NCBI GenBank assembly: GCA_027923505.1
Contig: BROI01000006.1
Span: forward strand, 248,001 to 312,000
Direction of reading: 5' to 3'
Length of the DNA stretch: 64,000 nucleotides
Source of the DNA: Mayamaea pseudoterrestris
Taxonomy: Eukaryota
In this document: one piece after another, positions 1 to 64,000 of the stretch
Layout of the letters: each line of letters begins with the position of its first letter
Numbering within the stretch: position 1 is the first letter of the stretch
The notes under the pieces: generated by a model
Databases searched by the model: none
Seen by the model: the letters and a program-made list of their open reading frames with translations, nothing else
What the model was told of the DNA's origin: nothing
Made by a program: the position numbers and the translations under genes

Positions 1-106
1 CGCGGCGCGCCATCACATAAATCCGATTCGTCCGACGACCAAGCTGCTGCATTAGCCTTGCCATTTGGAATCGATACCGTATCTCCTTCATTCCTAGAAT
101 CACATC

Positions 107-1372
107 ATGCTATCAAAAATAAAATGTCTAAATCGCGGTAATGCTCATTTGATTCTCCGTCGAAGTGTTCGTGCCTTTTCCGATGATGCCATAGAACACC
201 GAATCTTTCCGTCTCGCACCAAGTTGGACCTCGACGAAACCTTTATCGAACCCTTTCTTTTCTCCATTGGACAACTACCGGAGATACATGATGCTTTGGA
301 AGCGAGAAAACTTTGCAGGCCCGTCAACCTGGATGAATTGGAACGAGCGACAAAAGTGTTTAGCAGCATTCAGCCAGGGGGCGGCGAACACAAGGCCGCC
401 TTGGCGCTTTTGGCGGATAGTCAGGATCCACCCGCTGCAGTCAAAACGTTGAAGTATTTACAAAACTACCAGCAAAGTCGGCAGGAGCAGTTCTCTGTGC
501 AAATATCGCTCGCCAAGGCGCTTTGGCTTGGCGGAGATTTCGAAGGAGCAGAGTCAACGTGCTCGCACCTTTTGCAAAACGACACGCTGCTATCCAACTT
601 GTCGCCACTGCACACTGCATCTGCTCGCACTGGTCAAGCGATTAGTCGCATTTGTGCGGCAGAGTCACTGGACCATGTCTTTTCCGTGCGGGATCCGTTT
701 CGCATGGTGGTCAAGTCCTTGGAGGGAGGTTCCTCACAGCCTGCGCTAGCCCTTGCCCGGCTCAACTATGGAACCGCTGAAGCCATTTATGCGCACATTG
801 TTGCAAGAGAAAATAAAGTGCACGTTCCTCTCGATGGCGCAATGCGCGCCTGGAAACAGGGACTAGCTACACTACGGAAGGGTAAAGATGCGAGCCTGCT
901 GACGTACGCCATTGAGGCGCAGTTGCTGATCCAGTTGGCTTGGGGACTTTTACAAATGGGAGATGAGATTGACATTATTAAGCGGGCATCGGAGTTTGCC
1001 GCTGAGGCTCTCGATATTTACGACAATCACGGCGGTGGTGACGGAGAGGGGATGTGGCGACAATTGTTTGTGATAATAGGCACCTGCCTCCACAAAACAG
1101 GATCAGCTGTAATGGCTGAAGGAATCTTTCAAAAAGCCACTCATCGCGAGGAGAGAAGTCGGAGCACGTTGGACCGACTTCAGCTTCGAAGTGCCTTTCA
1201 AGCTCACGCAGAGCTTTGTCAAGAATGGGAGAAGCGCGAGCGCGATGCCGAGCGACTACAAGCCCAAGCTTTAGAAGTTGAATCAGCGTTGCCAATGACA
1301 TGGAAACACAAACCAGCTTTATACAGTACTCTTTGGTTTTGGACGCCATCGCAGGTCGTGATTTCTAAGTAG
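107..1372 (+). CDS. Hypothetical helical-repeat (TPR-like) protein, possibly mitochondrial
   Basis: 421-aa ORF with an Arg-rich N-terminus (RRSVRAFS) and Ala/Leu-rich helical segments; no specific family recognised. Confidence 0.6.
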   Translation: MLSKIKCLNRGNAHLILRRSVRAFSDDAIEHRIFPSRTKLDLDETFIEPFLFSIGQLPEIHDALEARKLCRPVNLDELERATKVFSSIQPGGGEHKAALALLADSQDPPAAVKTLKYLQNYQQSRQEQFSVQISLAKALWLGGDFEGAESTCSHLLQNDTLLSNLSPLHTASARTGQAISRICAAESLDHVFSVRDPFRMVVKSLEGGSSQPALALARLNYGTAEAIYAHIVARENKVHVPLDGAMRAWKQGLATLRKGKDASLLTYAIEAQLLIQLAWGLLQMGDEIDIIKRASEFAAEALDIYDNHGGGDGEGMWRQLFVIIGTCLHKTGSAVMAEGIFQKATHREERSRSTLDRLQLRSAFQAHAELCQEWEKRERDAERLQAQALEVESALPMTWKHKPALYSTLWFWTPSQVVISK

Positions 1373-1894
1373 CAATTTATCTGTCACGCGACGAGTGCAA
1401 CTACTGCGCGCCACACAACTAGCAGTTGCTTTTCCGCAACAAAAACTGTGTTTTTGTAAAGGGTCTTATTACCGCTTTTGTCTTGGCAACCATCGTTGCC
1501 TTTCTTCTGGCTTGGTTGGCACATCAAAATCTATCTCAAATTTGGAGTACCGGTGCGTCTTTCTGTGACCTGACCGTTGATGGCGTCACGCCAAAAGCAT
1601 GGATACTTAACGCAACCGAGCGAGCATGACCATGTGCGACATCGCCTGCCGTGCAACTCTTTTCAGCGACACAACCGAGGACAGCATCGACACCTAATAC
1701 AGTAGTTGCCATCCTCCATACGTATTCTCCTCATCAAATCTCCTTTCTAGCGCTTTACGATTGACGGAAAAGGAGTTTTATAAGGGGAGAAAGTTTTAAT
1801 TGCGAGCTTTATCGCCAAGAAGAGGGCCGAATTCGACTTGACAGCTGCCTCCATCTCAAACTCATAGTTTAGCTAATCGCTTGCAAAACAAAAC

Positions 1895-3871
1895 ATGTCT
1901 AAGAAAGAACCATTGACGCAACAACATGGCGGAAAGCCGCTATTTGAGGGTATGGATGCAATCCAGCGCTATCAGGACGAGCACGCCAACGACGAGGCGC
2001 AAATGACGGAGGCAGAAAAGCATATGCATGACGAAGAATTGTCCTTTTACTCCAACTCTGAAAACGAATTTGGAGATGACAATATTTGGGGATTGCTAAG
2101 TGGAGTTTGTGGCAATATTTACGAGTGGTAGGTCAAGTAAATTTGCTGTCTGCGCATACGCAAGCTGGATGAGGTGCGGCATGTCGAGAGTGATGTTCTT
2201 GCTTTATGCTTGATAGTAATTTCCATAGCCGCATGGCAATGTGGATCCAATTTGAAGACTGACTCGCGTGCTGCTTCAATTTAAATCGTTGCCTGGTGCT
2301 AGTCGATTGTGCCCCTCTTCTGACTCTCTTCACTTGCAATATTACAGGTACGATTTTGCCGTTTACGGATTGCTTGCTCCAGAGATTGGTGGTAGCTTTT
2401 TTCCGCAGTCTTCCAAGGAATTGCAGCTCATCAACTCGTTCGGAGTCTATCTGGCAGCCTTTCTCATGAGGCCTCTTGGTGCCATTTTGTTTGGAGAAAT
2501 GGGCGATCGACTCGTCGGTCGCAAGCACGCGCTCGTCTTTTCGATTTTGCTCATTACGGTTCCCTCCATTCTCATGGGATTGCTACCCACGTATAACGCT
2601 TGGGGAGCTGCAGCGCCAGTCTGCTTGGTCATTTTGCGCATGATGCAAGGCCTGTCTGTGGGAGGCCAATTGGCCGGCAGCTATGTCATCAGCATTGAAC
2701 AAAGTTCGTCGCGGAGTCGCGGCTTTCGAGGAAGCGTTTGCGACGCCAGCTCTGTAAGTATACCATACAGGTTTTTCTGTCGATGTGACTTGTATTGCCT
2801 CCACTGACCGTTAATAATACTTGTTCAATTGCGTAGGTTGGTGGTTTCTTGCTCGCATCAGCTGTAACGACCGTAACTCGTTCGATTTTGAACGAGGAGC
2901 AAGTCAATGCATGGGGATGGAGGCTTCCGTTTCTCTTTTCGATTCTCTTGGCGCCAGTATTGTATTCCATTGTGAGAAATACAGAAGAATCAAAATTGTG
3001 GTCTGAGCGCTCGGAGCAGAAGGAGACGGAACAAATGATTCGAGAGACGGAGAAGGATGCGTCGGATCGACCTGCTATTGTCGACTTGATGAGTTCTCCC
3101 TTTCGAAGAAGGCAGCTTATGGGCATGATTGGTGTCTTGAGTGCCTGCTCCAGTTCGTTCTACATCCTATTCCTATGGTCGCCGGTGTACCTGTCGGAGC
3201 TCCGAGGAGTTATGAAGGACAAAGAGGCCGATCTCATGAATTTTGTAGTTGTCGGGTGCTACATTTTCTTCTTGCTATCGGCTGGAAAGTTATCGGACAT
3301 GTTTCCTCACCGAATTGACTTGATGCGCATTGGCTTACCGGGCTTGATTATTGCAGCCCCAGTGATGTTTGGCATGTACGAAAGCGAAAGCTATCTCGGA
3401 TATCTCATGGCGCAAATCATGTTTGCGTTTTGCCTGGCTTTGGTGGAGGGCGGTAAAGCAGCTTGGGAGGTTGAACTCTGGATGGCTGATCCGACGCTAT
3501 CTTTCACTGGAGTCGCAATTGGCCATAACGTTGCCTCTACACTCTTTGGAGGTACCATGCCTCTTGTGGCAACGTTCTTGTACTACAGAGAAAGTAATTT
3601 AATCGAGTCGGATAACGATCTCTGGCCGCGTCTACTGCCTGGTTTGTACGTGTCCATTCTTGGCTGCCTCTCGCTATTTTGCATGACTTGGGTTACAAGG
3701 CATCCTCATGACGTTCGTACCGGCGACATTAAGCTACGCGCGGCCGTCGAGCGGGAGAATCAAAAGTTCAAGGCTGCCCAAAAGAAGAAACAAAAACGTC
3801 GCAAGCAGCTCGAACAGCAACTAAGTACGGGAAACATTCCAGATGCGCAGTACGTGCCACCTCACGTGTGA
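1895..3871 (+). CDS. MFS transporter, MHS/ProP (proline/betaine)-like; 3 exons (1895-2127, 2348-2753, 2837-3871)
   Basis: Spliced GNIYEW-YDFAVYG, FLMRPLGAILFG.MGDR..GRK, RMMQGLSVGG and WGWRLPFL motifs; GT-AG introns 2128-2347 and 2754-2836 keep the frame. Confidence 0.9.
2176..2274 (+). ncRNA. Candidate intronic box C/D snoRNA
   Basis: C-box-like GTGATGT at 2190-2196 and D box CTGA at 2259-2262, closed by a ~12-bp terminal stem (GCGGCATG-t-CGAG / CTCGCGTGCTGC), inside a 220-nt intron. Confidence 0.5.
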
Positions 3872-4029
3872 GCATAGCGAATCGTTCGCCGGACAAGTGA
3901 CCAAACTTATAACTTTGAGCACATACTTGAAATTCAGCCGAGGCTGCTAGCGCCTCGCATTATATAAGTACTTCTCATAGCAATGACTTTAATAATGATT
4001 ATTTCAATGCGAAAAAGAATTTATTTGTT

Positions 4030-5079
4030 CTACGATATAGATAGCGCTTCAAATCGCTTCACCGTCACGCCCTGACGTTTCAATACGTCGGCTACTCTAG
4101 GGTTCTTCTCCTCAATCATGTGTGCTTGTTCCGTCAAACAAATACCTTCATAGAACTTGCGCAATCGGCCCTCTATGATTTTGTCTAGTACGTCCCGCGG
4201 CTTGCCTGTATGTTCGAGTTGACTCGCCAGTAGATCCCTTTCCTTGTTGACTAGCTCAACTGGAACGTCACAAGGGGCCATGTACTGAGGCCGGGCGGCG
4301 ACAACATGCATGGCAAGCTTCTTTCCGATCGCCTGCAGCTCGTCCATAGATAATTTACTATCTCCGTCAGTAGCTTGAATCTCCACTAGAGCGGCTGACG
4401 TGCCTGCATTGGATGCGTCAATCTTGTTGTGCACATAGCCAACAAACAGACCGGCATCTGTCGTAGTGAGCTTGACGGCTTGCGAAACACTCAAGTTTTC
4501 TCGAATAGCAACAATAGCCTCGTTGAGCAACTCTTGAACACACTTGTCATCACTAGTCCGTGCTGCAAGTACATTTTCCTGCGACAAGACTCCTGAAGCG
4601 TGGCTGGCCAACGTTGCCTCCGAAACACCGACGACCAAATCAACAAAGGTTTTGCTTCTACCAGCAAAATCCGTTTCAGCAGCCACTTGCACCAGCGCAG
4701 CCTCTTTGCCATCTTGACTAATTCGCAAACCAATTAGTCCATGCAGTGTTTCGCGTCCAATGAGCTTGCTTGCTGCCTTGGAGGCGCCTTGCTGGCGCAG
4801 CCAATCGAGGGCAGCTTCCAAATTGTTATCGGATGCTTCCAAGGCCTTTTTGCACTCGACCATGGGAGCTCCCGTTTGAGATCGAAGTGTCTTGAGTGTT
4901 TCTAGAGAATATTTGGGAGTTGACGAAAAGTGACGTGTAGCGTTGTGTCTAAGTTGTCGTGGTGGTTCCACTGGGAGTGCCAACGAAATGGTCGTGGCGA
5001 TGGCGATACTTGGTCGATGAATACGTGCATGGGGCAAACCGCGAGCTAAACATCGCGACATGATTCTAGAGAATGCCAT
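4030..5079 (-). CDS. TSFM: Elongation factor Ts, mitochondrial
   Basis: LKTLRSQTGAPMVECKKAL UBA-like domain, ETDF motif, LAMHVVA..P and KIIEGRLRKFY; Arg-rich presequence. Confidence 0.93.
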   Translation of the reverse strand: MAFSRIMSRCLARGLPHARIHRPSIAIATTISLALPVEPPRQLRHNATRHFSSTPKYSLETLKTLRSQTGAPMVECKKALEASDNNLEAALDWLRQQGASKAASKLIGRETLHGLIGLRISQDGKEAALVQVAAETDFAGRSKTFVDLVVGVSEATLASHASGVLSQENVLAARTSDDKCVQELLNEAIVAIRENLSVSQAVKLTTTDAGLFVGYVHNKIDASNAGTSAALVEIQATDGDSKLSMDELQAIGKKLAMHVVAARPQYMAPCDVPVELVNKERDLLASQLEHTGKPRDVLDKIIEGRLRKFYEGICLTEQAHMIEEKNPRVADVLKRQGVTVKRFEALSIS

Positions 5080-5796
5080 AGTAGAGACACTTTAAATTCG
5101 TGGTCGTCGTTTGTATGGGTGATCAGCGGTCGTCGGCCATGTGACTTGCAAGATTGCAAGAGGAAAGCGTCGAGGCGTTGTTCTTGGTGTTGGAAGGATG
5201 TCACAGCATCAATCGTTGAAACCGGTGCGACTTCCCGCATGGATTCATCGACGAATTTCACTCCATTTTCCAAATCGCGCTCTTCTTTATCCGCCAGGAA
5301 AGGTGAAATAAGGAACTTTACATTGGACCTTGGTGGATTTGCCTTTTGCAGCTGCAAGAGCAACATGGCGCAGTTGTGACTGCGCTTTGACGGTCCCCAT
5401 CACTCAATAAGCGTCGCGGCCAACATTACGCTTTCTTGACGCGGGACATAGACAGTCTCTGGCTTGCAAATGCTTTTGTAAATGCCCCCTGATTGCGATC
5501 ATTTGTTCGATTGCGGTGAGAATTATACACTTTAAACTTTGAACGACTGGAGAGTAATTGTTGCTGCCTCTTCTTGCGTCCTCCCTAAAGGCAGCTTGAA
5601 GCCGATGGTATACAAAAAGATTTTGATGGTAACATGTCTGCATGCTAATGGATTCAGACAACAGCGGCAGTATACCTGTTGCCATGAGCACGGATGATGA
5701 TGGCTGCGGCAAACATTATACCTTTGGCGTATGGACATCGAAAAGTTCGCTGCGGCAATTCAAGTATAGACACGCTTCTGCGTTTTATTAAGTCTA

Positions 5797-8700
5797 TTAA
5801 AATAAACTATTGCGTGTATCCTCTAGCTTCTTCATCACCTCGGGTACGGTACGATCAAGCTTTTCAGCAATTTTAGTCTGCTCGTCATAGCTCAGCGCAG
5901 CGAACGCGCCACAAAGGTCACCGTCAATGACATGCATTATTGGAGTGTAGAAAGAGCGATAGGATTGGGGATCACGACCGGTTGGTCGCTTGGCATCTTG
6001 GCGGAGTAGATTTTCAAGTTGGGTATAAAAGTCCACATCATCGCGTGATGCGAAGGGAACCAACGCTCCGATTCGTCCAGACACTGTCACGTAAATAAGC
6101 GACTCGCCGCCTCCAGCAACAAGGGATGACCGTGTCATGCTCGTCACAACTTCTCCGACGTAGTAATGGCAAAGCAGCTCCAGCTTGGGCGTTGCATCCT
6201 CACGCGCGGAATCCCAAAGAACACGCTGCCCCGAGACATCGACAACGCTAGTATCGGCGCCTCTCGGAAGGCGCAGGACGGAAATGTTGCCGAACTTGTC
6301 ACCTACCGCGACAGTGTTCCAATCCAACAGCTCCTGGCAGACAATGGGGCGCGGACTAGCATCACGCGCAATGACAGCAAGTCGGTTCAATGAATTGTCG
6401 TATCGCACAATCTGAATCGACTGCATCATGTCGCCGATAAAGGCACGATCACCCACCGTTTGGATAGTTTTAGCAAAGGTTGGCAATCCACGAAGTTCGC
6501 ATTTTCGTAGCAACTGACGCTTGCCCATTTCATATAAACGCAATGACTTGCCGACGCCGACCAGTAACCTCCCCTGAAAATGGGATAATGACAAAACAGG
6601 GCCATCCTCAACAGCCGTCCGATGCAGCAATTGGAACCGATCGCCATTAACAATGCGGTAGAGCACGACATGACTTTCTGTTTGCTTCAGCGGATGCATT
6701 GTCATGCCCGTGACAGTACCTACTGCCAGCAATGGTTCACCACCTTTAGAATGGAAACGAACCGTAGCACAACAAAGTGCTGCCTCATTGCGGCCCATTT
6801 CGATGCAGTCCAAAGTGGCACAGGAATTTGCAGGATCAACTAGTCGAATGCACGATCCCCAATGTCCGTCCTCCGCTGGAAGCGGGCCGCGAATGGGAGT
6901 TTTCCTACTCTCGCGATCATCTTCGGCAATTTCATCCTCTAGATTTGCTTCGAGGCCATCACCCTTACCTTCATCGTCGCTATCTACATCCATTGCATCG
7001 TCACCGCCTGTTTTCTTTGACTTTTTCCCGCTGCCAGTAAGGTCGAAACCCATCGATTGCTTCTCTTCGAGCCCATAGTCATTAGTGTCACTCTCAATGA
7101 CAGTAAGAACAATTTTCCGCAAATCGTTAGCCCCAATGGGAACAGACATTAAACACATCTGGCGAGGCGTATAACGAAGACCCATTTTCTTTGTGTTAAA
7201 GGCTTCCGCATCACCTCCATTCAAATCAGCAGTATCGATCGCAAGAATCCTCAGCGTTTTACCGGCAGTGGCGACAATACCTTCTCGCACTGCACCAGAG
7301 TTAAATGAACAACCATGATCGAGCGGAACGTATGACAGTGGTGCCATCACGTGCTTGTTGGAACCGGCAGCACGTCGACTGATCCAAGGGCGAGAGGACA
7401 GCAACAAGGCAGCTGACTGTCCTTCAAGAGATATTCTAGAAACAGAAACAGGTCTTGCGCCCAAGAAGCGTCGAGTGGGGCTTGGCCCTATGCTTCCAGT
7501 GACCGGATCGACAGCTGCCCGCAAGGAACTGCCTTCGTCAAGTCCAACAATAAGAGTCAAGTCACCGCCTGATTCATTCGCAGTCCCATCCATGCCCACA
7601 GACATATCCTGCAGCGCCACAGAATGTGGGCGTGATTTGAGCGATGTACTGCTCTTTTGGTTTAACCAATTACCAGGTTCCAGGCTTACGATCCGTACCG
7701 TCTGATCGCGACATCCAATAGCGGCGAACAAACTCCGGCTTCGGCCCTTTGGAATGACACCAATATCAACGCAGCACACATCGGCGCCCATGTCCCGCGT
7801 TGCGCGCTCAATAAGATTGCCGCCGACGGGATCGAGTTCAAAGTAGATGACCTCGCCACCGCCGAGAGCAATGATAACTTGGCTCTCATTGACGCTAGCG
7901 TACTCGATACGTTTCAAACCTGGGCAAGACCATTGCTTTGCTTGTTTGTTTTGGATCTGACGTACTCCATTACGATGAACTTGGCATATCGCACCATCTA
8001 TTCCCAATGCTGATGCAGCCAACGTCGGCAAATCGAATTCGAATCCAGACTCCTTTCCCACCTCCTCGACCGAATCCCCAACACTGAGAACCAAAGTAGC
8101 ATCAGCAAAACTGACGACAATGTACTTATCATTTCGCGTTCCGCCCGACGTTATTGCCTCGGCCGAATTGTCTGCAATCGTAAAGACCCCACCCGGAACG
8201 CCAGGAAGATCACTAACAGCCAGCTCCGTCACGGACGCTCCATGCCGGGAAACTCGAAGGTTGCTCGACGGGCCACGGCCAGTAAGCGTGTAAATTTGGG
8301 GGCTAACCTCGTTCCCAGCGAGCTCTCCCACCATGACGCCCGTCGTAGGTGAGGGGTTATCTAACACGAAAACTGTCCTCAAATTTTCGAGCAACGTAGG
8401 GTCAAAGGTTGGAGCAGTGGTACTCGCATGAGCCGTCGTTATATCCTCAACCTTTAGAATTCGTTCGCTCATTGTCGTGGGGGCGTCTGGCAGGTCAATT
8501 CTTTGAAACTGGTATAAAAAGTGATCACCAAACTCTGAAGCACAGAACAACATGCCTAGCTTGCTCACATTTAGACTATTTGCGGTTGGAAGCGTATCTA
8601 ATAAGGCCATCTGCATCCCGATAACCTTCTTCTCGTCGTCAACCTGTATGGTGATTTTGTAGACATCGCCGTATTCGCTCTGCGCCAAAGCAAACGTTTT

Positions 8701-9660
8701 GGACATTTTCTTTTGACGATACAGAGTCAAGGTTGTGATGAGAATTCCCTTGCCTTCTGGGTGAAGGTTTCGTCGAGGAATGGCACATGCAACCGTCTCG
8801 GTACTGCCTTCGTGCATGTACAAGACGAAATCCTCACATCCAACAAGTACGCCGCTTGGACCTTCGGCCCCGCCAGGAATAGCGGCCAAGCAGCAAGCCG
8901 ACTCCGGAACCTTAGCTGCCCATCGTCGACTAACATGGTTCAAACCAAGATCCAGCTCGTAGTAGGCCAGCTGCTTTTCCGTAGACATGTCTTCTTGGTG
9001 ATCCTGCGGATACTGAAGTTCGATGCAAGCGAAAATGGGATTATCATATCCATTGTCAACACCAACCGTTGCAAACGTGAGCGTTCTCGACCTATGGGCC
9101 TCCAAAGGACTCGCAATCGTCGGCGTTCCTTCAGCGTCTCGGTTAAGCACGTAAACGAGCTTGCGTTTCTCAATAGCAGCCACCATTACGGCGCGGCCCT
9201 TGGGGTCGCTCGCAACATACTGTCCAGGCACTTCGCGCCGACAACCAGGCTTTCCAAACACGACGCAGTGCAAAATCTTACAGACGCCATTTTCAAAATC
9301 CAAGACGGATAAGGATCCACTATCCGACGTGACTGCAACGGCATCTCGCTTCTCTCCAGGAAAGCGTACGAGACTGCACGAGCGCAAAATGCTTTGCGTT
9401 TCCACTCGCGAAACAAGCTTGAGCACTGTCCGCGCTTCCTCTTCCTCTTCGTCATCGCCCTTGGTTGTGACAATGCGATGAACTTCAATTGTTCCTCCCG
9501 CCTTGAGCATGCAAATCTCCTGTCGACCCGCTCCAGTGAACTCACCCGCCAAGGATTGAATAATGGCAGTGGCTGGCTGGAGGCGAACGTCCAAGAGTTT
9601 CATGGCTACGGCCTGGACGGGGATCGCTTCGTCATTGTCGTGAGCCGAAGCGCCTGCCAT
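5797..9660 (-). CDS. SF3B3: Splicing factor 3B subunit 3 (SAP130/Rse1)
   Basis: 1287 aa; FGKPGCRR.VPGQY.A.DPKGRA.M..A.EK, YYELDLGLNHV, YEMGKRQLLRKCE, VIDGDLC and KKLED.RN motifs. Confidence 0.97.
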   Translation of the reverse strand: MAGASAHDNDEAIPVQAVAMKLLDVRLQPATAIIQSLAGEFTGAGRQEICMLKAGGTIEVHRIVTTKGDDEEEEEARTVLKLVSRVETQSILRSCSLVRFPGEKRDAVAVTSDSGSLSVLDFENGVCKILHCVVFGKPGCRREVPGQYVASDPKGRAVMVAAIEKRKLVYVLNRDAEGTPTIASPLEAHRSRTLTFATVGVDNGYDNPIFACIELQYPQDHQEDMSTEKQLAYYELDLGLNHVSRRWAAKVPESACCLAAIPGGAEGPSGVLVGCEDFVLYMHEGSTETVACAIPRRNLHPEGKGILITTLTLYRQKKMSKTFALAQSEYGDVYKITIQVDDEKKVIGMQMALLDTLPTANSLNVSKLGMLFCASEFGDHFLYQFQRIDLPDAPTTMSERILKVEDITTAHASTTAPTFDPTLLENLRTVFVLDNPSPTTGVMVGELAGNEVSPQIYTLTGRGPSSNLRVSRHGASVTELAVSDLPGVPGGVFTIADNSAEAITSGGTRNDKYIVVSFADATLVLSVGDSVEEVGKESGFEFDLPTLAASALGIDGAICQVHRNGVRQIQNKQAKQWSCPGLKRIEYASVNESQVIIALGGGEVIYFELDPVGGNLIERATRDMGADVCCVDIGVIPKGRSRSLFAAIGCRDQTVRIVSLEPGNWLNQKSSTSLKSRPHSVALQDMSVGMDGTANESGGDLTLIVGLDEGSSLRAAVDPVTGSIGPSPTRRFLGARPVSVSRISLEGQSAALLLSSRPWISRRAAGSNKHVMAPLSYVPLDHGCSFNSGAVREGIVATAGKTLRILAIDTADLNGGDAEAFNTKKMGLRYTPRQMCLMSVPIGANDLRKIVLTVIESDTNDYGLEEKQSMGFDLTGSGKKSKKTGGDDAMDVDSDDEGKGDGLEANLEDEIAEDDRESRKTPIRGPLPAEDGHWGSCIRLVDPANSCATLDCIEMGRNEAALCCATVRFHSKGGEPLLAVGTVTGMTMHPLKQTESHVVLYRIVNGDRFQLLHRTAVEDGPVLSLSHFQGRLLVGVGKSLRLYEMGKRQLLRKCELRGLPTFAKTIQTVGDRAFIGDMMQSIQIVRYDNSLNRLAVIARDASPRPIVCQELLDWNTVAVGDKFGNISVLRLPRGADTSVVDVSGQRVLWDSAREDATPKLELLCHYYVGEVVTSMTRSSLVAGGGESLIYVTVSGRIGALVPFASRDDVDFYTQLENLLRQDAKRPTGRDPQSYRSFYTPIMHVIDGDLCGAFAALSYDEQTKIAEKLDRTVPEVMKKLEDTRNSLF

Positions 9661-10155
9661 TTTGTATAGAAAAGCTGTGTTTTAGTTTAGAGATGGAGAA
9701 GAAGAAGCTGCAAGATGCGAAAGATCGTCATGGCGGCGTTTCTTGGTTGGCGGCGAATGTCGCTATGACACCAACTGTGTCGGAGCGGGTATGGAAGGTA
9801 CGACTCAAAGGTCATTGGAATGACGTATAGTATGGCAAAAGTAGTGTGGCTTCATCCAACGAAATGACCCCCCAGGTTCGGGCATTTTCGGTTCTCTTTC
9901 GAGCAGAAGGGTGATGTTCTGCACTTTCGCCAACAAGATCCGGCGCCGATGATGCTCAAACTTTGCATTCAAAGAGGCAAAGAGTAGAACCAAGCCACTT
10001 TAGTCAAGTGGCAAGGCTTCCAACAGTTGTTCAGTCAATATACAATGAAGGTTTCCCCTTCAAAAAAACGACATCGTCTTAACACTCAGCGGTAGACATC
10101 CAACTGGTGGGTTGCACCAGAAATTTAACAATGAAGCCAAGTGTCTCCTTTGTGA

Positions 10156-10788
10156 CAACACATCGTCGGGTGTTCAACTGAACATTTAGCAAACTACCTT
10201 ACATCGTCTGTCATTGAAACACGGCGCGACGGGTCAAACATTCGAACGAAATTCTTACTACGACTCGGATTCGACTCTCCAAACTCCCCCAAATCTGTAC
10301 TAAGTGCGTGTACTCATCATGAACGAAGGCCATGCCCTCATTCCTATCAAGTGCCTCTCACGTTCGACATCGGTAGACCAGCCGCTGCCATGTCACACGG
10401 AGTACGCCAAACATTGCAGAAGCTTTCACAGAAACGAAAAAATCAAGTTTCCTTTTGCACTTTAGTCACTGTCATTCCCATTTCATCTCGCAACGACTAC
10501 TCCGACCGCATCAAACGCTCACTTTGGACTGGCGCCGACGAACTCGAGGAGCAAGTCGCACGCAATTGCTTCGAGTTTGCCTATGAAGACTGGCAATGGA
10601 GGCTTGCCGTTGAAGACGCAGACATGGTTTACTACCAAGGACAAAAGGTGCATCCCTGCCACTTCATGCCGCAGCAGGATTGTGAGCAGTATTCGGCCCG
10701 CGAACATTTTCTGCACTGCTTGGCAATGCAACAACAGGAGGCTCAGGCTGAGCACAGAGTCAGCCCTTTGATGGGATACTCTTACTGA
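10156..10788 (+). CDS. Hypothetical protein (5' end uncertain, probably an upstream exon)
   Basis: The frame is open from 10156 to the TGA at 10788 with no nearby in-frame ATG; contains a VSF..LVTVIPI.SR.DYS.RIK..LW...RN..EF..E.W.W segment. Confidence 0.55.
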   Translation, partial: QHIVGCSTEHLANYLTSSVIETRRDGSNIRTKFLLRLGFDSPNSPKSVLSACTHHERRPCPHSYQVPLTFDIGRPAAAMSHGVRQTLQKLSQKRKNQVSFCTLVTVIPISSRNDYSDRIKRSLWTGADELEEQVARNCFEFAYEDWQWRLAVEDADMVYYQGQKVHPCHFMPQQDCEQYSAREHFLHCLAMQQQEAQAEHRVSPLMGYSY

Positions 10789-10899
10789 AGTAAACAACGT
10801 ACATATATTCCTACATTCTACATACATAAGTCATTTTGCATTGATGCATTTTTCATGTTATAGTGCGTGCAATCCTTTCCTTCGCAATCATAATGTTTG

Positions 10900-11178
10900 C
10901 TAGCTTGCCCTTGTTTGGACAATGTACACATGAGTTTCATCTCGGGCGACAATGTATTTTACAGAAGAAAGCGTGACGGTCAATCGTCGAATAGGTTTGT
11001 CGAGGGCAGCCGTCTCGGCCAGCATTTGATACAGCAAGCGAGCATCCTGCTCCGACGACAAATTGCCCCGCACCAATTCGCCCTTGAGGTTCAAGACTGC
11101 ACTGGCAAGCTGGCCTTGTATTGGCGACGAGTCGAGGTCTAATGATGGACCCACTTCGGCTTGAGAAGAGTCCATCAT
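10900..11178 (-). CDS. Roadblock-fold protein, Ragulator LAMTOR4-like
   Basis: 92 aa from MMDSSQ; IQGQLASAVL...GNL and KPIRRLTVTLSSVKYIVARDETHVYIVQ align by eye with LAMTOR4 (IPDQLGYLVL...GDL; VPFKRLSVVF...VFVVK). Confidence 0.65.
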   Translation of the reverse strand: MMDSSQAEVGPSLDLDSSPIQGQLASAVLNLKGELVRGNLSSEQDARLLYQMLAETAALDKPIRRLTVTLSSVKYIVARDETHVYIVQTRAS

Positions 11179-11358
11179 AACGCAAGGTGCAAGTCGTTCG
11201 GCAGAGGGAGGAGGAGTGGAGGTTTTGTCACGAACTTCTGCGCAGCGCTCGAGCGGCAGACATAAACGTCGCACAGGTACATCATCAGTCCCTTTGACTC
11301 GTGACTCGTAAGATTTTCGCCTCGTCGACTTCCATTCATTCGTCGACTGCACTGCACC

Positions 11359-13287
11359 ATGGCGCAATGGAAGGAGAAGGCTCTGCCAAATGGCACCTTG
11401 TTACACATTTCCAATACAAATGTTCCGCTCTCCGATGATGTGCAATGTCTTAGTGACTTTCTCAGCTCCGAAGACGAGGCTCGGATTCTACAGGAAATCG
11501 AGGATGAACAGTTCACGTGGGAGGGCTTTGACCAGCGACGACGAGTGCAACGATTTAGCCTCGATGCTAACAATGACAACAATATCAGCGCAATACACAA
11601 TTCCGTGATTCAGCTGCGCTCAAAAATTGAAGATGCGACGACCTTCCAATTTACTCATGCGTTCGTTGAAGAATACGCACCAGAAACATTCTCCGACAGC
11701 TCGAACCAAATTGTGACCACCTTTGAGTCATCATGCCAAGAACTTGACTGCAGCAAATGCTGCGTTGCTCTCATTCCACTACTGCATAGCGCGCAGGCGC
11801 ACTGGAATCGACCAAAGAAGCGTCAGGCCATGTGCTGGACTCTCGAGTCGGCCAACCATCAAACCAATGTCATGCTCAAGCGAGGCTCCGTTTACATTCG
11901 ATCAGGAGACAACCTACACTTTTGGCGGAGCAGAATTGCTGGGATGGGAAACGAAAAAGGTCTTTTCATCAAACTATACTCTTACTCCAGTTGCTCTGAT
12001 GCATTGTACGCAAGTGATGATGCATTTGGCTACGTTCCAAGTCAAGTGCCCCTGCCGATCAAACCAATGCCTCCAATGCAAGAAATTCTGACGATTATCG
12101 TGACGACGTCACCCATTCGAAGCAATCCGTCGTTGGAGCTATTGGAGAAGGTTTTTGAGACATTTTGCTTTGCAGGTGACAGTTTTTGCTTCAAGTGTCG
12201 CAAAATTACTGTTTGTGGTATGTATAATTGTTTAAGTGTGACTTGTAAAGGCGAGATTGTGTATTCACACTTTGCTTTTGCATAACAGACGGCTGCCGTA
12301 CACAAGATGGCTTCAACGATAGCGTAAGCAGGCGCCATCAAAATACAAAGCAAGCCATGCGCAGCGGGATCGTCACGCCCGAGCAAGCCGAAAAATATCA
12401 CCAGTTCAAAGTAAACTTGAAAGACCGTTGCGCAAAGGCACCAGCGGACTCCCCTTTCTATAATACCGTCGTGGAGGAACTTGAGGAGCGACACGGTTTC
12501 GCCTATGCCTTGCGCCATGTTGTGCGATCGATGGTCGACACCGAGTACATATGTGTGATTCAGCACGATCGTACATTCATGCGTTCCACTCCGATCGAGG
12601 AAACCCTTCGGGCCATGTGGAACAATCCTGGTGTCAAGTATGTAGGCTGCTCAATGCGAAGCAACCTTTTCTACAAAGACATTTTCTATTCGAAATACGG
12701 CAGGTCCTACAGTCAGGATTATGCCAACATGACACTGCACCCGACGGAGCTGTTGTTTGACTCGGCATTGTACGGGCCCGAAAGCGAGTCTTGTCAACAG
12801 GCATTGGTCGCCAATCCTCAACTGAAAGACAATCTGCTTGCGCTTGCGGAAAAGTATCGAGAGACCTTTCAATATCTGGATCAGCGAGCTCAAGGCGTGT
12901 GTCATGATAGGGGACAACATCAGATGACTCTGTCACCTACGTTGTTTTGGTACGACAACATTCATCTTGCCTCTACTCAGCACTACAACGAATTCATCTT
13001 CAATTCATCATACAAAATGGTGACGAGAGGAGGTTTTGTGGAGGAAGGGTACGTGGCATCCTTATTGACGAATGGCTGCTTTTTCTATGGTAACTTACGC
13101 GCCTTTTGCCAATCAATTTAGCGTATTTCCTGTTTTGAAGAAGACACTCGATCGGCTAGGTTTGGTTAAAGGCCACGAGAGATTTGGTTGCTACTTACTC
13201 GACGATCATAGTGGCTTCTTCTTTACAGGTCATTTGGATGGTGGAAGTTACATTCAAGAGGAAATGCGCTATGATAACAAAAAGTAA
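11359..13287 (+). CDS. Fusion of a degenerate AlkB-like (2OG-Fe dioxygenase fold) domain and a glycosyltransferase-like domain; 3 exons (11359-12217, 12289-13048, 13122-13287)
   Basis: N-terminal DFLSSEDE..IL..I...W....RRVQRF; C-terminal TIIVTTSP..SNPS, spliced VC-DG and YICVIQHD; GT-AG introns restore the frame. Confidence 0.65.
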
Positions 13288-13314
13288 TATTATACGAAGT
13301 TACTGTTGTTTACG

Positions 13315-16051
13315 TCAAATCGCAGTCTTCAGGTCATCAGAGTATGCGTCCGGTAAAAGAAGAGACGCCGCTTGCGTTAGTGCAGGCACTGCGCCTACAA
13401 AGTGCTGCGATGCACCCGCCGATGTATCGCTGGTGGGCAACCCAGAATCGACTGACTTTTTGTTTCTCTTCACCTCGCCCGACGATTCTTTGCCGTGCAG
13501 TCGCTTCCAGATTCGGCCAAAAAATGCTTTCTGACTGCCAAACTTCATCTTTGACCGTTCTCCATTGTGCGAAACACGAAGTACTTCAAGCAATTCCTTA
13601 GTCTCGACTGGACACTTGCGACATCGCAACATGTGATTATGTAAGACGTTGAGAGTTTTGGACGTATCTGAAAGTGTCTTGATACTGCTAGGAAAGAAGC
13701 GTCCACTTCCAAACCCACCGTAGCAGTGCTTGCAAGCCAAGCCAGGGAAGCCATGAGGGAGACCTTTTCGCTTGCCCAAGCGATCTGCCTCTGTGAACGC
13801 GCAAGGCTGCATTTGGATCAGCAGGTGATACGAAAAGCCAGTCGCATAAGGCTTGTCCTCTGGGAAAACAAGTGGCCCAAAACCTGCCGCTGAAACTACT
13901 GCATTTGAAGCAAGTTGTTCATGCGGAGTGACTCCCTGCCCGTATGTTTCGTGAGTCGCCGTTGACAACGAGGCTGCCGGTTTCGAAATTTGTGCGGAAG
14001 ATGAACCTTGTCGTTCAGCATCATTTACATTCACTGATGCACCTTGAGCAGATGCAGAATAGCTAGCTAACATGGCAATTGAGGACGCAGAAGCGCGTTC
14101 ATTGTGCTCCAACAAACCATCTGATCGAGCCATCATTCCATTCTGTGTTCCATCGCTTCGTTTGTTCAAAGCACTGGGACGATATCGTATCTGGGAAACA
14201 AAGAGTATAAGGCGATGAGCGACGTATTGGAATTGGTGTGCCACTTCTGCTGAAACATAAAAACGTACTCCGTCATGCGTATCGACAAGACCTAAACGTT
14301 GCGCACTTTCTATCCAGTAACGCTTTGACGTGCCACTACGGGCATCGTCCTGCTTTAACATTTCAAATTGTTGCATCACATTTAATGGAATAAGCGGACA
14401 AGTATGCAAGTGCCTCTGTAAAAGGTTCATTGCCGCATTGTAAATGCTACTCAAACTCATTGGATAGTATGTCGACCCACGTTCTCGCCCTTCCTTGATG
14501 TCTTGTCCGTCTCCATGCACCTCCAGATCAGGCTGGCGACAGTAGGGACATCGAATACCGACCTGATCAAGGGCGAGTGACTTGCGCTTGCCCTTGTTTG
14601 GAAGCGCAACGTCGAACCGCGTGGCCGTAAAGACCTCCACACAGTGACGACGAATAAAGCAATGTAGTGGAGTCAGCCAATCCTTGTCAGTCTCCATAGC
14701 CAATGGTATAGGATGCTCCAACTTTTCGTACGGACCAGGAACATGTGTTACTAATCCTGTTACATCGCCTACCGGCGCATCCATGATTTCCTTCGTCTCT
14801 CGTGCTCGCTTCTTGGCATCTGCCTCAGCCTTTTCATTTCGAACCTTTTCTGCCGCAGCAGCAAAGTCTTGACGACAAAGAACCTCGTGAGCATCATACT
14901 CTTCCTTCGAACTAAAGGCTTGTGAGTTGCAGACGGTGCAAATCGACCATTGCTTTTGAGCTGGTGCGGTCACTGTTGGAGGCATGGACAAGTTGTACCC
15001 GCCAAGTCCAAGACTTCCACGAGGAAAAGATCCCAGTCCAAGGCTGTTACGACTAAACGATCCAAGTCCAAGACTCCCAAGGCGATGAGCTTGCAATTGT
15101 GCCGCCAGTGGATTGTTTTGCGTATAGTTGGAAGGCGCACCCATGTTCGCGAATAAAAGTCGACGCTGATCTTCAAGCTGCTGCTGGCGCTGCTCCAATT
15201 CACGCTGCTGTAGAAGAAGCCTCTCATGATGAGCAGCAATCACATTGTTGCTGCCCGAAGTATTTAAGTTTTGCATCGAGTCATTTTGCGTCGACGAGAA
15301 AAGACCTCCGAGCCCAGCTGTAGTCCCAGACATTAGGTTGGAAGACAGACCAGCAAGGCTACTCAGATCACCGATACTCGAAGAGACTCCTCCTCCCAAG
15401 CCGCCCAACACACTATATCGACGTCGCGTAAAATCCATAATTGCTCCCTCGAGCGCTGCCGCGTTGGTGCTATCCATGGAATCGCGGCGATCGAATAGTC
15501 GATCCATCCCAATGTCAAAGCCAATGGACGCTCTCCTTCCCAAAAAATCATCCATGAGCATGCCGCTGCCTCGACGATCCAATGCGTTCAACCCACTCAG
15601 TCCAAAGTTGCTCAATCTGCGTGCCATGGGCATGCTTTCGTAGCCCAAGGCTGCCGCCGAAGGAACGCCAGTGACTGATGCTGCTCCAGCAGCAGCCGCC
15701 GCGCCATCGTTCGCTGATGCTTGCTGCTGCAGCGCCGTAATGCCATACGTGTTGATCAAGCTGCCAAGCTGTTGCTGCTGCTCCTGCTTTTGGAGGTGCT
15801 CGTTCGACATGCTTGAATTGTCTATCGTAGGGCCTCCTCTCGCGTTATTTTGTCCTTGGGCCCAAGTGTTTGGATTTATGCTTTGCAAGCTTCAAGGGGA
15901 ACCTCACGCACGCGCAACGCGTTTCAACTTTCAACCAATCGAAAGGAAACAGTGCGCGCACCTCATCACTACGTAGATCACAGTACGTTTTCTACGTGTT
16001 CGGTGGAAGTTTGTCCGACACGGAACAGCGGGTGTCAAGCTGCGAAGTCAT
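13315..16051 (-). CDS. Large protein with two Cys/His-rich repeated domains (putative Zn-binding regulator); probable introns 14191-14268 and 15890-15995
   Basis: 857-aa ORF; motifs IRCPYC..YYP..RHLHTCP and LACKHC..RFFP..HNHMLRC; Gln-rich N-terminus. A short upstream exon from the ATG at 16051 splices in frame. Confidence 0.7.
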
Positions 16052-16486
16052 TCCTTTGTTCTTCGGAATGCTTATTGTACTGATATCGATAGTGCCTTTT
16101 GAATACAACGAGAAGGTGACCCACATGCGATGACCATGACGCTCAGCCAAGAAGTTTGTCCGAGCTACCCATCATCGCACAATTTATAGTAGTAGTTTCC
16201 TTGCACGCCAGTGGCTTACCAATGTTGTTTCTAGTGTAATCGCGGGTTAATTTTGTGCACATAGACAGAAAGTAATTGTTAAGTGATGCGATCTCGGGTT
16301 TCGATCCATGTGCAATGCAAGCTATGAAATGTTGTTGACTTTTTCAGTAAGTCCCCTTCATATGTCGCAAGCGTCTTGGCTCTCCATTTTATAATCTGTT
16401 ACTGCCGCAACCATACGAGCATACTCGTATGACTAAGCATCAACAACTACGATGAAATTTAGATAGAATTGGCCTTAAGTCGCAGG

Positions 16487-17251
16487 TCAACCTTTCATCA
16501 GACCCATGAATCCAGCACTTCTCGTCCGCTCCGATCTACGCCCGTCAGAGTTGCTTTGATTGTTCGCCGCCTTTGCTTTTGCTTTGAAAAGGCCATCACC
16601 TGCGCCGGTAACTGGAGGAGATAAACCTAGCCTTCGACTTTCCTTCTTTGGTCCTAGGTCACGTTTGACGGTCGATCGCTGCAACGCGCTCAGTTTGTTC
16701 ACAGGCGCATCCGCAGATATAGTTACTCTTGTCACCACATTATCTAATACGTCGTCACTAGTCTGCCCCATACTCTTTGCTCTGGGAGCGGGTCTGCGGC
16801 CTCGTCTTGAAGCCGTCGATGCTTCCAATAGGGACTGAATTTCCTTGTCGGAACTTTTCGATCGCTGCGGTGGACGGATACCACTGCTCGAGCTGCCATG
16901 TAGCGAGCCGGCATTCAACTGGTCAGAGCTTTGACTTTCACGCACCAGCGATGTGTCGACTTGATCCGAGCTTCGGCAGCGACGATGAACTTGAGGACGC
17001 GACGCTGGGATTGTTGGCAGCTCGCAGCTGTTGTTGCCAAACTCGAACTGCTGGAGATTGTCGCTTCGTACTTTGTTCGTGACGATATTTTGGTTGCTTG
17101 TATCGTGCTGCTGCACAGTTGATGTTGCAGGATCGAACCGTGCCCGATGTGTGAGTGCAAGCACTTCGTCGTTGCGCCGCACAGCGATCGAGTGATCAAG
17201 ATCTTCAAAATGCATGCTGCTGACAATGAAAAAGGTATCGAGGCTCGTCAT
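16487..17251 (-). CDS. Hypothetical low-complexity Ser/Arg-rich protein
   Basis: 254-aa ATG-initiated ORF; no recognised domain. Confidence 0.5.
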   Translation of the reverse strand: MTSLDTFFIVSSMHFEDLDHSIAVRRNDEVLALTHRARFDPATSTVQQHDTSNQNIVTNKVRSDNLQQFEFGNNSCELPTIPASRPQVHRRCRSSDQVDTSLVRESQSSDQLNAGSLHGSSSSGIRPPQRSKSSDKEIQSLLEASTASRRGRRPAPRAKSMGQTSDDVLDNVVTRVTISADAPVNKLSALQRSTVKRDLGPKKESRRLGLSPPVTGAGDGLFKAKAKAANNQSNSDGRRSERTRSAGFMGLMKG

Positions 17252-17748
17252 GGATATACTATCGAACCTACTCTGTATTCATATACAGATTTACCTTGCT
17301 CGTTCTGTTGATGAAGGAAGCTGTCGAAGGAAGCAAGCTTGATAGAGAAGCAGGTCAACTCCTGAACGTTCGCTTGTTGTTTGATCGTGTAATGACCGTC
17401 CATAGTGGTTTTCCAGATCAAACCCCGTTGAGCGAAGGCACATATGAGTCATTAGTCATTGTGACCGACTGTGCAGCTTAGCCGTCCTAGTATTGCCCTT
17501 TTCCACCTGGACGACATCCATTCGACAGGGCAAACTCCGCAACCTATGAACCTATCTTAGAGTGTAGCCACTCCAATCGATAAGTTGAACATACAATTAC
17601 AGTTATATGGATTACCAGTTCGAAATTTTGTAGACTGCAGTTGAAGAGCGTTGACATATAATTAGCGCGAGGAACTACCGGTAGACAAGCGGGATCTTTC
17701 ATATAGCAGAGACTATGCTCTATGCTGCTCGCGGCATTGGTCTCTTAA

Positions 17749-18513
17749 CTACTTGACAGCACCGTCATATAGTTGTTTGAGACGCGAGTAGCGTGGCGAT
17801 AGCGTTGGAAACTCTGGATTGGCTTCGGCCGCAGCAGGCACCTCACTCCTTAGTTGTACCTCCCAGACATGGCAGTTTCCGAATTTAAAGTCCAAATTTA
17901 GCATCGACTTGAAGAATTGAGAGTGACCGACGACGGCAACTCGTTCTTCGGGTTGCGCCAGTACAAACTCCTCCCACTGTCGAATCCGCTGGCGATAAGA
18001 TTCAAAATTATTAGGCATCCACTCTGATGGTGTCCGCTCAATCAGCAGAGGAGACTCAATGACTCGTGTGACAGAAACATGTTTCAGCTCCTTTTCCAGT
18101 TCATTTCCTGCCAGACACTGCAAAAGTCCCTTGCAGGTAGCTCGCGCTCGCAGCAGTGGCGAGTGCACGACGAGCTCAATCTGTTTGCCTCGGACAAAAT
18201 CTTCCTTGGCTAGCAAATCGGCGACGCATACAATTTGCTCCTGTCCAACAATGCTAACATTGGAATCAACTTGACTTGCCACATTGAAAAGCTGCAACGC
18301 TTCCGTTACATGTGTTGATGACGGCAGTGTAAAATTCCTCAGTGAAGTGAAAACGGTCTTGAGGCTCTGCGAGCGCTGATTTTCCTCGGATTCGGCGTGA
18401 CGAATGAGATAGAGAGTCTTTGTAATCACTTTACTTTCATTGTCATTCGAGTCGGCCATGGCTGCAAGGAAGAGTGCAAGGCAGGAGAGCAACAGACGAG
18501 AGTAATTCGACAT
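17749..18513 (-). CDS. Histidine phosphatase (phosphoglycerate mutase-like) family protein with signal peptide
   Basis: LYLIRHAES, SPLLRARAT and VAVVGHS motifs; hydrophobic N-terminus. Confidence 0.85.
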   Translation of the reverse strand: MSNYSRLLLSCLALFLAAMADSNDNESKVITKTLYLIRHAESEENQRSQSLKTVFTSLRNFTLPSSTHVTEALQLFNVASQVDSNVSIVGQEQIVCVADLLAKEDFVRGKQIELVVHSPLLRARATCKGLLQCLAGNELEKELKHVSVTRVIESPLLIERTPSEWMPNNFESYRQRIRQWEEFVLAQPEERVAVVGHSQFFKSMLNLDFKFGNCHVWEVQLRSEVPAAAEANPEFPTLSPRYSRLKQLYDGAVK

Positions 18514-18732
18514 TCTTTTTGTAATGACAAAACGACAAAACGGAGACGATGCGTTTCGTCGGCGACAATCTGCTGATGACGTGATTCGCGACGGACCGGT
18601 ACTAAACGTCTACCGCATGTTTTTGCTGTTTGGCACCATGAAAGCAGTTTGCTTTTCGATCATCGCACTATCAGCCATTCTCGGATAAAAGACCAAGAAG
18701 CTGGAGTCAAGAAGAAGTAAAAAGCCTCTAGT

Positions 18733-19461
18733 ATGTTTTCATTGATTTCGGGCGTATCCCGACGAGCGCCAAGCAGTGCTTATGCAGCGTTCATCGGCAG
18801 GATTTCTGCCGCGCTTCCAGCCACTTCTCTACTTTACAATCCAGCTACTTCTAGTACAAACATGCTTGAACAAAAGCGATTTCGATGGACCAAGGCAAAG
18901 AAGAAGCGTTATGCTCGCTACGACCGTCGTCAGCAGCTGCTCCAGCAAGGCAAGCCCTTGACGAAGCCACCCTACTACTTTCCAAAGGACACGCCCGTGG
19001 AAAACGCTGACGATAAGCAACATCGCATACTCGTTGCTCGAGAGCAAGATGAGGAGTATTCCAAACAAATTGCTGCCAAATTTGCTGAACAACAGAGTCG
19101 GCCGCCAGTTTTGAGGCACCACATGATGGGCATTTTCATGAGTGACCGCGTCAAAAAGCTCTTTGATTTACAGAATGGTAATCAGAAGGAGGTTGTGCAA
19201 GCGCAGAAACAGCTTGGAATGGAGTTGTTTCAGTTGCGGCCGGGAGACACTGGGTCCTCGGCTGTGCAGGTTGTTGCCTTGACGACGAGAATTCAGCAAG
19301 TCCAGACTCATTTAACCAAGCACAAGAAGGACAAGCACTCGAAGCGAGGACTTGATGCACTTTACGTTCGACGCCGAAAACTTTTGGACTACATGGAGCG
19401 CAAGGACTTTACGTCGTATCGTCAAGTGGTCAAGACGCTCGGTCTTACGCGTAAAGCTTAG
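18733..19461 (+). CDS. MRPS15: Mitochondrial ribosomal protein uS15
   Basis: GDTGSSAVQVVALTTRI..H...HKKDKHSKRGL...RRRKLLDY S15 signature after a long presequence/extension. Confidence 0.92.
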   Translation: MFSLISGVSRRAPSSAYAAFIGRISAALPATSLLYNPATSSTNMLEQKRFRWTKAKKKRYARYDRRQQLLQQGKPLTKPPYYFPKDTPVENADDKQHRILVAREQDEEYSKQIAAKFAEQQSRPPVLRHHMMGIFMSDRVKKLFDLQNGNQKEVVQAQKQLGMELFQLRPGDTGSSAVQVVALTTRIQQVQTHLTKHKKDKHSKRGLDALYVRRRKLLDYMERKDFTSYRQVVKTLGLTRKA

Positions 19462-19583
19462 CTACATTCGGTTTAATTGCACGTTTCGCGTTGCATGTAC
19501 CATATACTACTTTACAGAAACTGCGTACTTTCAAAAAGCGCGTAAATCAAATGCATTAACCAAAGTCTAAGTTTACATGTGAA

Positions 19584-21512
19584 TTACATGCTTCGACTTA
19601 ACTGCGATATAGCCTCCTCCTTCACCAAGGTACTCCGCCTCTCAATCTTTAACGCTTCCGACGCTTGCACACTGTCCAAACCAACCATGCGATTGTATCG
19701 CTGGCGAAAGTCAGGCTTTTCAACAAGCGAGCGTAAGGCAAAGTAGTACTTGGCATAGCAACTGCTCGATATGTACAAATCCCATTTGATCATGCGCAGA
19801 AACAATATTTCCAAGCGGTTGATCGAGTCCAAAGAATACTGAGGATAGACGCTAGCAAATTCAATGTTCCATGAGGACAAGTCCTGCCAGACTTTGGATG
19901 CCAACAGCAGTCCACACATGAAGATAGGACGCCATGTACTCGCCAGCAGTGGTACCTTGGATGCCTCCATTAACCGTTCGACGTAAATTAAACATACGAT
20001 GGAACATTCCGACGAAAGCTGCACCGAGTTGAAGAGCTGATGGGCAAACTCGTAAATTTCATTTTCGGATGGAATTTCAAAGTTATGCCGCATTTGTTTG
20101 AGACCATACACCATTCCACCGCGCGCCATGGGCACTCTGACCATGGTGCACTTGTATTTTGACGAAACGAATCGCTCCTCCGAAAAAACGTTTCTCATTT
20201 CCTCGTCAAACAAAGTATCCGTCCCACTCTGAGCCGTAATATTCTCAAATCGCTGCTCAATCTTGACAATGTGTTGGCGCAATATCATGGCAACACGTCG
20301 CAGTGCGTCGCGAAAGTTGGGTCGCTGCAGCGTCCCCAGACTCGTCGACAGGGTTTGCGTTCGCATTTCGGCAGGTTTGTACTTGATCTCCTTCTTGCCC
20401 ATGCGAGGCGTGTAAGCATCCGATGATGGACGAAACATTTCCAACGGACCCTTTTTCTTCTTTTTGCTGCGCGTCCGCTTGCCAGGAGTTTGCTCAGCAA
20501 TGGTAACATGCTTGTCGTTTCTCGTCTTGGCGTCTGTGGGGTCGACAGCGCCGTTTTCGTCATGCTGCTTGCTCTTTTTCAAATTGGACGGTTTCTTTCG
20601 TGACGCATCGCTAGTATTGCCATGTGGTATTCCAGACGGAGCCGATTCTTTATCTTCCGTCGCAGCAACGTTCATGTTGGACGTAGAGGATCCACGAGCT
20701 AATCTCGTTCTGGCATTCGTAGTGGCCGACGTTTTTACTTTTGGCGTTTTGTTCCAACTATCAAAACCATTGTTGCGCTGCTTCATGACATTCATGGGTT
20801 TCAGTAGTGTGTTGGAAGGGAATTCGTATTTGCTTGTCGTTGCTGCCTGCTCTTGGTTCCAGCGCGTCAACGAGTTTGTCGTTGGATCTTCGAGCGAACC
20901 AATGGCGCTGTACAATTGCGGCTGCTGCTGCATCAACGCGGATCCATCGGTAGATACGCTGGTCGGTGATTGCGTCAAGGCTGACGCTGGTAGCGAAAGA
21001 ATAGTCGGGGTATTCTTCAGATCCAATGCACCAATGTTTGTGGGAGGCGTAGCAATGTCGCTCATCGGACTCGGCTGCACGGACGTTTGACATGGCGATC
21101 GGTCGTCACAAAAGTATTCAGACTGATTCCACTCGGCTCCACCGCCTTTTTGAACTTGATGGCGACGACTGCTACCATTCCCAACTTGTGATTCGTGTGA
21201 TGAGAACCCGTCGGATGGAGTAGTTGCCGCGTTTGTTCCTTCTTCATTTTGCGATGCAAAATTGTTGTAATCTGACTTGGAGCTGTCAGCCCTTATCAAG
21301 TTGGGAATGTCAACCTCGCTCGCACCGGGCTTGGTCATGGCACTGCTGCTGCTGCAAAATTTGTATTCACCGCAATACTTGCTCTCCTCCTGCTCCTGTT
21401 TGGTTGAAGTCGTAAAGTGGAGGACGGACCGAATGGACGTTTCGGGCTCTCCGCAAAGCTTGTCGACCTTGTCGTTTAGTTTGTATTGATAGCGTTGTAA
21501 CAAATGTTCCAT
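19584..21512 (-). CDS. Cyclin Y-like protein
   Basis: C-terminal cyclin box: QLSSECSIVCLIYVERL, WRPIFMCGLLLASKVWQD, INRLEILFL and SSCYAKYYFALR. Confidence 0.9.
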   Translation of the reverse strand: MEHLLQRYQYKLNDKVDKLCGEPETSIRSVLHFTTSTKQEQEESKYCGEYKFCSSSSAMTKPGASEVDIPNLIRADSSKSDYNNFASQNEEGTNAATTPSDGFSSHESQVGNGSSRRHQVQKGGGAEWNQSEYFCDDRSPCQTSVQPSPMSDIATPPTNIGALDLKNTPTILSLPASALTQSPTSVSTDGSALMQQQPQLYSAIGSLEDPTTNSLTRWNQEQAATTSKYEFPSNTLLKPMNVMKQRNNGFDSWNKTPKVKTSATTNARTRLARGSSTSNMNVAATEDKESAPSGIPHGNTSDASRKKPSNLKKSKQHDENGAVDPTDAKTRNDKHVTIAEQTPGKRTRSKKKKKGPLEMFRPSSDAYTPRMGKKEIKYKPAEMRTQTLSTSLGTLQRPNFRDALRRVAMILRQHIVKIEQRFENITAQSGTDTLFDEEMRNVFSEERFVSSKYKCTMVRVPMARGGMVYGLKQMRHNFEIPSENEIYEFAHQLFNSVQLSSECSIVCLIYVERLMEASKVPLLASTWRPIFMCGLLLASKVWQDLSSWNIEFASVYPQYSLDSINRLEILFLRMIKWDLYISSSCYAKYYFALRSLVEKPDFRQRYNRMVGLDSVQASEALKIERRSTLVKEEAISQLSRSM

Positions 21513-21874
21513 TAGTGAAATATCAAGATGTCAAAGCGTGACAAGTTAAAGGAGGTGCGGCGCGGCAGAGATGGAGGCTCTTCTAGCGTTGCTCCCTAAT
21601 CTTTCCTGCGTATTGGATCTTTTTAGTTGTCGCCTCACAATTAGATTGGCAGCATCCTTCAAGATTCGTTTCAACGTTTTAAATCACAGGCTCTCGTTAA
21701 ATGTGTGCAAGTGCATCGGAGACCATGAGAGAGGTCGTTCGAAGAACGGGGCACGAGTGACGAGACCGAAGCATGGCGACGAAACCGCACCGAGTTAGAT
21801 GCATGACGAAAACAGCTTGACATATGAACCGAACTCGAAATGATTCGGAGAAGCAGATCTGGAGTCAAATTTGT

Positions 21875-22073
21875 GACGTAATTGACACTGGCACTCGTTT
21901 CGTACTCATGCCTTTTGAAGTGATTGACACTGGCACTCGTTTCATAGTATTGCCTTAAGACGTAATTGACACTGGCACTCGTTTCATACTATTGCCTTAC
22001 AACGTAATTGACACTGGCACTTGTTTCATACTATTGCCTTATGACGTAGTTTTCACTGACACTCGTTTCATTA
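21875..22073. repeat. 42-bp tandem minisatellite, ~4.7 copies
   Basis: Unit GACGTAATTGACACTGGCACTCGTTTCATACTATTGCCTTAN begins at 21875, 21917, 21959, 22001 and 22043. Confidence 0.95.
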
Positions 22074-22192
22074 CGACTCTCGTTGCGACATTACAGGGAT
22101 GCATGTCGCTCGAGGCAAATAAGCCTTCGCTCATTACTTGCGAGTGCAAGGACGAGAGACGACCAAGCTCCTAAGTCATTCATCATACAATC

Positions 22193-24015
22193 ATGACAGG
22201 CCTTTATGTGCTCTTTTGCATGCTGTACGGATTAACAAACTGTCAGGGTCAATATCTTTACAAAGACATTCCAAATGCTAACGACTACGTCAGAGAATAC
22301 GAAGGTGTCGAACCGACCGACTTTTTCGACTTTCAGTCGCCAGGAATTGTAGAGTTTTACTCGCCCCATTGCGTAAGTATAGTACAGGGATGAATATAAA
22401 GCATTGAGTGATTGAATCTAATGCAAATTATTTACTTTTGTTCTACTTTTAGGCACATTGTCGACAATTCACCACGACGTACGTTGAAATTGCAAAGGCG
22501 ACACGCCAAGTCAACTCCAACATTAACTTTTATGCCGTTTCTTGTGGATCGCACTTGGAATACTGTCGCAAAGTCGATATAAAAGGTTATCCGTCCTTCT
22601 TTAAAATTACTGGTGGCGGAGGCAATGATCTGCAATCGGTAAAATCGGGAACTCGAGGCGTGGATCATACCTTTGTCTTGTCGCTCTTTGACAAGAATGC
22701 TGCTGCCGTTGAAGATACACCGACAAACTTCCAGACAGCCATGACCGCACTAAAACTGCAAACCAACAGGACGTACATAAGACCTGCCTTGAACCGCATT
22801 GGACCTGGTCGCTTGAATCCGCAGACAAACAAGGTGGAGGAAGTTCCATCCACAGGAGCGACCGTTTCCATGAAGGCAAACATCAAAGGCACAAGTGAGG
22901 AAATGCAACGCAGAGCGACAATACTGGAGAGTATTCGAAGAGCCAAAGGCCAACGTAAAGCGGAACAAGTCAAATCTGTTATGGAAACGACAAGTGAGCT
23001 GCCATACCAAAAGCTTGTACCACTCACCGGATTGCGAGAAAAGATTCCATTGTTTCGTCGCACTGTGAAACTGTCTCTCGAAGAGGAACTTATAATCGAC
23101 ACGGCAGTGTCGTTTGCATACAGTTTGAAATATGAAGTCTTTTTGAGAGGCCAGGAACTATCCGAGTCGGAAACGAAGGCGTTAAAAAACTGGCTAATCT
23201 TACTGTCAGTTTCGCTGCCCCAGGAGTGGATCTTGACCACTTTGGTGGACGATGTTTTGCGGAACGTGGATGGCCTTGTCAAGAATCCTGCGTTACTAGA
23301 CCACATTATGAAGGACCGGCAAATTGTTCGAACGGCTTGGTCGCCGTCGTGTCGCCGCGTTGTTGGGGGCGGTGGCTACACTTGTGGCTTTTGGAAGTTG
23401 CTGCACACTGTCACTGTGGGTGTCGCTGAGCATCGCGGCGGAAAGACGGTGTTTGCGCAGTCTTCCAACACTTTTTCGCCTGCGGAAACTGCCGATATAA
23501 TTCGTGACTTTATTGCAAACTTTTTTAGGTGTCGTACATGCGCCGCCCACTTTATTGCCAGCTACGACGATTGCTCCTTTGACCGATGCGATCGACTCGT
23601 GGAAGACGCCGAGGCTACATCGGACTCGGACTGGAAGGAGGTTGCCGTGTGGCTTTGGAAGTTTCATAATGCGGTGAACATTCGTGTATGGAACGAGCGC
23701 AACGAAAATGGTGTACGCAAGTCCGGAGACGAACTAAAGCTGGTGTGGCCGTCGCTGGCCGATTGCTGGACTTGCTATCGAGGTGATGGGAGCTGGGATC
23801 AAGATGCCGTCTTTTTGCATCTCGAACGCAGCTACTGGCCTGATGCTGAGATCGATTCTCGGACAGCGCGACTATTGACCTTTTCGTCGCAAATACAGCC
23901 GCCAAACGCTATTCGAATATATGCTCTCATCTGCATACTGATTGTGTTGGTTGGCTATCGGTCGGCGTCGCCGTATATCAAGGGGCAGATATATGGCCCG
24001 AAACGCTCCGATTAG
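22193..24015 (+). CDS. QSOX: Quiescin sulfhydryl oxidase (QSOX, thioredoxin + Erv/ALR), copy 1; exons 22193-22372 and 22453-24015
   Basis: Signal peptide; spliced VEFYSPHC-AHC; YTCGFWKLLH, FFRCRTCAAHF, WLWKFHNAVN, WP...CWTC; C-terminal TM helix. Confidence 0.88.
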
Positions 24016-24167
24016 GTTAAGCGAATCTTCATATAGATTATAAAAGTTCTTTATAATTTGTAACCTTGTCTTGTCACCAACATTCACCTGGTGTCGCGTT
24101 CAAGAAGCGACCAAACGTTTCGAGAAATTGTAGTAAGTACAGCTATCCTTCTCTCGGACCTTGTAAG

Positions 24168-25835
24168 TTATACTGCAGAGTCGTAATGATTATTGTAGCC
24201 ATTATGTGAGAACGATTCGTCAGTTTTCTTGTGTCGTCCACTCAGCCATCGCTTTTGCCGCCTTGCATACCAGCCAGCGCCGCCGCCAACCGCAAAGAAC
24301 AAAGATGCCAAAATAAAAGGCGACGATTTCCTTCCACCAATACTTGAGACAATATCTTCCTTCTCAATTGGAACCTCGTTTAATCCAAGTTCGTTGCGGT
24401 ACCTCTCCGAAAGTTCATCTTCCGGCCAGTACTCCAGTCGCAAGAACTTGTACATTGTTTCATCGTCCCATCCTCCATGCTCATCCCAACACTTTGGACA
24501 GCTTTGGCGACTTGGCCATCGCTTTTCTATTTCGTCTTTTGGTTGTGGTTTCCAATTTTCTCGTTGGGCCTGTTCCTGCAGCAAACGTACATTTACGGCA
24601 TTATGCGTCTCCCAAAGCCACACCGGGAGCTGCATCCATTCCGTATCGCTATACGTGGCATGAGACAGGCGGGTGCATCGGTTCAAGGAGCATTGATCAA
24701 ACGCGGTGATAAAGTTGACGCGACATACTTCGCAACCGAAAAAGCTTTCAACAAAGTTGCGAATCTTGAGAGCTGCATCCTCCGTGTGTATCACCAGTTC
24801 GCCATCGTCGGTTGAAATCATCATGTTGTATTCAACGACACCAACCGTCACCAAGTGAAAGAGCTCCCAAAGTCCACATGTATATCCGGCTACAGGGTCG
24901 CCATGAGTGCAGGCTGGACTCCACTTTTTCCGTGGCGGTGGATGCAATTGAAGAACGCTTTCCAGATTGCTCTCAGATTGAACAATGTTTTCAAAGTTAT
25001 CCAACAACGCCTTGATGAGCTTTTGTATTTGCCAAGATGGTGGCATGGTAATGTGCAGCAAGTCAAGCCACTCTTTGAGATGAGTTTGCGTCGTATTTGT
25101 CAAAGGACCAGCGCTGTCCATAAAGACTCCATTTCGCAAGGCAAAGTCAAGCGAAAGCCATGCATCCTCAAACACGTTTTGTTTGGTACGAACATGGATC
25201 GTGTCTGCAAGACTGTCAGGCCGACTCTTGTCTCGTCGTTTCCTATTGACTGACACTGGCGCATCCAAGTTCAATTCCGCCGTATGCAAGCCTAAATCGC
25301 TCAAGACTTGAAAGGGGTGTAGCTTAAAGTACTTTGCCGAACCAGTCGCATTCGTGGCACCAGCGTTAAATAGACGGATCACTGGATATGAATGAATTCC
25401 AAACGTTTTGCATAGAGGTCGATACACGGCGCAGGAGACGGCGTATATTTTCACGTCCACCTTTTCTGGCTGCTGAAGAGCAAGACTTTGAAGCGTTTCA
25501 CCAAAGTCAACGTAGTGGTCTCGAAAGTGCTGACAGTGCGGACACCATGGAGCGTAGAATTCCACGACTCTCGGTCCATTGTTCGGTCCAAAGATAAAGT
25601 TTGGTCGTTTGGGATCGTCACCTTTCTTTGGTCGATACTCTATCACTGGGCTGGCTTCCTCTCCCAGTGGAAGGTAGAGGTAGTTCTTCGCAACGTCGTC
25701 GTTGTCCTCCTCCTCTTCCTCTTCGGCAGCTTCAGCACTTTTGTCGTCATTGGTAACTATCTCTTCCTCGTCAGATACACATGATTGAAGGAAACATAGA
25801 ATCAAGAGCAAGAGTAGGTACTTCTTCATGGTCAT
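24168..25835 (-). CDS. QSOX: Quiescin sulfhydryl oxidase (QSOX), copy 2
   Basis: Signal peptide; VEFYAPWCPHC; YTCGLWELFH, FFGCEVC, WLWETHNAVN, WP...CPKC; C-terminal TM helix. Confidence 0.92.
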   Translation of the reverse strand: MTMKKYLLLLLILCFLQSCVSDEEEIVTNDDKSAEAAEEEEEEDNDDVAKNYLYLPLGEEASPVIEYRPKKGDDPKRPNFIFGPNNGPRVVEFYAPWCPHCQHFRDHYVDFGETLQSLALQQPEKVDVKIYAVSCAVYRPLCKTFGIHSYPVIRLFNAGATNATGSAKYFKLHPFQVLSDLGLHTAELNLDAPVSVNRKRRDKSRPDSLADTIHVRTKQNVFEDAWLSLDFALRNGVFMDSAGPLTNTTQTHLKEWLDLLHITMPPSWQIQKLIKALLDNFENIVQSESNLESVLQLHPPPRKKWSPACTHGDPVAGYTCGLWELFHLVTVGVVEYNMMISTDDGELVIHTEDAALKIRNFVESFFGCEVCRVNFITAFDQCSLNRCTRLSHATYSDTEWMQLPVWLWETHNAVNVRLLQEQAQRENWKPQPKDEIEKRWPSRQSCPKCWDEHGGWDDETMYKFLRLEYWPEDELSERYRNELGLNEVPIEKEDIVSSIGGRKSSPFILASLFFAVGGGAGWYARRQKRWLSGRHKKTDESFSHNGYNNHYDSAV

Positions 25836-26021
25836 TGTCGGCGAGACATCATGGTGGAAATAATGCGGCTCGTTCGCGATCGCCGTTCATCGGACTGTTA
25901 GTACCGGTCGGACGTTTGTAGTCTACGTATGCATTAGTCTCATGCACGCGATTATGTTGTAACGAGCTCACTATTAAGTGTATGTAGCCAAAACAACTGT
26001 TGAGTAGTGTGATAACATACA

Positions 26022-28660
26022 TTAGACATATGCAATTTGATACATGGAAATACGCTTCATCATGACAAAGCCGAATCGAATCGAACTGAAGCAGTAGCAA
26101 ACAAAGATTGCTGCGACGGTGGCACTAGCCTTGGCCTGCGTCTGCAGAATGGAGGTTACATCCGCGGACGACCACTCCGGGCACCGGTTTGACTCTCGGT
26201 CGCATCCAGTGCATGCGCCAAGGTAGTTGGCGTTGCAAGCAAAGTCTCCGCGAACCTGATCACTCACTGGGTTCCGCTTCATATTCACAATATACCCAAC
26301 ACTGAGTCCAAATATACCAAACAGAAGCAGAACAAGTATTACCATGTCTATCGTAAAGCTGTACACTGCAAGCAACTTTCGCCGCTTGTCCATGGTGCTG
26401 AGGATTGAAACGTTGGAAATGTACCATCCAAGAATGGCAGCCACGACGAAGCAACCGCCAGTTGAAATGTACATGGGACCAATGAGCCATGCAATGGATT
26501 CCCTGTTGGTTATTTCCGAATTAAGGGTTGATTGATTCCCAAACGTCAAAAAGCCGCCCAGCGCCAAGCATCCAATGCACGGCAAGGTTAGCCATCCTGG
26601 AACGTTGGATTCTCGAGACTTTTGAACGAGCGGTTTGCTGATAATGTTTTCGAGTGTGTGAATGGCGAGCAGTACCTGACGCAACGACATATTGTGAGTG
26701 CTGACCATCATGTGCACAACACCTACCTGCGTATGAGGACACTTACAATAAATACCTGCAACATGCTCCAAACAGCAGTCAAAGTGTAAAAGACGCGCAG
26801 CGATATTTGTGTTGCTTCTTGCGCCGAATCGCGAACCATGGAACAATCAGTGCTATTATAGTTGTCGATACACCATTCGGTTTCATTGTCGACCATTGGA
26901 ACTGTGCACAAAGTGTTATAGTAAGCAGTGGGTTGACAATGCCGCTTACGAAACCACGCCATTTGGGGCGAACGCCAAAAGTGTTGAACCCAAATAATTG
27001 TAGTGTCAAAGCGATCGATTAATGAGACTACACAAAACAAGAAACAAGGAAGAATCCATACAAGTACCCACTGTCGTGTATAATGGAAAGAAGAATCATG
27101 AGATCAATGACACCAATATCATAGAGGGTTTGCGCACATGACACTTACCAGATATCGAATCGCTCCCAACAAATCAACGTCGCGGACCACGCGCCAAGTG
27201 AACACTGACGCACAGCCAGAAACAAACGAGAAAAATCCAGTGAGAAGCATGCGCCCATTCATGTTCCAAAGAGTCTCCGAGATGGAGAAAGCGGGCCCAT
27301 TGTTTAAGGGTGTGTCCAACTGCGGCGATATTTGTCGATCAAGGTTTACCAAGGGCCCGTACAATGCCATGGCAAGAAAGGCCGTCGCACAGAGCGGAAA
27401 GACGGATAGGAGTGCAATCAATACATTCAGTCGTCCGAGAATGGAGCGATCCGTCAACTGTCGCAACCCAGGTCCGCAGCAACAACCGCAAAAGCAATAT
27501 GTCACAACCTTGACGGAAATGTCATTGACTGCCGGCAGTGGCGGAACCCATGCTGGTAATCGTACTCCAGCTATAACGACTGACGGACGCGCATTCATGG
27601 CTTGATGCGTCGTAGGATCGTGTTCCGTCTCGTCTTCAACATCGGTTTCGTCGTTATTCTTTTGGTCCGACCACTCGCTTTGCGCCACACTCCAGTTGCC
27701 TACCGAGTTTTGACTCTCGGTGCGTTGTCGCGTCATGGAGCTTTGGAGTCCACTGTTCCTTGATGATGACAGTCCTATACCATCATCCATGGCATCGACA
27801 GGATCGCCATACTCATAATCAATTTCGTCGGTGGATGATGCCGCAGACGATGAAGCCTCTGCCTCTCCCTCTTCCATTACTTGAGCATCCGACAAATCGG
27901 GCGACCATCCCATGGTTCCAGATGAAGCTACGCCTCCATCCTGAAAAGAGTTGCTCCCAAAGCTGACCTTGCGATTAGTTGACGAGTGACGACGAGGCCT
28001 GGTAGTCTGGTCATTGTCGGAAAAGAGTGATTCATTACTTTCCTCTCCGCCGCCGCGCGTATGCCTTCGTCCAATTTGGCTCGTCGTCAATGAGCCACTA
28101 CTACGATCCAATGGTAGTTCCGCAGCAAGTTCTAGGTTCTGAATCGAAGTCTCATCGTCGTCGCTACTCGCGGGAGCGACTTCGCTGCTTGGCTGCGGCG
28201 ACAGTGAACGCAACACCATATCTTTTAGTGAAGGACGTCGATTGTCCTGCTGGTTCGTCTGCGTCATGTTTCGAAAAGACCCTGTTCTCGAAAACTCCGC
28301 CGACGAAGAGCGTCGTTCGCGATGCTCCAATTCACTAGATCCAGCGGACGATGTGCGTCGCTCCAAAAAGGCTGGGAGTGGCGGAGGTGCTCCATTGTTG
28401 CTGCTGCTACGAAAGTTTGGTTCCATGATATTGTCGGACCAAATGGATTTGATGGCAGTTGACGCACCGCTATCCGTCGACCAAAGGCGACTGCGAGCGG
28501 ATGGTTTGTCCTTGTGCTTCAAGGGACTGAGTGTGTATGATCGCTGCTTTGTCTGCGAAGGACTTAATGTTCGACCAACGCCTCGATGCGAGGGCGGTGG
28601 AGGCGCATGGTCGAGATCAAAGATGGAATGTTCGTTGATACCGTCATCCGAGTCGCCCAT
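26022..28660 (-). CDS. Multi-pass membrane protein with a long disordered N-terminus; exons 28660-27149, 27070-26747, 26675-26022
   Basis: Three ORFs join in frame through GTAAGT..AG introns (27071-27148, 26676-26746); several hydrophobic helices and Cys-rich loops. Confidence 0.7.
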
Positions 28661-29361
28661 TTCTATTCGACAAATAAAATACCTTTAACTCGGTTTGTGG
28701 GATTGGAATATAATGCAAGTACAAGTCAGTACTGTATTTGTACTTCTTGCACCCGTTCCCTCAAGATTCTCCATGGTCAGCCTCGCGATGTCACACAATT
28801 GTGTCGCCAATATATCGCATCGGTACCGAATAGGCACGCCAGCCACTCTATTCTCGAGCCAGCCTCGCCTCAGGTTGATCCACTTTTTGGTTCGATCTGC
28901 AACATCGTCAAACTTGATGCTTGATCAAAATGCAACTCAAATAATCCGAACTTCGCGCATTTCCATGATGGCGGCCAATGCTTCGTTGGAATTCACAGAG
29001 CGGCGGTGTTCATGCTAAGGATGATGCAGAATTAACAAGAGACTGCTTGAGCAATGGAAGGTTGAAGATTACTTTGCAGAATGCATATGTTCCTACCGCT
29101 ACTACGATCGTCATGCAATTATTACCCTCTCCTAACGTTTTAAGTACAGTGCTGTATTTGTTCGCAAGCAAGCGGCGTCTTCTGTCGAAGACTCTTTGAC
29201 AAGGCAATCGGACTCTGGCTGGCTGCCAGCAGTGATTATGGCAGCTACAAATAACTAAAAGATAATGGTATTTGGTAGATAGCATACTTAGAGATCAAAA
29301 GATTAAGTTATCAATAGCATAATGCGATCCCACAATCCATTCAGCACACACGACCATCCGC

Positions 29362-29802
29362 TTAGAGCTCGGCACCTCCAGCGCTCTTCTGCAGAAAGTC
29401 CAAAAGCACCTGCAACGCACGGCTCTCCTCGCCAAACTCGGTAATCACACAAGAAGACGTGCGGACAGCCTTCTTGACCGAGCCATCAGCATCAAGCTTG
29501 GCAAGGCCGCACCAGGCGCCAAGTTCCTTGCCAGACTCGACCATGACGACGTGTACTTCACCTTCGGCGCACAGAGCCTTGATGAGCTTCTTGTACTCTT
29601 CGTTCTCGCAGTCCTTGGCAAGGCAGCAGAGACGAGCCGATCGGCGATCGAGCGCCTTGGCAACTTCATGCAAGCCCTTCTTCAATCCGTCGTGGATCAT
29701 GGCCTTTTGGAGGACCTCCTTCAAGGCGTCCAACACGGACATGGAAACTTCCTCCGTTTCGGTAGTCTCGACATCAGCGATGATTTCGTCTTCGTCAGCC
29801 AT
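29362..29802 (-). CDS. RPS12: 40S ribosomal protein S12 (eS12)
   Basis: ALKEVL..A.IHDGL.KGLHE..KALDR..A.LC.LA..C and LG.W.GL.KLD motifs. Confidence 0.97.
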   Translation of the reverse strand: MADEDEIIADVETTETEEVSMSVLDALKEVLQKAMIHDGLKKGLHEVAKALDRRSARLCCLAKDCENEEYKKLIKALCAEGEVHVVMVESGKELGAWCGLAKLDADGSVKKAVRTSSCVITEFGEESRALQVLLDFLQKSAGGAEL

Positions 29803-30098
29803 CTTGATAGTGTGTTGATGTATAGGGAACTAAGTAGTGTATATATGTCTATATCGACTCTCACCAAGCAACGGAGGCTCTTGGTTCCTCGAATGAGAAG
29901 AAAGCGACGGCTCCGAAAGCATTCGCGGCATCCATTAGGGATGAAGTTTTAGTAAGACCGAAAAGATGACCATCAATGCTTCAGCGGTCCGTGCGCCGTC
30001 CGTTTAAGGCGGATGAACGCCACCGATTCGTTTGCACATCGAATTGTTCTTTCCAAGGTTACAAGTGCGCTGCATCCAGCCCCTTGCACCTTGTTACA

Positions 30099-32777
30099 AT
30101 GCCGAGCCATCATCATCGAGCAGGTTCTCTCAAGCAGACGAACAAGAAGAATAAGCGCTACAAGTCGTCCAAGCGCAGTGCTACTCGAGACGCTGGTGGC
30201 AAAGTCGCCGGAACCAAGCCGTCCGTCGCGCACAGCAATGCGGCGCAAAACAAGGCGGATCGGCGCAACTTTCAGCAGCAAAAGAGAGACGCAAAGCGAC
30301 AAGAAATACTGAAAAAGAAGCGAGGTTTGGATGGAGCGACGCTGCCGCCGCGAGTGGTTGGCATTGTTAGTTTGAGCAACACGTTGGGGTTGGAGGATCG
30401 ATTGAAGCAGGAATTTCTGAAACAGGCCGACCAAGTCGTTCACACGCATGACGACGCTCCAGATGCCACTGTAACTTGCAAGTACAATGTTCACAAGAAG
30501 GATGGAAACTTGACTTTCTTGACGCCTACATCGTTTAATCATTACGGGGACGACGATGATGCGGCAGTCATGGCGTCGCTCGATCTGGCACGCGTCTGTG
30601 ACGTGCTCCTGTTTGTCGTCGATGGAAATGCCAAGATGACCGACGATACGCCGTTGGAGATTCGTATTGGCGATGGTCACTCGGTTGGGACATCAAAAAC
30701 GTCATCCACGCAAGACTACGACCACTTGATTTCGACGCGAGGTGATCGAGTGTTGACCGCCATCAAAGGTCAGGGACTGCCCACCATTTTGACCGTCTTG
30801 GCGCACACTGTCAAGGATGCTTTGGGCGAAGACGAATTTACCATGCAGAGCTTTAAAAGCTTGAGGCGAGCTGGTATCAAGAGGCATCTGGAGGTCAAAA
30901 AATATGTCAGCCGCTTTGCACTTACCGAGTTTGGTACCGGACAGGAAAAGGTTGTCGAGGTGGACCTGAGCGAGACGGCTGAGGATATGGCAATGGGTGT
31001 TGACGACGCTGATGATGTACAAGATGAAGCAAATATATCCTGCGCTGCATTGATCCGGACAGTGTGTCAGACGTCGGCGGGTGGCCCAAAGTTTGTGTCT
31101 GAAGTGCCACGGCCATACATAATTTCCGATACCTTTCGTTACGACGAAGGAGCAAAAGAGCTGTCTCTTTCAGGCTTTGTACGTGGCATGGTGCCACTAG
31201 ACACTAGCGCGCTCTTCCACATCACAAACCTCGGTACATTTGCCTGCAAGTCCGTGTCAAGGAAAACCATGCCTTTGTCAAGGACGAACAAAAAGGCGAT
31301 GGACATCGTTGACGCCGCTACTCCGAACGACATTATTGCTGATTCGAATCGCCGCGAGTCATTGGAAATGTTTGCGACACCTGACGCGCTGGAAGGAGAG
31401 CAAAATCTCGTAGGTTTCGACGAAGACTTGGATGCTGCCAACGCTCCGGACGGCGACGATAAGTTTGCTCGACCTGCTGGATGGTCGACGTATCAGAGTG
31501 CTTGGCTCGATGCCGTGGATGAAGACAATTTTGACGACGCCATTGATGCTGGCGAAATGGCCGACGCTCTCAATCAGCACAAAACATCTAGCAACATGTC
31601 CCTCGGAGGCGATGTAATGGATCTGGACGATGCAAACGATGTTGACGTTGCTGAAAAACGGGCTCTTCAGGAACAGAGACGCAAAGACATGAAGGATCAT
31701 CTTGAATTTCCTGACGAAGTGGAGGTTGACGAGGACGTCAAGGCAAGCGAAAGATTTGCACGATACCGCTCGCTAACTTCCTTTCGGAAGAGCTTTTGGG
31801 ACCCTAAGGAAAATTTGCCTGATAGCTACGCGACGATCTTTCATTTCTCCAACTTCCGGGCTACACAACGCGCAGTATTAAATGAGATGAGGGATGCCAT
31901 CAAGGCTGCCGAGCAGGCAAATGGAAATTTTTGGGGCGCATCGCCAATTACGGAGTCATTGGATGCCATGTCGACGGAGAGTGGGGACGAGGACGACGAC
32001 TTGCTCACTGGTTGTGTCCCAAGCGGTTCTTACATAACTCTCACTCTGTCAAACATTCCGATCGATCGAATAAAAAACCTTTCTTCATCAAGTTTGCTTT
32101 CGGCTGTCGCATTGCTTCCCCACGAGAACAAGGTATCAGTTATGCACATGGGTTTGAGCCAGACGCTGAGTTGTGATTCGACTGATGCTGATCCCATCAA
32201 GAGCAAAGACGTCCTTGTGTTTCGTTGCGGCTGGCGCACATGGAAGGCGCGACCAGTCTTTAGTCAAAACAACTTGAACTGCGACAAGCACAAGTATGAA
32301 CGTTTTATGCCAACGCGTGGAGCTTTTTTCGCCGCGTCAGTCTTTGGGCCAGTGACATACACGCCATGTCCGGTCTTGGTTTTCCGTGAGGGTGAGAACG
32401 GAAGGCAGCTGGTAGCGATTGGTTCTATGATTGGTGCCGACGCGGATCGCATTGCCGTCAAGCGAATTGTGTTGACCGGCTTTCCCGTCCGGGTGCAAAA
32501 ACGCTGGGCAACCGTCAAGTACATGTTTTACAATCCTGACGATGTGAAGTGGTTTAAACCAGCTGGTCTGTATACAAAACATGGACTGCAGGGCAACATT
32601 GAAGAGAGCGTCGGCGAGCATGGGACCATGAAATGCCTGTTTAATGCTCCCATCAAGCAGCATGACACGGTGTGTTTGCCGCTGTACAAACGTATCTTTC
32701 CAAAGTTTGTGCCAGTCGAGGGTCAAAAGTCCGATGACACTACAATCAACGGCAAGCAGAGTTTAGTTGTTTTATAG
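30099..32777 (+). CDS. TSR1: Pre-rRNA-processing protein TSR1
   Basis: Likely start MPSHHHRAGSLKQTNK; FPDEV, ARYRSL.SFR.S.WDPKENLP, MFYNPDDVKWFKP, GEHGTMKC.F and CLPLYKRIFPK. Confidence 0.95.
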   Translation: MPSHHHRAGSLKQTNKKNKRYKSSKRSATRDAGGKVAGTKPSVAHSNAAQNKADRRNFQQQKRDAKRQEILKKKRGLDGATLPPRVVGIVSLSNTLGLEDRLKQEFLKQADQVVHTHDDAPDATVTCKYNVHKKDGNLTFLTPTSFNHYGDDDDAAVMASLDLARVCDVLLFVVDGNAKMTDDTPLEIRIGDGHSVGTSKTSSTQDYDHLISTRGDRVLTAIKGQGLPTILTVLAHTVKDALGEDEFTMQSFKSLRRAGIKRHLEVKKYVSRFALTEFGTGQEKVVEVDLSETAEDMAMGVDDADDVQDEANISCAALIRTVCQTSAGGPKFVSEVPRPYIISDTFRYDEGAKELSLSGFVRGMVPLDTSALFHITNLGTFACKSVSRKTMPLSRTNKKAMDIVDAATPNDIIADSNRRESLEMFATPDALEGEQNLVGFDEDLDAANAPDGDDKFARPAGWSTYQSAWLDAVDEDNFDDAIDAGEMADALNQHKTSSNMSLGGDVMDLDDANDVDVAEKRALQEQRRKDMKDHLEFPDEVEVDEDVKASERFARYRSLTSFRKSFWDPKENLPDSYATIFHFSNFRATQRAVLNEMRDAIKAAEQANGNFWGASPITESLDAMSTESGDEDDDLLTGCVPSGSYITLTLSNIPIDRIKNLSSSSLLSAVALLPHENKVSVMHMGLSQTLSCDSTDADPIKSKDVLVFRCGWRTWKARPVFSQNNLNCDKHKYERFMPTRGAFFAASVFGPVTYTPCPVLVFREGENGRQLVAIGSMIGADADRIAVKRIVLTGFPVRVQKRWATVKYMFYNPDDVKWFKPAGLYTKHGLQGNIEESVGEHGTMKCLFNAPIKQHDTVCLPLYKRIFPKFVPVEGQKSDDTTINGKQSLVVL

Positions 32778-32823
32778 TGATAACATCTCGTTATAAAATT
32801 TGGTGCATCGCATATTATAATGT

Positions 32824-34362
32824 CTAAACAGTAGCGAGCCAATACGGCTCTTCGCCCGGTCCAAGGCTACCGTGATCAACAAATGCAAAATATTCGTCGG
32901 CCAAGCGGTCATTGTTCGTGAGCAGTAAGGATCCTAAACGAGCCACCACTAATCGGAGCGACTTGACAATTCGATCGCGCTCAGTCGAAGAATTTGCCTC
33001 TAATAAAAGCGACTGATCAAGCGTTTTGATGAAGAAAGCATGCTTGGCCTTGCAAAATGGAAACTGGGCCCGATCGACAGTCTCGCTTGTGGCCACCAAG
33101 ACACGAGAGATATCCATCAAGTTGATGGAATGGAACATGTAGCTGGAAGCATGTTTCTCTGTAGTCGAGGATTTAAGTGTCTGCACAGTTTTCCAAAAGA
33201 ATTTGGGTGCAATAATGGTGCTGCGCAGCTGCTGTCCGCGTTCTATCCAACAGTGGACACCATGCGGTCGCACTTGCTTGGCGGACGCTGTATTTTCATG
33301 TAATATGAGTGTCATTTGCTCATTCATCATCTCCTGAACCAAGCCTGCTATCTGATCATCGCGTCGAAGACTAACCCTCCGTCCAGAGCGGTGAGCATTT
33401 TCCTTGTCATCAGCCACACTGCCAAATCGTCGATCATGGCGCCGGCTTATAAAATCCTCGGGATCCGAGTCGTAAAACATCTCCTCCTTGTTGCTTTTGA
33501 CAAACAATGGGGAGTCGTGTATCAATCCACATTGAAATGCTCGCTGAAAAAAGGGAATCTGCTTTTGCGGAGTCGCGGCTCGAGGGGTTGACTTGGATCG
33601 CGTTCGTCGATCTTGTCCTGTAAACGATCGAGAACGAACCGAATCAATGGTGCCAGACAATGACTCAGCTGAAGTCGAAAATGGACTTAGATCCTTTCGA
33701 AGCGAAGCTAGTCGTTGGTGCTTTGCATTCAGGTCGAAGGCGCGATTTCGTAGTACGCGCTGAATGTTCTTCTTCGCTGCCTTGGCATCCTGGTGTCGCG
33801 TCGACCCGTTATTGGAGCTGTCGTCGCAATAGAGACCCCACACCTGCCAGTAGCTTAGCCATGGATTGTCGCAGCTATTAATTGAAAGAATATCCGAAAT
33901 CTTTTGCTGCATGTGCTCGACAGTCTCATCGTCAATGTCAGCATCCGAGCAAGGCGATGCTTTCGTGCAAGTAGACATGGGACTGTAGCTCGGACAGTCG
34001 CCAAGACCGCAAAAGGAAACCTTTCTTGGCGTAACGAGTGAAATATCATCAAGTGAAGGCGAGCTCTTGAGGGGCGAAGGTGTCATTTCCACGTCGAGAA
34101 GGCTCAGTCGACGAGGTGTAATCATGTGATAAGCAGAAGTTTTACCTCCTCGGTCACAAAGAACGACTTCAGCTCCATCTTCACTAATAGAAATGCTTGA
34201 TCGAAGTATTGATTTTGGCGTGTGCTTGTTTTGAGAGGATAAGCTAGAGGCGGAGACTCCGGAAAAGCTTCCTGTCGAACTTGAACATGGTGTAACAATC
34301 GCAGCCATCCTGGTTGGCGTTACTGTTGCTTTGGTCGGCGTCCTTAATTTCATGCCTGTCAT
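32824..34362 (-). CDS. Hypothetical protein with a C-terminal PH-like domain
   Basis: Long ORF (the first in-frame ATG is 34506; 34362 is the more likely start); S/T/P-rich N-terminus; C-terminal FFIKT...LLEANSSTERDRIVKSL resembles the end of a PH domain. Confidence 0.6.
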   Translation of the reverse strand: MTGMKLRTPTKATVTPTRMAAIVTPCSSSTGSFSGVSASSLSSQNKHTPKSILRSSISISEDGAEVVLCDRGGKTSAYHMITPRRLSLLDVEMTPSPLKSSPSLDDISLVTPRKVSFCGLGDCPSYSPMSTCTKASPCSDADIDDETVEHMQQKISDILSINSCDNPWLSYWQVWGLYCDDSSNNGSTRHQDAKAAKKNIQRVLRNRAFDLNAKHQRLASLRKDLSPFSTSAESLSGTIDSVRSRSFTGQDRRTRSKSTPRAATPQKQIPFFQRAFQCGLIHDSPLFVKSNKEEMFYDSDPEDFISRRHDRRFGSVADDKENAHRSGRRVSLRRDDQIAGLVQEMMNEQMTLILHENTASAKQVRPHGVHCWIERGQQLRSTIIAPKFFWKTVQTLKSSTTEKHASSYMFHSINLMDISRVLVATSETVDRAQFPFCKAKHAFFIKTLDQSLLLEANSSTERDRIVKSLRLVVARLGSLLLTNNDRLADEYFAFVDHGSLGPGEEPYWLATV

Positions 34363-34821
34363 TGAGTATTCGGATGAGCTCTTCTTACTATAAAAGCAAT
34401 GGAAGCAGCCGTCAAACCTGAGCGTGGCGCGTTGGTTCGTTAAAGAGTGCGGTTCAAACGCAGGCTTGAATCTGATCGGCTGCGACGGCGCAACGCAGGA
34501 ACTCATTCCGAACAGCGAACACGACAGCCAATGCGCTCAGAGACGAGATAGAATTTTCCTTCACGCTGAGTGAGCAAGTCGTGCACGCTATTGATTAGAA
34601 GCACCTCCAAAGAGAGAGCTTTCTTGACAAAAGCCGACAGCAAAACTTGGAAGCTGCCCTCGATTTAATACGGAAACGGCTGTTGAGCGCGCAAGCCTCT
34701 CCATGGAAAAATAATTGCCTAAAATCCTAGCGGTACTTAACCGACATCTACGTGCTCCGTTCCAGCGAATTTCGGCACGGTCGAAGGTAAAAAAACAAAT
34801 TCTCCGGGATTAAAGATAGTT

Positions 34822-37800
34822 AACATTCTTATTTCAGGTGCGCTATAAGATAAGATGACTGCCCTGGTGTCTCTGTGGACTGCTTTGGTGATAACTTGTC
34901 ACCAGTCTCAGATGACATTCAAACACACCTACAGCAAGCCCTGTAGGTGCCCAAATTACACCAGCATGGGGCCAACATCATTATTCAGGCTGCGCTACAA
35001 GATGGTAGGCTTGCCTGGTGTCTCAGGGGATGGCAATGTATTTGGTGACAACTTGTCACCAGTCTCAGCCCGCAGATGCCATGACATTCAAACACACCTA
35101 CAGCAAGCCCTGTAGGTGCCCAAATTACAACTGAATGGTGCCAACATCATTATTCAGACTGCGCTACAAGATGATAAGCTTGGCTAATGTCTCAGGGGTT
35201 GGCAATGTATTTGGTGACAACTTGTCACCAGTCTCAGCCCGCAGACGCCATGACATACAAACACACCTATAGCAAGCCCAGTAGGCACCCAAATTACACC
35301 TGAATGGTGCCAAGATCATTATTCAGGCTGCGCTACAAAATGGTAGTTTTGCCTGGTGTCTCGGGGGATGGCAATGTATTTGGTGACAACTTGTCACCAG
35401 TCTCAGCCTGCAGATGCCATGACATTCAGACACTCCTACAGCAAACCCGGTAGGTGGCAAAATTACAACAGCATGGTGCCAACATCATTATTTAGGCTGC
35501 GCTACAAGATGGTAAGCTTGGCTGATGTCTCAGGGGTTGGCAATGTATTTGGTGACAACTTGTCACCAGTCTCAGCCAACAGATGCCATAACATACAAAC
35601 ACACCTACAGCAAGCCCTGTAGGTGCCCAAAATACACCAGAATGGTGCCAACATCATTATATAGGCTGCGCTACAAGATGGAAGGCTTGGCTGGTGTTTC
35701 AGGGGATGGCAATGTATTTGGTGACAACTTGTCACCAGTCTCAGCCTGAGATGCCATGACATTCAGACACACCTACAGCAAGTCCTGTAGGTGCCCAAAT
35801 TACAACAGAATGGTGCCAACATCATTATTCAGACTGCGCTACAAGATGGTAGGCTTGGCTGGTGTCTCAGGGGATGGCAATGTATTTGGTGACAACTTGT
35901 CACCAGTCTCAGCCCAAAGATGCCATGACATTCAAACACACCTACAGCAAGCCCTGTAGTTGCCCAAATTACAACAGAATGGTGCCAACATCAATATTCA
36001 GACTGCGCTACAAGATGGTAAGCTTGGCTGGTATCTCAGGGGATACCAATGTATTTGGTGACAACTTGTCACCAGTCTCAGCCCGCAGATGCCATGACAT
36101 ACAAACACACCTACAGCAAGCCCTGTAGGTGCCCAAAATACACCAGAATGATGCCAGCATCATTATTCAGGCTGCGCTACAAAATGGTAGGCTTGGCTGG
36201 TGTCTTGGGGGATGGCAATGTATTTGGTGACAACTTGTCACCAGTCTCAGGTCGCATATGCCATGACATTCAGACACACCTACAGCAGGCCCGGTAGGTG
36301 TCCAAATTACAACTGAATGGTGCCAACATCATTATTCTGACTGCGCTACAAGATGGTAAGCTTGGCTGGTGTCTCAGGGGATGGCAATGTATTTGGTGAC
36401 AACTTGTCACCAGTCTCAGCCTGCAAATGCCATGACGTACAAACACACCTACAGCAAGCCCAGTAGGTGCCCAAATTACACCAGAATGGTGCCAACATCA
36501 TTATTCAGGCTGCGCTACAAAATGGTAGGCTTGGCTGGTGTCTCGGGGGATGGTAATGTATTTGGTGACAACTTGTCACCAGTCTCAGCCTGCAGATGCC
36601 ATGACATTCAGACACACCTACAGCAGGCCCGGTAGGTGCCCAAATTACAACAGCATGGTGCCAACATCATTATTCAGGCTGCGCTAAAAGATGGAAGGCT
36701 TGGCTGGTGTCTCAGGGGATGGCAATGTATTTGGTGACAACTTGTCACCAGTCTCAGCCCGCAGATGCCATGACATTCAGACACACCTACAGCAGGCCCG
36801 GTAGGTGCCCAAATTACACCAGAATGGTGCCAACATCATTATTCAGGCTGCGCTACAAGATGGTAGGCTTGCCTGGTGTCTCAGGGGATGGCAATGTATT
36901 TGGTGACAACTTGTCAACAGATTCAGCCTGCAGATGCCATGACATACAGACACACCTATAGCAGGCCCTGTAGGTGCCCAGATTACACCAGAATGGTGTC
37001 AACATCATTATTTAAACTGCGCTACAAGATGGTAAGCTTGGCTGGTGTCTCAGGGGATAGCAATGTATTTGGTGACAACTTGTCACCAGTCTCAGCCCGC
37101 AGATGCCATGACGTACAGACACACCTACAGCAAGCCCTGTAGGTGCCCAAAATACACCAAAAAGATGCCAACATCATTATTCAGGCTGCGCTACAAAATG
37201 GTAGGCTTGGTTGGTGTCTCGGGGGATGGTAATGTATTTGGTGACAACTTGTCACCAGTCTCAGCCCGCAGATGCCATGACATTCAGACACACCTACAGC
37301 AGGCCCGGTAGGTGCCCAAATTACACCAGAATGGTGCCAACATCATTATTTAGGCTGCGCTACAAGATGGTAGGCTTGGCTGGTGTCTCAGGGGATGGCA
37401 ATGTATTTGGTGACAACTTGTCACCAGTTTCAGCCTGCAGATGCCATGACATTCAGACACACCTACAGCAGGTCCAGTAGTTGCCCAAATTACACCAGAA
37501 TAGTGCCAACATCACTATTCAGGCTGCGCTACAAGATGGTAGGCTTGGCTGGTGTCTCAGGGGATGGCAATGTATTTGGTGACAACTTGTCATGAGTTTC
37601 AGCCTGCAGATGCCATGACATTCAGACACACCTACAGCAGGTCCAGTAGGTGCCCAAATTACACCGGAATGGTGACAACATCACTTCTCAGGCTGCGCTA
37701 CAAGATGGTAGGCTTGCCTGGCTCCTCAGGGGATGGCAATGTATCTGGTGACAACTTGTCACCAGTCTCAGCCCGCAGATGCCATGACATTCAAACACAC

Positions 37801-40800
37801 CTACAGCAGGTCAGGTAGGTGCCCAAAATTCACCAGAAAGGTGCCATTATCATGATTTAGGCTGCGCTACAAGATGGTAGGCTTTGCTGGTGTCTCAGGG
37901 GATGGCAATGTATTTGGTGACAACTTGTCACCAGTCATATGAAATATTCAACAGATCGTCGACCCATACACAGAGGTAGTCGTAGCTGCAGATGCCATGA
38001 CATTCAAACACACCTACAGCAGGTCAGGTAGGTGCCCAAAATACACCAGAATGGTGCCAACATCATGATTTAGGCTGCACTACAAGATGGTAAGCTTGGC
38101 TGATGTCTCAGGGGTTGGCAAGGTATTTGCTGACAACTTGTCACCAGTCTCAGCCCGCAGATGCCATAACATACAAACACACCTACAGCAAGCCCAGTAG
38201 GTGCCCAAATTACACCAGAATAGTGCCAACATCATTTTTGAGGCTGCGCTACAAAATGGTAGGCTTGGCTGGTGTCTCAGGGGATGGCAATGTATTTGGT
38301 GACAACTTGTCACCAGTCTCAGCCCGCAGATGCCATGACATACAAACACACCTACAGCAAGCCCAGTAGGTGCCCAAATTACACCAGAATGGTGCCAACA
38401 TCATTATTCAGGCTGTGCTACAAGATGGTAGGCATGGCTGGTGTCTCCGGGGATGGCAATGTATTTGGTGACAACTTGTCACCAGTCTCAGCATGCAGAT
38501 GCCATGACATGCAGACACACCCACAGCAAGCCCGGTAGGTGCCCAAATTACACCAGAATGGTGCCAACATCACTATTCAGGCTGCGCTACAAAATGGTAG
38601 GCTTGGCTGGTGTCTCAGGGGATGGCAATGTATTTGGTGACAACTTGTCACCAGTCTCAGCCCACAGATGCCATGACATTAAAACACACCTACAGCAGGC
38701 CTGGTAGGTGCCAAAATTACAACAGCATGGTGCCAACATCATTATTCAGGCTGCGCTACAAGATGGTAGGCTTGGCAGGTGTCTCAGGGGATGGCAATGT
38801 ATTTGGTGACAACTTGTCACCAGTCTCAGCCTGCAGATGCCATGACATTCAGAAACACCTACAGCAAGCCCTGTAGGTGCCCAAAATACACCAGAATGGT
38901 GCCAACATCATTATTCAGGCTGCGCTACAAGATGGAAGGCTTGGCTGGTGTTTCAGGGGATGGCAATGTATTTGGTGACATCTTGTCACCAGTCTCAGCC
39001 TGAGATGCCATGACATTCAGACACACCTACAGCAAGTCCTGTAGGTGCCCAAATTACAACAGAATGGTGCCAACATCATTATTCAGACTGCGCTGCAAGA
39101 TGGTAGGCTTGGCTGGTGTCTCAGGGGATGGCAATGTATTTGGTGACAACTTGTCACCAGTCTCAGCCCGCAGATGCCATGACATTCAAACACACCTACA
39201 GCAAGCCCTGTAGTTGCCCAAATTACAACAGAATGGTGCCAACATCATTATTCAGACTGCGCTACAAGATGGTAGGCTTTGCTGGTATCTCAGGGGATGG
39301 CAATGTATTTGGTGACAACTTGTCACCAGTCTCAGCCCGCAGATGCCATGACATACAAACACACCTACAGCAAGCCCAGTAGGTGCCCAAATTACACCAG
39401 AATGGTTCCAAGATCGTTATTCAGGCTGCGCTACAAAATGGTAGGCTTGGCTGGTGTCTCGGGGGATGGCAATGTATTTGGTGACAACTTGTCACCAGTC
39501 TCAGCTAGCATATGCCATGACATTCAGACACACCTACAGCAGGCCCGGTCGGTGCCCAAAATACACCAGAATGGTGCCAACATCATTATTCAGGCTGCGC
39601 TACAAGATGGTAGGCTTGGCTGGTGTCTCAGGGGATGGCAATGTTTTTGGTGACAACTTGTCAGCAGTGTCAGCCCGCAGATGCCATGACATTTAGACAC
39701 ACCTACAGCAGGCCCTTTAGGTGCCCAAATTACACCAGAATAGTGCCAACATCATTATTCAGGCTGCGCTACAAGATGGTAGGCTTGGCTGGTGTCTCAG
39801 GGGATGGCAATGTATTTGGTGACAACTTGTCAACAGATTCAGCCTGCAGATGCCATGACATTCAGACAAACCTACAGCAGGTCGAGTAGGTGGCCAAATT
39901 ACAACAGCATGGTGCCAACATTATTTTTGAGGCTGCACTACAAGATGGTAAGCTTGGCTAGTGTCTCAGGGGATGGCAATGTATTTGGTGACAACTTGTC
40001 ACCACTCTCAGCCTGCAGATGCCATGACTTTCAAACACACCTACAGCAGGCCCTGTAGGTGCCCAAATTACACCAGAATAGTGCCAACATCCTTATTCAT
40101 GCTGCGCTACAAGATGGTAGGCTTAGCTGGTGTCTCAGGGGATGGCAATGTATTTGGTGACAACTTGACACCAGTCGTAGCCTGCAGATGCCATGACATT
40201 CAAACACACCTACAGCAGGCCCGGTAGGTGCCCAAAATACACCAGAATGGTGCCAACATCATTATTTAGGCTGCGCTACAAGATGGTAAGCTTGGCTGGT
40301 GTCTCAGGGGATGGCAATGTATTTGGTGACAACTTGTCACCAGTCTCAGCCCGCAGATGCCATGACATTCAAACACACCTACAGCAGGCCCGGTAGGTGC
40401 CAAAATTACAACAGCATGGTGCCAACATCATTATTCAGGCTGCGCTACAAGATGGTAGGCTTGGCTGGTGTCTCAGGGGATGGAAATGTATTTGGTGACA
40501 ACTTGTCACCACTCTCAGCCTGCAGATGCCATGACATTCAAATACACCTACAGCATGCCCTGTAGGTGCCCAAATTACACCAGAATAGTGCCAACATCCT
40601 TATTCATGCTGCGCTACAAGATGGAAGGCTTGGCTGGTGTCTCAGGGGATGGCAATGTATTTGGTGACAACTTGTCACCAGTCTCAGCCCGCAGATGCCA
40701 TGACATTCAGACACACCTACAGCAGGCCCGGTAGGTGCCCAAATTACACCAGAATGGTGCCAACATCATTATTCAGGCTGCGCTACAAGATGGTAGTCTT

Positions 40801-43800
40801 GGCTAATGTCTCAGGGGATGGCAATGTATTTGGTGACAACTTGTCACCAGTCTCAGCCCGCAGATGCCATGACATTCAGACACACATACAGCAAGCCCTG
40901 TGGGTGCCCAAATTACACCAGAATGGTGCCAACATCCTTATTCAGGCTGCGCTACAAGATGGTAGGCTTGGCTGGTGTCTCAGGGGATGGCAATGTATTT
41001 GGTGACAACTTGTCACCAGTCTCAGCCCGCAGATGCCATGACATTCAGACACACCTATAGCAGGCCCTGTAGGTGCCCAGATTACACCAGAATAGTGTCA
41101 ACATCATTATTCAGACTGCGCTACAAGATGGTAAGCTTGGCTGGTGTCTCAGGGGATAGCAATGTATTTGGTGACAACTTGTCACCAGTCTCAGCCCGCA
41201 GATGCCATGACATTCAGACACACCTACAGCAGGCCCTGTAGGTGCCCAAATTACACCAGAATCGTGCCAACATCCTTATTCATGCTGCGCTACAAGATGG
41301 AAGTCTTGGCTGGTGTCTCAGGGGATGGCAATGTATTTGGTGACAACTTGTCACCAGTCTCAGCCCGCTGATGCCATGACATTTAGACACACCTACAGCA
41401 GGCCCTTTAGGTGCCCAAATCACACCAGAATGGTGCCAAGATCATTATTCAGGCTGCGCTACAAGATGGTAAGCTTGGCTGGTGTCTCAGGGGATATCAA
41501 TGTATTTGGTGACAACTTGTCACCAGTCTCAGCCCGCAGATGCCATGACATTCAGACGCACCTATAGCAGGCCCTGTAGGTGCCCAAATTACACCAGAAT
41601 GGTGCCAACATCATTTTTTAGACTGCGCTACAAGATGGTAAGCTTGGCTGGTGTCTCAGGGGATAGCAATGTATTTGGTGACAACTTGTCACCAGTCTCA
41701 GCCCGCAGATGCCATGACATACAAACACACTTACAGCAAGCCCTGTAGGTGCCCAAAATACACCAGAATGGTGCTAACATCATTATTCAGGCTGCGCTAC
41801 AAGATGGTAGGCTTGGCTGGTGTCTCAGGGGATGGCAATGTATTTGGTGACAACTTGTCACCATTCTCAGCCCGCAGATGCCATGACATTCAGACACACC
41901 TACAGCAGGCCCTTTAGGTGCCCAAATTACACCAGAATGGTGCCAACATCATTATTCAGGCTGCGCTACAAGATGGTAGGCTTGGCTGGTATCTCAGGGG
42001 ATGGCAATGTATTTGGTGACAACTTGACACCAGTCGTAGCCTGCAGATGCCATGACATTCAGACACACCTACAGCAGGTCGAGTAGGTGCCCAAATTACA
42101 ACAGAATGGTGCCAAAATTATTTTTGTGGCTGCACTACAAGATGGTAAGCTTGGCTGGTGTCTCAGGGGATGGCAATGTATTTGGTGACAACTTGTCGCC
42201 AGTCTCAGCCCGCAGATGCCATGACATTCAGACACACCTATAGCAGGCCCTGTAGGTGCCCAGATTACACCAGAATAGTGTCAACATCATTATTCAGACT
42301 GCGCTACAAGATGGTAGGCTTGGCTGGTGTCTCAGGGGATGGCAATGTATTTGGTGACAACTTGTCACCATTCTCAGCCCGCAGATGCCATGACATTTAG
42401 ACACACCTACAGCAGGCCCTTTAGGTGCCCAAATTACACCAGAATAGTGCCAACATCATTATTCAGGCTGCGCTACAAGATGGTAGGCTTGGCTGGTATC
42501 TCAGGGGATGGCAATGTATTTGGTGACAACTTGACACCAGTCGTAGCCTGCAGATGCCATGACATTCAGACACACCTACAGCAGGTCGAGTAGGTGCCCA
42601 AATTACAACAGAATGGTGCCAAAATTATTTTTGTGGCTGCACTACAAGATGGTAAGCTTGGCTGGTGTCTCAGGGGATGGCAATGTATTTGGTGACAACT
42701 TGTCGCCAGTCTCAGCCCGCAGATGCCATGACATTCAGACACACCTATAGCAGGCCCTGTAGGTGCCCAGATTACACCAGAATAGTGTCAACATCATTAT
42801 TCAGACTGCGCTACAAGATGGTAAGCTTGGCTGGTGTCTCAGGGGATAGCAATGTATTTGGTGACAACTTGTCACCAGTCTCAGCCCGCAGATGCCATGA
42901 CGTACAGACACACCTACAGCAAGCCCTGTAGGTGCCCAAAATACACCAGAATGATGCTAGCATCATTATTCAGGCTGCGCTACAAAATGGTAGGCTTGGC
43001 TGGTGTCTCAGGGGATGGTAATGTATTTGGTGACAACTTGTCACCGGTTTCAGCCTGCAGATGCCATGACATTCAGACACACCTACAGCAGGTCCAGTAG
43101 GTGCCCAAATTACACCAGAATGGTGCCAACATCACTATTCAGGCTGCGCTACAAGATGGTAGGCTTGGCTGGTGTCTCAGGGGATGGCAATGTATTTGGT
43201 GACAACTTGTCACGAGTTTCAGCCTGCAGATGCCATGACATTCAGACACACCTACAGCAGGTCCAGTAGGTGCCCAAATTACACCAGAATGGTGCCAACA
43301 TCACTACATAGGCTGCGCTACAAGATGGTAGGCTTGCCTGGTTCCTCAGGGGATGGCAATGTATCTGGTGACAACTTGTCACCAGTCTCAGCCCGCAGAT
43401 GCCATGACATTCAAACACACCTACAGCAGGTCAGGTAGGTGCCCAAAATTCGCCAGAATGGTGCCAACATCATGATTTAGGCTGCGCTACAAGATGGTAG
43501 GCTTTGCTGGTGTCTCAGGGGATGGCAATGTATTTGGTGACAACTTGTCACCAGTCATAACCTGCAGATGCCATGACATTCAGACACGCCTACACCAGGC
43601 CCAGTAGGTGCCCAAATTACACCAGAATGGTGCCAACATCATTATTCAGGCTGCGCTACAAGATGGTAGGCTTGGCTGGTGTCTCAGGGGATGGCAATGT
43701 ATTTGGTGACAACTTGTCACCAGTCTCAGCCCGCAGATGCCATGACATTCAGACACACCCATAGCAGGCCCGGTAGGTGTTCAAAATACACCAGAATGGT

Positions 43801-44640
43801 GCCAACATCATTATTTAGGCTGCACTACAAGATGGTAAGCTTGGCTGGTGTCTCAGGGGATGGCAATGTATTTGGTGACAACTTGTCACTAGTCTCAGCC
43901 CACAGATGCCTTGACACTTAATTGCCCATATAACATGCCATGTATAAACCCAAATCACACCTGAATGGTGCCACTCTCATTATTTGGTATGCGCTGCAAA
44001 ATGGTATGCTTGACTGATGACCTAGTAGACTGCAATGTATTTGGTGATAACTTGTCACCAGTCTCAGCCCGCAGATGCAATGACATTCAAACACACCTAC
44101 AGCAAGCCCGGTAGGTGCCCAAATTACACCAGAATGGTGCCAACATCATTATTCAGGCTGCGTTACAAGATGGTATGCCTGGTTGGTGTCTCAGTAGACT
44201 GCAATGTGATTGGTGACAAGTTGTCACCAGTCTCAGCCCGCAGATGCCTTGACACTTAATTGCCCATATAACATGCCATGTATAAACCCAAATCACACCT
44301 GAATGGTGCCACTCTCATTATTTGGTATGCGCTGCAAAATGGTATGCTTGACTGATGACCTAGTAGACTGCAATGTGACTGGTGAGAACTACTCACCAGT
44401 CTCAGCCCGCAGATGCCATGCCTTTCAAATGCCCATACCTTGAGCCATGTGTATGCCCAAATGAAGCCAGCATGGTGCTAACATCCTTTCTTAGATGATG
44501 CGCTACCAGATATGTTGAGTGACTGGTGTCTTGGTAGACTGCAATGGGATTGTTGATAACTTGTCACCAGTCTCAGCCAGCAGCTGCCAGCCATTTAAAT
44601 GCCCATACATTGAGCCATGGCTATGCCCAAATCAAGCCAG
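34822..44640. repeat. 169-bp tandem satellite array, ~58 monomers (~9.8 kb)
   Basis: Strict 169-nt period of GGCAATGTATTTGGTGACAACTTGTCACCAGTCTCAG...; consensus ~51% GC by my count; degenerate monomers at both ends. Confidence 0.98.
37934..37985 (-). mobile_element. Short Ty1/copia-like reverse-transcriptase fragment inserted in the satellite
   Basis: Non-repeat insert (net +44 nt); the minus strand translates YDYLCVWVDDLLNISYD, matching the copia RT [Y/W]VDD motif context. Confidence 0.6.
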
Positions 44641-44744
44641 ACAGTTCTAGCCAATACAGTTCCTGTCACCTGGATGTCTCATTACTGCCAGACACAAATT
44701 TATTTAGATCTTGAAAAAGTTAACGTTGTGCCTAGCAAGTTGTA

Positions 44745-45717
44745 TTAGTTACTTTCACCGCCAAATATGCCTTGAATACCATCAAAAATGGATCCACCAT
44801 CCGGAGCTTTGGCATATGTTTCAAGATCTTCCTCCGTTGGTTGCTTAAGAAACTTCTTGTCCTTTATAAACCAGCATCTTTCATTCGCATTGCTTGAGGA
44901 TTGTCGAGCAATGTGAAAGTTTTGCCGTCAGTGTTCATGATCAGTACTTGTCGGGAGAATGGTCCCGAAATCGCGCTCTATGATATGCAAGGAAATTGAA
45001 TGGTGTTAGAATTTGTAGCTGACAACTTATACATGCTAAAACGAATGTTTGCATACGCGCGGCATGTGTCCTGACCTGTCCATTCTCAAAGGTTCTTCGT
45101 TGAATTTCAAGTTCATTCTTTTCGAAATTATCCTTGGTTTGTCTGCGCAGCTTTTCAATCAAGGCGCTTCCTTCAGCCGATAGTTCTGAATCGTCCGGCC
45201 CAGTCAATTCCTTCTTTATCAGCGTCACAGGGTCAGCAAAGTACTTTCTCGCCTTGTCATTGTCATTCTCGTCGGTTCGAACGACCGTCTCTAGACATGC
45301 GCCAAGTGGACCTCGCTTCTTGCAGATCTGCGTAAACGATAAACGCAATGAGGAACTAGTGAGCAAATCTGTAGCTACTCAACAGACTGCATGTTCATGC
45401 CTTTTTAACCCTTGAAAAGTGCGTCGTACCATGACATTTTCTCCAGTGTAGAGTGTCGGAGCCTCGACTTCGACGCCAATCTCTGACGCTACCCCTGGTT
45501 GCGAAACGATTGCGGAAGCGGCGACGAGTCCAGACACTATAACATTTCGGAAGAATTGATGTCTGCTAAGCGCGCTGTTGCCATGATCGCTAGATCTGGT
45601 TGATGCTGAATGAACGTGAAGTGATGGACTATTTCGAGGAACGTATGTTGTCGTAGAGAAGCAGTGCGCAACTGGTAGTAACGCCAAAATCCAAGTTTTA
45701 AATGTCCGGCTAGTCAT
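44745..45717 (-). CDS. Plastid-targeted hypothetical protein, 3 exons (45717-45430, 45327-45076, 44977-44745), with an apparent 1-nt frameshift near 44870
   Basis: Signal peptide ending VAHC|F followed by a transit-like region and a second hydrophobic stretch; CKKRGPLGAC motif; GT-AG introns. Confidence 0.65.
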
Positions 45718-45836
45718 TTTGATCTTGATACTGCAACAGGTGGGTGGAACGGAGCTGTCGGGATCGATGAATGTGGTGTATTGAAGCAAGGACTTCATCA
45801 TGGTCATCATGGTCGAATCGCGGTCGGAAGATGTTC

Positions 45837-45846
45837 ATGACGTCAT
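45837..45846. promoter_or_regulatory. ATGACGTCAT palindrome (CRE/bZIP-type site) in a divergent promoter
   Basis: Perfect 10-bp palindrome between two divergent plastid-protein genes; TGACGTCA also occurs in the upstream regions at 50376 and 61637. Confidence 0.4.
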
Positions 45847-46120
45847 TCACCGGTGCGACGCTCAAAGTACGTCACTCGTTCCGCGCTTTTTCAGGCGACA
45901 CCCATGCATGCGAGGGAACATGAAATGAGCCGATCCGCAAGCTGTTCGTCCTGCCTTACTCTCTCGATTGCCGATACGGTTATTAGCATATTCACAGCAC
46001 TCACGTTATTATTCGCGGCGAACACGAAGAGCCCTTTTTACTTGGCTTTTTTGGTGTAACTGCAAGACGTTTTAAGTGGCAGTTTGTCATCATCCGCTCA
46101 ACAACAGATTACTGTCGACA

Positions 46121-46675
46121 ATGCCTTCAACGACCATGATTCCCTACTACAGACAATGTCTCCATTGGGCTCTTTCAATATTCTTATTCTCGATACATTT
46201 ACAACAAGTTGAATCGTTCCAAATCACAAAACTAAGCTCCCAAAGCTGCTTACGACGAAGCAGGATTATACCGGTTGTGTCTCGAGCAAGATATTTGCAC
46301 TTATTTGATGCCAAGGCAATCGCCGTAAACGCAGATACCTCTTTCAGTCATCAAGACAAGAATGGAAAGGATATAGCAATCGACTCGCTGGTGCGTGTAG
46401 CTGCTCCTGGTCTCAAGGCTTTCCAAGTCAACAAGAATGGATTTGGAAGCTACAATGATCAAAAGGTATTTGTTCCAAACAGCGAAACGCCCTATCTATT
46501 GATACCCGAAGGTCTTCGTGGGCGAGTTATACGAGTGTACGACGAAAACTTGATTGGTGCCAACTTTCCCATTCTTGTCAAATTTGTTCCTGGAGAGGAA
46601 TGCGCAGAGGATGGCTATGATGCGCCAGTGCCATTTACAATGCACTTTTTGCCTGAAGAAGTTGAATGTGTGTAG
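46121..46675 (+). CDS. Ferredoxin-thioredoxin reductase variable-chain-like protein, plastid-targeted
   Basis: Signal peptide ending VES|FQ; LVRV...GLRGRV..V.....ANFPILVKF...FTMHFLPEEVECV resembles FTR-V (ANLPVLVKF...FKAHF..DE). Confidence 0.7.
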   Translation: MPSTTMIPYYRQCLHWALSIFLFSIHLQQVESFQITKLSSQSCLRRSRIIPVVSRARYLHLFDAKAIAVNADTSFSHQDKNGKDIAIDSLVRVAAPGLKAFQVNKNGFGSYNDQKVFVPNSETPYLLIPEGLRGRVIRVYDENLIGANFPILVKFVPGEECAEDGYDAPVPFTMHFLPEEVECV

Positions 46676-46831
46676 CTTAATGTAATAAAACTTTCCTCTT
46701 ATATACCATAAAACTGTACTCTTAAATAGTATTGTCAGCGATAAAGGGCAAAGACTGTTGTGCGTGGCTTTCTGATATTCTGCTTGATTCTTCACTGTTA
46801 TCGCTTGCCACTGCAACTCACAACATCATCG

Positions 46832-47596
46832 CTACTGTTCCACCTTCTTCTCCGTAATTGTAACATACTCCTCCATGTACTTTTTGCGAGACGGGTGATC
46901 CTCCTGAGGACGGTTAAAAGGTGTCCAAATGGGTTGACCCTGGAAGAGGCGCATGGCGTGTATCATGCGATCCGTGTCGCATGTGAAGCGATGATAAATG
47001 CCTTCGGGTAGAGTCATGAGATCACCCTTCTTGACGTGAATGCGAATCCACTGGTCGTCAAGGTTGCGAACGTCAAAGTATCCGCTTCCATTGAGGATGA
47101 AGCGAATTTCTTCTGCGTCGTGGACTGAAAGCGATTGTATCGTCATGAGTCGTGATGGAGGAACAGGAATACCACCTTTCGCAAGTACAATGCGCATCTA
47201 ATACTTACTATGCTCCTCAAAAAAGCTCTTGATCTTGCTTTCAAACTCGGGTAAATGGTCAGGATGAATCGTAATAATATCCGCATAAGAGTACCCACGA
47301 TCATCGCGCAGCTGCTTCAGCTTTGGGTCGACCGCGTCCTGAGTATCCCAAGGAACAGCCTTGGTGGGGTACTCATGCTTGTCCATATCATCCATCTTCC
47401 AGTAGAAAATACCGAGCTTCTTCATTTCACTCGCCGCGACATAGACATTGGGTTCAAGTCGATTCTCTGCGCAGGGATCGTCGACTGAATCAGGCATGAG
47501 CCAAGCTTCTGGCCACTCTTCGTCTGGCGCTTGTTCAATGGTCATTTTCGGCTTCTTTGATTCAGGCGAGGCTGAGGCTACTACTTCGGCTGTCAT
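46832..47596 (-). CDS. ADI1: Acireductone dioxygenase (ARD, methionine salvage); exons 47596-47209 and 47124-46832
   Basis: RGYSYAD, spliced FFEEH-IHDAEEIR, GSGYFDVR, LPEGIYHRF and MRLFQGQP.WTP.NRP. Confidence 0.95.
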
Positions 47597-47788
47597 TGCT
47601 TTCAAGTTTGGGAGCCCAAGTTGCTCTTGTAAAGTAAACTGCCAGCTCGTTCGTTTGGCGCTTCGTGCCTTTGTGGCATCCAAATTGAGGTTCGCGACAA
47701 TACCGCTGCGATTTCGTCTATGGTCTCGTTCTCTAACAGCAAAATACCAACCTAATATAAAAACAAACAAGTTGACATCAACTGCTTT

Positions 47789-50301
47789 CTATTTAAGATA
47801 CTGATCAAACCATTGCTTGATGTTTATCCAGTGATCCGCTTCAGAGACAACTCCGCCAATGGCGTGATCGTCATCGTCATATGTCAGGAGCTTTGTAGGA
47901 ACACCTTTAGAGCGTAGGGAGTGATACCATTCCATGCCTTGGGAAGGAGGCACGCGCAAGTCGCTCAAGCCAAGCGCAATCAGAGTGGGAGTCTTGACTG
48001 CTCCCACGTGCTTCACTGGACTACAATCATACATGGCAACCAGCTCTTCCTTCGTTGGTGGGCGGTATTCGTTCCAGTGGTAGGGTGTACCGAGTGTTTC
48101 GTAGTAACACCAATCCGGTATATCAGTGGAAGTTACCATGCTTTGAATAAAGTTGATACATGTGAGTGAATATAGATGTTGCGCCAGGTACAATATACTA
48201 AGGCAAGAACAACTAACCTGGCAATGTTCACGACAGGATTTCTCATGGCCGCCGCCTTGAAATAGTCCGGGTACTGAGATGTGGCATGCGCGGTAAGGAA
48301 ACCGCCGTGACTTCCACCGCAAATGCCGATGCGCTCAGTGTCGACAATGCCGGATTCTTTCAGTTGATCCGTTGCCGCAATTATATCCTTCAAATCCATA
48401 TCGCCACATCGCGAGGGCAGAGCTTCAACTGATGCCTGACCAAATCCGACAGAGCCCCGATAGTTCACAAGCAATAAAGCGTAGCCACCATATTCGCAGA
48501 GAAATGCGTTGGATGGCAAGTAAGCTGTCGACGATGCGCTGTGTGGACCGCCATGGGGAACCACAATGACGGGTGGATTTGGAAACTGATTTTTGTTCGG
48601 CATTAGCAATATACTTTGAACAGTAAGTTCTTGGTCAGTTCCAGGAAACACAGGAACATCCTCGAGCTTATGGACATCAAGAGTAAATCCCAGGTTGGGC
48701 AGTTTGTTGACAACCGAGAATCGAGAGGCGCTGCACGGAAGTACTTGAGGAAGCACAACTGCATGCGAGGCATCGATCGCTGACTCGGAGCGCAAGCTCG
48801 ACTCAGGTACTCGGAAAAGGCAGTGAGGGCTATTTGACGCTGTAGACGCTATAAACGCCGATCCATCTGAAGCAATCGCGAGCAACGTGTTGCTGTCGAG
48901 TTCAGATCCCGCGTTTACAAGTATGATGCTCTTATCAGCTATTGATATTCGAACCAATTTTTGACATGATCCCCATTGCGTCGTCGCCAATAGCAAAAAC
49001 GGAGATAGGAAACAAGTTTCTGGTAGTTCGACTGTAAATAGCCCAGGGAATGGCAACCCGGCAACTGTATCACCAGCGTCACTATCCGGTTTCCAAACCT
49101 GCGGAACGACTGAGTAGCAGCCTTCAATGATTGGCTCCCCATTCTTCCATATCATGGCATCCAGACCAAAGCAACCAAGGTGGGAGTCAAAGGGTCGTCG
49201 TGCCGACAGAAAGATGAGCGTATGCAACCCGTCGTCGTGAGTCGGAGAGAACCGTGGAGATCGAGCTACTCGAACGTCCGGCGATAGTACTTGATATGGT
49301 TCGTCAGTACAAGTTTGGTCGTCTACAGATTTTTGATAATTGGAACCAGATAGTCGCTGCAGGAGCCGACCCACGCGCGACCGACATAGTTGGCTCGGCC
49401 GCTGCATACAGTACGTCAGACCAAGACGCCGTGGCATTTGCTGACCTCCTCCGGCATCCCAAGCAACGTAGACAACAGAGTCTCCATCCGGCGACCAAAT
49501 AGCTTGTCCTAGTGTATAGTCACCAAGAGTCGTGCTTCGATCGCCGTCCGTAGGTACGTTTTCAATTCGTCCAATCTGCCTTGTGACAGTGTGAACGACA
49601 AAGAGATCCAAGAGTGCGGATTGCTTGCTATACTTTTCGCCCCAGCTTTCAGTCTTGCCAAGTCCAATGGTATTTTCTCCTCCACGAACTGTATCAGCGG
49701 ATTGCTTATTTTCATCGTTTGTTTCTTCCTCTGGGTCAGCAAAGAATGAGCAAGTCTTTGGTGCAACGCGTTCCGCCGCGTATACAATCGCCGTCTCGCT
49801 CGGGTTCCACACGGATCTTCCAAAGCCGCCGGCGGTGTCTGCAATAACATTGCCATGCAGTTTCTTGGGAAGTAATATACGCTGCTCCAAAAACTGTCCG
49901 CCGCAGGTCCAAATTTCTAAGTGTTGTAGCTGCGGATCAGAGTCATGTGTCACAAATACGGCGACCTTGTCTCCGGAGGGAGATGGCACTCGAATCTTGA
50001 TGCGATCGTTTAGTTCCGTTGGGGGCAAGAAATGCTCCGCATTATTTGGAAGCGAATACAGATACTTGCGGCGCTTGTTGCTGTCAATGTCTCGAACGGA
50101 TCGAACGAATGATAACGTTTGCGTCAAGGGAGAAAAATGTGCCTGCGAGATTTCAACGGCGGCCGAAACATAGTCATTGTAGGCGCTAGCGTCTGTAGCG
50201 GCAGTCGAACTCATGCTTAGTGAACTTCTTGTGCTTTGACTGATGATTGTTGTATGCACTAAGAGAGCAACTGCGATTGCTGGGAGAAACGCCATTGGCA
50301 A
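47789..50301 (-). CDS. APEH: Acylamino-acid-releasing enzyme (peptidase S9C); intron 48141-48217
   Basis: PHGGPH, VNYRGSVGFG, GGSHGG nucleophile, MRNPVVN, spliced TDIPDWC, DLRVP and the catalytic His region. Confidence 0.93.
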
Positions 50302-50517
50302 CGCGAGTGAAACGGCGCGCGCCGATCACCATGGTCGCGCGCCAAAATCGTGTCGGTCCGCGACTGAAAGAAGGCTGACGTCATTTCGAAACCGTGGCGC
50401 GAACGAAAAAGATCGCAAGCGAAGATCCAAATCCGATGGATCACAAGCGATCCGCCAAACGGTCACAACCAACCGAAGATTGCTCTTTCTAATTGATCAA
50501 CTTGTTTTATCGCTTTC

Positions 50518-51352
50518 ATGTAAGTTATTGATCGATGTTCGGTGACTTGTTTGTATCATAGCTCTGGGAATTGAGCCGCTGATGCTCGTAAAAGATGCCG
50601 TAAATTCGCTTCATTTAAGGTTGGATTCTTCAACACCCGACTTACACGATCTTGCACCTTACCAGGTCCAACCCCAAGGTCTTTTTCGATATGTCTATTG
50701 GCGGCAAGCCTTCTGGACGCATTATCATGGAGCTCCGTGCCGATGTTGGTAAGTTTGTCGTGGTTTTACTGGGAGTTAAATCGTTGCTGGAATTTCACCG
50801 CCCTCGTTGCTCTCGCCAAGGTTTACTCTAACAATTCATTTTTCTCACGCTGTTGTTGCGCAGTCCCCAAGACGGCTGAGAACTTTCGTGCTCTCTGCAC
50901 TGGAGAAAAGGGCTTTGGCTACAAGGGATCCAGCTTTCATCGCGTGATTCCAGGTTTCATGTGCCAGGTACGACACTCATTCGGCTTATTTGCAGTCTTA
51001 GGCTAGAAGGCATGCTCAAACTGTCCGATTCCCATTATTTATGCAGGGAGGAGATTTCACCAATCATAACGGTACCGGAGGCAAAAGTATTTACGGAAGC
51101 AAGTTTGAGGACGAGAACTTTAAGCTCAAGCACACTGGTCCTGGAATCCTTTCCATGGCCAATGCCGGACCAGGCACCAATGGCTCGCAGTTTTTCCTCT
51201 GCACGGCGGAAACCTCGTGGTTGGATGGCAAGCACGTTGTCTTTGGATCCGTGACGGAAGGCTTGGACGTTGTCAAGGCGATTGAAGGAGTTGGCTCTGG
51301 ATCGGGCGCCACACGCTCCAAGGTTGTCATTGAAGACTGCGGTCAACTTTAA
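50518..51352 (+). CDS. Cytosolic cyclophilin A-type PPIase; exons 50518-50519, 50666-50748, 50864-50967, 51047-51352
   Basis: [59 protein letters not shown] and [10 protein letters not shown]. Confidence 0.96.
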
Positions 51353-51792
51353 GGGTTGATGCTGAAGAACAGTTAGTAATGCTCTAGTTTAAACGAAGAC
51401 TACTTTTAGCGGAAACGGTTAAGTAGCATTAAGGTAGTTCATGTCTCATAACTGCTTGTAGGTGACGGTTTGTAAAAGTTGGACTAATGGCCAAGTGCAA
51501 ACTAATTCTCCACTGGGTCACATGGAATGGTAGAGCAATCAAGACATTCACAACAACTCAATCTGACCAAACTCATTGCAATTGTCAGGTGCATAGGTAA
51601 GTAAGCTGCTTGCTTGTGGCACAACGAGGAAACCCATCGGGCATTACCGATAAGACGTCGATGACGTACGCAAATCAATCGTCGTGACCATGGCGCATGT
51701 GTCACGCATCACGCAAACATCGGCTGCATGCACCACCTCCCACAAACCAATCAGCTCCTGCAAACATACGGTGTGATCGCACTTGCTTGCTA

Positions 51793-53421
51793 ATGTTCTC
51801 TAGACTGATTCTCGCTGCTTTGCTTGGCAGTTCGAGAGCATTTTGCTTTTCGCATCAACATTGCCAATCGTCATATTCTACGACTCGACTGACGAGCAGT
51901 CGAAACAATTATGAGGAAGAATGGTCAGACTTTGACGGATTTATTGGCGGAGGAACTACTAATAATGACGACCCTATTGAAACTTGGACGGACTTTTCTG
52001 CTTTTCAGGACAAGATGAAGATGACGGACCTTTCGGCGTGTCAATCGCGACAATTCTCGCTTGGAAAGGATTTGATATTGACCGACTTTGTCGGCAGCAT
52101 GGGCTTTGATGAAGTCACAGACTGGCAGTACTACTATCCAAATGAAGATGATCCTCAAGACCGAAAAGTGGTGCAGCCAAATCCCTTTGATTCGAATCAG
52201 CCGCGAAGGACGAGACAAAGCAGTGGGTCTGTGATTCGACTCTTTCGCGGAGAATTCGTCGGAGTGCCTGGCGGTATGCTGAGCGCTCAAGCAAAGGACA
52301 AGCGCGTTCTTGTCAAGGAATTTACCGGAGATTTGGCCTTGAAGCTAGTGGAAGCTGAGCTTCAGGCCGTTGGCAAGCTCCAGTCGACCTTGCTTGTTGA
52401 TTCTGGAGACGATCGGGCCAAGAATGGTGACTGGTTACAGATTGCAGCATCAAGGACTATCAACGCAAGGGACGACAATATGAATTTACGCATGCTGTTG
52501 GAAAGGCTTGAAATGGCGCCGTACCTTGGGATACTTGGCGAAGTAAACCTGGCCGAGCTTGACGAGGTGCCCCCAAACGACTTCTACCAAGCACTTGGCG
52601 TTCCTCCACCGAAACCAAATGCGGTATGGGTCGTCTACGAGTATGCTGGATTGACCTCCATACAAGCTTACTCTCAACCTGCCGAGATTCGACGAGGAAA
52701 GATTCCCGTGAAGAAGGGTTTCTTTGGCAACGTTATTGCACCGCCACCAATACCTTCTTTTCAGGAACGGGCCAACTACGTCGTCAAGGGAATCATGAGA
52801 CAAGCCATTTTAGCAGTCGCCCACGTGCATGAAAATGGATTGGTCCATCGAAGTCTCGGAAGAAGTAGCTTTTTCATTTCCACGCCAGCAATGGACAAGA
52901 GAGAAGCGTCATCCCCATTTGAAACCCGAGTGTCGCAGCTGAGAATCAAGCTGGCAGACTTTGGATTTGCTGGTCGACAGGAAGATTCATCTCTGGATGA
53001 AGAGTTCCGAGCTCGGGCACGTAGCGTGGGTCTGAACTTTCAAAAGGGAGAGAATAGTATTGCGTCGACAAATTTCGCTTTGGCGGAAGACATGCATGCA
53101 CTTGGGTTTGTGTTTGCCGGCCTGCTTCTCTCGAGCCTTGCTGACGTTTCGTCAATAGATTCTCCTGTTCCGTCGACGGATGAAGATACGCTGCAGCGAC
53201 TTATTGGTGATATCTTTGACAAGGATATAAAACAGTTTCGCGACTACGTGGAAGCTGATGAGTGTTGGACAAATCTCGTCCGACTGCTAGACGAGATTGA
53301 CGGAGCTGGATGGTCCGTACTCGAGCGGCTGATTTTAGCACGAGAGACTGCTGCCAAGTACAAAGACACTGAGCAGATATTTACAGTCAGAGGCTTGCTA
53401 TCAAATCCATTCTTCAATTAA
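51793..53421 (+). CDS. Plastid-targeted kinase-fold protein similar to the kinase domain of plant ORG1/PAP14; probable pseudokinase
   Basis: Signal peptide ending SRA|F; VLVKEF, HENGLVHRSLG.SS, KLADFGFA, AEDMHALG, LQRL and LD...GAGW motifs. Confidence 0.75.
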   Translation: MFSRLILAALLGSSRAFCFSHQHCQSSYSTTRLTSSRNNYEEEWSDFDGFIGGGTTNNDDPIETWTDFSAFQDKMKMTDLSACQSRQFSLGKDLILTDFVGSMGFDEVTDWQYYYPNEDDPQDRKVVQPNPFDSNQPRRTRQSSGSVIRLFRGEFVGVPGGMLSAQAKDKRVLVKEFTGDLALKLVEAELQAVGKLQSTLLVDSGDDRAKNGDWLQIAASRTINARDDNMNLRMLLERLEMAPYLGILGEVNLAELDEVPPNDFYQALGVPPPKPNAVWVVYEYAGLTSIQAYSQPAEIRRGKIPVKKGFFGNVIAPPPIPSFQERANYVVKGIMRQAILAVAHVHENGLVHRSLGRSSFFISTPAMDKREASSPFETRVSQLRIKLADFGFAGRQEDSSLDEEFRARARSVGLNFQKGENSIASTNFALAEDMHALGFVFAGLLLSSLADVSSIDSPVPSTDEDTLQRLIGDIFDKDIKQFRDYVEADECWTNLVRLLDEIDGAGWSVLERLILARETAAKYKDTEQIFTVRGLLSNPFFN

Positions 53422-53447
53422 AGTCGTGTACTACGAGTAATGTCGCT

Positions 53448-55133
53448 TTACGGTTCTGCAGACGGTGGTCGATCCAACGGAGTCGGCGGTTCCCACTTCA
53501 AAAATGCGGGATTGCACATGCGAAACTGCTTGCTAAGGTACAGAACGCATGATAAAATCAGAAACGGAAAGTGCAACACACGAAGCAAACCGTTCGGATT
53601 GACATTGTACAACGTACTCTTGCTTGATATATTCTTGAACAGTGTCTTGCTTGACATGGACAACGTGAAGTCCCTTCCATACCTTGATCATGTCAAGATA
53701 CTGTAAAGTCGATATGATATCCTCTACTTTAATTCCCGTCTGATCTGAAATATCCGCAATTGTAATATTTTGCGTCATGTCATAGCTATCCAGCAGATGC
53801 ATCAACACATAGGTCCAGTAGCTGCGATAGGAAAGCTTGCCAAGATCTGATAGCGGCTTTTCAGGACTACCAGTCTTGCCCTCGCGCTTTGTTATTTCAT
53901 ATGAAAGGGAAATGATGAATTTGCCGTATCCAGACTGCTGATACTGAGGCAATGTGAGGATGCATGCCAAATTGTAGCTCTCCGTCGAGTACTGTGACGA
54001 TACAAAAGCAGTGTGTAAGCATCATGTTTTAAAGGAATTTGATCGAAGTTGTCATCATAACTCACCTTCTCCTTGGAAAAGTACCCGACAATGTGCGAGC
54101 CTTCATCGTCCACTCGCGTAACGATATAAAAGTAAAAGGGCGTAGTATCATAGTAAAGCGTCTTGTGGTCTAGAAACAGCTTGGCAATGAGGCATAGCTT
54201 TTGACAGTAAGCAGGATAAGCCTTGCCGTCCAATTCGTACACTGCAATGTCAGCTTCCCTGTAGATCTCCGTTCCAGGCGGTCGGCGACATTTGCACGTC
54301 TCCTTATGATGTAGATACGTCCGCGTCTTTCTCATGTACGAAAGGCAGTATTCGCAAACATAGAGCGTTCCAATGTTTGAATAATCCTCGGGAAAGGGTG
54401 AATAGTACCACGACTCGACTTCCCAGCCTCCCATGACAATCTTTTCAACATTCTTCACCTTGGTAGCTTCCTCGTGTTCCTTTTCTCCGGCTGGGTCGCC
54501 GTGAAAGTTCCCTCCGCCGACGTATACTGGCGTGTTATTGTCAGTGCCGCCGTTCATTGATTCGTCCGTCATGGTATGATGAATATCGAGCTCATCGCTA
54601 GCGTTACTCGTGCCATTGGCAAGCCTGGTTCGCACCAATCGATCATCCGCTGCTTCCAATGTTTCCGCTTGCAGAGTGTCTAGCTCGAATCGATCCAAGG
54701 TGATCCATTGATCGAGCCGACGATCGTGACCAACGTAGTGCACATAATACTCAATCTCGTCAGCCTTTAAACCATCGACGGCTCCAACTGGGAGGCGCTT
54801 GTTGGGATTGACGCGCTGCAAAGGACGCCGCTCGACTATGACAGCTTCCAAAGTCGATGGATCTTTCAATGGCGGTATACTTTCATCTGGAACAGCAGCA
54901 GCGGCAGCAACTGGAACAACAACAGCAGCGCCCTGCTCAGGTGTAACAGCCTCCAGCTCGGTCGTTTCAGTCGTCACTCTAGCTGGTAGAACAGTCGGCA
55001 CATCATCGTCTGCTTGGGGAACGATCGTCTCCGCAGCTCGAATCAATTTGACGTAGCAGTGGTCGTTCAAGTTAGGAATAACATTTATTAACGTGTCCGC
55101 TGCGCTTTCTTCCTTTGTAGTCATCATATCCAT
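53448..55133 (-). CDS. MYST-family histone acetyltransferase (Esa1/MOF-like); exons 55133-54066, 53991-53618, 53532-53448
   Basis: Tudor-knot YYVHYVGHDRRLDQW, C2HC finger WYYSPFP..CEYC, KLFLDHKTLYYD, NLACILTLPQYQ..GYGK and GSPEKPLSDLG. Confidence 0.95.
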
Positions 55134-55546
55134 GTGCTTCTTGCTTGAGAATGATGTTGTACCGGTAAAGTTGAAAAGTGGCCGCGATTATTCTATCGCG
55201 GCGCGGCGCGGCGCGGCAGTTTCTTGGCGCGCCAAACCCGAGTCGTAGCGGTTAGTCTTGTTTCGATCAGCTATGGTGCGTCTGCCCAGCTTGCGTATTG
55301 GAAGGGTCAGTGAGCCTTTTGTATATATTCATACGATTCACTACAAAGCTCTGCTCGTAGTCCTGTTTATTCTCTCAAGCTGGGTAATACATGTCACGTA
55401 GGTATATATACATCTCTAAATCTAAAAATAAAGTTTACCGCGTCGAGAACGAAACAGCCGTCGTCATTCAAGCGAGCAATAAAATATGTCGGGTCTATCA
55501 TCGAGTGCTGCGCGCGGTCAGCACGGAAAGTCCTTCATACACGACG

Positions 55547-58500
55547 CTAAAGTGTAGGTTCAGGAAAGAGTTGTTTCCAGGCTTCAAGGCCAATGCTTTG
55601 GATTGTGCGATCCTTGTTTGCCGCCAATAAGCGCATCGCATCCTCGCGGTCCCGGTATTCACCCTCATCGGTTAATTGAGGGAACCGCTCAGCCATGAAG
55701 AAGCGTATGTAACTCCTCTTCGCGGCTGCTTCCGACTCTTCTTCCAAGCGGCGAAAAAAGGAAAGAGTTGCCTTGAGACGAACCAGCTCACAATACGTAT
55801 TCCTTGTCCTCCAAACTTCAAAATCCAGACATTCTTCGTACGGAACCAAGGGACTTGGAGGAATGCGACGCATAATCGGTTGAAAATTTAGCGACTCGTC
55901 ATGTCCTTCCGTCTCGACGCGGTCGTCGTTATCTAGTATGACTTCTCGTGGATCGCTCTCAAGCGATTCATAATTTCGCGCCGTTAATCGACACAATTTA
56001 TCTTTCGTCTTGCTTTTCATTGGTTCAATGAGAAAGGCAAAATCAACAGAGCTGTGGATGCGACGACGAAACAACTCGGTCTTGCGCGCGACCACTTTTT
56101 CAACCATCGGAACTGAAAAACGATCAGTTGCAAAATGAACTGCGTCTTCACAGAAACCTGCTTGGACGCGCTTGAAAAATTTCCGCAGTAAAATAACCGA
56201 CTTTTCCGATGCCAAGGTTGGCGGCGCCATCAACCAGTCACTACTGTCGTCACTGGTGTTAAATGTAACAGTAGTAAAGTCCGAGTACTCCTGCACTTGG
56301 TCAAACATTTCACCTCGCAATACAGCCATCATAATTGTGCCGCCATGACGGACAGTCAGTTTGTTGATAGGAAAACTCGACTCGCGGTCCGCGACTATTT
56401 TGTTTGGTTCTAAACACCTGCGCTTTCTTGTGCCGGGTTTGACACTTTCCAGCTCATCACTACGAAGTGGCTCTGAAGCGCAATAAACGTCGGACCTCTC
56501 AGGCATATCCGCACCGACGTGTTCCGAAGAAGAAACTGCTAGTCCGTCCTTTATTCGACTGCCGCCACTCCCCTCGGCGGCACTCATTTCACTCTTTCGT
56601 GTAACATCGCCTTTGACCGGTTCATTCTGCTTTGTAGCAGGTAGATTCAAGAGCTGGCAAAGTCTTTTCAGCGACAATTTGTTTTGAAATCCGAGAAGTT
56701 GAATTTCTTCGCGTGGGCAAATGTCTCGCGGCAATTGCTCCTCATGGTCGAGAGTCTGTTCGTCATCTGCCTCCGATTCAACAACGCTGTAGTCGCTGTC
56801 ATCGTCACCGAGTTCCGGAATGTCACTGCCGCCGAGACAAAGCCAATGGGCATATGGAACGTCGGGTGGATGCTGCGCGTCGCCCGACGTGAGATCGGTG
56901 TCAACAGGTTCAGCTCCAGGATCCTCTGTAAGAGGTGTCTCGAAACTGTTTTGAGCGCCGATTTTCCGATGAAATGCAGTAGTCGAGTATGTGATTCCGT
57001 CACAACCAAGAACAGTCCCGTCGTCGATTCCGTGTTGGTGTTGTTCAACGTCACGGAAACTGCATCCGTCAGTTTCCCGAACTGCTCCTGTGTGTCCCTG
57101 GATGACATGCCAGTCTATACACTCGGGCCTGATCAGGAGGACTCGCTTGCTGGAAATAAACACATAATGTACGGTGACTGTGAGTCATGCCAGGAAAAGG
57201 ATCAGCATAATAATTAATGCAATCAGACACTTACTTTCGCTCAAGAGTATACTCTGCAATCACTTCAGAATCTATCTGGGCACGAAAAAACTTATCAATG
57301 CTTCCGCCGAGTAGGCGAACTGTTGTTTCTATGTCGTCAACACTCATTCCCGTTCTCGCTGAAATATCTGGAAGAGGCATCCCTGTCCTGCAGCAACTGC
57401 TTGCCACCACATTCGCTACGATAAGTTTCCAATAACTTGTATATGCTTGCAATCCTAAAGGCGAGAGCGGCTTTTCTGGGCTGCCTCCTTCTTTCGTCTC
57501 TCGCTTCGTCAGCTCATAGGATAGTGAAATGAGAAATTTTCCGTAGCCCTTCTTTTGATGCTGGGGGAGCGTCATGATGCAGGCGACGTTATGTCCATCC
57601 GCAGAGTGCGTTTCTTTTGAAAAGAAACCGACAAAGGAAGCGCCGTGAACATCGAGTTCGGTCAAGACATAGAATTTAAAGCGTTTCACATCGTAACAAA
57701 TGGTCTTGTTTTCCAGGAACAGCTTCGATAAGAGACACAGGCGTTGACAATAATCCTTTTCATTTTGACCAATGACTTCAAAAACCATTATGTTGTCCTC
57801 GAGGTAGATAAGATTTCCCGGAGGGCACCGACATCGGCACGTCCATTTGTGCCGCCGGTAGATTGAATCCGACTCCGAATGCGCAAGGCAGTACTCACAA
57901 ATGTGCAAGGTATCGCACTCGTATTTCTGCGGAAATGAACTCTCGTACCAAGCTGGCGTCTCCCAACCTCCAATAACAACCTTATCAATCTTCTTTATTG
58001 GTATTCTCTCCACTTTATTATCACCTCTCCGTTTTGGGAGTGACATACGTCGAAGCTTTGTCAAGTCCAAGTCATCGAGAGTAACCCAGCGATCCAACTT
58101 ACTATCAGTCCCCTTCAAGTGAATGTAGTATTCGATATCATTAGCAGAAAGTCCTTCGACATCTTTGCGCACCTTTGTGCGCAGTCGAGGTCGAAGGCCC
58201 CAGATAACAATAGGGATAGTGTCCGGAAGATCATTATCAGGTTGATGACAAATGTAAATCTTCTTCCAGTGGATGTGACATTCATCCATGATACCTAAAG
58301 GAGCATTCATCATAGGCGCAATGTTCGTTGAGCCTTCACCATGAAGTAATGCATTTTCTGGATTGCAGTTGGCCTCTCGCTGCGCTGCGCACTCGTCGAC
58401 ACCGCCAAGTTTGGACATTTTGGGAAACTCATCGGGTAGGCTTTTCGTGTTGGAGTCTAAGCATGTGTCTCTACTTTTGCATTCGTCCTTGGTCGAGTGC

Positions 58501-61418
58501 GGTCTTGCTACCGGTGGTTCCAAAGTTATAGAAATCATTTCAATTTGCTGCTCTGCTGCTTCTTCGTTGGGTAATGTCGGGAGCATCGTCGATGATGCAG
58601 TCGGAAGGGCTTCGTCCGCCGTCCTCCGAATCGAAACAAAGTCGGCTGCCACTCCACTCGAGGCACAATTATTTCCACTCGCCAACAAGTGCTTGCTCGC
58701 AACTTTGCGCTTTTTGTGCGAGCGACCACTTGGTCGACCGTCTAACTCAGAAACAATTGTCTTGGAACTGTCGGTTACCAGGCGCTTTTTCCGGCGTTCA
58801 CGCTTCTTTCTGTTGGTCTGGTAAGCATTCGGTGACGCCTCACGCCCATGCGCTGCTGCTTCACCTGTTAATGCTTCACGACTGCCAAGAGGCGACTTCA
58901 TTGTTGGTCCAGGGAATTCGCCCGTGTCGTTACTCGTGTCATCGAACTGTCTTTTCTCATTGAGACGCGGCGACGCTCTGGTCATCCTGCTGATAGCAGG
59001 CTTGTGAAGAATGACCTCGTCGGAAATAGGTAGTTCCTTCTCGAGTTCTTCCGGTGTCTCCTCGTTGCATGTTGGCACTTCGTTTGCGTCTCCAGTATTG
59101 CCGATAGTGTCGAACGCGCTTCGTCTACTATTGGTCAACCCCCACTGTAAACGTTGAGCTTTTCGTGAGGCATCCGCCTGAGACCTTGGCAAAAAGATCG
59201 GCCTGGCCGTGCCTTGCTTGGAGGCTATTTTTGTCAGTCCGGGGACACGCTTGTTAAGCGTTGATTTCTTTTTTATCTTGTTCAAACGCTCTTGTGCAAC
59301 ACGGCGCTCGCTGGCGAACCGGACGGATCTCATTGCTTCTTCGCCTGTCATTTTGTCATGTCGTGTGCTAAAACCCGTCTCGTCCAATTCTGGTTGCGCA
59401 CCCGAAAGGATGATTGAAACCTCGTCGGAGGCTATTGCTTCGACTGCTCGAAAATCTTCCTCTTCAACCTCTGGCTGTTTGTTTGGCGCGATAGTTGAAG
59501 CGTCTGCGCCCTTCGAAACATATCTTGTCGACACATCATGACCAGTCAAAGCAGTGGCCTCGCCCTCATTCGGCGCACCCACCACACCGACGGTCGCCTT
59601 GTGAGCATTTGAATTCGAGACTTGATGAAAAGCCGGCACGTCATGTGGGTCAGTGTGATCGAGCGCGTGCACCGAGGTATTATTATGTTCTAATGTCTTC
59701 ACACAGCTGATGTTCGTTGCTGGCTCCTGCTGAAGTACAACCCCAGACACACGACTTGATCGTCGCAGCCCTGACGAAACATCTAGCTTCTTTGCAGGCG
59801 TATCTTTCTCCGGCGAACGGCTGAAGTTCTTTGCGGATGCAGTGTCATCTTGTACGCCGCTCCGATCCGAAGCATATGGCTCCATCTCGATATCAGCCTG
59901 TGAAGACGGCCCGACTGATGAATCCACAGAAATTGTTGTAGATTTCTCCTTCCCACCTTGTCGTCCGGCTCGGTTACTTGTGTTTGCCAAAGAGATCGAC
60001 TTCAATGATGAGTCACCATTATCTGCAGTGTCGACCGTAAAGCAAGGTGAACGAGGACGTTCAGTCTCACCTGCGTTAATGTAGATTTCCTTTTGCAAAA
60101 CATCATGAGTTACTTCAGTGGAGGAATCTGGGCTCGTCATTGCGCTTTGTTTACCGGAAGCATGTGCTTCTGATATCTCAGGCCTGGATTGATACGCGGA
60201 TCTGTTTAGTTGTCCAGCCGGCCTTTGCGATACAGTCTCCAACGAGGTCACACGAGCGTGATTCTTCGATTTAGGTACGTCATCAACTCGTCTACCGGCA
60301 ATGTATGCTTCTTGAATGGCAGGGTTGGGGGTTGAAATGCTTTTCTTTGGTCGCCCACGCGGCCGTTTCGGAATAGTATCTGAAGCACGTGAACAAGATT
60401 GTTTCTTCGCAATAGCGTCATTATCGACCTTGATTTCGTAGTAGTCGCTATAATCCTCTTCTGGCGCGGAGCAGCTTGCATAATCTGGGTCGTTCGTGTT
60501 CATTGAGCAGTACCAGTTTGAATTAATGTCCAGAGGCTGAGTGAAAAACCGCCACTTCTCGCATTTATCGCATTGAACCATAAGAGGCCGATCATCGAAT
60601 AAACTTGTGTCTATGTCGTCTTTCTGGAGTGATTGTCCCGAATAGTCAAAGCGGGGCGATTTGCGAGTAGAGAATTGTTTCGCTGGCACCTGCATGGCAC
60701 TCTTGCGCTTCGACCGATGGGAGTTTGACACATTGTACTTTGATTTTATATTCGGATTTGTACTCGGGAGCGAGTCATTGCTGCGGTCCTTGTGCAAAAC
60801 CAAAGTCGGTGCTTTATGTTGAGGCGCCAAAGTCAATTCCTCGTTTTGCGCAACCTGCTCAACGTTAGCGCCGGCTAATGCGTCGCTTTCTAAATTCCCA
60901 TGGCTCCTCAACAGGCTGGTAAACTTGGTTGTAAATTGTTGGCTGTCTGTACTGAATTGTTGATTGTTTGTAGAATGCGTTTTCGGGGTTGGATTTGATA
61001 AGAAAACATCATCCGCCGGAGTAAAATCAAGTGTCTCAAGTTCTTGCAAAGACAGAAACCTCGCGTTTCGCTGCATCTCTTGAGACCCGAGGCATGCATT
61101 TGCGTATTGATCTTGATGCATCTGCTGATCTTGATCGATGTCTAATATGATTTCTTCGCCTGCCTGTATATCGCGTTGATGTAGTGCTTGTTTGTATACG
61201 GCTTCATTTGAAGCGGACGACTCGCGGCGCGCATGACGCCCATGCCGGTTCGTCGCCAATGCGTCAGTGGAAGCTCTTTTCTTCATTTTCGTCTCAAGCG
61301 AAACCATTTCACTTTCTTCTTGTCCCTTTCGTTCTCGACGTGCTCGCTGGCGAAGTTTGGCGGTTTGGTGTTGTCGCTCGAGACGACGAGCATGTTCGTC
61401 TGTAATTTCCTCCGTCAT
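55547..61418 (-). CDS. Large (~1928 aa) MYST acetyltransferase with zf-CW and AT-hook; exons 61418-57235 and 57149-55547
   Basis: VQCDKCEKWR..WYC.MN..SCSAPEE (zf-CW), KRPRGRPK (AT-hook), YYIH...LDRWV, CEYC, KLFLENKT, NVACIMTLPQHQKKGYGK and GSPEKPLS; the GTAAGT..CAG intron 57150-57234 joins the two ORFs in frame. Confidence 0.85.
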
Positions 61419-62203
61419 TGTTGTTTGTCCGCTTTTTCAACTTTGAAAATAAGTGTCCTGGTCAGCCAGATAGTTATCAATCAGAGACTGGGTCTTATCT
61501 ATTGGTGCTGCATATAAATAGATGATAAGTTTTGGCTGCGCTGCAAAGCTCCTCATCAAGGGCTGCGCCATGGTGGCGACGGAATCGCAGATTGCAGATC
61601 CACGATGCGTCATTGCGGATCCAATTTGCGTCATCATGACGTCATTCTACTTGGCCGTCGCGCGCGCGAGGCGGCCTTCGCAAGTGTCACTCGTCGCAAT
61701 GCTGTTCTTCGACCATGGTGGACGGCCGTCATCCTCACTTTGAACCCTGAATGAGCATCTACCAACCGCCATGTCACCGCCATGCTTGTCTGAATCCCTT
61801 GGCGGCAAAAAATTGTCAGATCTTTAATCGCTTTAGGATCTTGGTGGAATTTATTGTCGGCGCAATCGTCGGGGCAAAATGCTATCGCTATCATGCTATC
61901 CGTATCGAACACGGAACACACAGAACGCGAGACGACGAGACATAATTGCAGTCCATGACCAGCGGTGTAGATTCAATCCCCCGCAATGCTATCAGAATCA
62001 GCATCGTACTTCATATTATAATTGCAAAGCGGTGACTCAATCATCATGCGCGTCCTCTATAACTCTTCAACTACAGACTACAATTTGTGCTCTACAACGT
62101 AATTCGCGGATATCATTCTATGAGTAGACTTTAATAATTAGACTCATAATAATGGCTAAAATACTATCTTATATGCATGCAACATTAACATTTGAACGAC
62201 GCT

Positions 62204-64000
62204 TTAATCAGCGCATCGTTGGGTCTGCTCAGGTGACATTCCAGCTCCGACGGGCAAGAAGCACATTTCGCCGTCTGGTGCTTGGGCAGAAACTCGAAGA
62301 ATATTCGCGATTATGTCATCGGTTGCGACTGCGGCTGTCCTGGCTTCGGACGGCGGGTAGATTTGCCAAAACTTTTGTTTCTCGGTCTCCCAATTATTCA
62401 AAATCTCGTCGGCGCGTTCGCTTGATGTCAATTGGAAGTGACGCTCAATCATAGCTTTCAATTGCGCTTCCCCTTCAGTCGTTACAATTCTCTGCACTTT
62501 GACAATTTCTGGATTCACTTTCTTCATGAATGTTCCGTCGTGATCGTAAAAGTAGCCAAGACCACCCGTCATGCCAGCACCGACGTTGCGTCCAACACTT
62601 CCAAGCATCACTACAACGCCTCCTGTCATGTATTCGCAGCAATGGTCGCCAGCTCCTTCGGCAACTGCGAAGGCGCCACTATTACGAACTCCGAATCGTT
62701 CACCGGCGCGGCCTTGAGCATGAAAGTCGCCACCTGTCGCCCCATACAGGCAAGCATTACCTACAATGCTTGCGTCTGCAGCGAGAAAGCCTGCTTCATC
62801 CGGCGGAACGACCACGAGTTCTCCGCCGTGCATTCCCTTTCCAACATAATCATTCGCTTCTCCTGTGAGGCGGATTGTTGTGCCAGGCAAGGTGAATGCC
62901 CCGAAGGATTGGCCTGCACTTCCGTCAAATTGAACTGTGATCTTCCCCATGAAATCCGAATTGCCATGAGCTCGTGCAATCTCACCTGATAGCATAGCTC
63001 CAGTACTGCGGTCGGTGTTCTTGATAGGAAAAGCGACGATGATTTCACCTTGGTTGTCTGCAATCACTTTCTTTACGTCAGGATGATTCGCAACTTCTCG
63101 GTCAAGGTCAGAACTAAAGCCGTTGACGTGCACAATTTCCTCTTTTCGAACAAGCTCTCCATTTTCAAGCGCAGCCCGAAGGAAATTACGATTGTCGCTC
63201 ACTTGTGGGACGCCAGAGAAGAAAGGGGTCAAATCGACGCCTCGGGTTTTGGCGACTCGTTTCGATTGAACTTCGCTTTGCTGTAATAGGTCCGCACGGC
63301 CGATCAGATCCTCAAATTTTGAATATCCAAGATGAGCCATGAGCTGTCGTACTTCTTCAGCAACAAGTGTGAAGAAATTAACGACGTGCTCGGGAGTGCC
63401 TGGGAATTTTTTACGCAGCTCCTCTTTCTGACTGGTCACTCCCACCGGGCAGGTATTTAGGTGACACACTCGCGCCATAATGCAGCCTTCTGAAATCATG
63501 GCAATCGTTCCAAAACCATATTCCTCCGCACCAAGCATAGCTCCAACGACCACGTCTCTGCCCGTACGGATTCCGCCGTCGACTCGAATTGTGACGCGAT
63601 CGCGAAGGCCATTGTTGAGCAAGGCAGAGTGAGCTTCAGTCAGGCCCAGCTCCCATGGACAGCCAGCATGCTTGATAGACGAAAGCGGGGATGCCCCAGT
63701 ACCACCATCATTGCCAGAAATTTGGATCACATCCGCGGATGCCTTCGCAACTCCACAAGCGACAGTACCAATGCCCACCGAAGAAACAAGTTTCACAGAA
63801 ACTCCAGCTTTTTCGTTGATTGCATGAAGGTCGTGAATCAACTGGGCGAGATCTTCGATACTGTAGATGTCGTGGTGCGGCGGAGGAGAAATAAGGGTCA
63901 CTCCCGGTTTGCTAGCCCGTAGACCTGCAATATACTCAGACACCTTGGGACCAGGAAGCTGACCACCTTCACCAGGCTTGGCACCCTGCGCCATTTTGAT
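62204..64000 (-). CDS. Ferredoxin-dependent glutamate synthase (GOGAT), 3' part; 5' end lies outside the window
   Basis: [53 protein letters not shown] [3Fe-4S] and the GXGXG domain; no fused beta subunit. Confidence 0.95.

What the first reader, a model, noticed from the sequence alone, without database searches (positions are those of the whole stretch)
34822..44640. Nucleosome-sized 169-bp satellite island between ordinary genes: centromere or heterochromatin candidate
About 58 head-to-tail monomers lie ~300-450 bp upstream of one gene and ~100 bp downstream of the next, with no transposon-rich buffer. The monomer length resembles centromeric satellites (alpha satellite 171 bp, Arabidopsis 178 bp). 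The characterised Phaeodactylum centromeres are instead short, AT-rich and non-satellite, whereas this monomer is ~51% GC. A satellite-type centromere or other chromatin domain here would be new for the group; function is inference only.
Basis: partly seen in the sequence, partly recalled or inferred. Interest (0 to 1): 0.75.

Follow-up and report, generated by a model that had tools for sequence, protein, structure and literature searches.

The report
One of many diatom satellite islands
This 10-kb repeat block is one of well over a hundred similar blocks scattered among the genes of a diatom genome, so it is unlikely to be a single chromosome's centromere; it is either dispersed silent DNA or, less likely, part of a many-centromere chromosome design not yet seen in diatoms.

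Summary
The array is real: 58 head-to-tail 169-bp units at 34821-44641, non-coding, CpG-poor, between ordinary genes of a pennate diatom. It is not one array per chromosome. The family makes up about 5% of genome G000 and maps to 138-152 loci on 37 of 41 contigs; this contig has five. Loci are clustered, not evenly spaced (P 0.0015-0.006), with gaps up to 1.46 Mb. Array ends show no transposon termini. Each unit carries a 19-bp palindrome, the most conserved part: 0 of 19 sites have a variant above 2%, against 83 of 150 elsewhere, although rare variants arise there normally. So copies with a broken palindrome do not spread. Best reading (0.6): dispersed, CG-methylated heterochromatin islands, like Tribolium euchromatic satellites, with a maintained binding or recombination site. 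Rival (0.25): clustered repeat-based polycentromeres, as in Meloidogyne or Rhynchospora. Sole centromere of its chromosome: 0.07. No diatom satellite of this kind appeared in my searches. The scan has noted this family many times on other DNA of the same genome. The genome-wide map, spacing test and palindrome constraint were computed here. CENH3 mapping decides.

The parts
34821..44641 (+). Array of about 58 head-to-tail 169-bp satellite units, non-coding, CpG-poor
   Evidence: 0 Rfam matches; its two 118-aa ORFs have no Pfam match
34890..43870 (+). Core of main-type (A) units, on average 9.2% different from each other, with small internal duplications (three-unit block, monomers 42-44 versus 45-47)
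43874..44641 (+). Diverged edge units grading into subfamily B, which also occurs at edges of other arrays and as short arrays of its own
37915..37933 (.). One copy of the 19-bp palindrome TGGTGACAA-C-TTGTCACCA present in each unit; the most conserved 19-base window of the unit
37936..37980 (-). 44-bp insert matching the active-site region of a copia reverse-transcriptase gene, just after the palindrome of monomer 19
   Evidence: 213-bp spacing; reads YLCVWVDDLL; 42 genome matches including itself
32824..34506 (-). Left neighbour, 560-aa ORF without Pfam match; start codon 315 bp from the array
44745..45810 (-). Right neighbour, probable multi-exon gene; putative stop 104 bp from the array
   Evidence: exon structure inferred
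29976..32777 (+). TSR1 ribosome-biogenesis gene used to place the organism
   Evidence: Pfam; residues 583-909 are 100% identical to a record labelled Mayamaea pseudoterrestris

Best explanation
The array is one island of a genome-wide, dispersed satellite family and does not itself carry the centromere. Shown: many islands, sharp borders next to genes, CpG decay, exchange of sequence between islands, no transposon termini, and a palindrome whose variants do not spread. Inferred: the islands are CG-methylated, nucleosome-packed heterochromatin. New islands are seeded at breaks by recombination or by reinserted repeat circles, often beside other satellites. They grow by unequal exchange, with younger A units expanding inside older B units. 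The palindrome is most likely the site of a dimeric DNA-binding protein, or a cruciform, that a unit needs in order to be copied or kept. Some larger island elsewhere may still be centromeric.
For: 138-152 loci on 37 of 41 contigs, five on C6. Spacing is clustered, with gaps of 1.46 Mb on C2 and 0.49-0.87 Mb on eleven other contigs; 0 of 40 six-kb samples along C2:20 kb-1.66 Mb held any satellite island. 26 five-prime and 26 three-prime ends fall at scattered phases. Nine unrelated CpG-poor satellites of 153-371 bp share such islands and share no box. CpG decay; three C5-methyltransferase matches in the genome; CG methylation by DNMT5a targets repeats in Phaeodactylum (PMC9998398, passages). 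Tribolium shows long satellite arrays in gene-rich regions with inter-chromosome exchange and eccDNA (10.1101/2023.04.24.538079, passages). The two diatoms with studied centromeres have short, low-GC, non-satellite ones.
Against: A purely selfish satellite does not by itself explain the palindrome constraint. Unit length, array size and position among genes match known repeat-based holocentromeres. Locus number rises with contig length (Spearman 0.51, P 0.02). No low-GC Phaeodactylum-type region turned up in the DNA I held (at most 3 low-GC windows per 3 kb against a threshold of 10), but that was only a small part of the genome. Methylation, chromatin state and the seeding mechanism were not measured.
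Confidence: 0.6

Rival explanations
1. Clustered, repeat-based polycentromere or holocentromere: many islands, including this one, load CENH3 and act together as centromere units; the palindrome is a CENP-B-box-like or cruciform signal for CENH3 loading.
For: Arrays of 1-17 kb of a 169-bp unit among genes, about one locus per 226 kb on C1-C20, resemble Tyba: 172 bp, about 20-kb arrays in euchromatin. Meloidogyne centromeres are unevenly clustered short arrays with a conserved 19-bp box. Dyad symmetries are common at centromeres (PMC5889037, abstract). Palindrome constraint, P 2.5e-6 and 4e-7. One CENH3-like H3 is present. One copia family is enriched near islands: 17 of 35 sites within 10 kb against 13% of the genome.
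Against: Spacing is clustered, not regular, and 1.46 Mb of C2 has no mapped locus. The palindrome is not shared by the nine neighbouring families, unlike the Meloidogyne box. No Helitron-like fixed termini. Phaeodactylum is monocentric with low-GC centromeres, and this unit scores 0 on that measure. A second copia family is barely enriched (7 of 23 within 10 kb, P 0.03; not significant at 5 or 20 kb), and enrichment can come from gene-free safe space alone. No 10-bp AA/TT phasing signal.
Confidence: 0.25
2. One reading: this array is the single satellite centromere of its chromosome.
For: Nucleosome-sized unit, layered edges, conserved dyad. Contigs are not telomere-to-telomere (1 of 20 starts and 0 of 16 ends examined carry telomere repeats), so chromosome number is open.
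Against: C6 holds five 169-bp loci separated by ordinary genes; this is among the smallest and the only one without a second satellite family; another reaches 28 kb. One per chromosome would need well over 100 chromosomes in 30.6 Mb.
Confidence: 0.07
3. The units are internal repeats of a non-autonomous transposon (Helitron or MITE type) that carries them around; the palindrome is its hairpin.
For: A 19-bp hairpin and wide dispersal fit rolling-circle elements (general knowledge; Helitron-linked satellites).
Against: The unique parts of both flanks match nothing else in the genome. End phases are uniform (Rayleigh P 0.58 and 0.41). Indel breakpoints are not drawn to the palindrome (20 of 99 against 17.6 expected).
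Confidence: 0.05
4. The interstitial layout is an assembly artefact: subtelomeric arrays fused by misjoins.
For: Several contigs start or end inside satellites, and two telomere units lie inside a C13 array.
Against: Too many loci for chromosome ends; loci are spread evenly between contig ends and middles; units differ by 9%, enough to phase a 10-kb array; genes with Pfam matches flank the arrays examined.
Confidence: 0.03

Closest known systems
Tribolium castaneum euchromatic satellites Cast1-Cast9 (10.1101/2023.04.24.538079, passages)
   Same: Arrays of about 1-30 kb in gene-rich regions, exchange between chromosomes, degenerate edges, mixed arrays, little dependence on transposons.
   Different: Here one family alone is about 5% of a compact 30-Mb algal genome, shows strong CpG decay, and has a palindrome whose variants do not spread.
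Rhynchospora Tyba holocentromeres (10.64898/2026.01.17.700053 and PMC10048060, passages)
   Same: 172-bp versus 169-bp unit; discrete arrays of 10-20 kb among genes; many per chromosome; number rises with chromosome length.
   Different: Tyba arrays are regularly spaced, bind CENH3, are conserved across a genus and are linked to Helitrons. Here spacing is clustered, CENH3 is untested, no relatives were found and no Helitron termini were seen.
Meloidogyne clustered centromeres (PMC13404089, abstract and Background)
   Same: Short arrays unevenly clustered along chromosomes; several repeat families mixed; a conserved 19-bp element.
   Different: Their box is shared by different repeat families and tied to CenH3; this palindrome belongs to one family only.
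Phaeodactylum tricornutum and Fistulifera solaris centromeres (10.1101/096016 and 10.1101/2021.11.10.468027, passages)
   Same: Pennate diatoms; a few kb of non-coding DNA between genes.
   Different: Those are low-GC, non-satellite and about one per chromosome; this array has genome-average GC and no low-GC windows.
Ectocarpus centromeres (PMC11541908, passages)
   Same: Stramenopile; GC near genome average; LTR elements gather there.
   Different: One retrotransposon-rich region per chromosome with little tandem repeat; its 98-bp satellite is subtelomeric.

Membership tests
Satellite DNA | Head-to-tail, non-coding units of constant length at high copy number | tested here: met
Dispersed euchromatic satellite (Cast type) | Many arrays on many chromosomes beside ordinary genes | tested here: met
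Dispersed euchromatic satellite (Cast type) | Sequence exchange between arrays | tested here: met
   Between-array distance is close to within-array distance for most of 12 regions; one C6 array is distinct
Dispersed euchromatic satellite (Cast type) | Presence in extrachromosomal circles; absence of CENH3 | not testable with these tools
   needs 2D gels or circle sequencing, and ChIP
Monocentric satellite centromere | One major array per chromosome | tested here: not met
   five loci on C6, up to 11 on C1; contigs are not whole chromosomes
Repeat-based holocentromere (Tyba type) | Many short arrays among genes, number scaling with length | tested here: met
Repeat-based holocentromere (Tyba type) | Regular spacing along whole chromosomes | tested here: not met
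   clustered, P 0.0015-0.006; 1.46-Mb gap; map incomplete
Repeat-based holocentromere (Tyba type) | CENH3 on the arrays | not testable with these tools
   only the presence of a CENH3-like gene was seen
Repeat-based holocentromere (Tyba type) | Unit conserved across related species | tested here: inconclusive
   60 of 60 metagenome hits were lone short matches; satellites assemble poorly in metagenomes
Meloidogyne clustered centromere | One conserved box shared by different repeat families | tested here: not met
Phaeodactylum-type centromere | Ten or more 100-bp windows of 32% GC or less within 3 kb | tested here: not met
   0 across the array, at most 1 in the window (threshold)
Transposon-internal tandem repeat | Shared termini at a fixed phase | tested here: not met

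The most novel reading that the evidence does not exclude
This diatom has replaced the short AT-rich single centromere with clusters of small satellite islands that each load CENH3, marked by a conserved palindrome: the first repeat-based polycentric or holocentric chromosomes in a diatom, with this array as one unit.
Probability: 0.25. Interest if true: 0.9.

Novelty: new member of a known kind. Interest (0 to 1): 0.5.

Why it matters
Diatom centromeres are known from two species and are short, AT-rich and repeat-free. A compact diatom genome with about 5% of its DNA in 150 or more satellite islands among genes is unexpected either way. If the islands are silent chromatin, they are a clean case of satellite spread in a gene-dense genome, with a single 19-bp element under constraint. 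If they load CENH3, diatoms have a second, polycentric way to build chromosomes, which bears on diatom mitosis and on episome design. The map and the palindrome make both readings testable with one ChIP experiment and one pull-down.

Tried and rejected
RNA gene or coding repeat: 0 Rfam matches, fold z -1.22, longest stop-free stretch 138 aa, no Pfam match. Shared transposon ends: none. A box common to all island satellites: only two borderline 10-12-bp matches among the families. 10-bp AA/TT phasing: 77% of shuffles score as high. Compensatory changes as proof of a hairpin: 29 compensatory double changes of 3 types against 6 non-compensatory of 5 types in 947 palindromes; 25 are one type and probably one event, so weak. 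Hairpin micro-inversion of the centre base: G 43, T 37, A 13 of 93, with 11 G from one array; unclear. Breaks focused on the palindrome: no. Relatives in metagenomes: 60 lone matches, longest alignment 34 bases. Empty-site allele: four runs laid on the left flank only; X1 and X2 cover 30 and 29 of 30 bins, X4 0 and X5 5; no joint or loose end, so uninformative. No RNA holder listed. The telomere junction pattern found 0 matches although C11 starts with telomere repeats, so that search was uninformative. The PDB search did not separate CENH3 from H3. PMC2111428 was held without its text. The size of the locus at C2:257 kb was not determined.

Full report
Observation. The array is as described. 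Period 169; 58 anchors, 52 of 57 spacings exactly 169 bp; full extent 34821-44641. The consensus is 51.5% GC and the stretch 48.9%, like its flanks. It is non-coding. Genes lie 315 bp and about 104 bp away. Part of the neighbouring TSR1 protein is 100% identical to a record labelled Mayamaea pseudoterrestris, a pennate diatom.

Abundance. A 22-mer of the unit has 6,879 exact matches in G000 (30.6 Mb, 41 contigs), its reversed control none. Scaling by 433 hits in 99.6 kb of measured arrays gives about 1.6 Mb, 5.2%, or 9,400 units. Collapse in the assembly would make this a lower bound.

Map. The tool lists only 100 places per pattern, so I sampled with nine rare-variant patterns and added places. 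Positions were copied from those lists; for some tight runs of hits I copied only part. Merging within 20 kb gives 152 loci, within 30 kb 138, on 37 of 41 contigs; Chao2 estimates 177 and 154. The map is incomplete: 40 of 59 loci found by other routes were also hit by the rare-variant searches. A locus is one or more hits and may be short; 12 regions read in full held arrays of 0.8-16.6 kb. C6 carries five loci: 170-176 kb (28 kb with two other families), this one, 683-691, 917-931 and 1036-1049 kb. The one-per-chromosome test therefore fails.

Spacing. On C1-C20 (20 of 41 contigs, 23.7 Mb, lengths) there are 105 loci, one per 226 kb. Counts fit contig length (chi-square P 0.38). Within contigs of three or more loci, spacing is more clustered than random (P 0.0015 and 0.006) and not regular. 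The largest gap is C2:257-1715 kb. Forty 6-kb samples along C2:20 kb-1.66 Mb showed no island of any family and 0 of 240 CpG-poor windows. later found one hit at C2:257 kb between two samples, so sampling can miss; its size is unknown. Only 1 of 20 contig starts and 0 of 16 ends examined carry telomere repeats, so contigs are not whole chromosomes.

Anatomy. Two subfamilies exist: a main type A and a type B, roughly 20% different, at array edges and in short arrays; this array grades into B at its right end. I read B as older, which is inference. Most arrays differ from each other little more than internally, which points to exchange between loci. The unique flanks match nothing else, and 52 array ends fall at uniform phases, so no transposon termini. 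Islands often abut nine unrelated CpG-poor satellites of 153-371 bp that share no box with this one. CpG is depleted to 0.21 here and recovers within a few hundred bases. CpG sites mutate by transition 4.5 times more often than other C/G sites. The genome has three C5-methyltransferase matches, and in Phaeodactylum DNMT5a keeps CG methylation on repeats (PMC9998398, passages). Methylation here is inferred, not measured.

The palindrome. Each unit has a 9-1-9 palindrome. In 471 A-type units it is the most conserved of 169 windows, 0.9% against 5.3%. None of its 19 sites has a variant above 2%, against 83 of 150 elsewhere (P 2.5e-6), yet rare variants are no fewer there, 3.3 against 2.6 per site. 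With a different anchor and 497 units the result holds, and with one vote per array it is 1 of 19 against 98 of 150 (P 4e-7). So changes arise but do not spread. Some rare variants may be assembly errors, which would weaken the 'arise normally' half. Tests for a folded structure were weak or negative, so I favour a symmetric protein site over a cruciform; this is inference.

Retroelements. The 44-bp insert in monomer 19 is a piece of a copia reverse-transcriptase gene (lead from note e1-7504562), most simply a patch copied in during break repair. That family lies near islands more than chance (17 of 35 sites within 10 kb against 13%; P 5e-7), while a second family with identical LTRs inside a C13 array hardly does (7 of 23). 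Targeting and tolerance in gene-free DNA both fit.

Centromere machinery. Among 20 histone-fold matches, one H3 variant has a loop 1 longer by one residue and W for F, 72% identical to a canonical H3; that these mark CENH3 is recalled knowledge. The array scores 0 on the low-GC measure that marks Phaeodactylum centromeres. No such region appeared in the DNA I held, which was a small part of the genome.

Mechanism. Best reading (0.6): dispersed methylated satellite islands, seeded at breaks, grown by unequal exchange, homogenised between loci, with a palindrome that a unit needs in order to be copied or kept; this array is not a centromere. It works like Tribolium Cast satellites. The bold rival (0.25) is a clustered repeat-based polycentromere. 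The layout works like Tyba in unit size, array size and setting and like Meloidogyne in clustering, but fails regular spacing and the shared box, so I do not file it with either.

Novelty. The main text of a genome paper on the named species has no occurrence of 'satellite', 'centromer' or 'tandem', and says chromosome number is unknown (PMC9724779, passages); its repeat table lists Satellites 0 and Unclassified 7.36% (supplement rows). Searches for diatom with centromere, satellite and tandem repeat, Mayamaea with repeat, diatom with holocentric and diatom with CENH3 terms since 2020 listed no diatom satellite centromere or holocentromere; I saw listings only, and the library lacks most subscription papers. 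I saw passages of the two diatom centromere preprints but not their supplements, which may bear on tandem repeats at those centromeres. PMC11541908 and PMC10048060 were seen as passages, PMC5889037 as abstract. The scan noted this family on many other stretches of the same genome (72 notes fit one look-up); the words holocentric, Tyba and holocentromere were met in no finding.

Verdict. A real, apparently undescribed satellite family of a known kind, with an unusual genome-wide layout for a diatom and one constrained element. Interest 0.5; 0.9 if CENH3 proves to sit on many islands.

Noticed in passing
G000 C6:176-198 kb, 681-683 kb, 1038-1041 kb; C13:275-285 kb, 911-913 kb; C12:389-391 kb: At least nine further unrelated CpG-poor satellites (153, 162, 166, 174, 180, 183, 235, 356, 371 bp), mostly near one or two nucleosome lengths, abut or nest in 169-bp arrays.
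   Followed up: partly
L101 (C11:1-1500); L094, L099, L107, L110: C11 starts with 27 telomere units followed by the 180-bp family; C4, C9, C17 and C20 start inside that family, which may be the subtelomeric satellite.
   Followed up: partly
L121:7795-7806 (C13:160.8 kb): Two telomere units lie just after a palindrome inside a 169-bp array.
   Followed up: no
L121 (C13:152693-159935): A 7.2-kb copia element with identical 376-bp LTRs splits an array and shows no CpG decay, so it is a recent insertion.
   Followed up: partly
window 21874-22071: A 42-bp tandem repeat that recurs at C6:1029, 1055 and 1057 kb and C2:1033 kb and is not CpG-poor.
   Followed up: no
window 53892-61418: Two neighbouring MYST-family acetyltransferase genes, one with a CW zinc finger.
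   Followed up: no
window 22741-25835: Two convergent Erv1/Alr-family genes side by side.
   Followed up: no
L085 and L086 (C2:2768 kb, C8:1016 kb): Near-identical copies of one histone-fold gene on two contigs, perhaps an unmerged second haplotype.
   Followed up: no
G000 C23:225-234 kb and C28:291-297 kb: Rare variants repeat at fixed offsets of about 4.6 and 5.6 kb, pointing to block duplications within arrays or assembly duplication.
   Followed up: no
G000:C2:257388: A lone satellite hit in an otherwise empty 1.7-Mb stretch; size unknown.
   Followed up: no

Follow-up and report, generated by a model that had tools for sequence, protein, structure and literature searches.

The window analysed here is a stretch of 64,000 nucleotides of contig BROI01000006.1 of the diatom Mayamaea pseudoterrestris, and between positions 34912 and 44427 it contains a tandem satellite with a period of 169 bp and 56.1 copies according to TRF. 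When the edge sequence was inspected, diverged satellite units were seen to extend to about 44600. The window also carries a Tsr1 ORF, which aligns with the M. pseudoterrestris protein (NCBI) without a mismatch, apart from a single gap of 24 aa. The features of the array used below are the following:

34912..44427, no strand: 169-bp satellite array of 55 complete units and 56 anchors (TRF, anchor spacing)
37775..37987, + strand: unit m16, the sole 213-bp unit, carrier of the insert (anchor spacing; best paralogue 43395-43563)
37916..37932, no strand: palindrome GGTGACAACTTGTCACC (exact copies, low variability, hairpin fold)
37934..37939, + strand: GTCATA, edge of the left junction, a satellite variant; the donor contigs differ before 37940
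37940..37988, - strand: insert, a putative captured fragment of a Ty1/copia-type reverse transcriptase (RT) gene (reading frame, donor contigs, relatives, family profile)
37986..37988, no strand: CTG, 3-nt microhomology of the right junction, common to donor and satellite; the loose end starts after 37988
37988..38156, + strand: unit m17, right of the insert, a mosaic (unit comparisons)
40173..40181, + strand: AGTCGTAGC, a variant of the satellite with two further copies (42032 and 42539); within the monomer it occupies the place where the right end of the insert falls
43395..43563, + strand: sister unit m49 with the site uninterrupted, GTCATA-AC-CTGCAG at 43554-43567

The spacing of the 56 anchor sites is 169 bp throughout the array, except for two spacings of 168 bp (in the units beginning at 35579 and 38833) and the one of 213 bp in m16. 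The original prediction had described this off-period unit, a unique sequence behind its break and an RT motif on the minus strand, and as an observation it was confirmed. The phase of the monomers is preserved across the insert (213 = 169 + 44), and m16 itself belongs to a rare monomer type marked by GGTCAGGTAGG and CATGATTTAGG. The stretch that matches the donor spans 37940-37988 (49 nt), with a net gain of 44 nt and the loss of 2 nt of satellite (AC), so that the predicted start at 37940 was right, but the end reaches 37988 rather than 37977 or 37985. The insert is indeed unique, as it gave no match of at least 11 nt to the window outside the array and its longest match to the array itself is 9 nt. 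The minus-strand codons from 37987 to 37940 give SYDYLCVWVDDLLNIS, and the translation in the predicted frame was reproduced, reading in full HGICSYDYLCVWVDDLLNISYDW followed by a stop; the open frame around the insert is only 31 aa long.

Relatives of the insert were looked for in metagenome contigs with the pattern CVWVDD[LF][LF] (8 codons), which gave 28 loci. Two of these, L015 and L011, lie within long RT ORFs, and the other 26, which show nothing of an RT in the surrounding sequence, look like chance occurrences and were dropped. Because L015 and L011 were found through a pattern that fixed eight residues, only the remaining residues are independent evidence, and these agree as well (SYDYL and IS.D). 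L015 has an ORF of 563 aa with an RVT_2 match at E 3e-21, while L011 matches RVT_2 at E 4e-27 and has, in the ORF that precedes this one, two weak matches that are both below threshold, one to rve (17.9 bits, cut-off 32.6) and one to a chromodomain (22.4 bits, cut-off 25.1). In BLASTP, the insert peptide was identical to L015 at 16 of 18 residues (E 2e-10) and to L011 at 12 of 17. Neither locus was accepted as the donor, since in blastn only a core of 17/18 nt aligned with the insert; they are relatives at the protein level.

Among the matches listed, all 120 relatives of L015 carry PF07727 (RVT_2), and most of them have a length of 1000-2100 aa and come from contigs of some 6-7.5 kb. VDD is present at the aligned site in 120/120 of these listed relatives, the motif being the [YW]VDD box (we take YxDD to be motif C of RT). 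The closest listed relatives, P0003 and P0002, agree with the insert at 14/16 and 13/16 residues, respectively; a diatom transcript is also among the relatives, and one cluster member bears the name of a Ty1/Copia polyprotein. Furthermore, when an HMM of the family was run against 3103 six-frame pieces of the window, the insert was the sole match (E 7.3e-4), the next best piece having E 2.5. In tblastn of five polyproteins against the window, the insert was the top match for four of them (E 3.5e-4, 7e-4, 0.011, and 0.79) and was matched by the fifth at E 2.6, and no RT-like sequence was found elsewhere in the window with these five queries. Other searches gave less: a degenerate 16-codon pattern had 0 matches in viral contigs and 0 in metagenome contigs, a 9-codon pattern had 0 in viral contigs, and a search with L015 residues 136-200 against the 987-2815-aa proteins of the collection returned only P0002 and P0003, the donor being absent there. 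The only protein-library match to the 31-aa frame, P0001, was rejected as an unrelated repetitive protein with CTWCDETT repeats.

The donor context was seen in sequencing contigs. Eight sequencing runs were listed, in which the share of the 13 sampled words was at most 0.31 and among which there was no RNA run, and the contigs of four public runs from two studies (runs of coded organisms) were aligned to 37850-38070. All four contained the 49 nt within RT-like surroundings, and for 37940-37988 the alignment lists no letter that differs. The contigs that cover the insert continue into 255 non-satellite letters, both before 37940 (run X6) and behind 37988 (runs X1 and X6), the loose ends before 37940 being shorter in run X3. 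Translated by hand in frame, these ends read SDLWIKDAGD upstream and DDPAAFFKML downstream (with K for M in X3), in agreement with the family consensus of the listed L015 relatives, and the frame stays open past the fragment. The summed depth over the insert bins (37946-37977) was 13.1, 16.6, 25.5, and 3045 per run, and over the satellite bins of the same four runs it reached up to 13150, 17693, 56776, and 1.67 million.

All these data support, from sequence comparison, the assignment of the insert to a Ty1/copia-type (Pfam RVT_2) RT gene, of which it covers the [YW]VDD box. The RT origin that had been predicted thus stood, on the 16/18 identity to L015, the open frame of the donor contigs and the family HMM, and so did its proposed check, a match to copia RT, which was found in RVT_2 relatives carrying the motif at this box. 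An unrelated filler that mimics the RT motif by chance would agree with the Pfam scan of the 23-aa insert peptide, which returned no family at E up to 10, with the yield of the 31-aa library search, and with the fact that a 9-nt match to the array arises somewhere along the insert in 35% of shuffles. However, in the contigs that contain the identical 49 nt an open RT-like frame extends beyond them in both directions, the peptide is 16/18 identical to an RVT_2 ORF and the family HMM matches this spot of the window alone, and we consider a chance resemblance close to refuted, with hardly any probability left to it. An ascertainment effect probably explains why the fragment holds the catalytic motif, because it was this motif that made it recognisable.

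The two junctions of the insert differ from each other. The left one, between 37939 and 37940, is blunt, and the GTCATA next to it, of which the array has only two copies (at 37934 and 43554), is satellite and not homology to the donor. At the right junction CTG is shared, and the predicted microhomologies were corrected in this way. The right end, 37978-37986 (AGTCGTAGC), matches a satellite variant in register, which happened in 1 of 20000 shuffles, and the unit at 40184, directly after the copy of this variant at 40173-40181, is the best match of m17. The AGTCGTAG that had been proposed as microhomology does match a satellite variant in register, but the sequence is derived from the donor, encoding the S-Y-D-Y of the relatives. 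At the right junction the shared stretch may be taken as CTG, as a single G or as an imperfect AGTCGTAGC-TG, and the right partner is ambiguous. A reading as a target-site duplication, in which the second AGTCGTAGC would be a copy of the recipient's AGTCATAAC, was rejected, given that AGTCGTAGCTG is uninterrupted in the donor contigs and that the relatives encode SYDY there.

With 2 nt lost, a blunt left join, CTG on the right and neither a target-site duplication nor element termini, the junctions have the anatomy of filler capture, and to judge from their sequence they look like products of end-joining. The predicted capture at a break agrees with them. No LTR was found at the insert either, and this bears on another origin, namely a full-length copia insertion that later deletions cut down to its internal 49 nt. 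The repeats of the M. pseudoterrestris genome are chiefly copia elements (PMC9724779), which gives such a relic a source, but it would require two deletions, each ending at most 2 nt from the insertion point and with the phase restored, and it would have left neither an LTR remnant nor a target-site duplication. We therefore consider this origin highly improbable.

Both junctions are known from this assembly alone. Among the contigs of the four runs there was no join of satellite to insert, and no listed piece spans 37850-38070; this gap in contig coverage is no proof, and the junctions are thereby neither confirmed nor refuted. The 49 nt could have got into the satellite through a local re-assembly step or a chimeric read, as satellite arrays are difficult to assemble and the genome was obtained from Nanopore reads by merging and polishing two assemblies (PMC9724779). 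Nevertheless, the monomer phase is kept within 2 nt with satellite on either side of the insert, and a random chimera formed in the tube would hardly hold the register or join at a shared CTG. Moreover, the insert is not sequencing noise, since no deviation from the donor contigs is listed for any of its 49 positions. An artefact of assembly or polishing is for these reasons unlikely, if somewhat less so than the relic.

A paralogue of m16 shows the site uninterrupted. Its best paralogue is the sister unit (identity 0.976), with the sequence GTCACCAGTCATAACCTGCAG and reading AACCTGCAG across the site, and the paralogous block 42719-43563, which includes m49, matches 36930-37987. The empty site that had been predicted, with the sister reading GTCATAACCTGCAG, is borne out for the left flank only, which is collinear with the sister, whereas on the right m17 is 0.911 identical to the right neighbour of the sister and 0.953 to the unit at 40184. 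The first 84 columns of m17 carry the markers of the rare type again, in agreement with the prediction of this type on both sides of the insert, and the remaining columns, with two private substitutions, resemble other units most. As the sister block is collinear only leftward, the event also rearranged monomers, and a plain insertion into a site like that between m49 and m50 is an incomplete account of it.

The palindrome beside the insert, which had also been pointed out in the original prediction, is real: GGTGACAACTTGTCACC has 40 exact copies within the array and 0 elsewhere in the window. It falls where the unit varies least (1.06 vs. 3.31 non-consensus bases per column), and as single-stranded DNA it is predicted to form a hairpin of 8 bp (-7.5 kcal/mol, z -2.8). 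The insert begins 7 nt downstream of it, and the palindrome could possibly be a fragile or stalling site.

This proximity bears also on the last part of the original interpretation, a repeat-embedded memory of transposable elements in which snippets would be acquired at a fixed site beside the palindrome and transcribed into small RNAs against the RT core. The insert does come from the most conserved part of its element family, and the small RNAs of diatoms are a subject of study (PMC4247016). However, only one of the 55 complete monomers of this array carries a foreign patch, the other flagged units being two diverged edge units, and from a single case a fixed position cannot be shown. Furthermore, the junctions are like those of ordinary end-joining, with 2 nt lost and no sign of a dedicated machinery. 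Thus, the RT origin and the capture in break repair were retained from that interpretation, while the memory or small-RNA source is unsupported and in our opinion very improbable. We give just as little credit to a broader version, in which palindrome-bearing arrays would be recurrent break or stall sites that collect retroelement cDNA and, if transcribed, their snippets would seed small RNAs that silence copia elements; if true, this would amount to a trap similar to a piRNA cluster on a diatom satellite, acting against the whole copia family.

The insert is most likely the outcome of a one-off capture of retroelement filler during break repair, a known kind of scar that requires no new system. 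We infer that one of the satellite units suffered a chromosome break or a stalled fork shortly past its palindrome, and that this was repaired via end-joining or template switching with a 49-nt piece of a Ty1/copia-type element as filler, a part of the RT gene that includes the [YW]VDD box. The filler could have been free cDNA or a copy of a chromosomal element, as the sequence fits either, and repeats in this genome are mainly Ty1-Copia (PMC9724779). The left end (...GTCATA) would have been joined bluntly and the right end via the shared CTG, aided by the imperfect similarity upstream (AGTC..AGC), with the loss of two satellite bases. The same event or a later exchange would have thrown the array out of register, because the rare monomer type begins anew in the unit to the right. 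The fragment, a passive scar, provides a clean natural case of retrotransposon DNA used as a repair patch in which donor, recipient, empty paralogue and junctions are readable, and it comes from the diatoms, a group with few descriptions of satellite dynamics or of the outcomes of DNA repair. The insert also hints at possible fragility or stalling at the conserved palindrome of the satellite, and as a unique tag in an otherwise uniform array it could be used for assembly checks and for dating array turnover.

Repeat loci such as piRNA clusters and CRISPR arrays store fragments of invaders. The diatom array resembles them superficially, having a foreign fragment between repeats, but it holds a single fragment and shows no regular spacer architecture and no known machinery. 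Regarding the donor, the CoDi elements are Ty1/copia-like retrotransposons of diatoms with the order PR-IN-RT-RH (PMC2806351); the donor family is alike in having RVT_2 and in counting a diatom transcript among its relatives, and the ORF upstream of the RT in L011, with its weak integrase-core match, fits this order, the likeness being to the published description of CoDi.

Filler DNA and patches of organelle DNA have been described at non-homologous end-joining (NHEJ) junctions in plants and mammals (Gorbunova and Levy 1997; Salomon and Puchta 1998; Ricchetti et al. 1999; cited in PMC1976456), and organelle DNA at breaks is also the subject of a NUMT paper (PMC2567098). These cases share with ours tens of nucleotides of unrelated DNA at the junction, a small deletion and microhomology, but in the diatom it was a tandem array that received a piece of retrotransposon coding sequence, and the register of this array is shifted. 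Templated insertions and small tandem duplications are also made by polymerase-theta end joining and by microhomology-mediated break-induced replication, with templates that are usually near the break. The diatom insert is similar to their products in being a copied patch with 1-3 nt of microhomology, imperfect similarity nearby and a duplicated adjoining unit, and it differs in that the donor is a dispersed element; sequence alone assigns no pathway.

A close comparison is with yeast, where induced breaks capture Ty1 cDNA (Moore and Haber 1996; Teng et al. 1996; Yu and Gabriel; all cited in PMC1976456) as well as mitochondrial DNA, with microhomology and 1-5 nt lost or gained (PMC1976456). 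The Ty1 cDNA inserts described there are 140 bp to 5.6 kb long and the mitochondrial fillers 33-219 bp (PMC1976456), while the diatom fragment, at 49 nt, is shorter than the Ty1 inserts and internal to the RT gene. The yeast breaks were induced with HO, whereas in the diatom satellite the event would be a natural one, and the yeast system captures cDNA, whereas the template in the diatom could be either cDNA or a chromosomal copy. In both, however, a filler of Ty1/copia type is joined with little or no homology at the junctions, few bases are lost and there is no integrase signature.

Tandem-repeat detection delimited a satellite whose 56 anchor sites are spaced by 169 bp, the exceptions being two spacings of 168 and one of 213, and two features are set out as follows:

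34912-44427, 169-bp satellite array, 9.5 kb
37775-37987, 213-bp unit carrying extra DNA, the sole 213 among the anchor spacings

Beyond the array, the extra DNA (the insert, 37940-37988, 49 nt) matches nothing in the window over 11 nt or more, and within the array its longest match is 9 nt. The insert starts 7 nt after the palindrome GGTGACAACTTGTCACC, which is present in 40 exact copies where the unit varies least and, when single-stranded, can fold into an 8-bp hairpin. When all 55 complete units of this array were compared with their consensus, no second foreign patch was found, and just two diverged units at the right array edge were flagged besides the insert-bearing one. Anchor spacing, uniqueness searches and consensus scan confirm, therefore, the original prediction of an off-period unit with foreign DNA after a conserved palindrome. 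The further proposal that such inserts form a memory of transposable elements is unsupported, as there is one foreign patch among the 55 complete units of this array, and we give it very little credence. As for the array itself, its right edge (43902-44600) decays into diverged units, those at 43902 and 44240 being ∼75% like the core, 96% like each other and alternating with a core-like unit, a pattern suggestive of an older higher-order repeat of two units. Within 41029-42887, the unit pairs 41029/42719 and 42043/42550 are identical (1.000) and 41874/42381 nearly so (0.988), which shows that blocks of three units were duplicated recently.

The window is gene-dense, and none of the 14 long ORFs scanned in it matched a reverse-transcriptase (RT) or integrase family. 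Its Tsr1 ORF aligns with 0 mismatches to a protein that NCBI assigns to the pennate diatom Mayamaea pseudoterrestris, apart from one 24-aa gap of intron-like appearance. Two adjacent ORFs on opposite strands, 22453-24015 (+) and 24168-25886 (-), each with a thioredoxin and an Erv1/Alr domain, would be sulfhydryl-oxidase-like paralogues, and two MYST-family acetyltransferase genes lie near each other, 53892-55187 (-) and 57231-61436 (-), the larger also carrying a CW-type zinc finger. A tandem repeat at 21874-22071 (42-bp period, 4.7 copies, 86% matches) lies between ORFs.

On the minus strand, the insert reads ...SYDYLCVWVDDLLNISYDW* in the frame originally proposed. At most 0.31 of 13 words sampled from 37880-38040 were present in any listed public run. 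We compared 37850-38070 with contigs of four public runs from two studies, in which summed contig depth reached 13150, 17693, 56776 and 1.67 million in the satellite bins and was 13.1, 16.6, 25.5 and 3045 in bins 37946-37977 (satellite abundance of 1e4 to 1.7e6 vs 13-3045 for the RT fragment). The insert-covering contigs match from 37940 to 37988, with no differing letters listed inside the 49 nt, and beyond it hold non-satellite sequence, preceding 37940 in the runs labelled X6 (255 letters) and X3 and following 37988 in runs X1 and X6 (255 letters). Translated by hand in the same frame from the 30 letters shown per side, these donor contigs give SDLWIKDAGD upstream and DDPAAFFKML downstream (K for M in X3). 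Since the frame is open across both flanks, the 49 nt are part of a longer coding sequence present elsewhere in the genomes of the sampled runs. That the union of insert and satellite is an assembly artefact we consider very unlikely. The M. pseudoterrestris genome is reported to have been assembled from Nanopore plus Illumina data, with 19% repeats, chiefly Ty1-Copia elements (PMC9724779). In run X5, one loose end adjoining the satellite resembles a telomere-type repeat (AACCCT-like), so the satellite may also lie near chromosome ends; in the window it is flanked by ordinary genes.

A degenerate pattern of all 16 codons had 0 matches in viral and metagenome collections, and CVWVDD[LF][LF] was found at 28 metagenome loci, 26 of which lacked RT context and were discarded as chance matches by appearance. 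The other two lie inside long ORFs, of 563 aa in L015 (...SDLWIKDVGDSYDYLCVWVDDLLCISHDSAAFFKML...) and 313 aa in L011, both with Pfam RVT_2 (E 3e-21 and 4e-27, respectively). By BLASTP, the 31-aa window frame matches L015 at 16/18 (E 2e-10) and L011 at 12/17, identities that include 8 residues pre-required by the search pattern, the SYDYL and IS.D matches being independent. YxDD is the catalytic motif C of RT. In the copia-like element L011, the ORF at 3-1328, which precedes the RT ORF, has weak integrase-core and chromodomain matches, both under the Pfam cut-offs, the latter at its end (E 1.2e-4); if real, this would be copia gene order. Gypsy-type elements are the better-known carriers of chromodomains. 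The L015 ORF has 1644 protein relatives, and all of the 120 listed carry PF07727; these are mostly of 1000-2100 aa on contigs of ∼6-7.5 kb, and at the aligned site read roughly adpdlWirdagd-.YEY[VIL]CV[YW]VDDL[LM]..[SM]-kdP..FF, the best two listed agreeing with the insert in 14/16 and 13/16 residues. A member of the cluster bears the name Ty1/Copia polyprotein, and the relatives include a transcript from the diatom Entomoneis paludosa. Furthermore, tblastn of five of these polyproteins against the whole window had 37987-37940 as the best match of four (E 3.5e-4, 7e-4, 0.011 and 0.79), the fifth, P0108, matching the insert at E 2.6, with no other RT-like matches. An unfiltered search of all 3103 six-frame window pieces with the family profile (240 columns, 120 proteins) gave 38023-37931, minus strand, as sole match (E 7.3e-4; runner-up E 2.5). 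Donor frame, RVT_2 relatives and window-wide searches thus support the predicted copia-type RT active-site fragment, and a chance resemblance is practically negligible. The presence of the catalytic motif in the fragment probably reflects ascertainment, this motif being what made it recognisable.

The best paralogue of the insert-bearing unit, the sister unit 43395-43563 (identity 0.976), is uninterrupted and reads ...CACCAGTCATA-AC-CTGCAGATG, where the product reads ...CACCAGTCATA, the 49 nt and CAGATG, with 2 satellite bases (AC) lost. As the donor letters before 37940 differ from the satellite, the left junction is blunt and GTCATA (37934-37939), proposed as microhomology, is purely satellite. 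At the right junction, the donor match continues through 37988, so CTG (37986-37988) is common to donor and satellite. No LTR, target-site duplication or further element sequence was found at the insert, and a relic of a full insertion seems highly improbable. The donor's final bases, AGTCGTAGC-TG, resemble the satellite at exactly the same position (9/9 with a variant in three units, 40173, 42032 and 42539; 7/9 with the consensus). To find 9 matching nt anywhere in the array is no surprise (35% of shuffles), and the in-register match arose in 1/20000, in a test picked after the match had been seen; we read it as a homology-guided choice of joining point.

The block 36930-37987 is paralogous to 42719-43563 (identity 0.95-0.98, one extra unit in the first), GTCATA occurring in the array only in the insert-bearing and sister units, and this paralogy ends at the insert. 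The following unit, 37988-38156, has an identity of 0.911 with the neighbour of the sister unit and of 0.953 with unit 40184, which comes after one AGTCGTAGC variant; it has two private substitutions, and its first 84 columns present again markers otherwise confined to the two rare-type units. Because the paralogy ends there and these markers recur, what took place was more than a plain insertion, and was accompanied or followed by an out-of-register join restarting the rare unit, which fits break repair or template switching within a tandem array. In 37988-38156, four substitutions within ∼30 nt at 38092-38135 (two private, two common to few units) lie 100-150 nt away from the junction and may reflect error-prone repair synthesis, or else drift.

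We consider it likely that, at a break or stalled fork close to the palindrome, repair used a piece of copia RT sequence as filler; the break, the role of the palindrome and the pathway are inferred. The filler would be either free cDNA that was ligated or the product of copying and a switch back through microhomology. A repair scar suffices, and nothing observed demands more: the insert, with its RT origin supported by sequence comparison, would be a one-off filler capture of an already-known kind. Ty1 cDNA and mitochondrial DNA are reported to be taken up at breaks induced in yeast, where the junctions show microhomology and 1-5 nt are lost or gained, and filler DNA is known in plants and mammals (PMC1976456); the yeast captures are a precedent for the filler capture proposed here.
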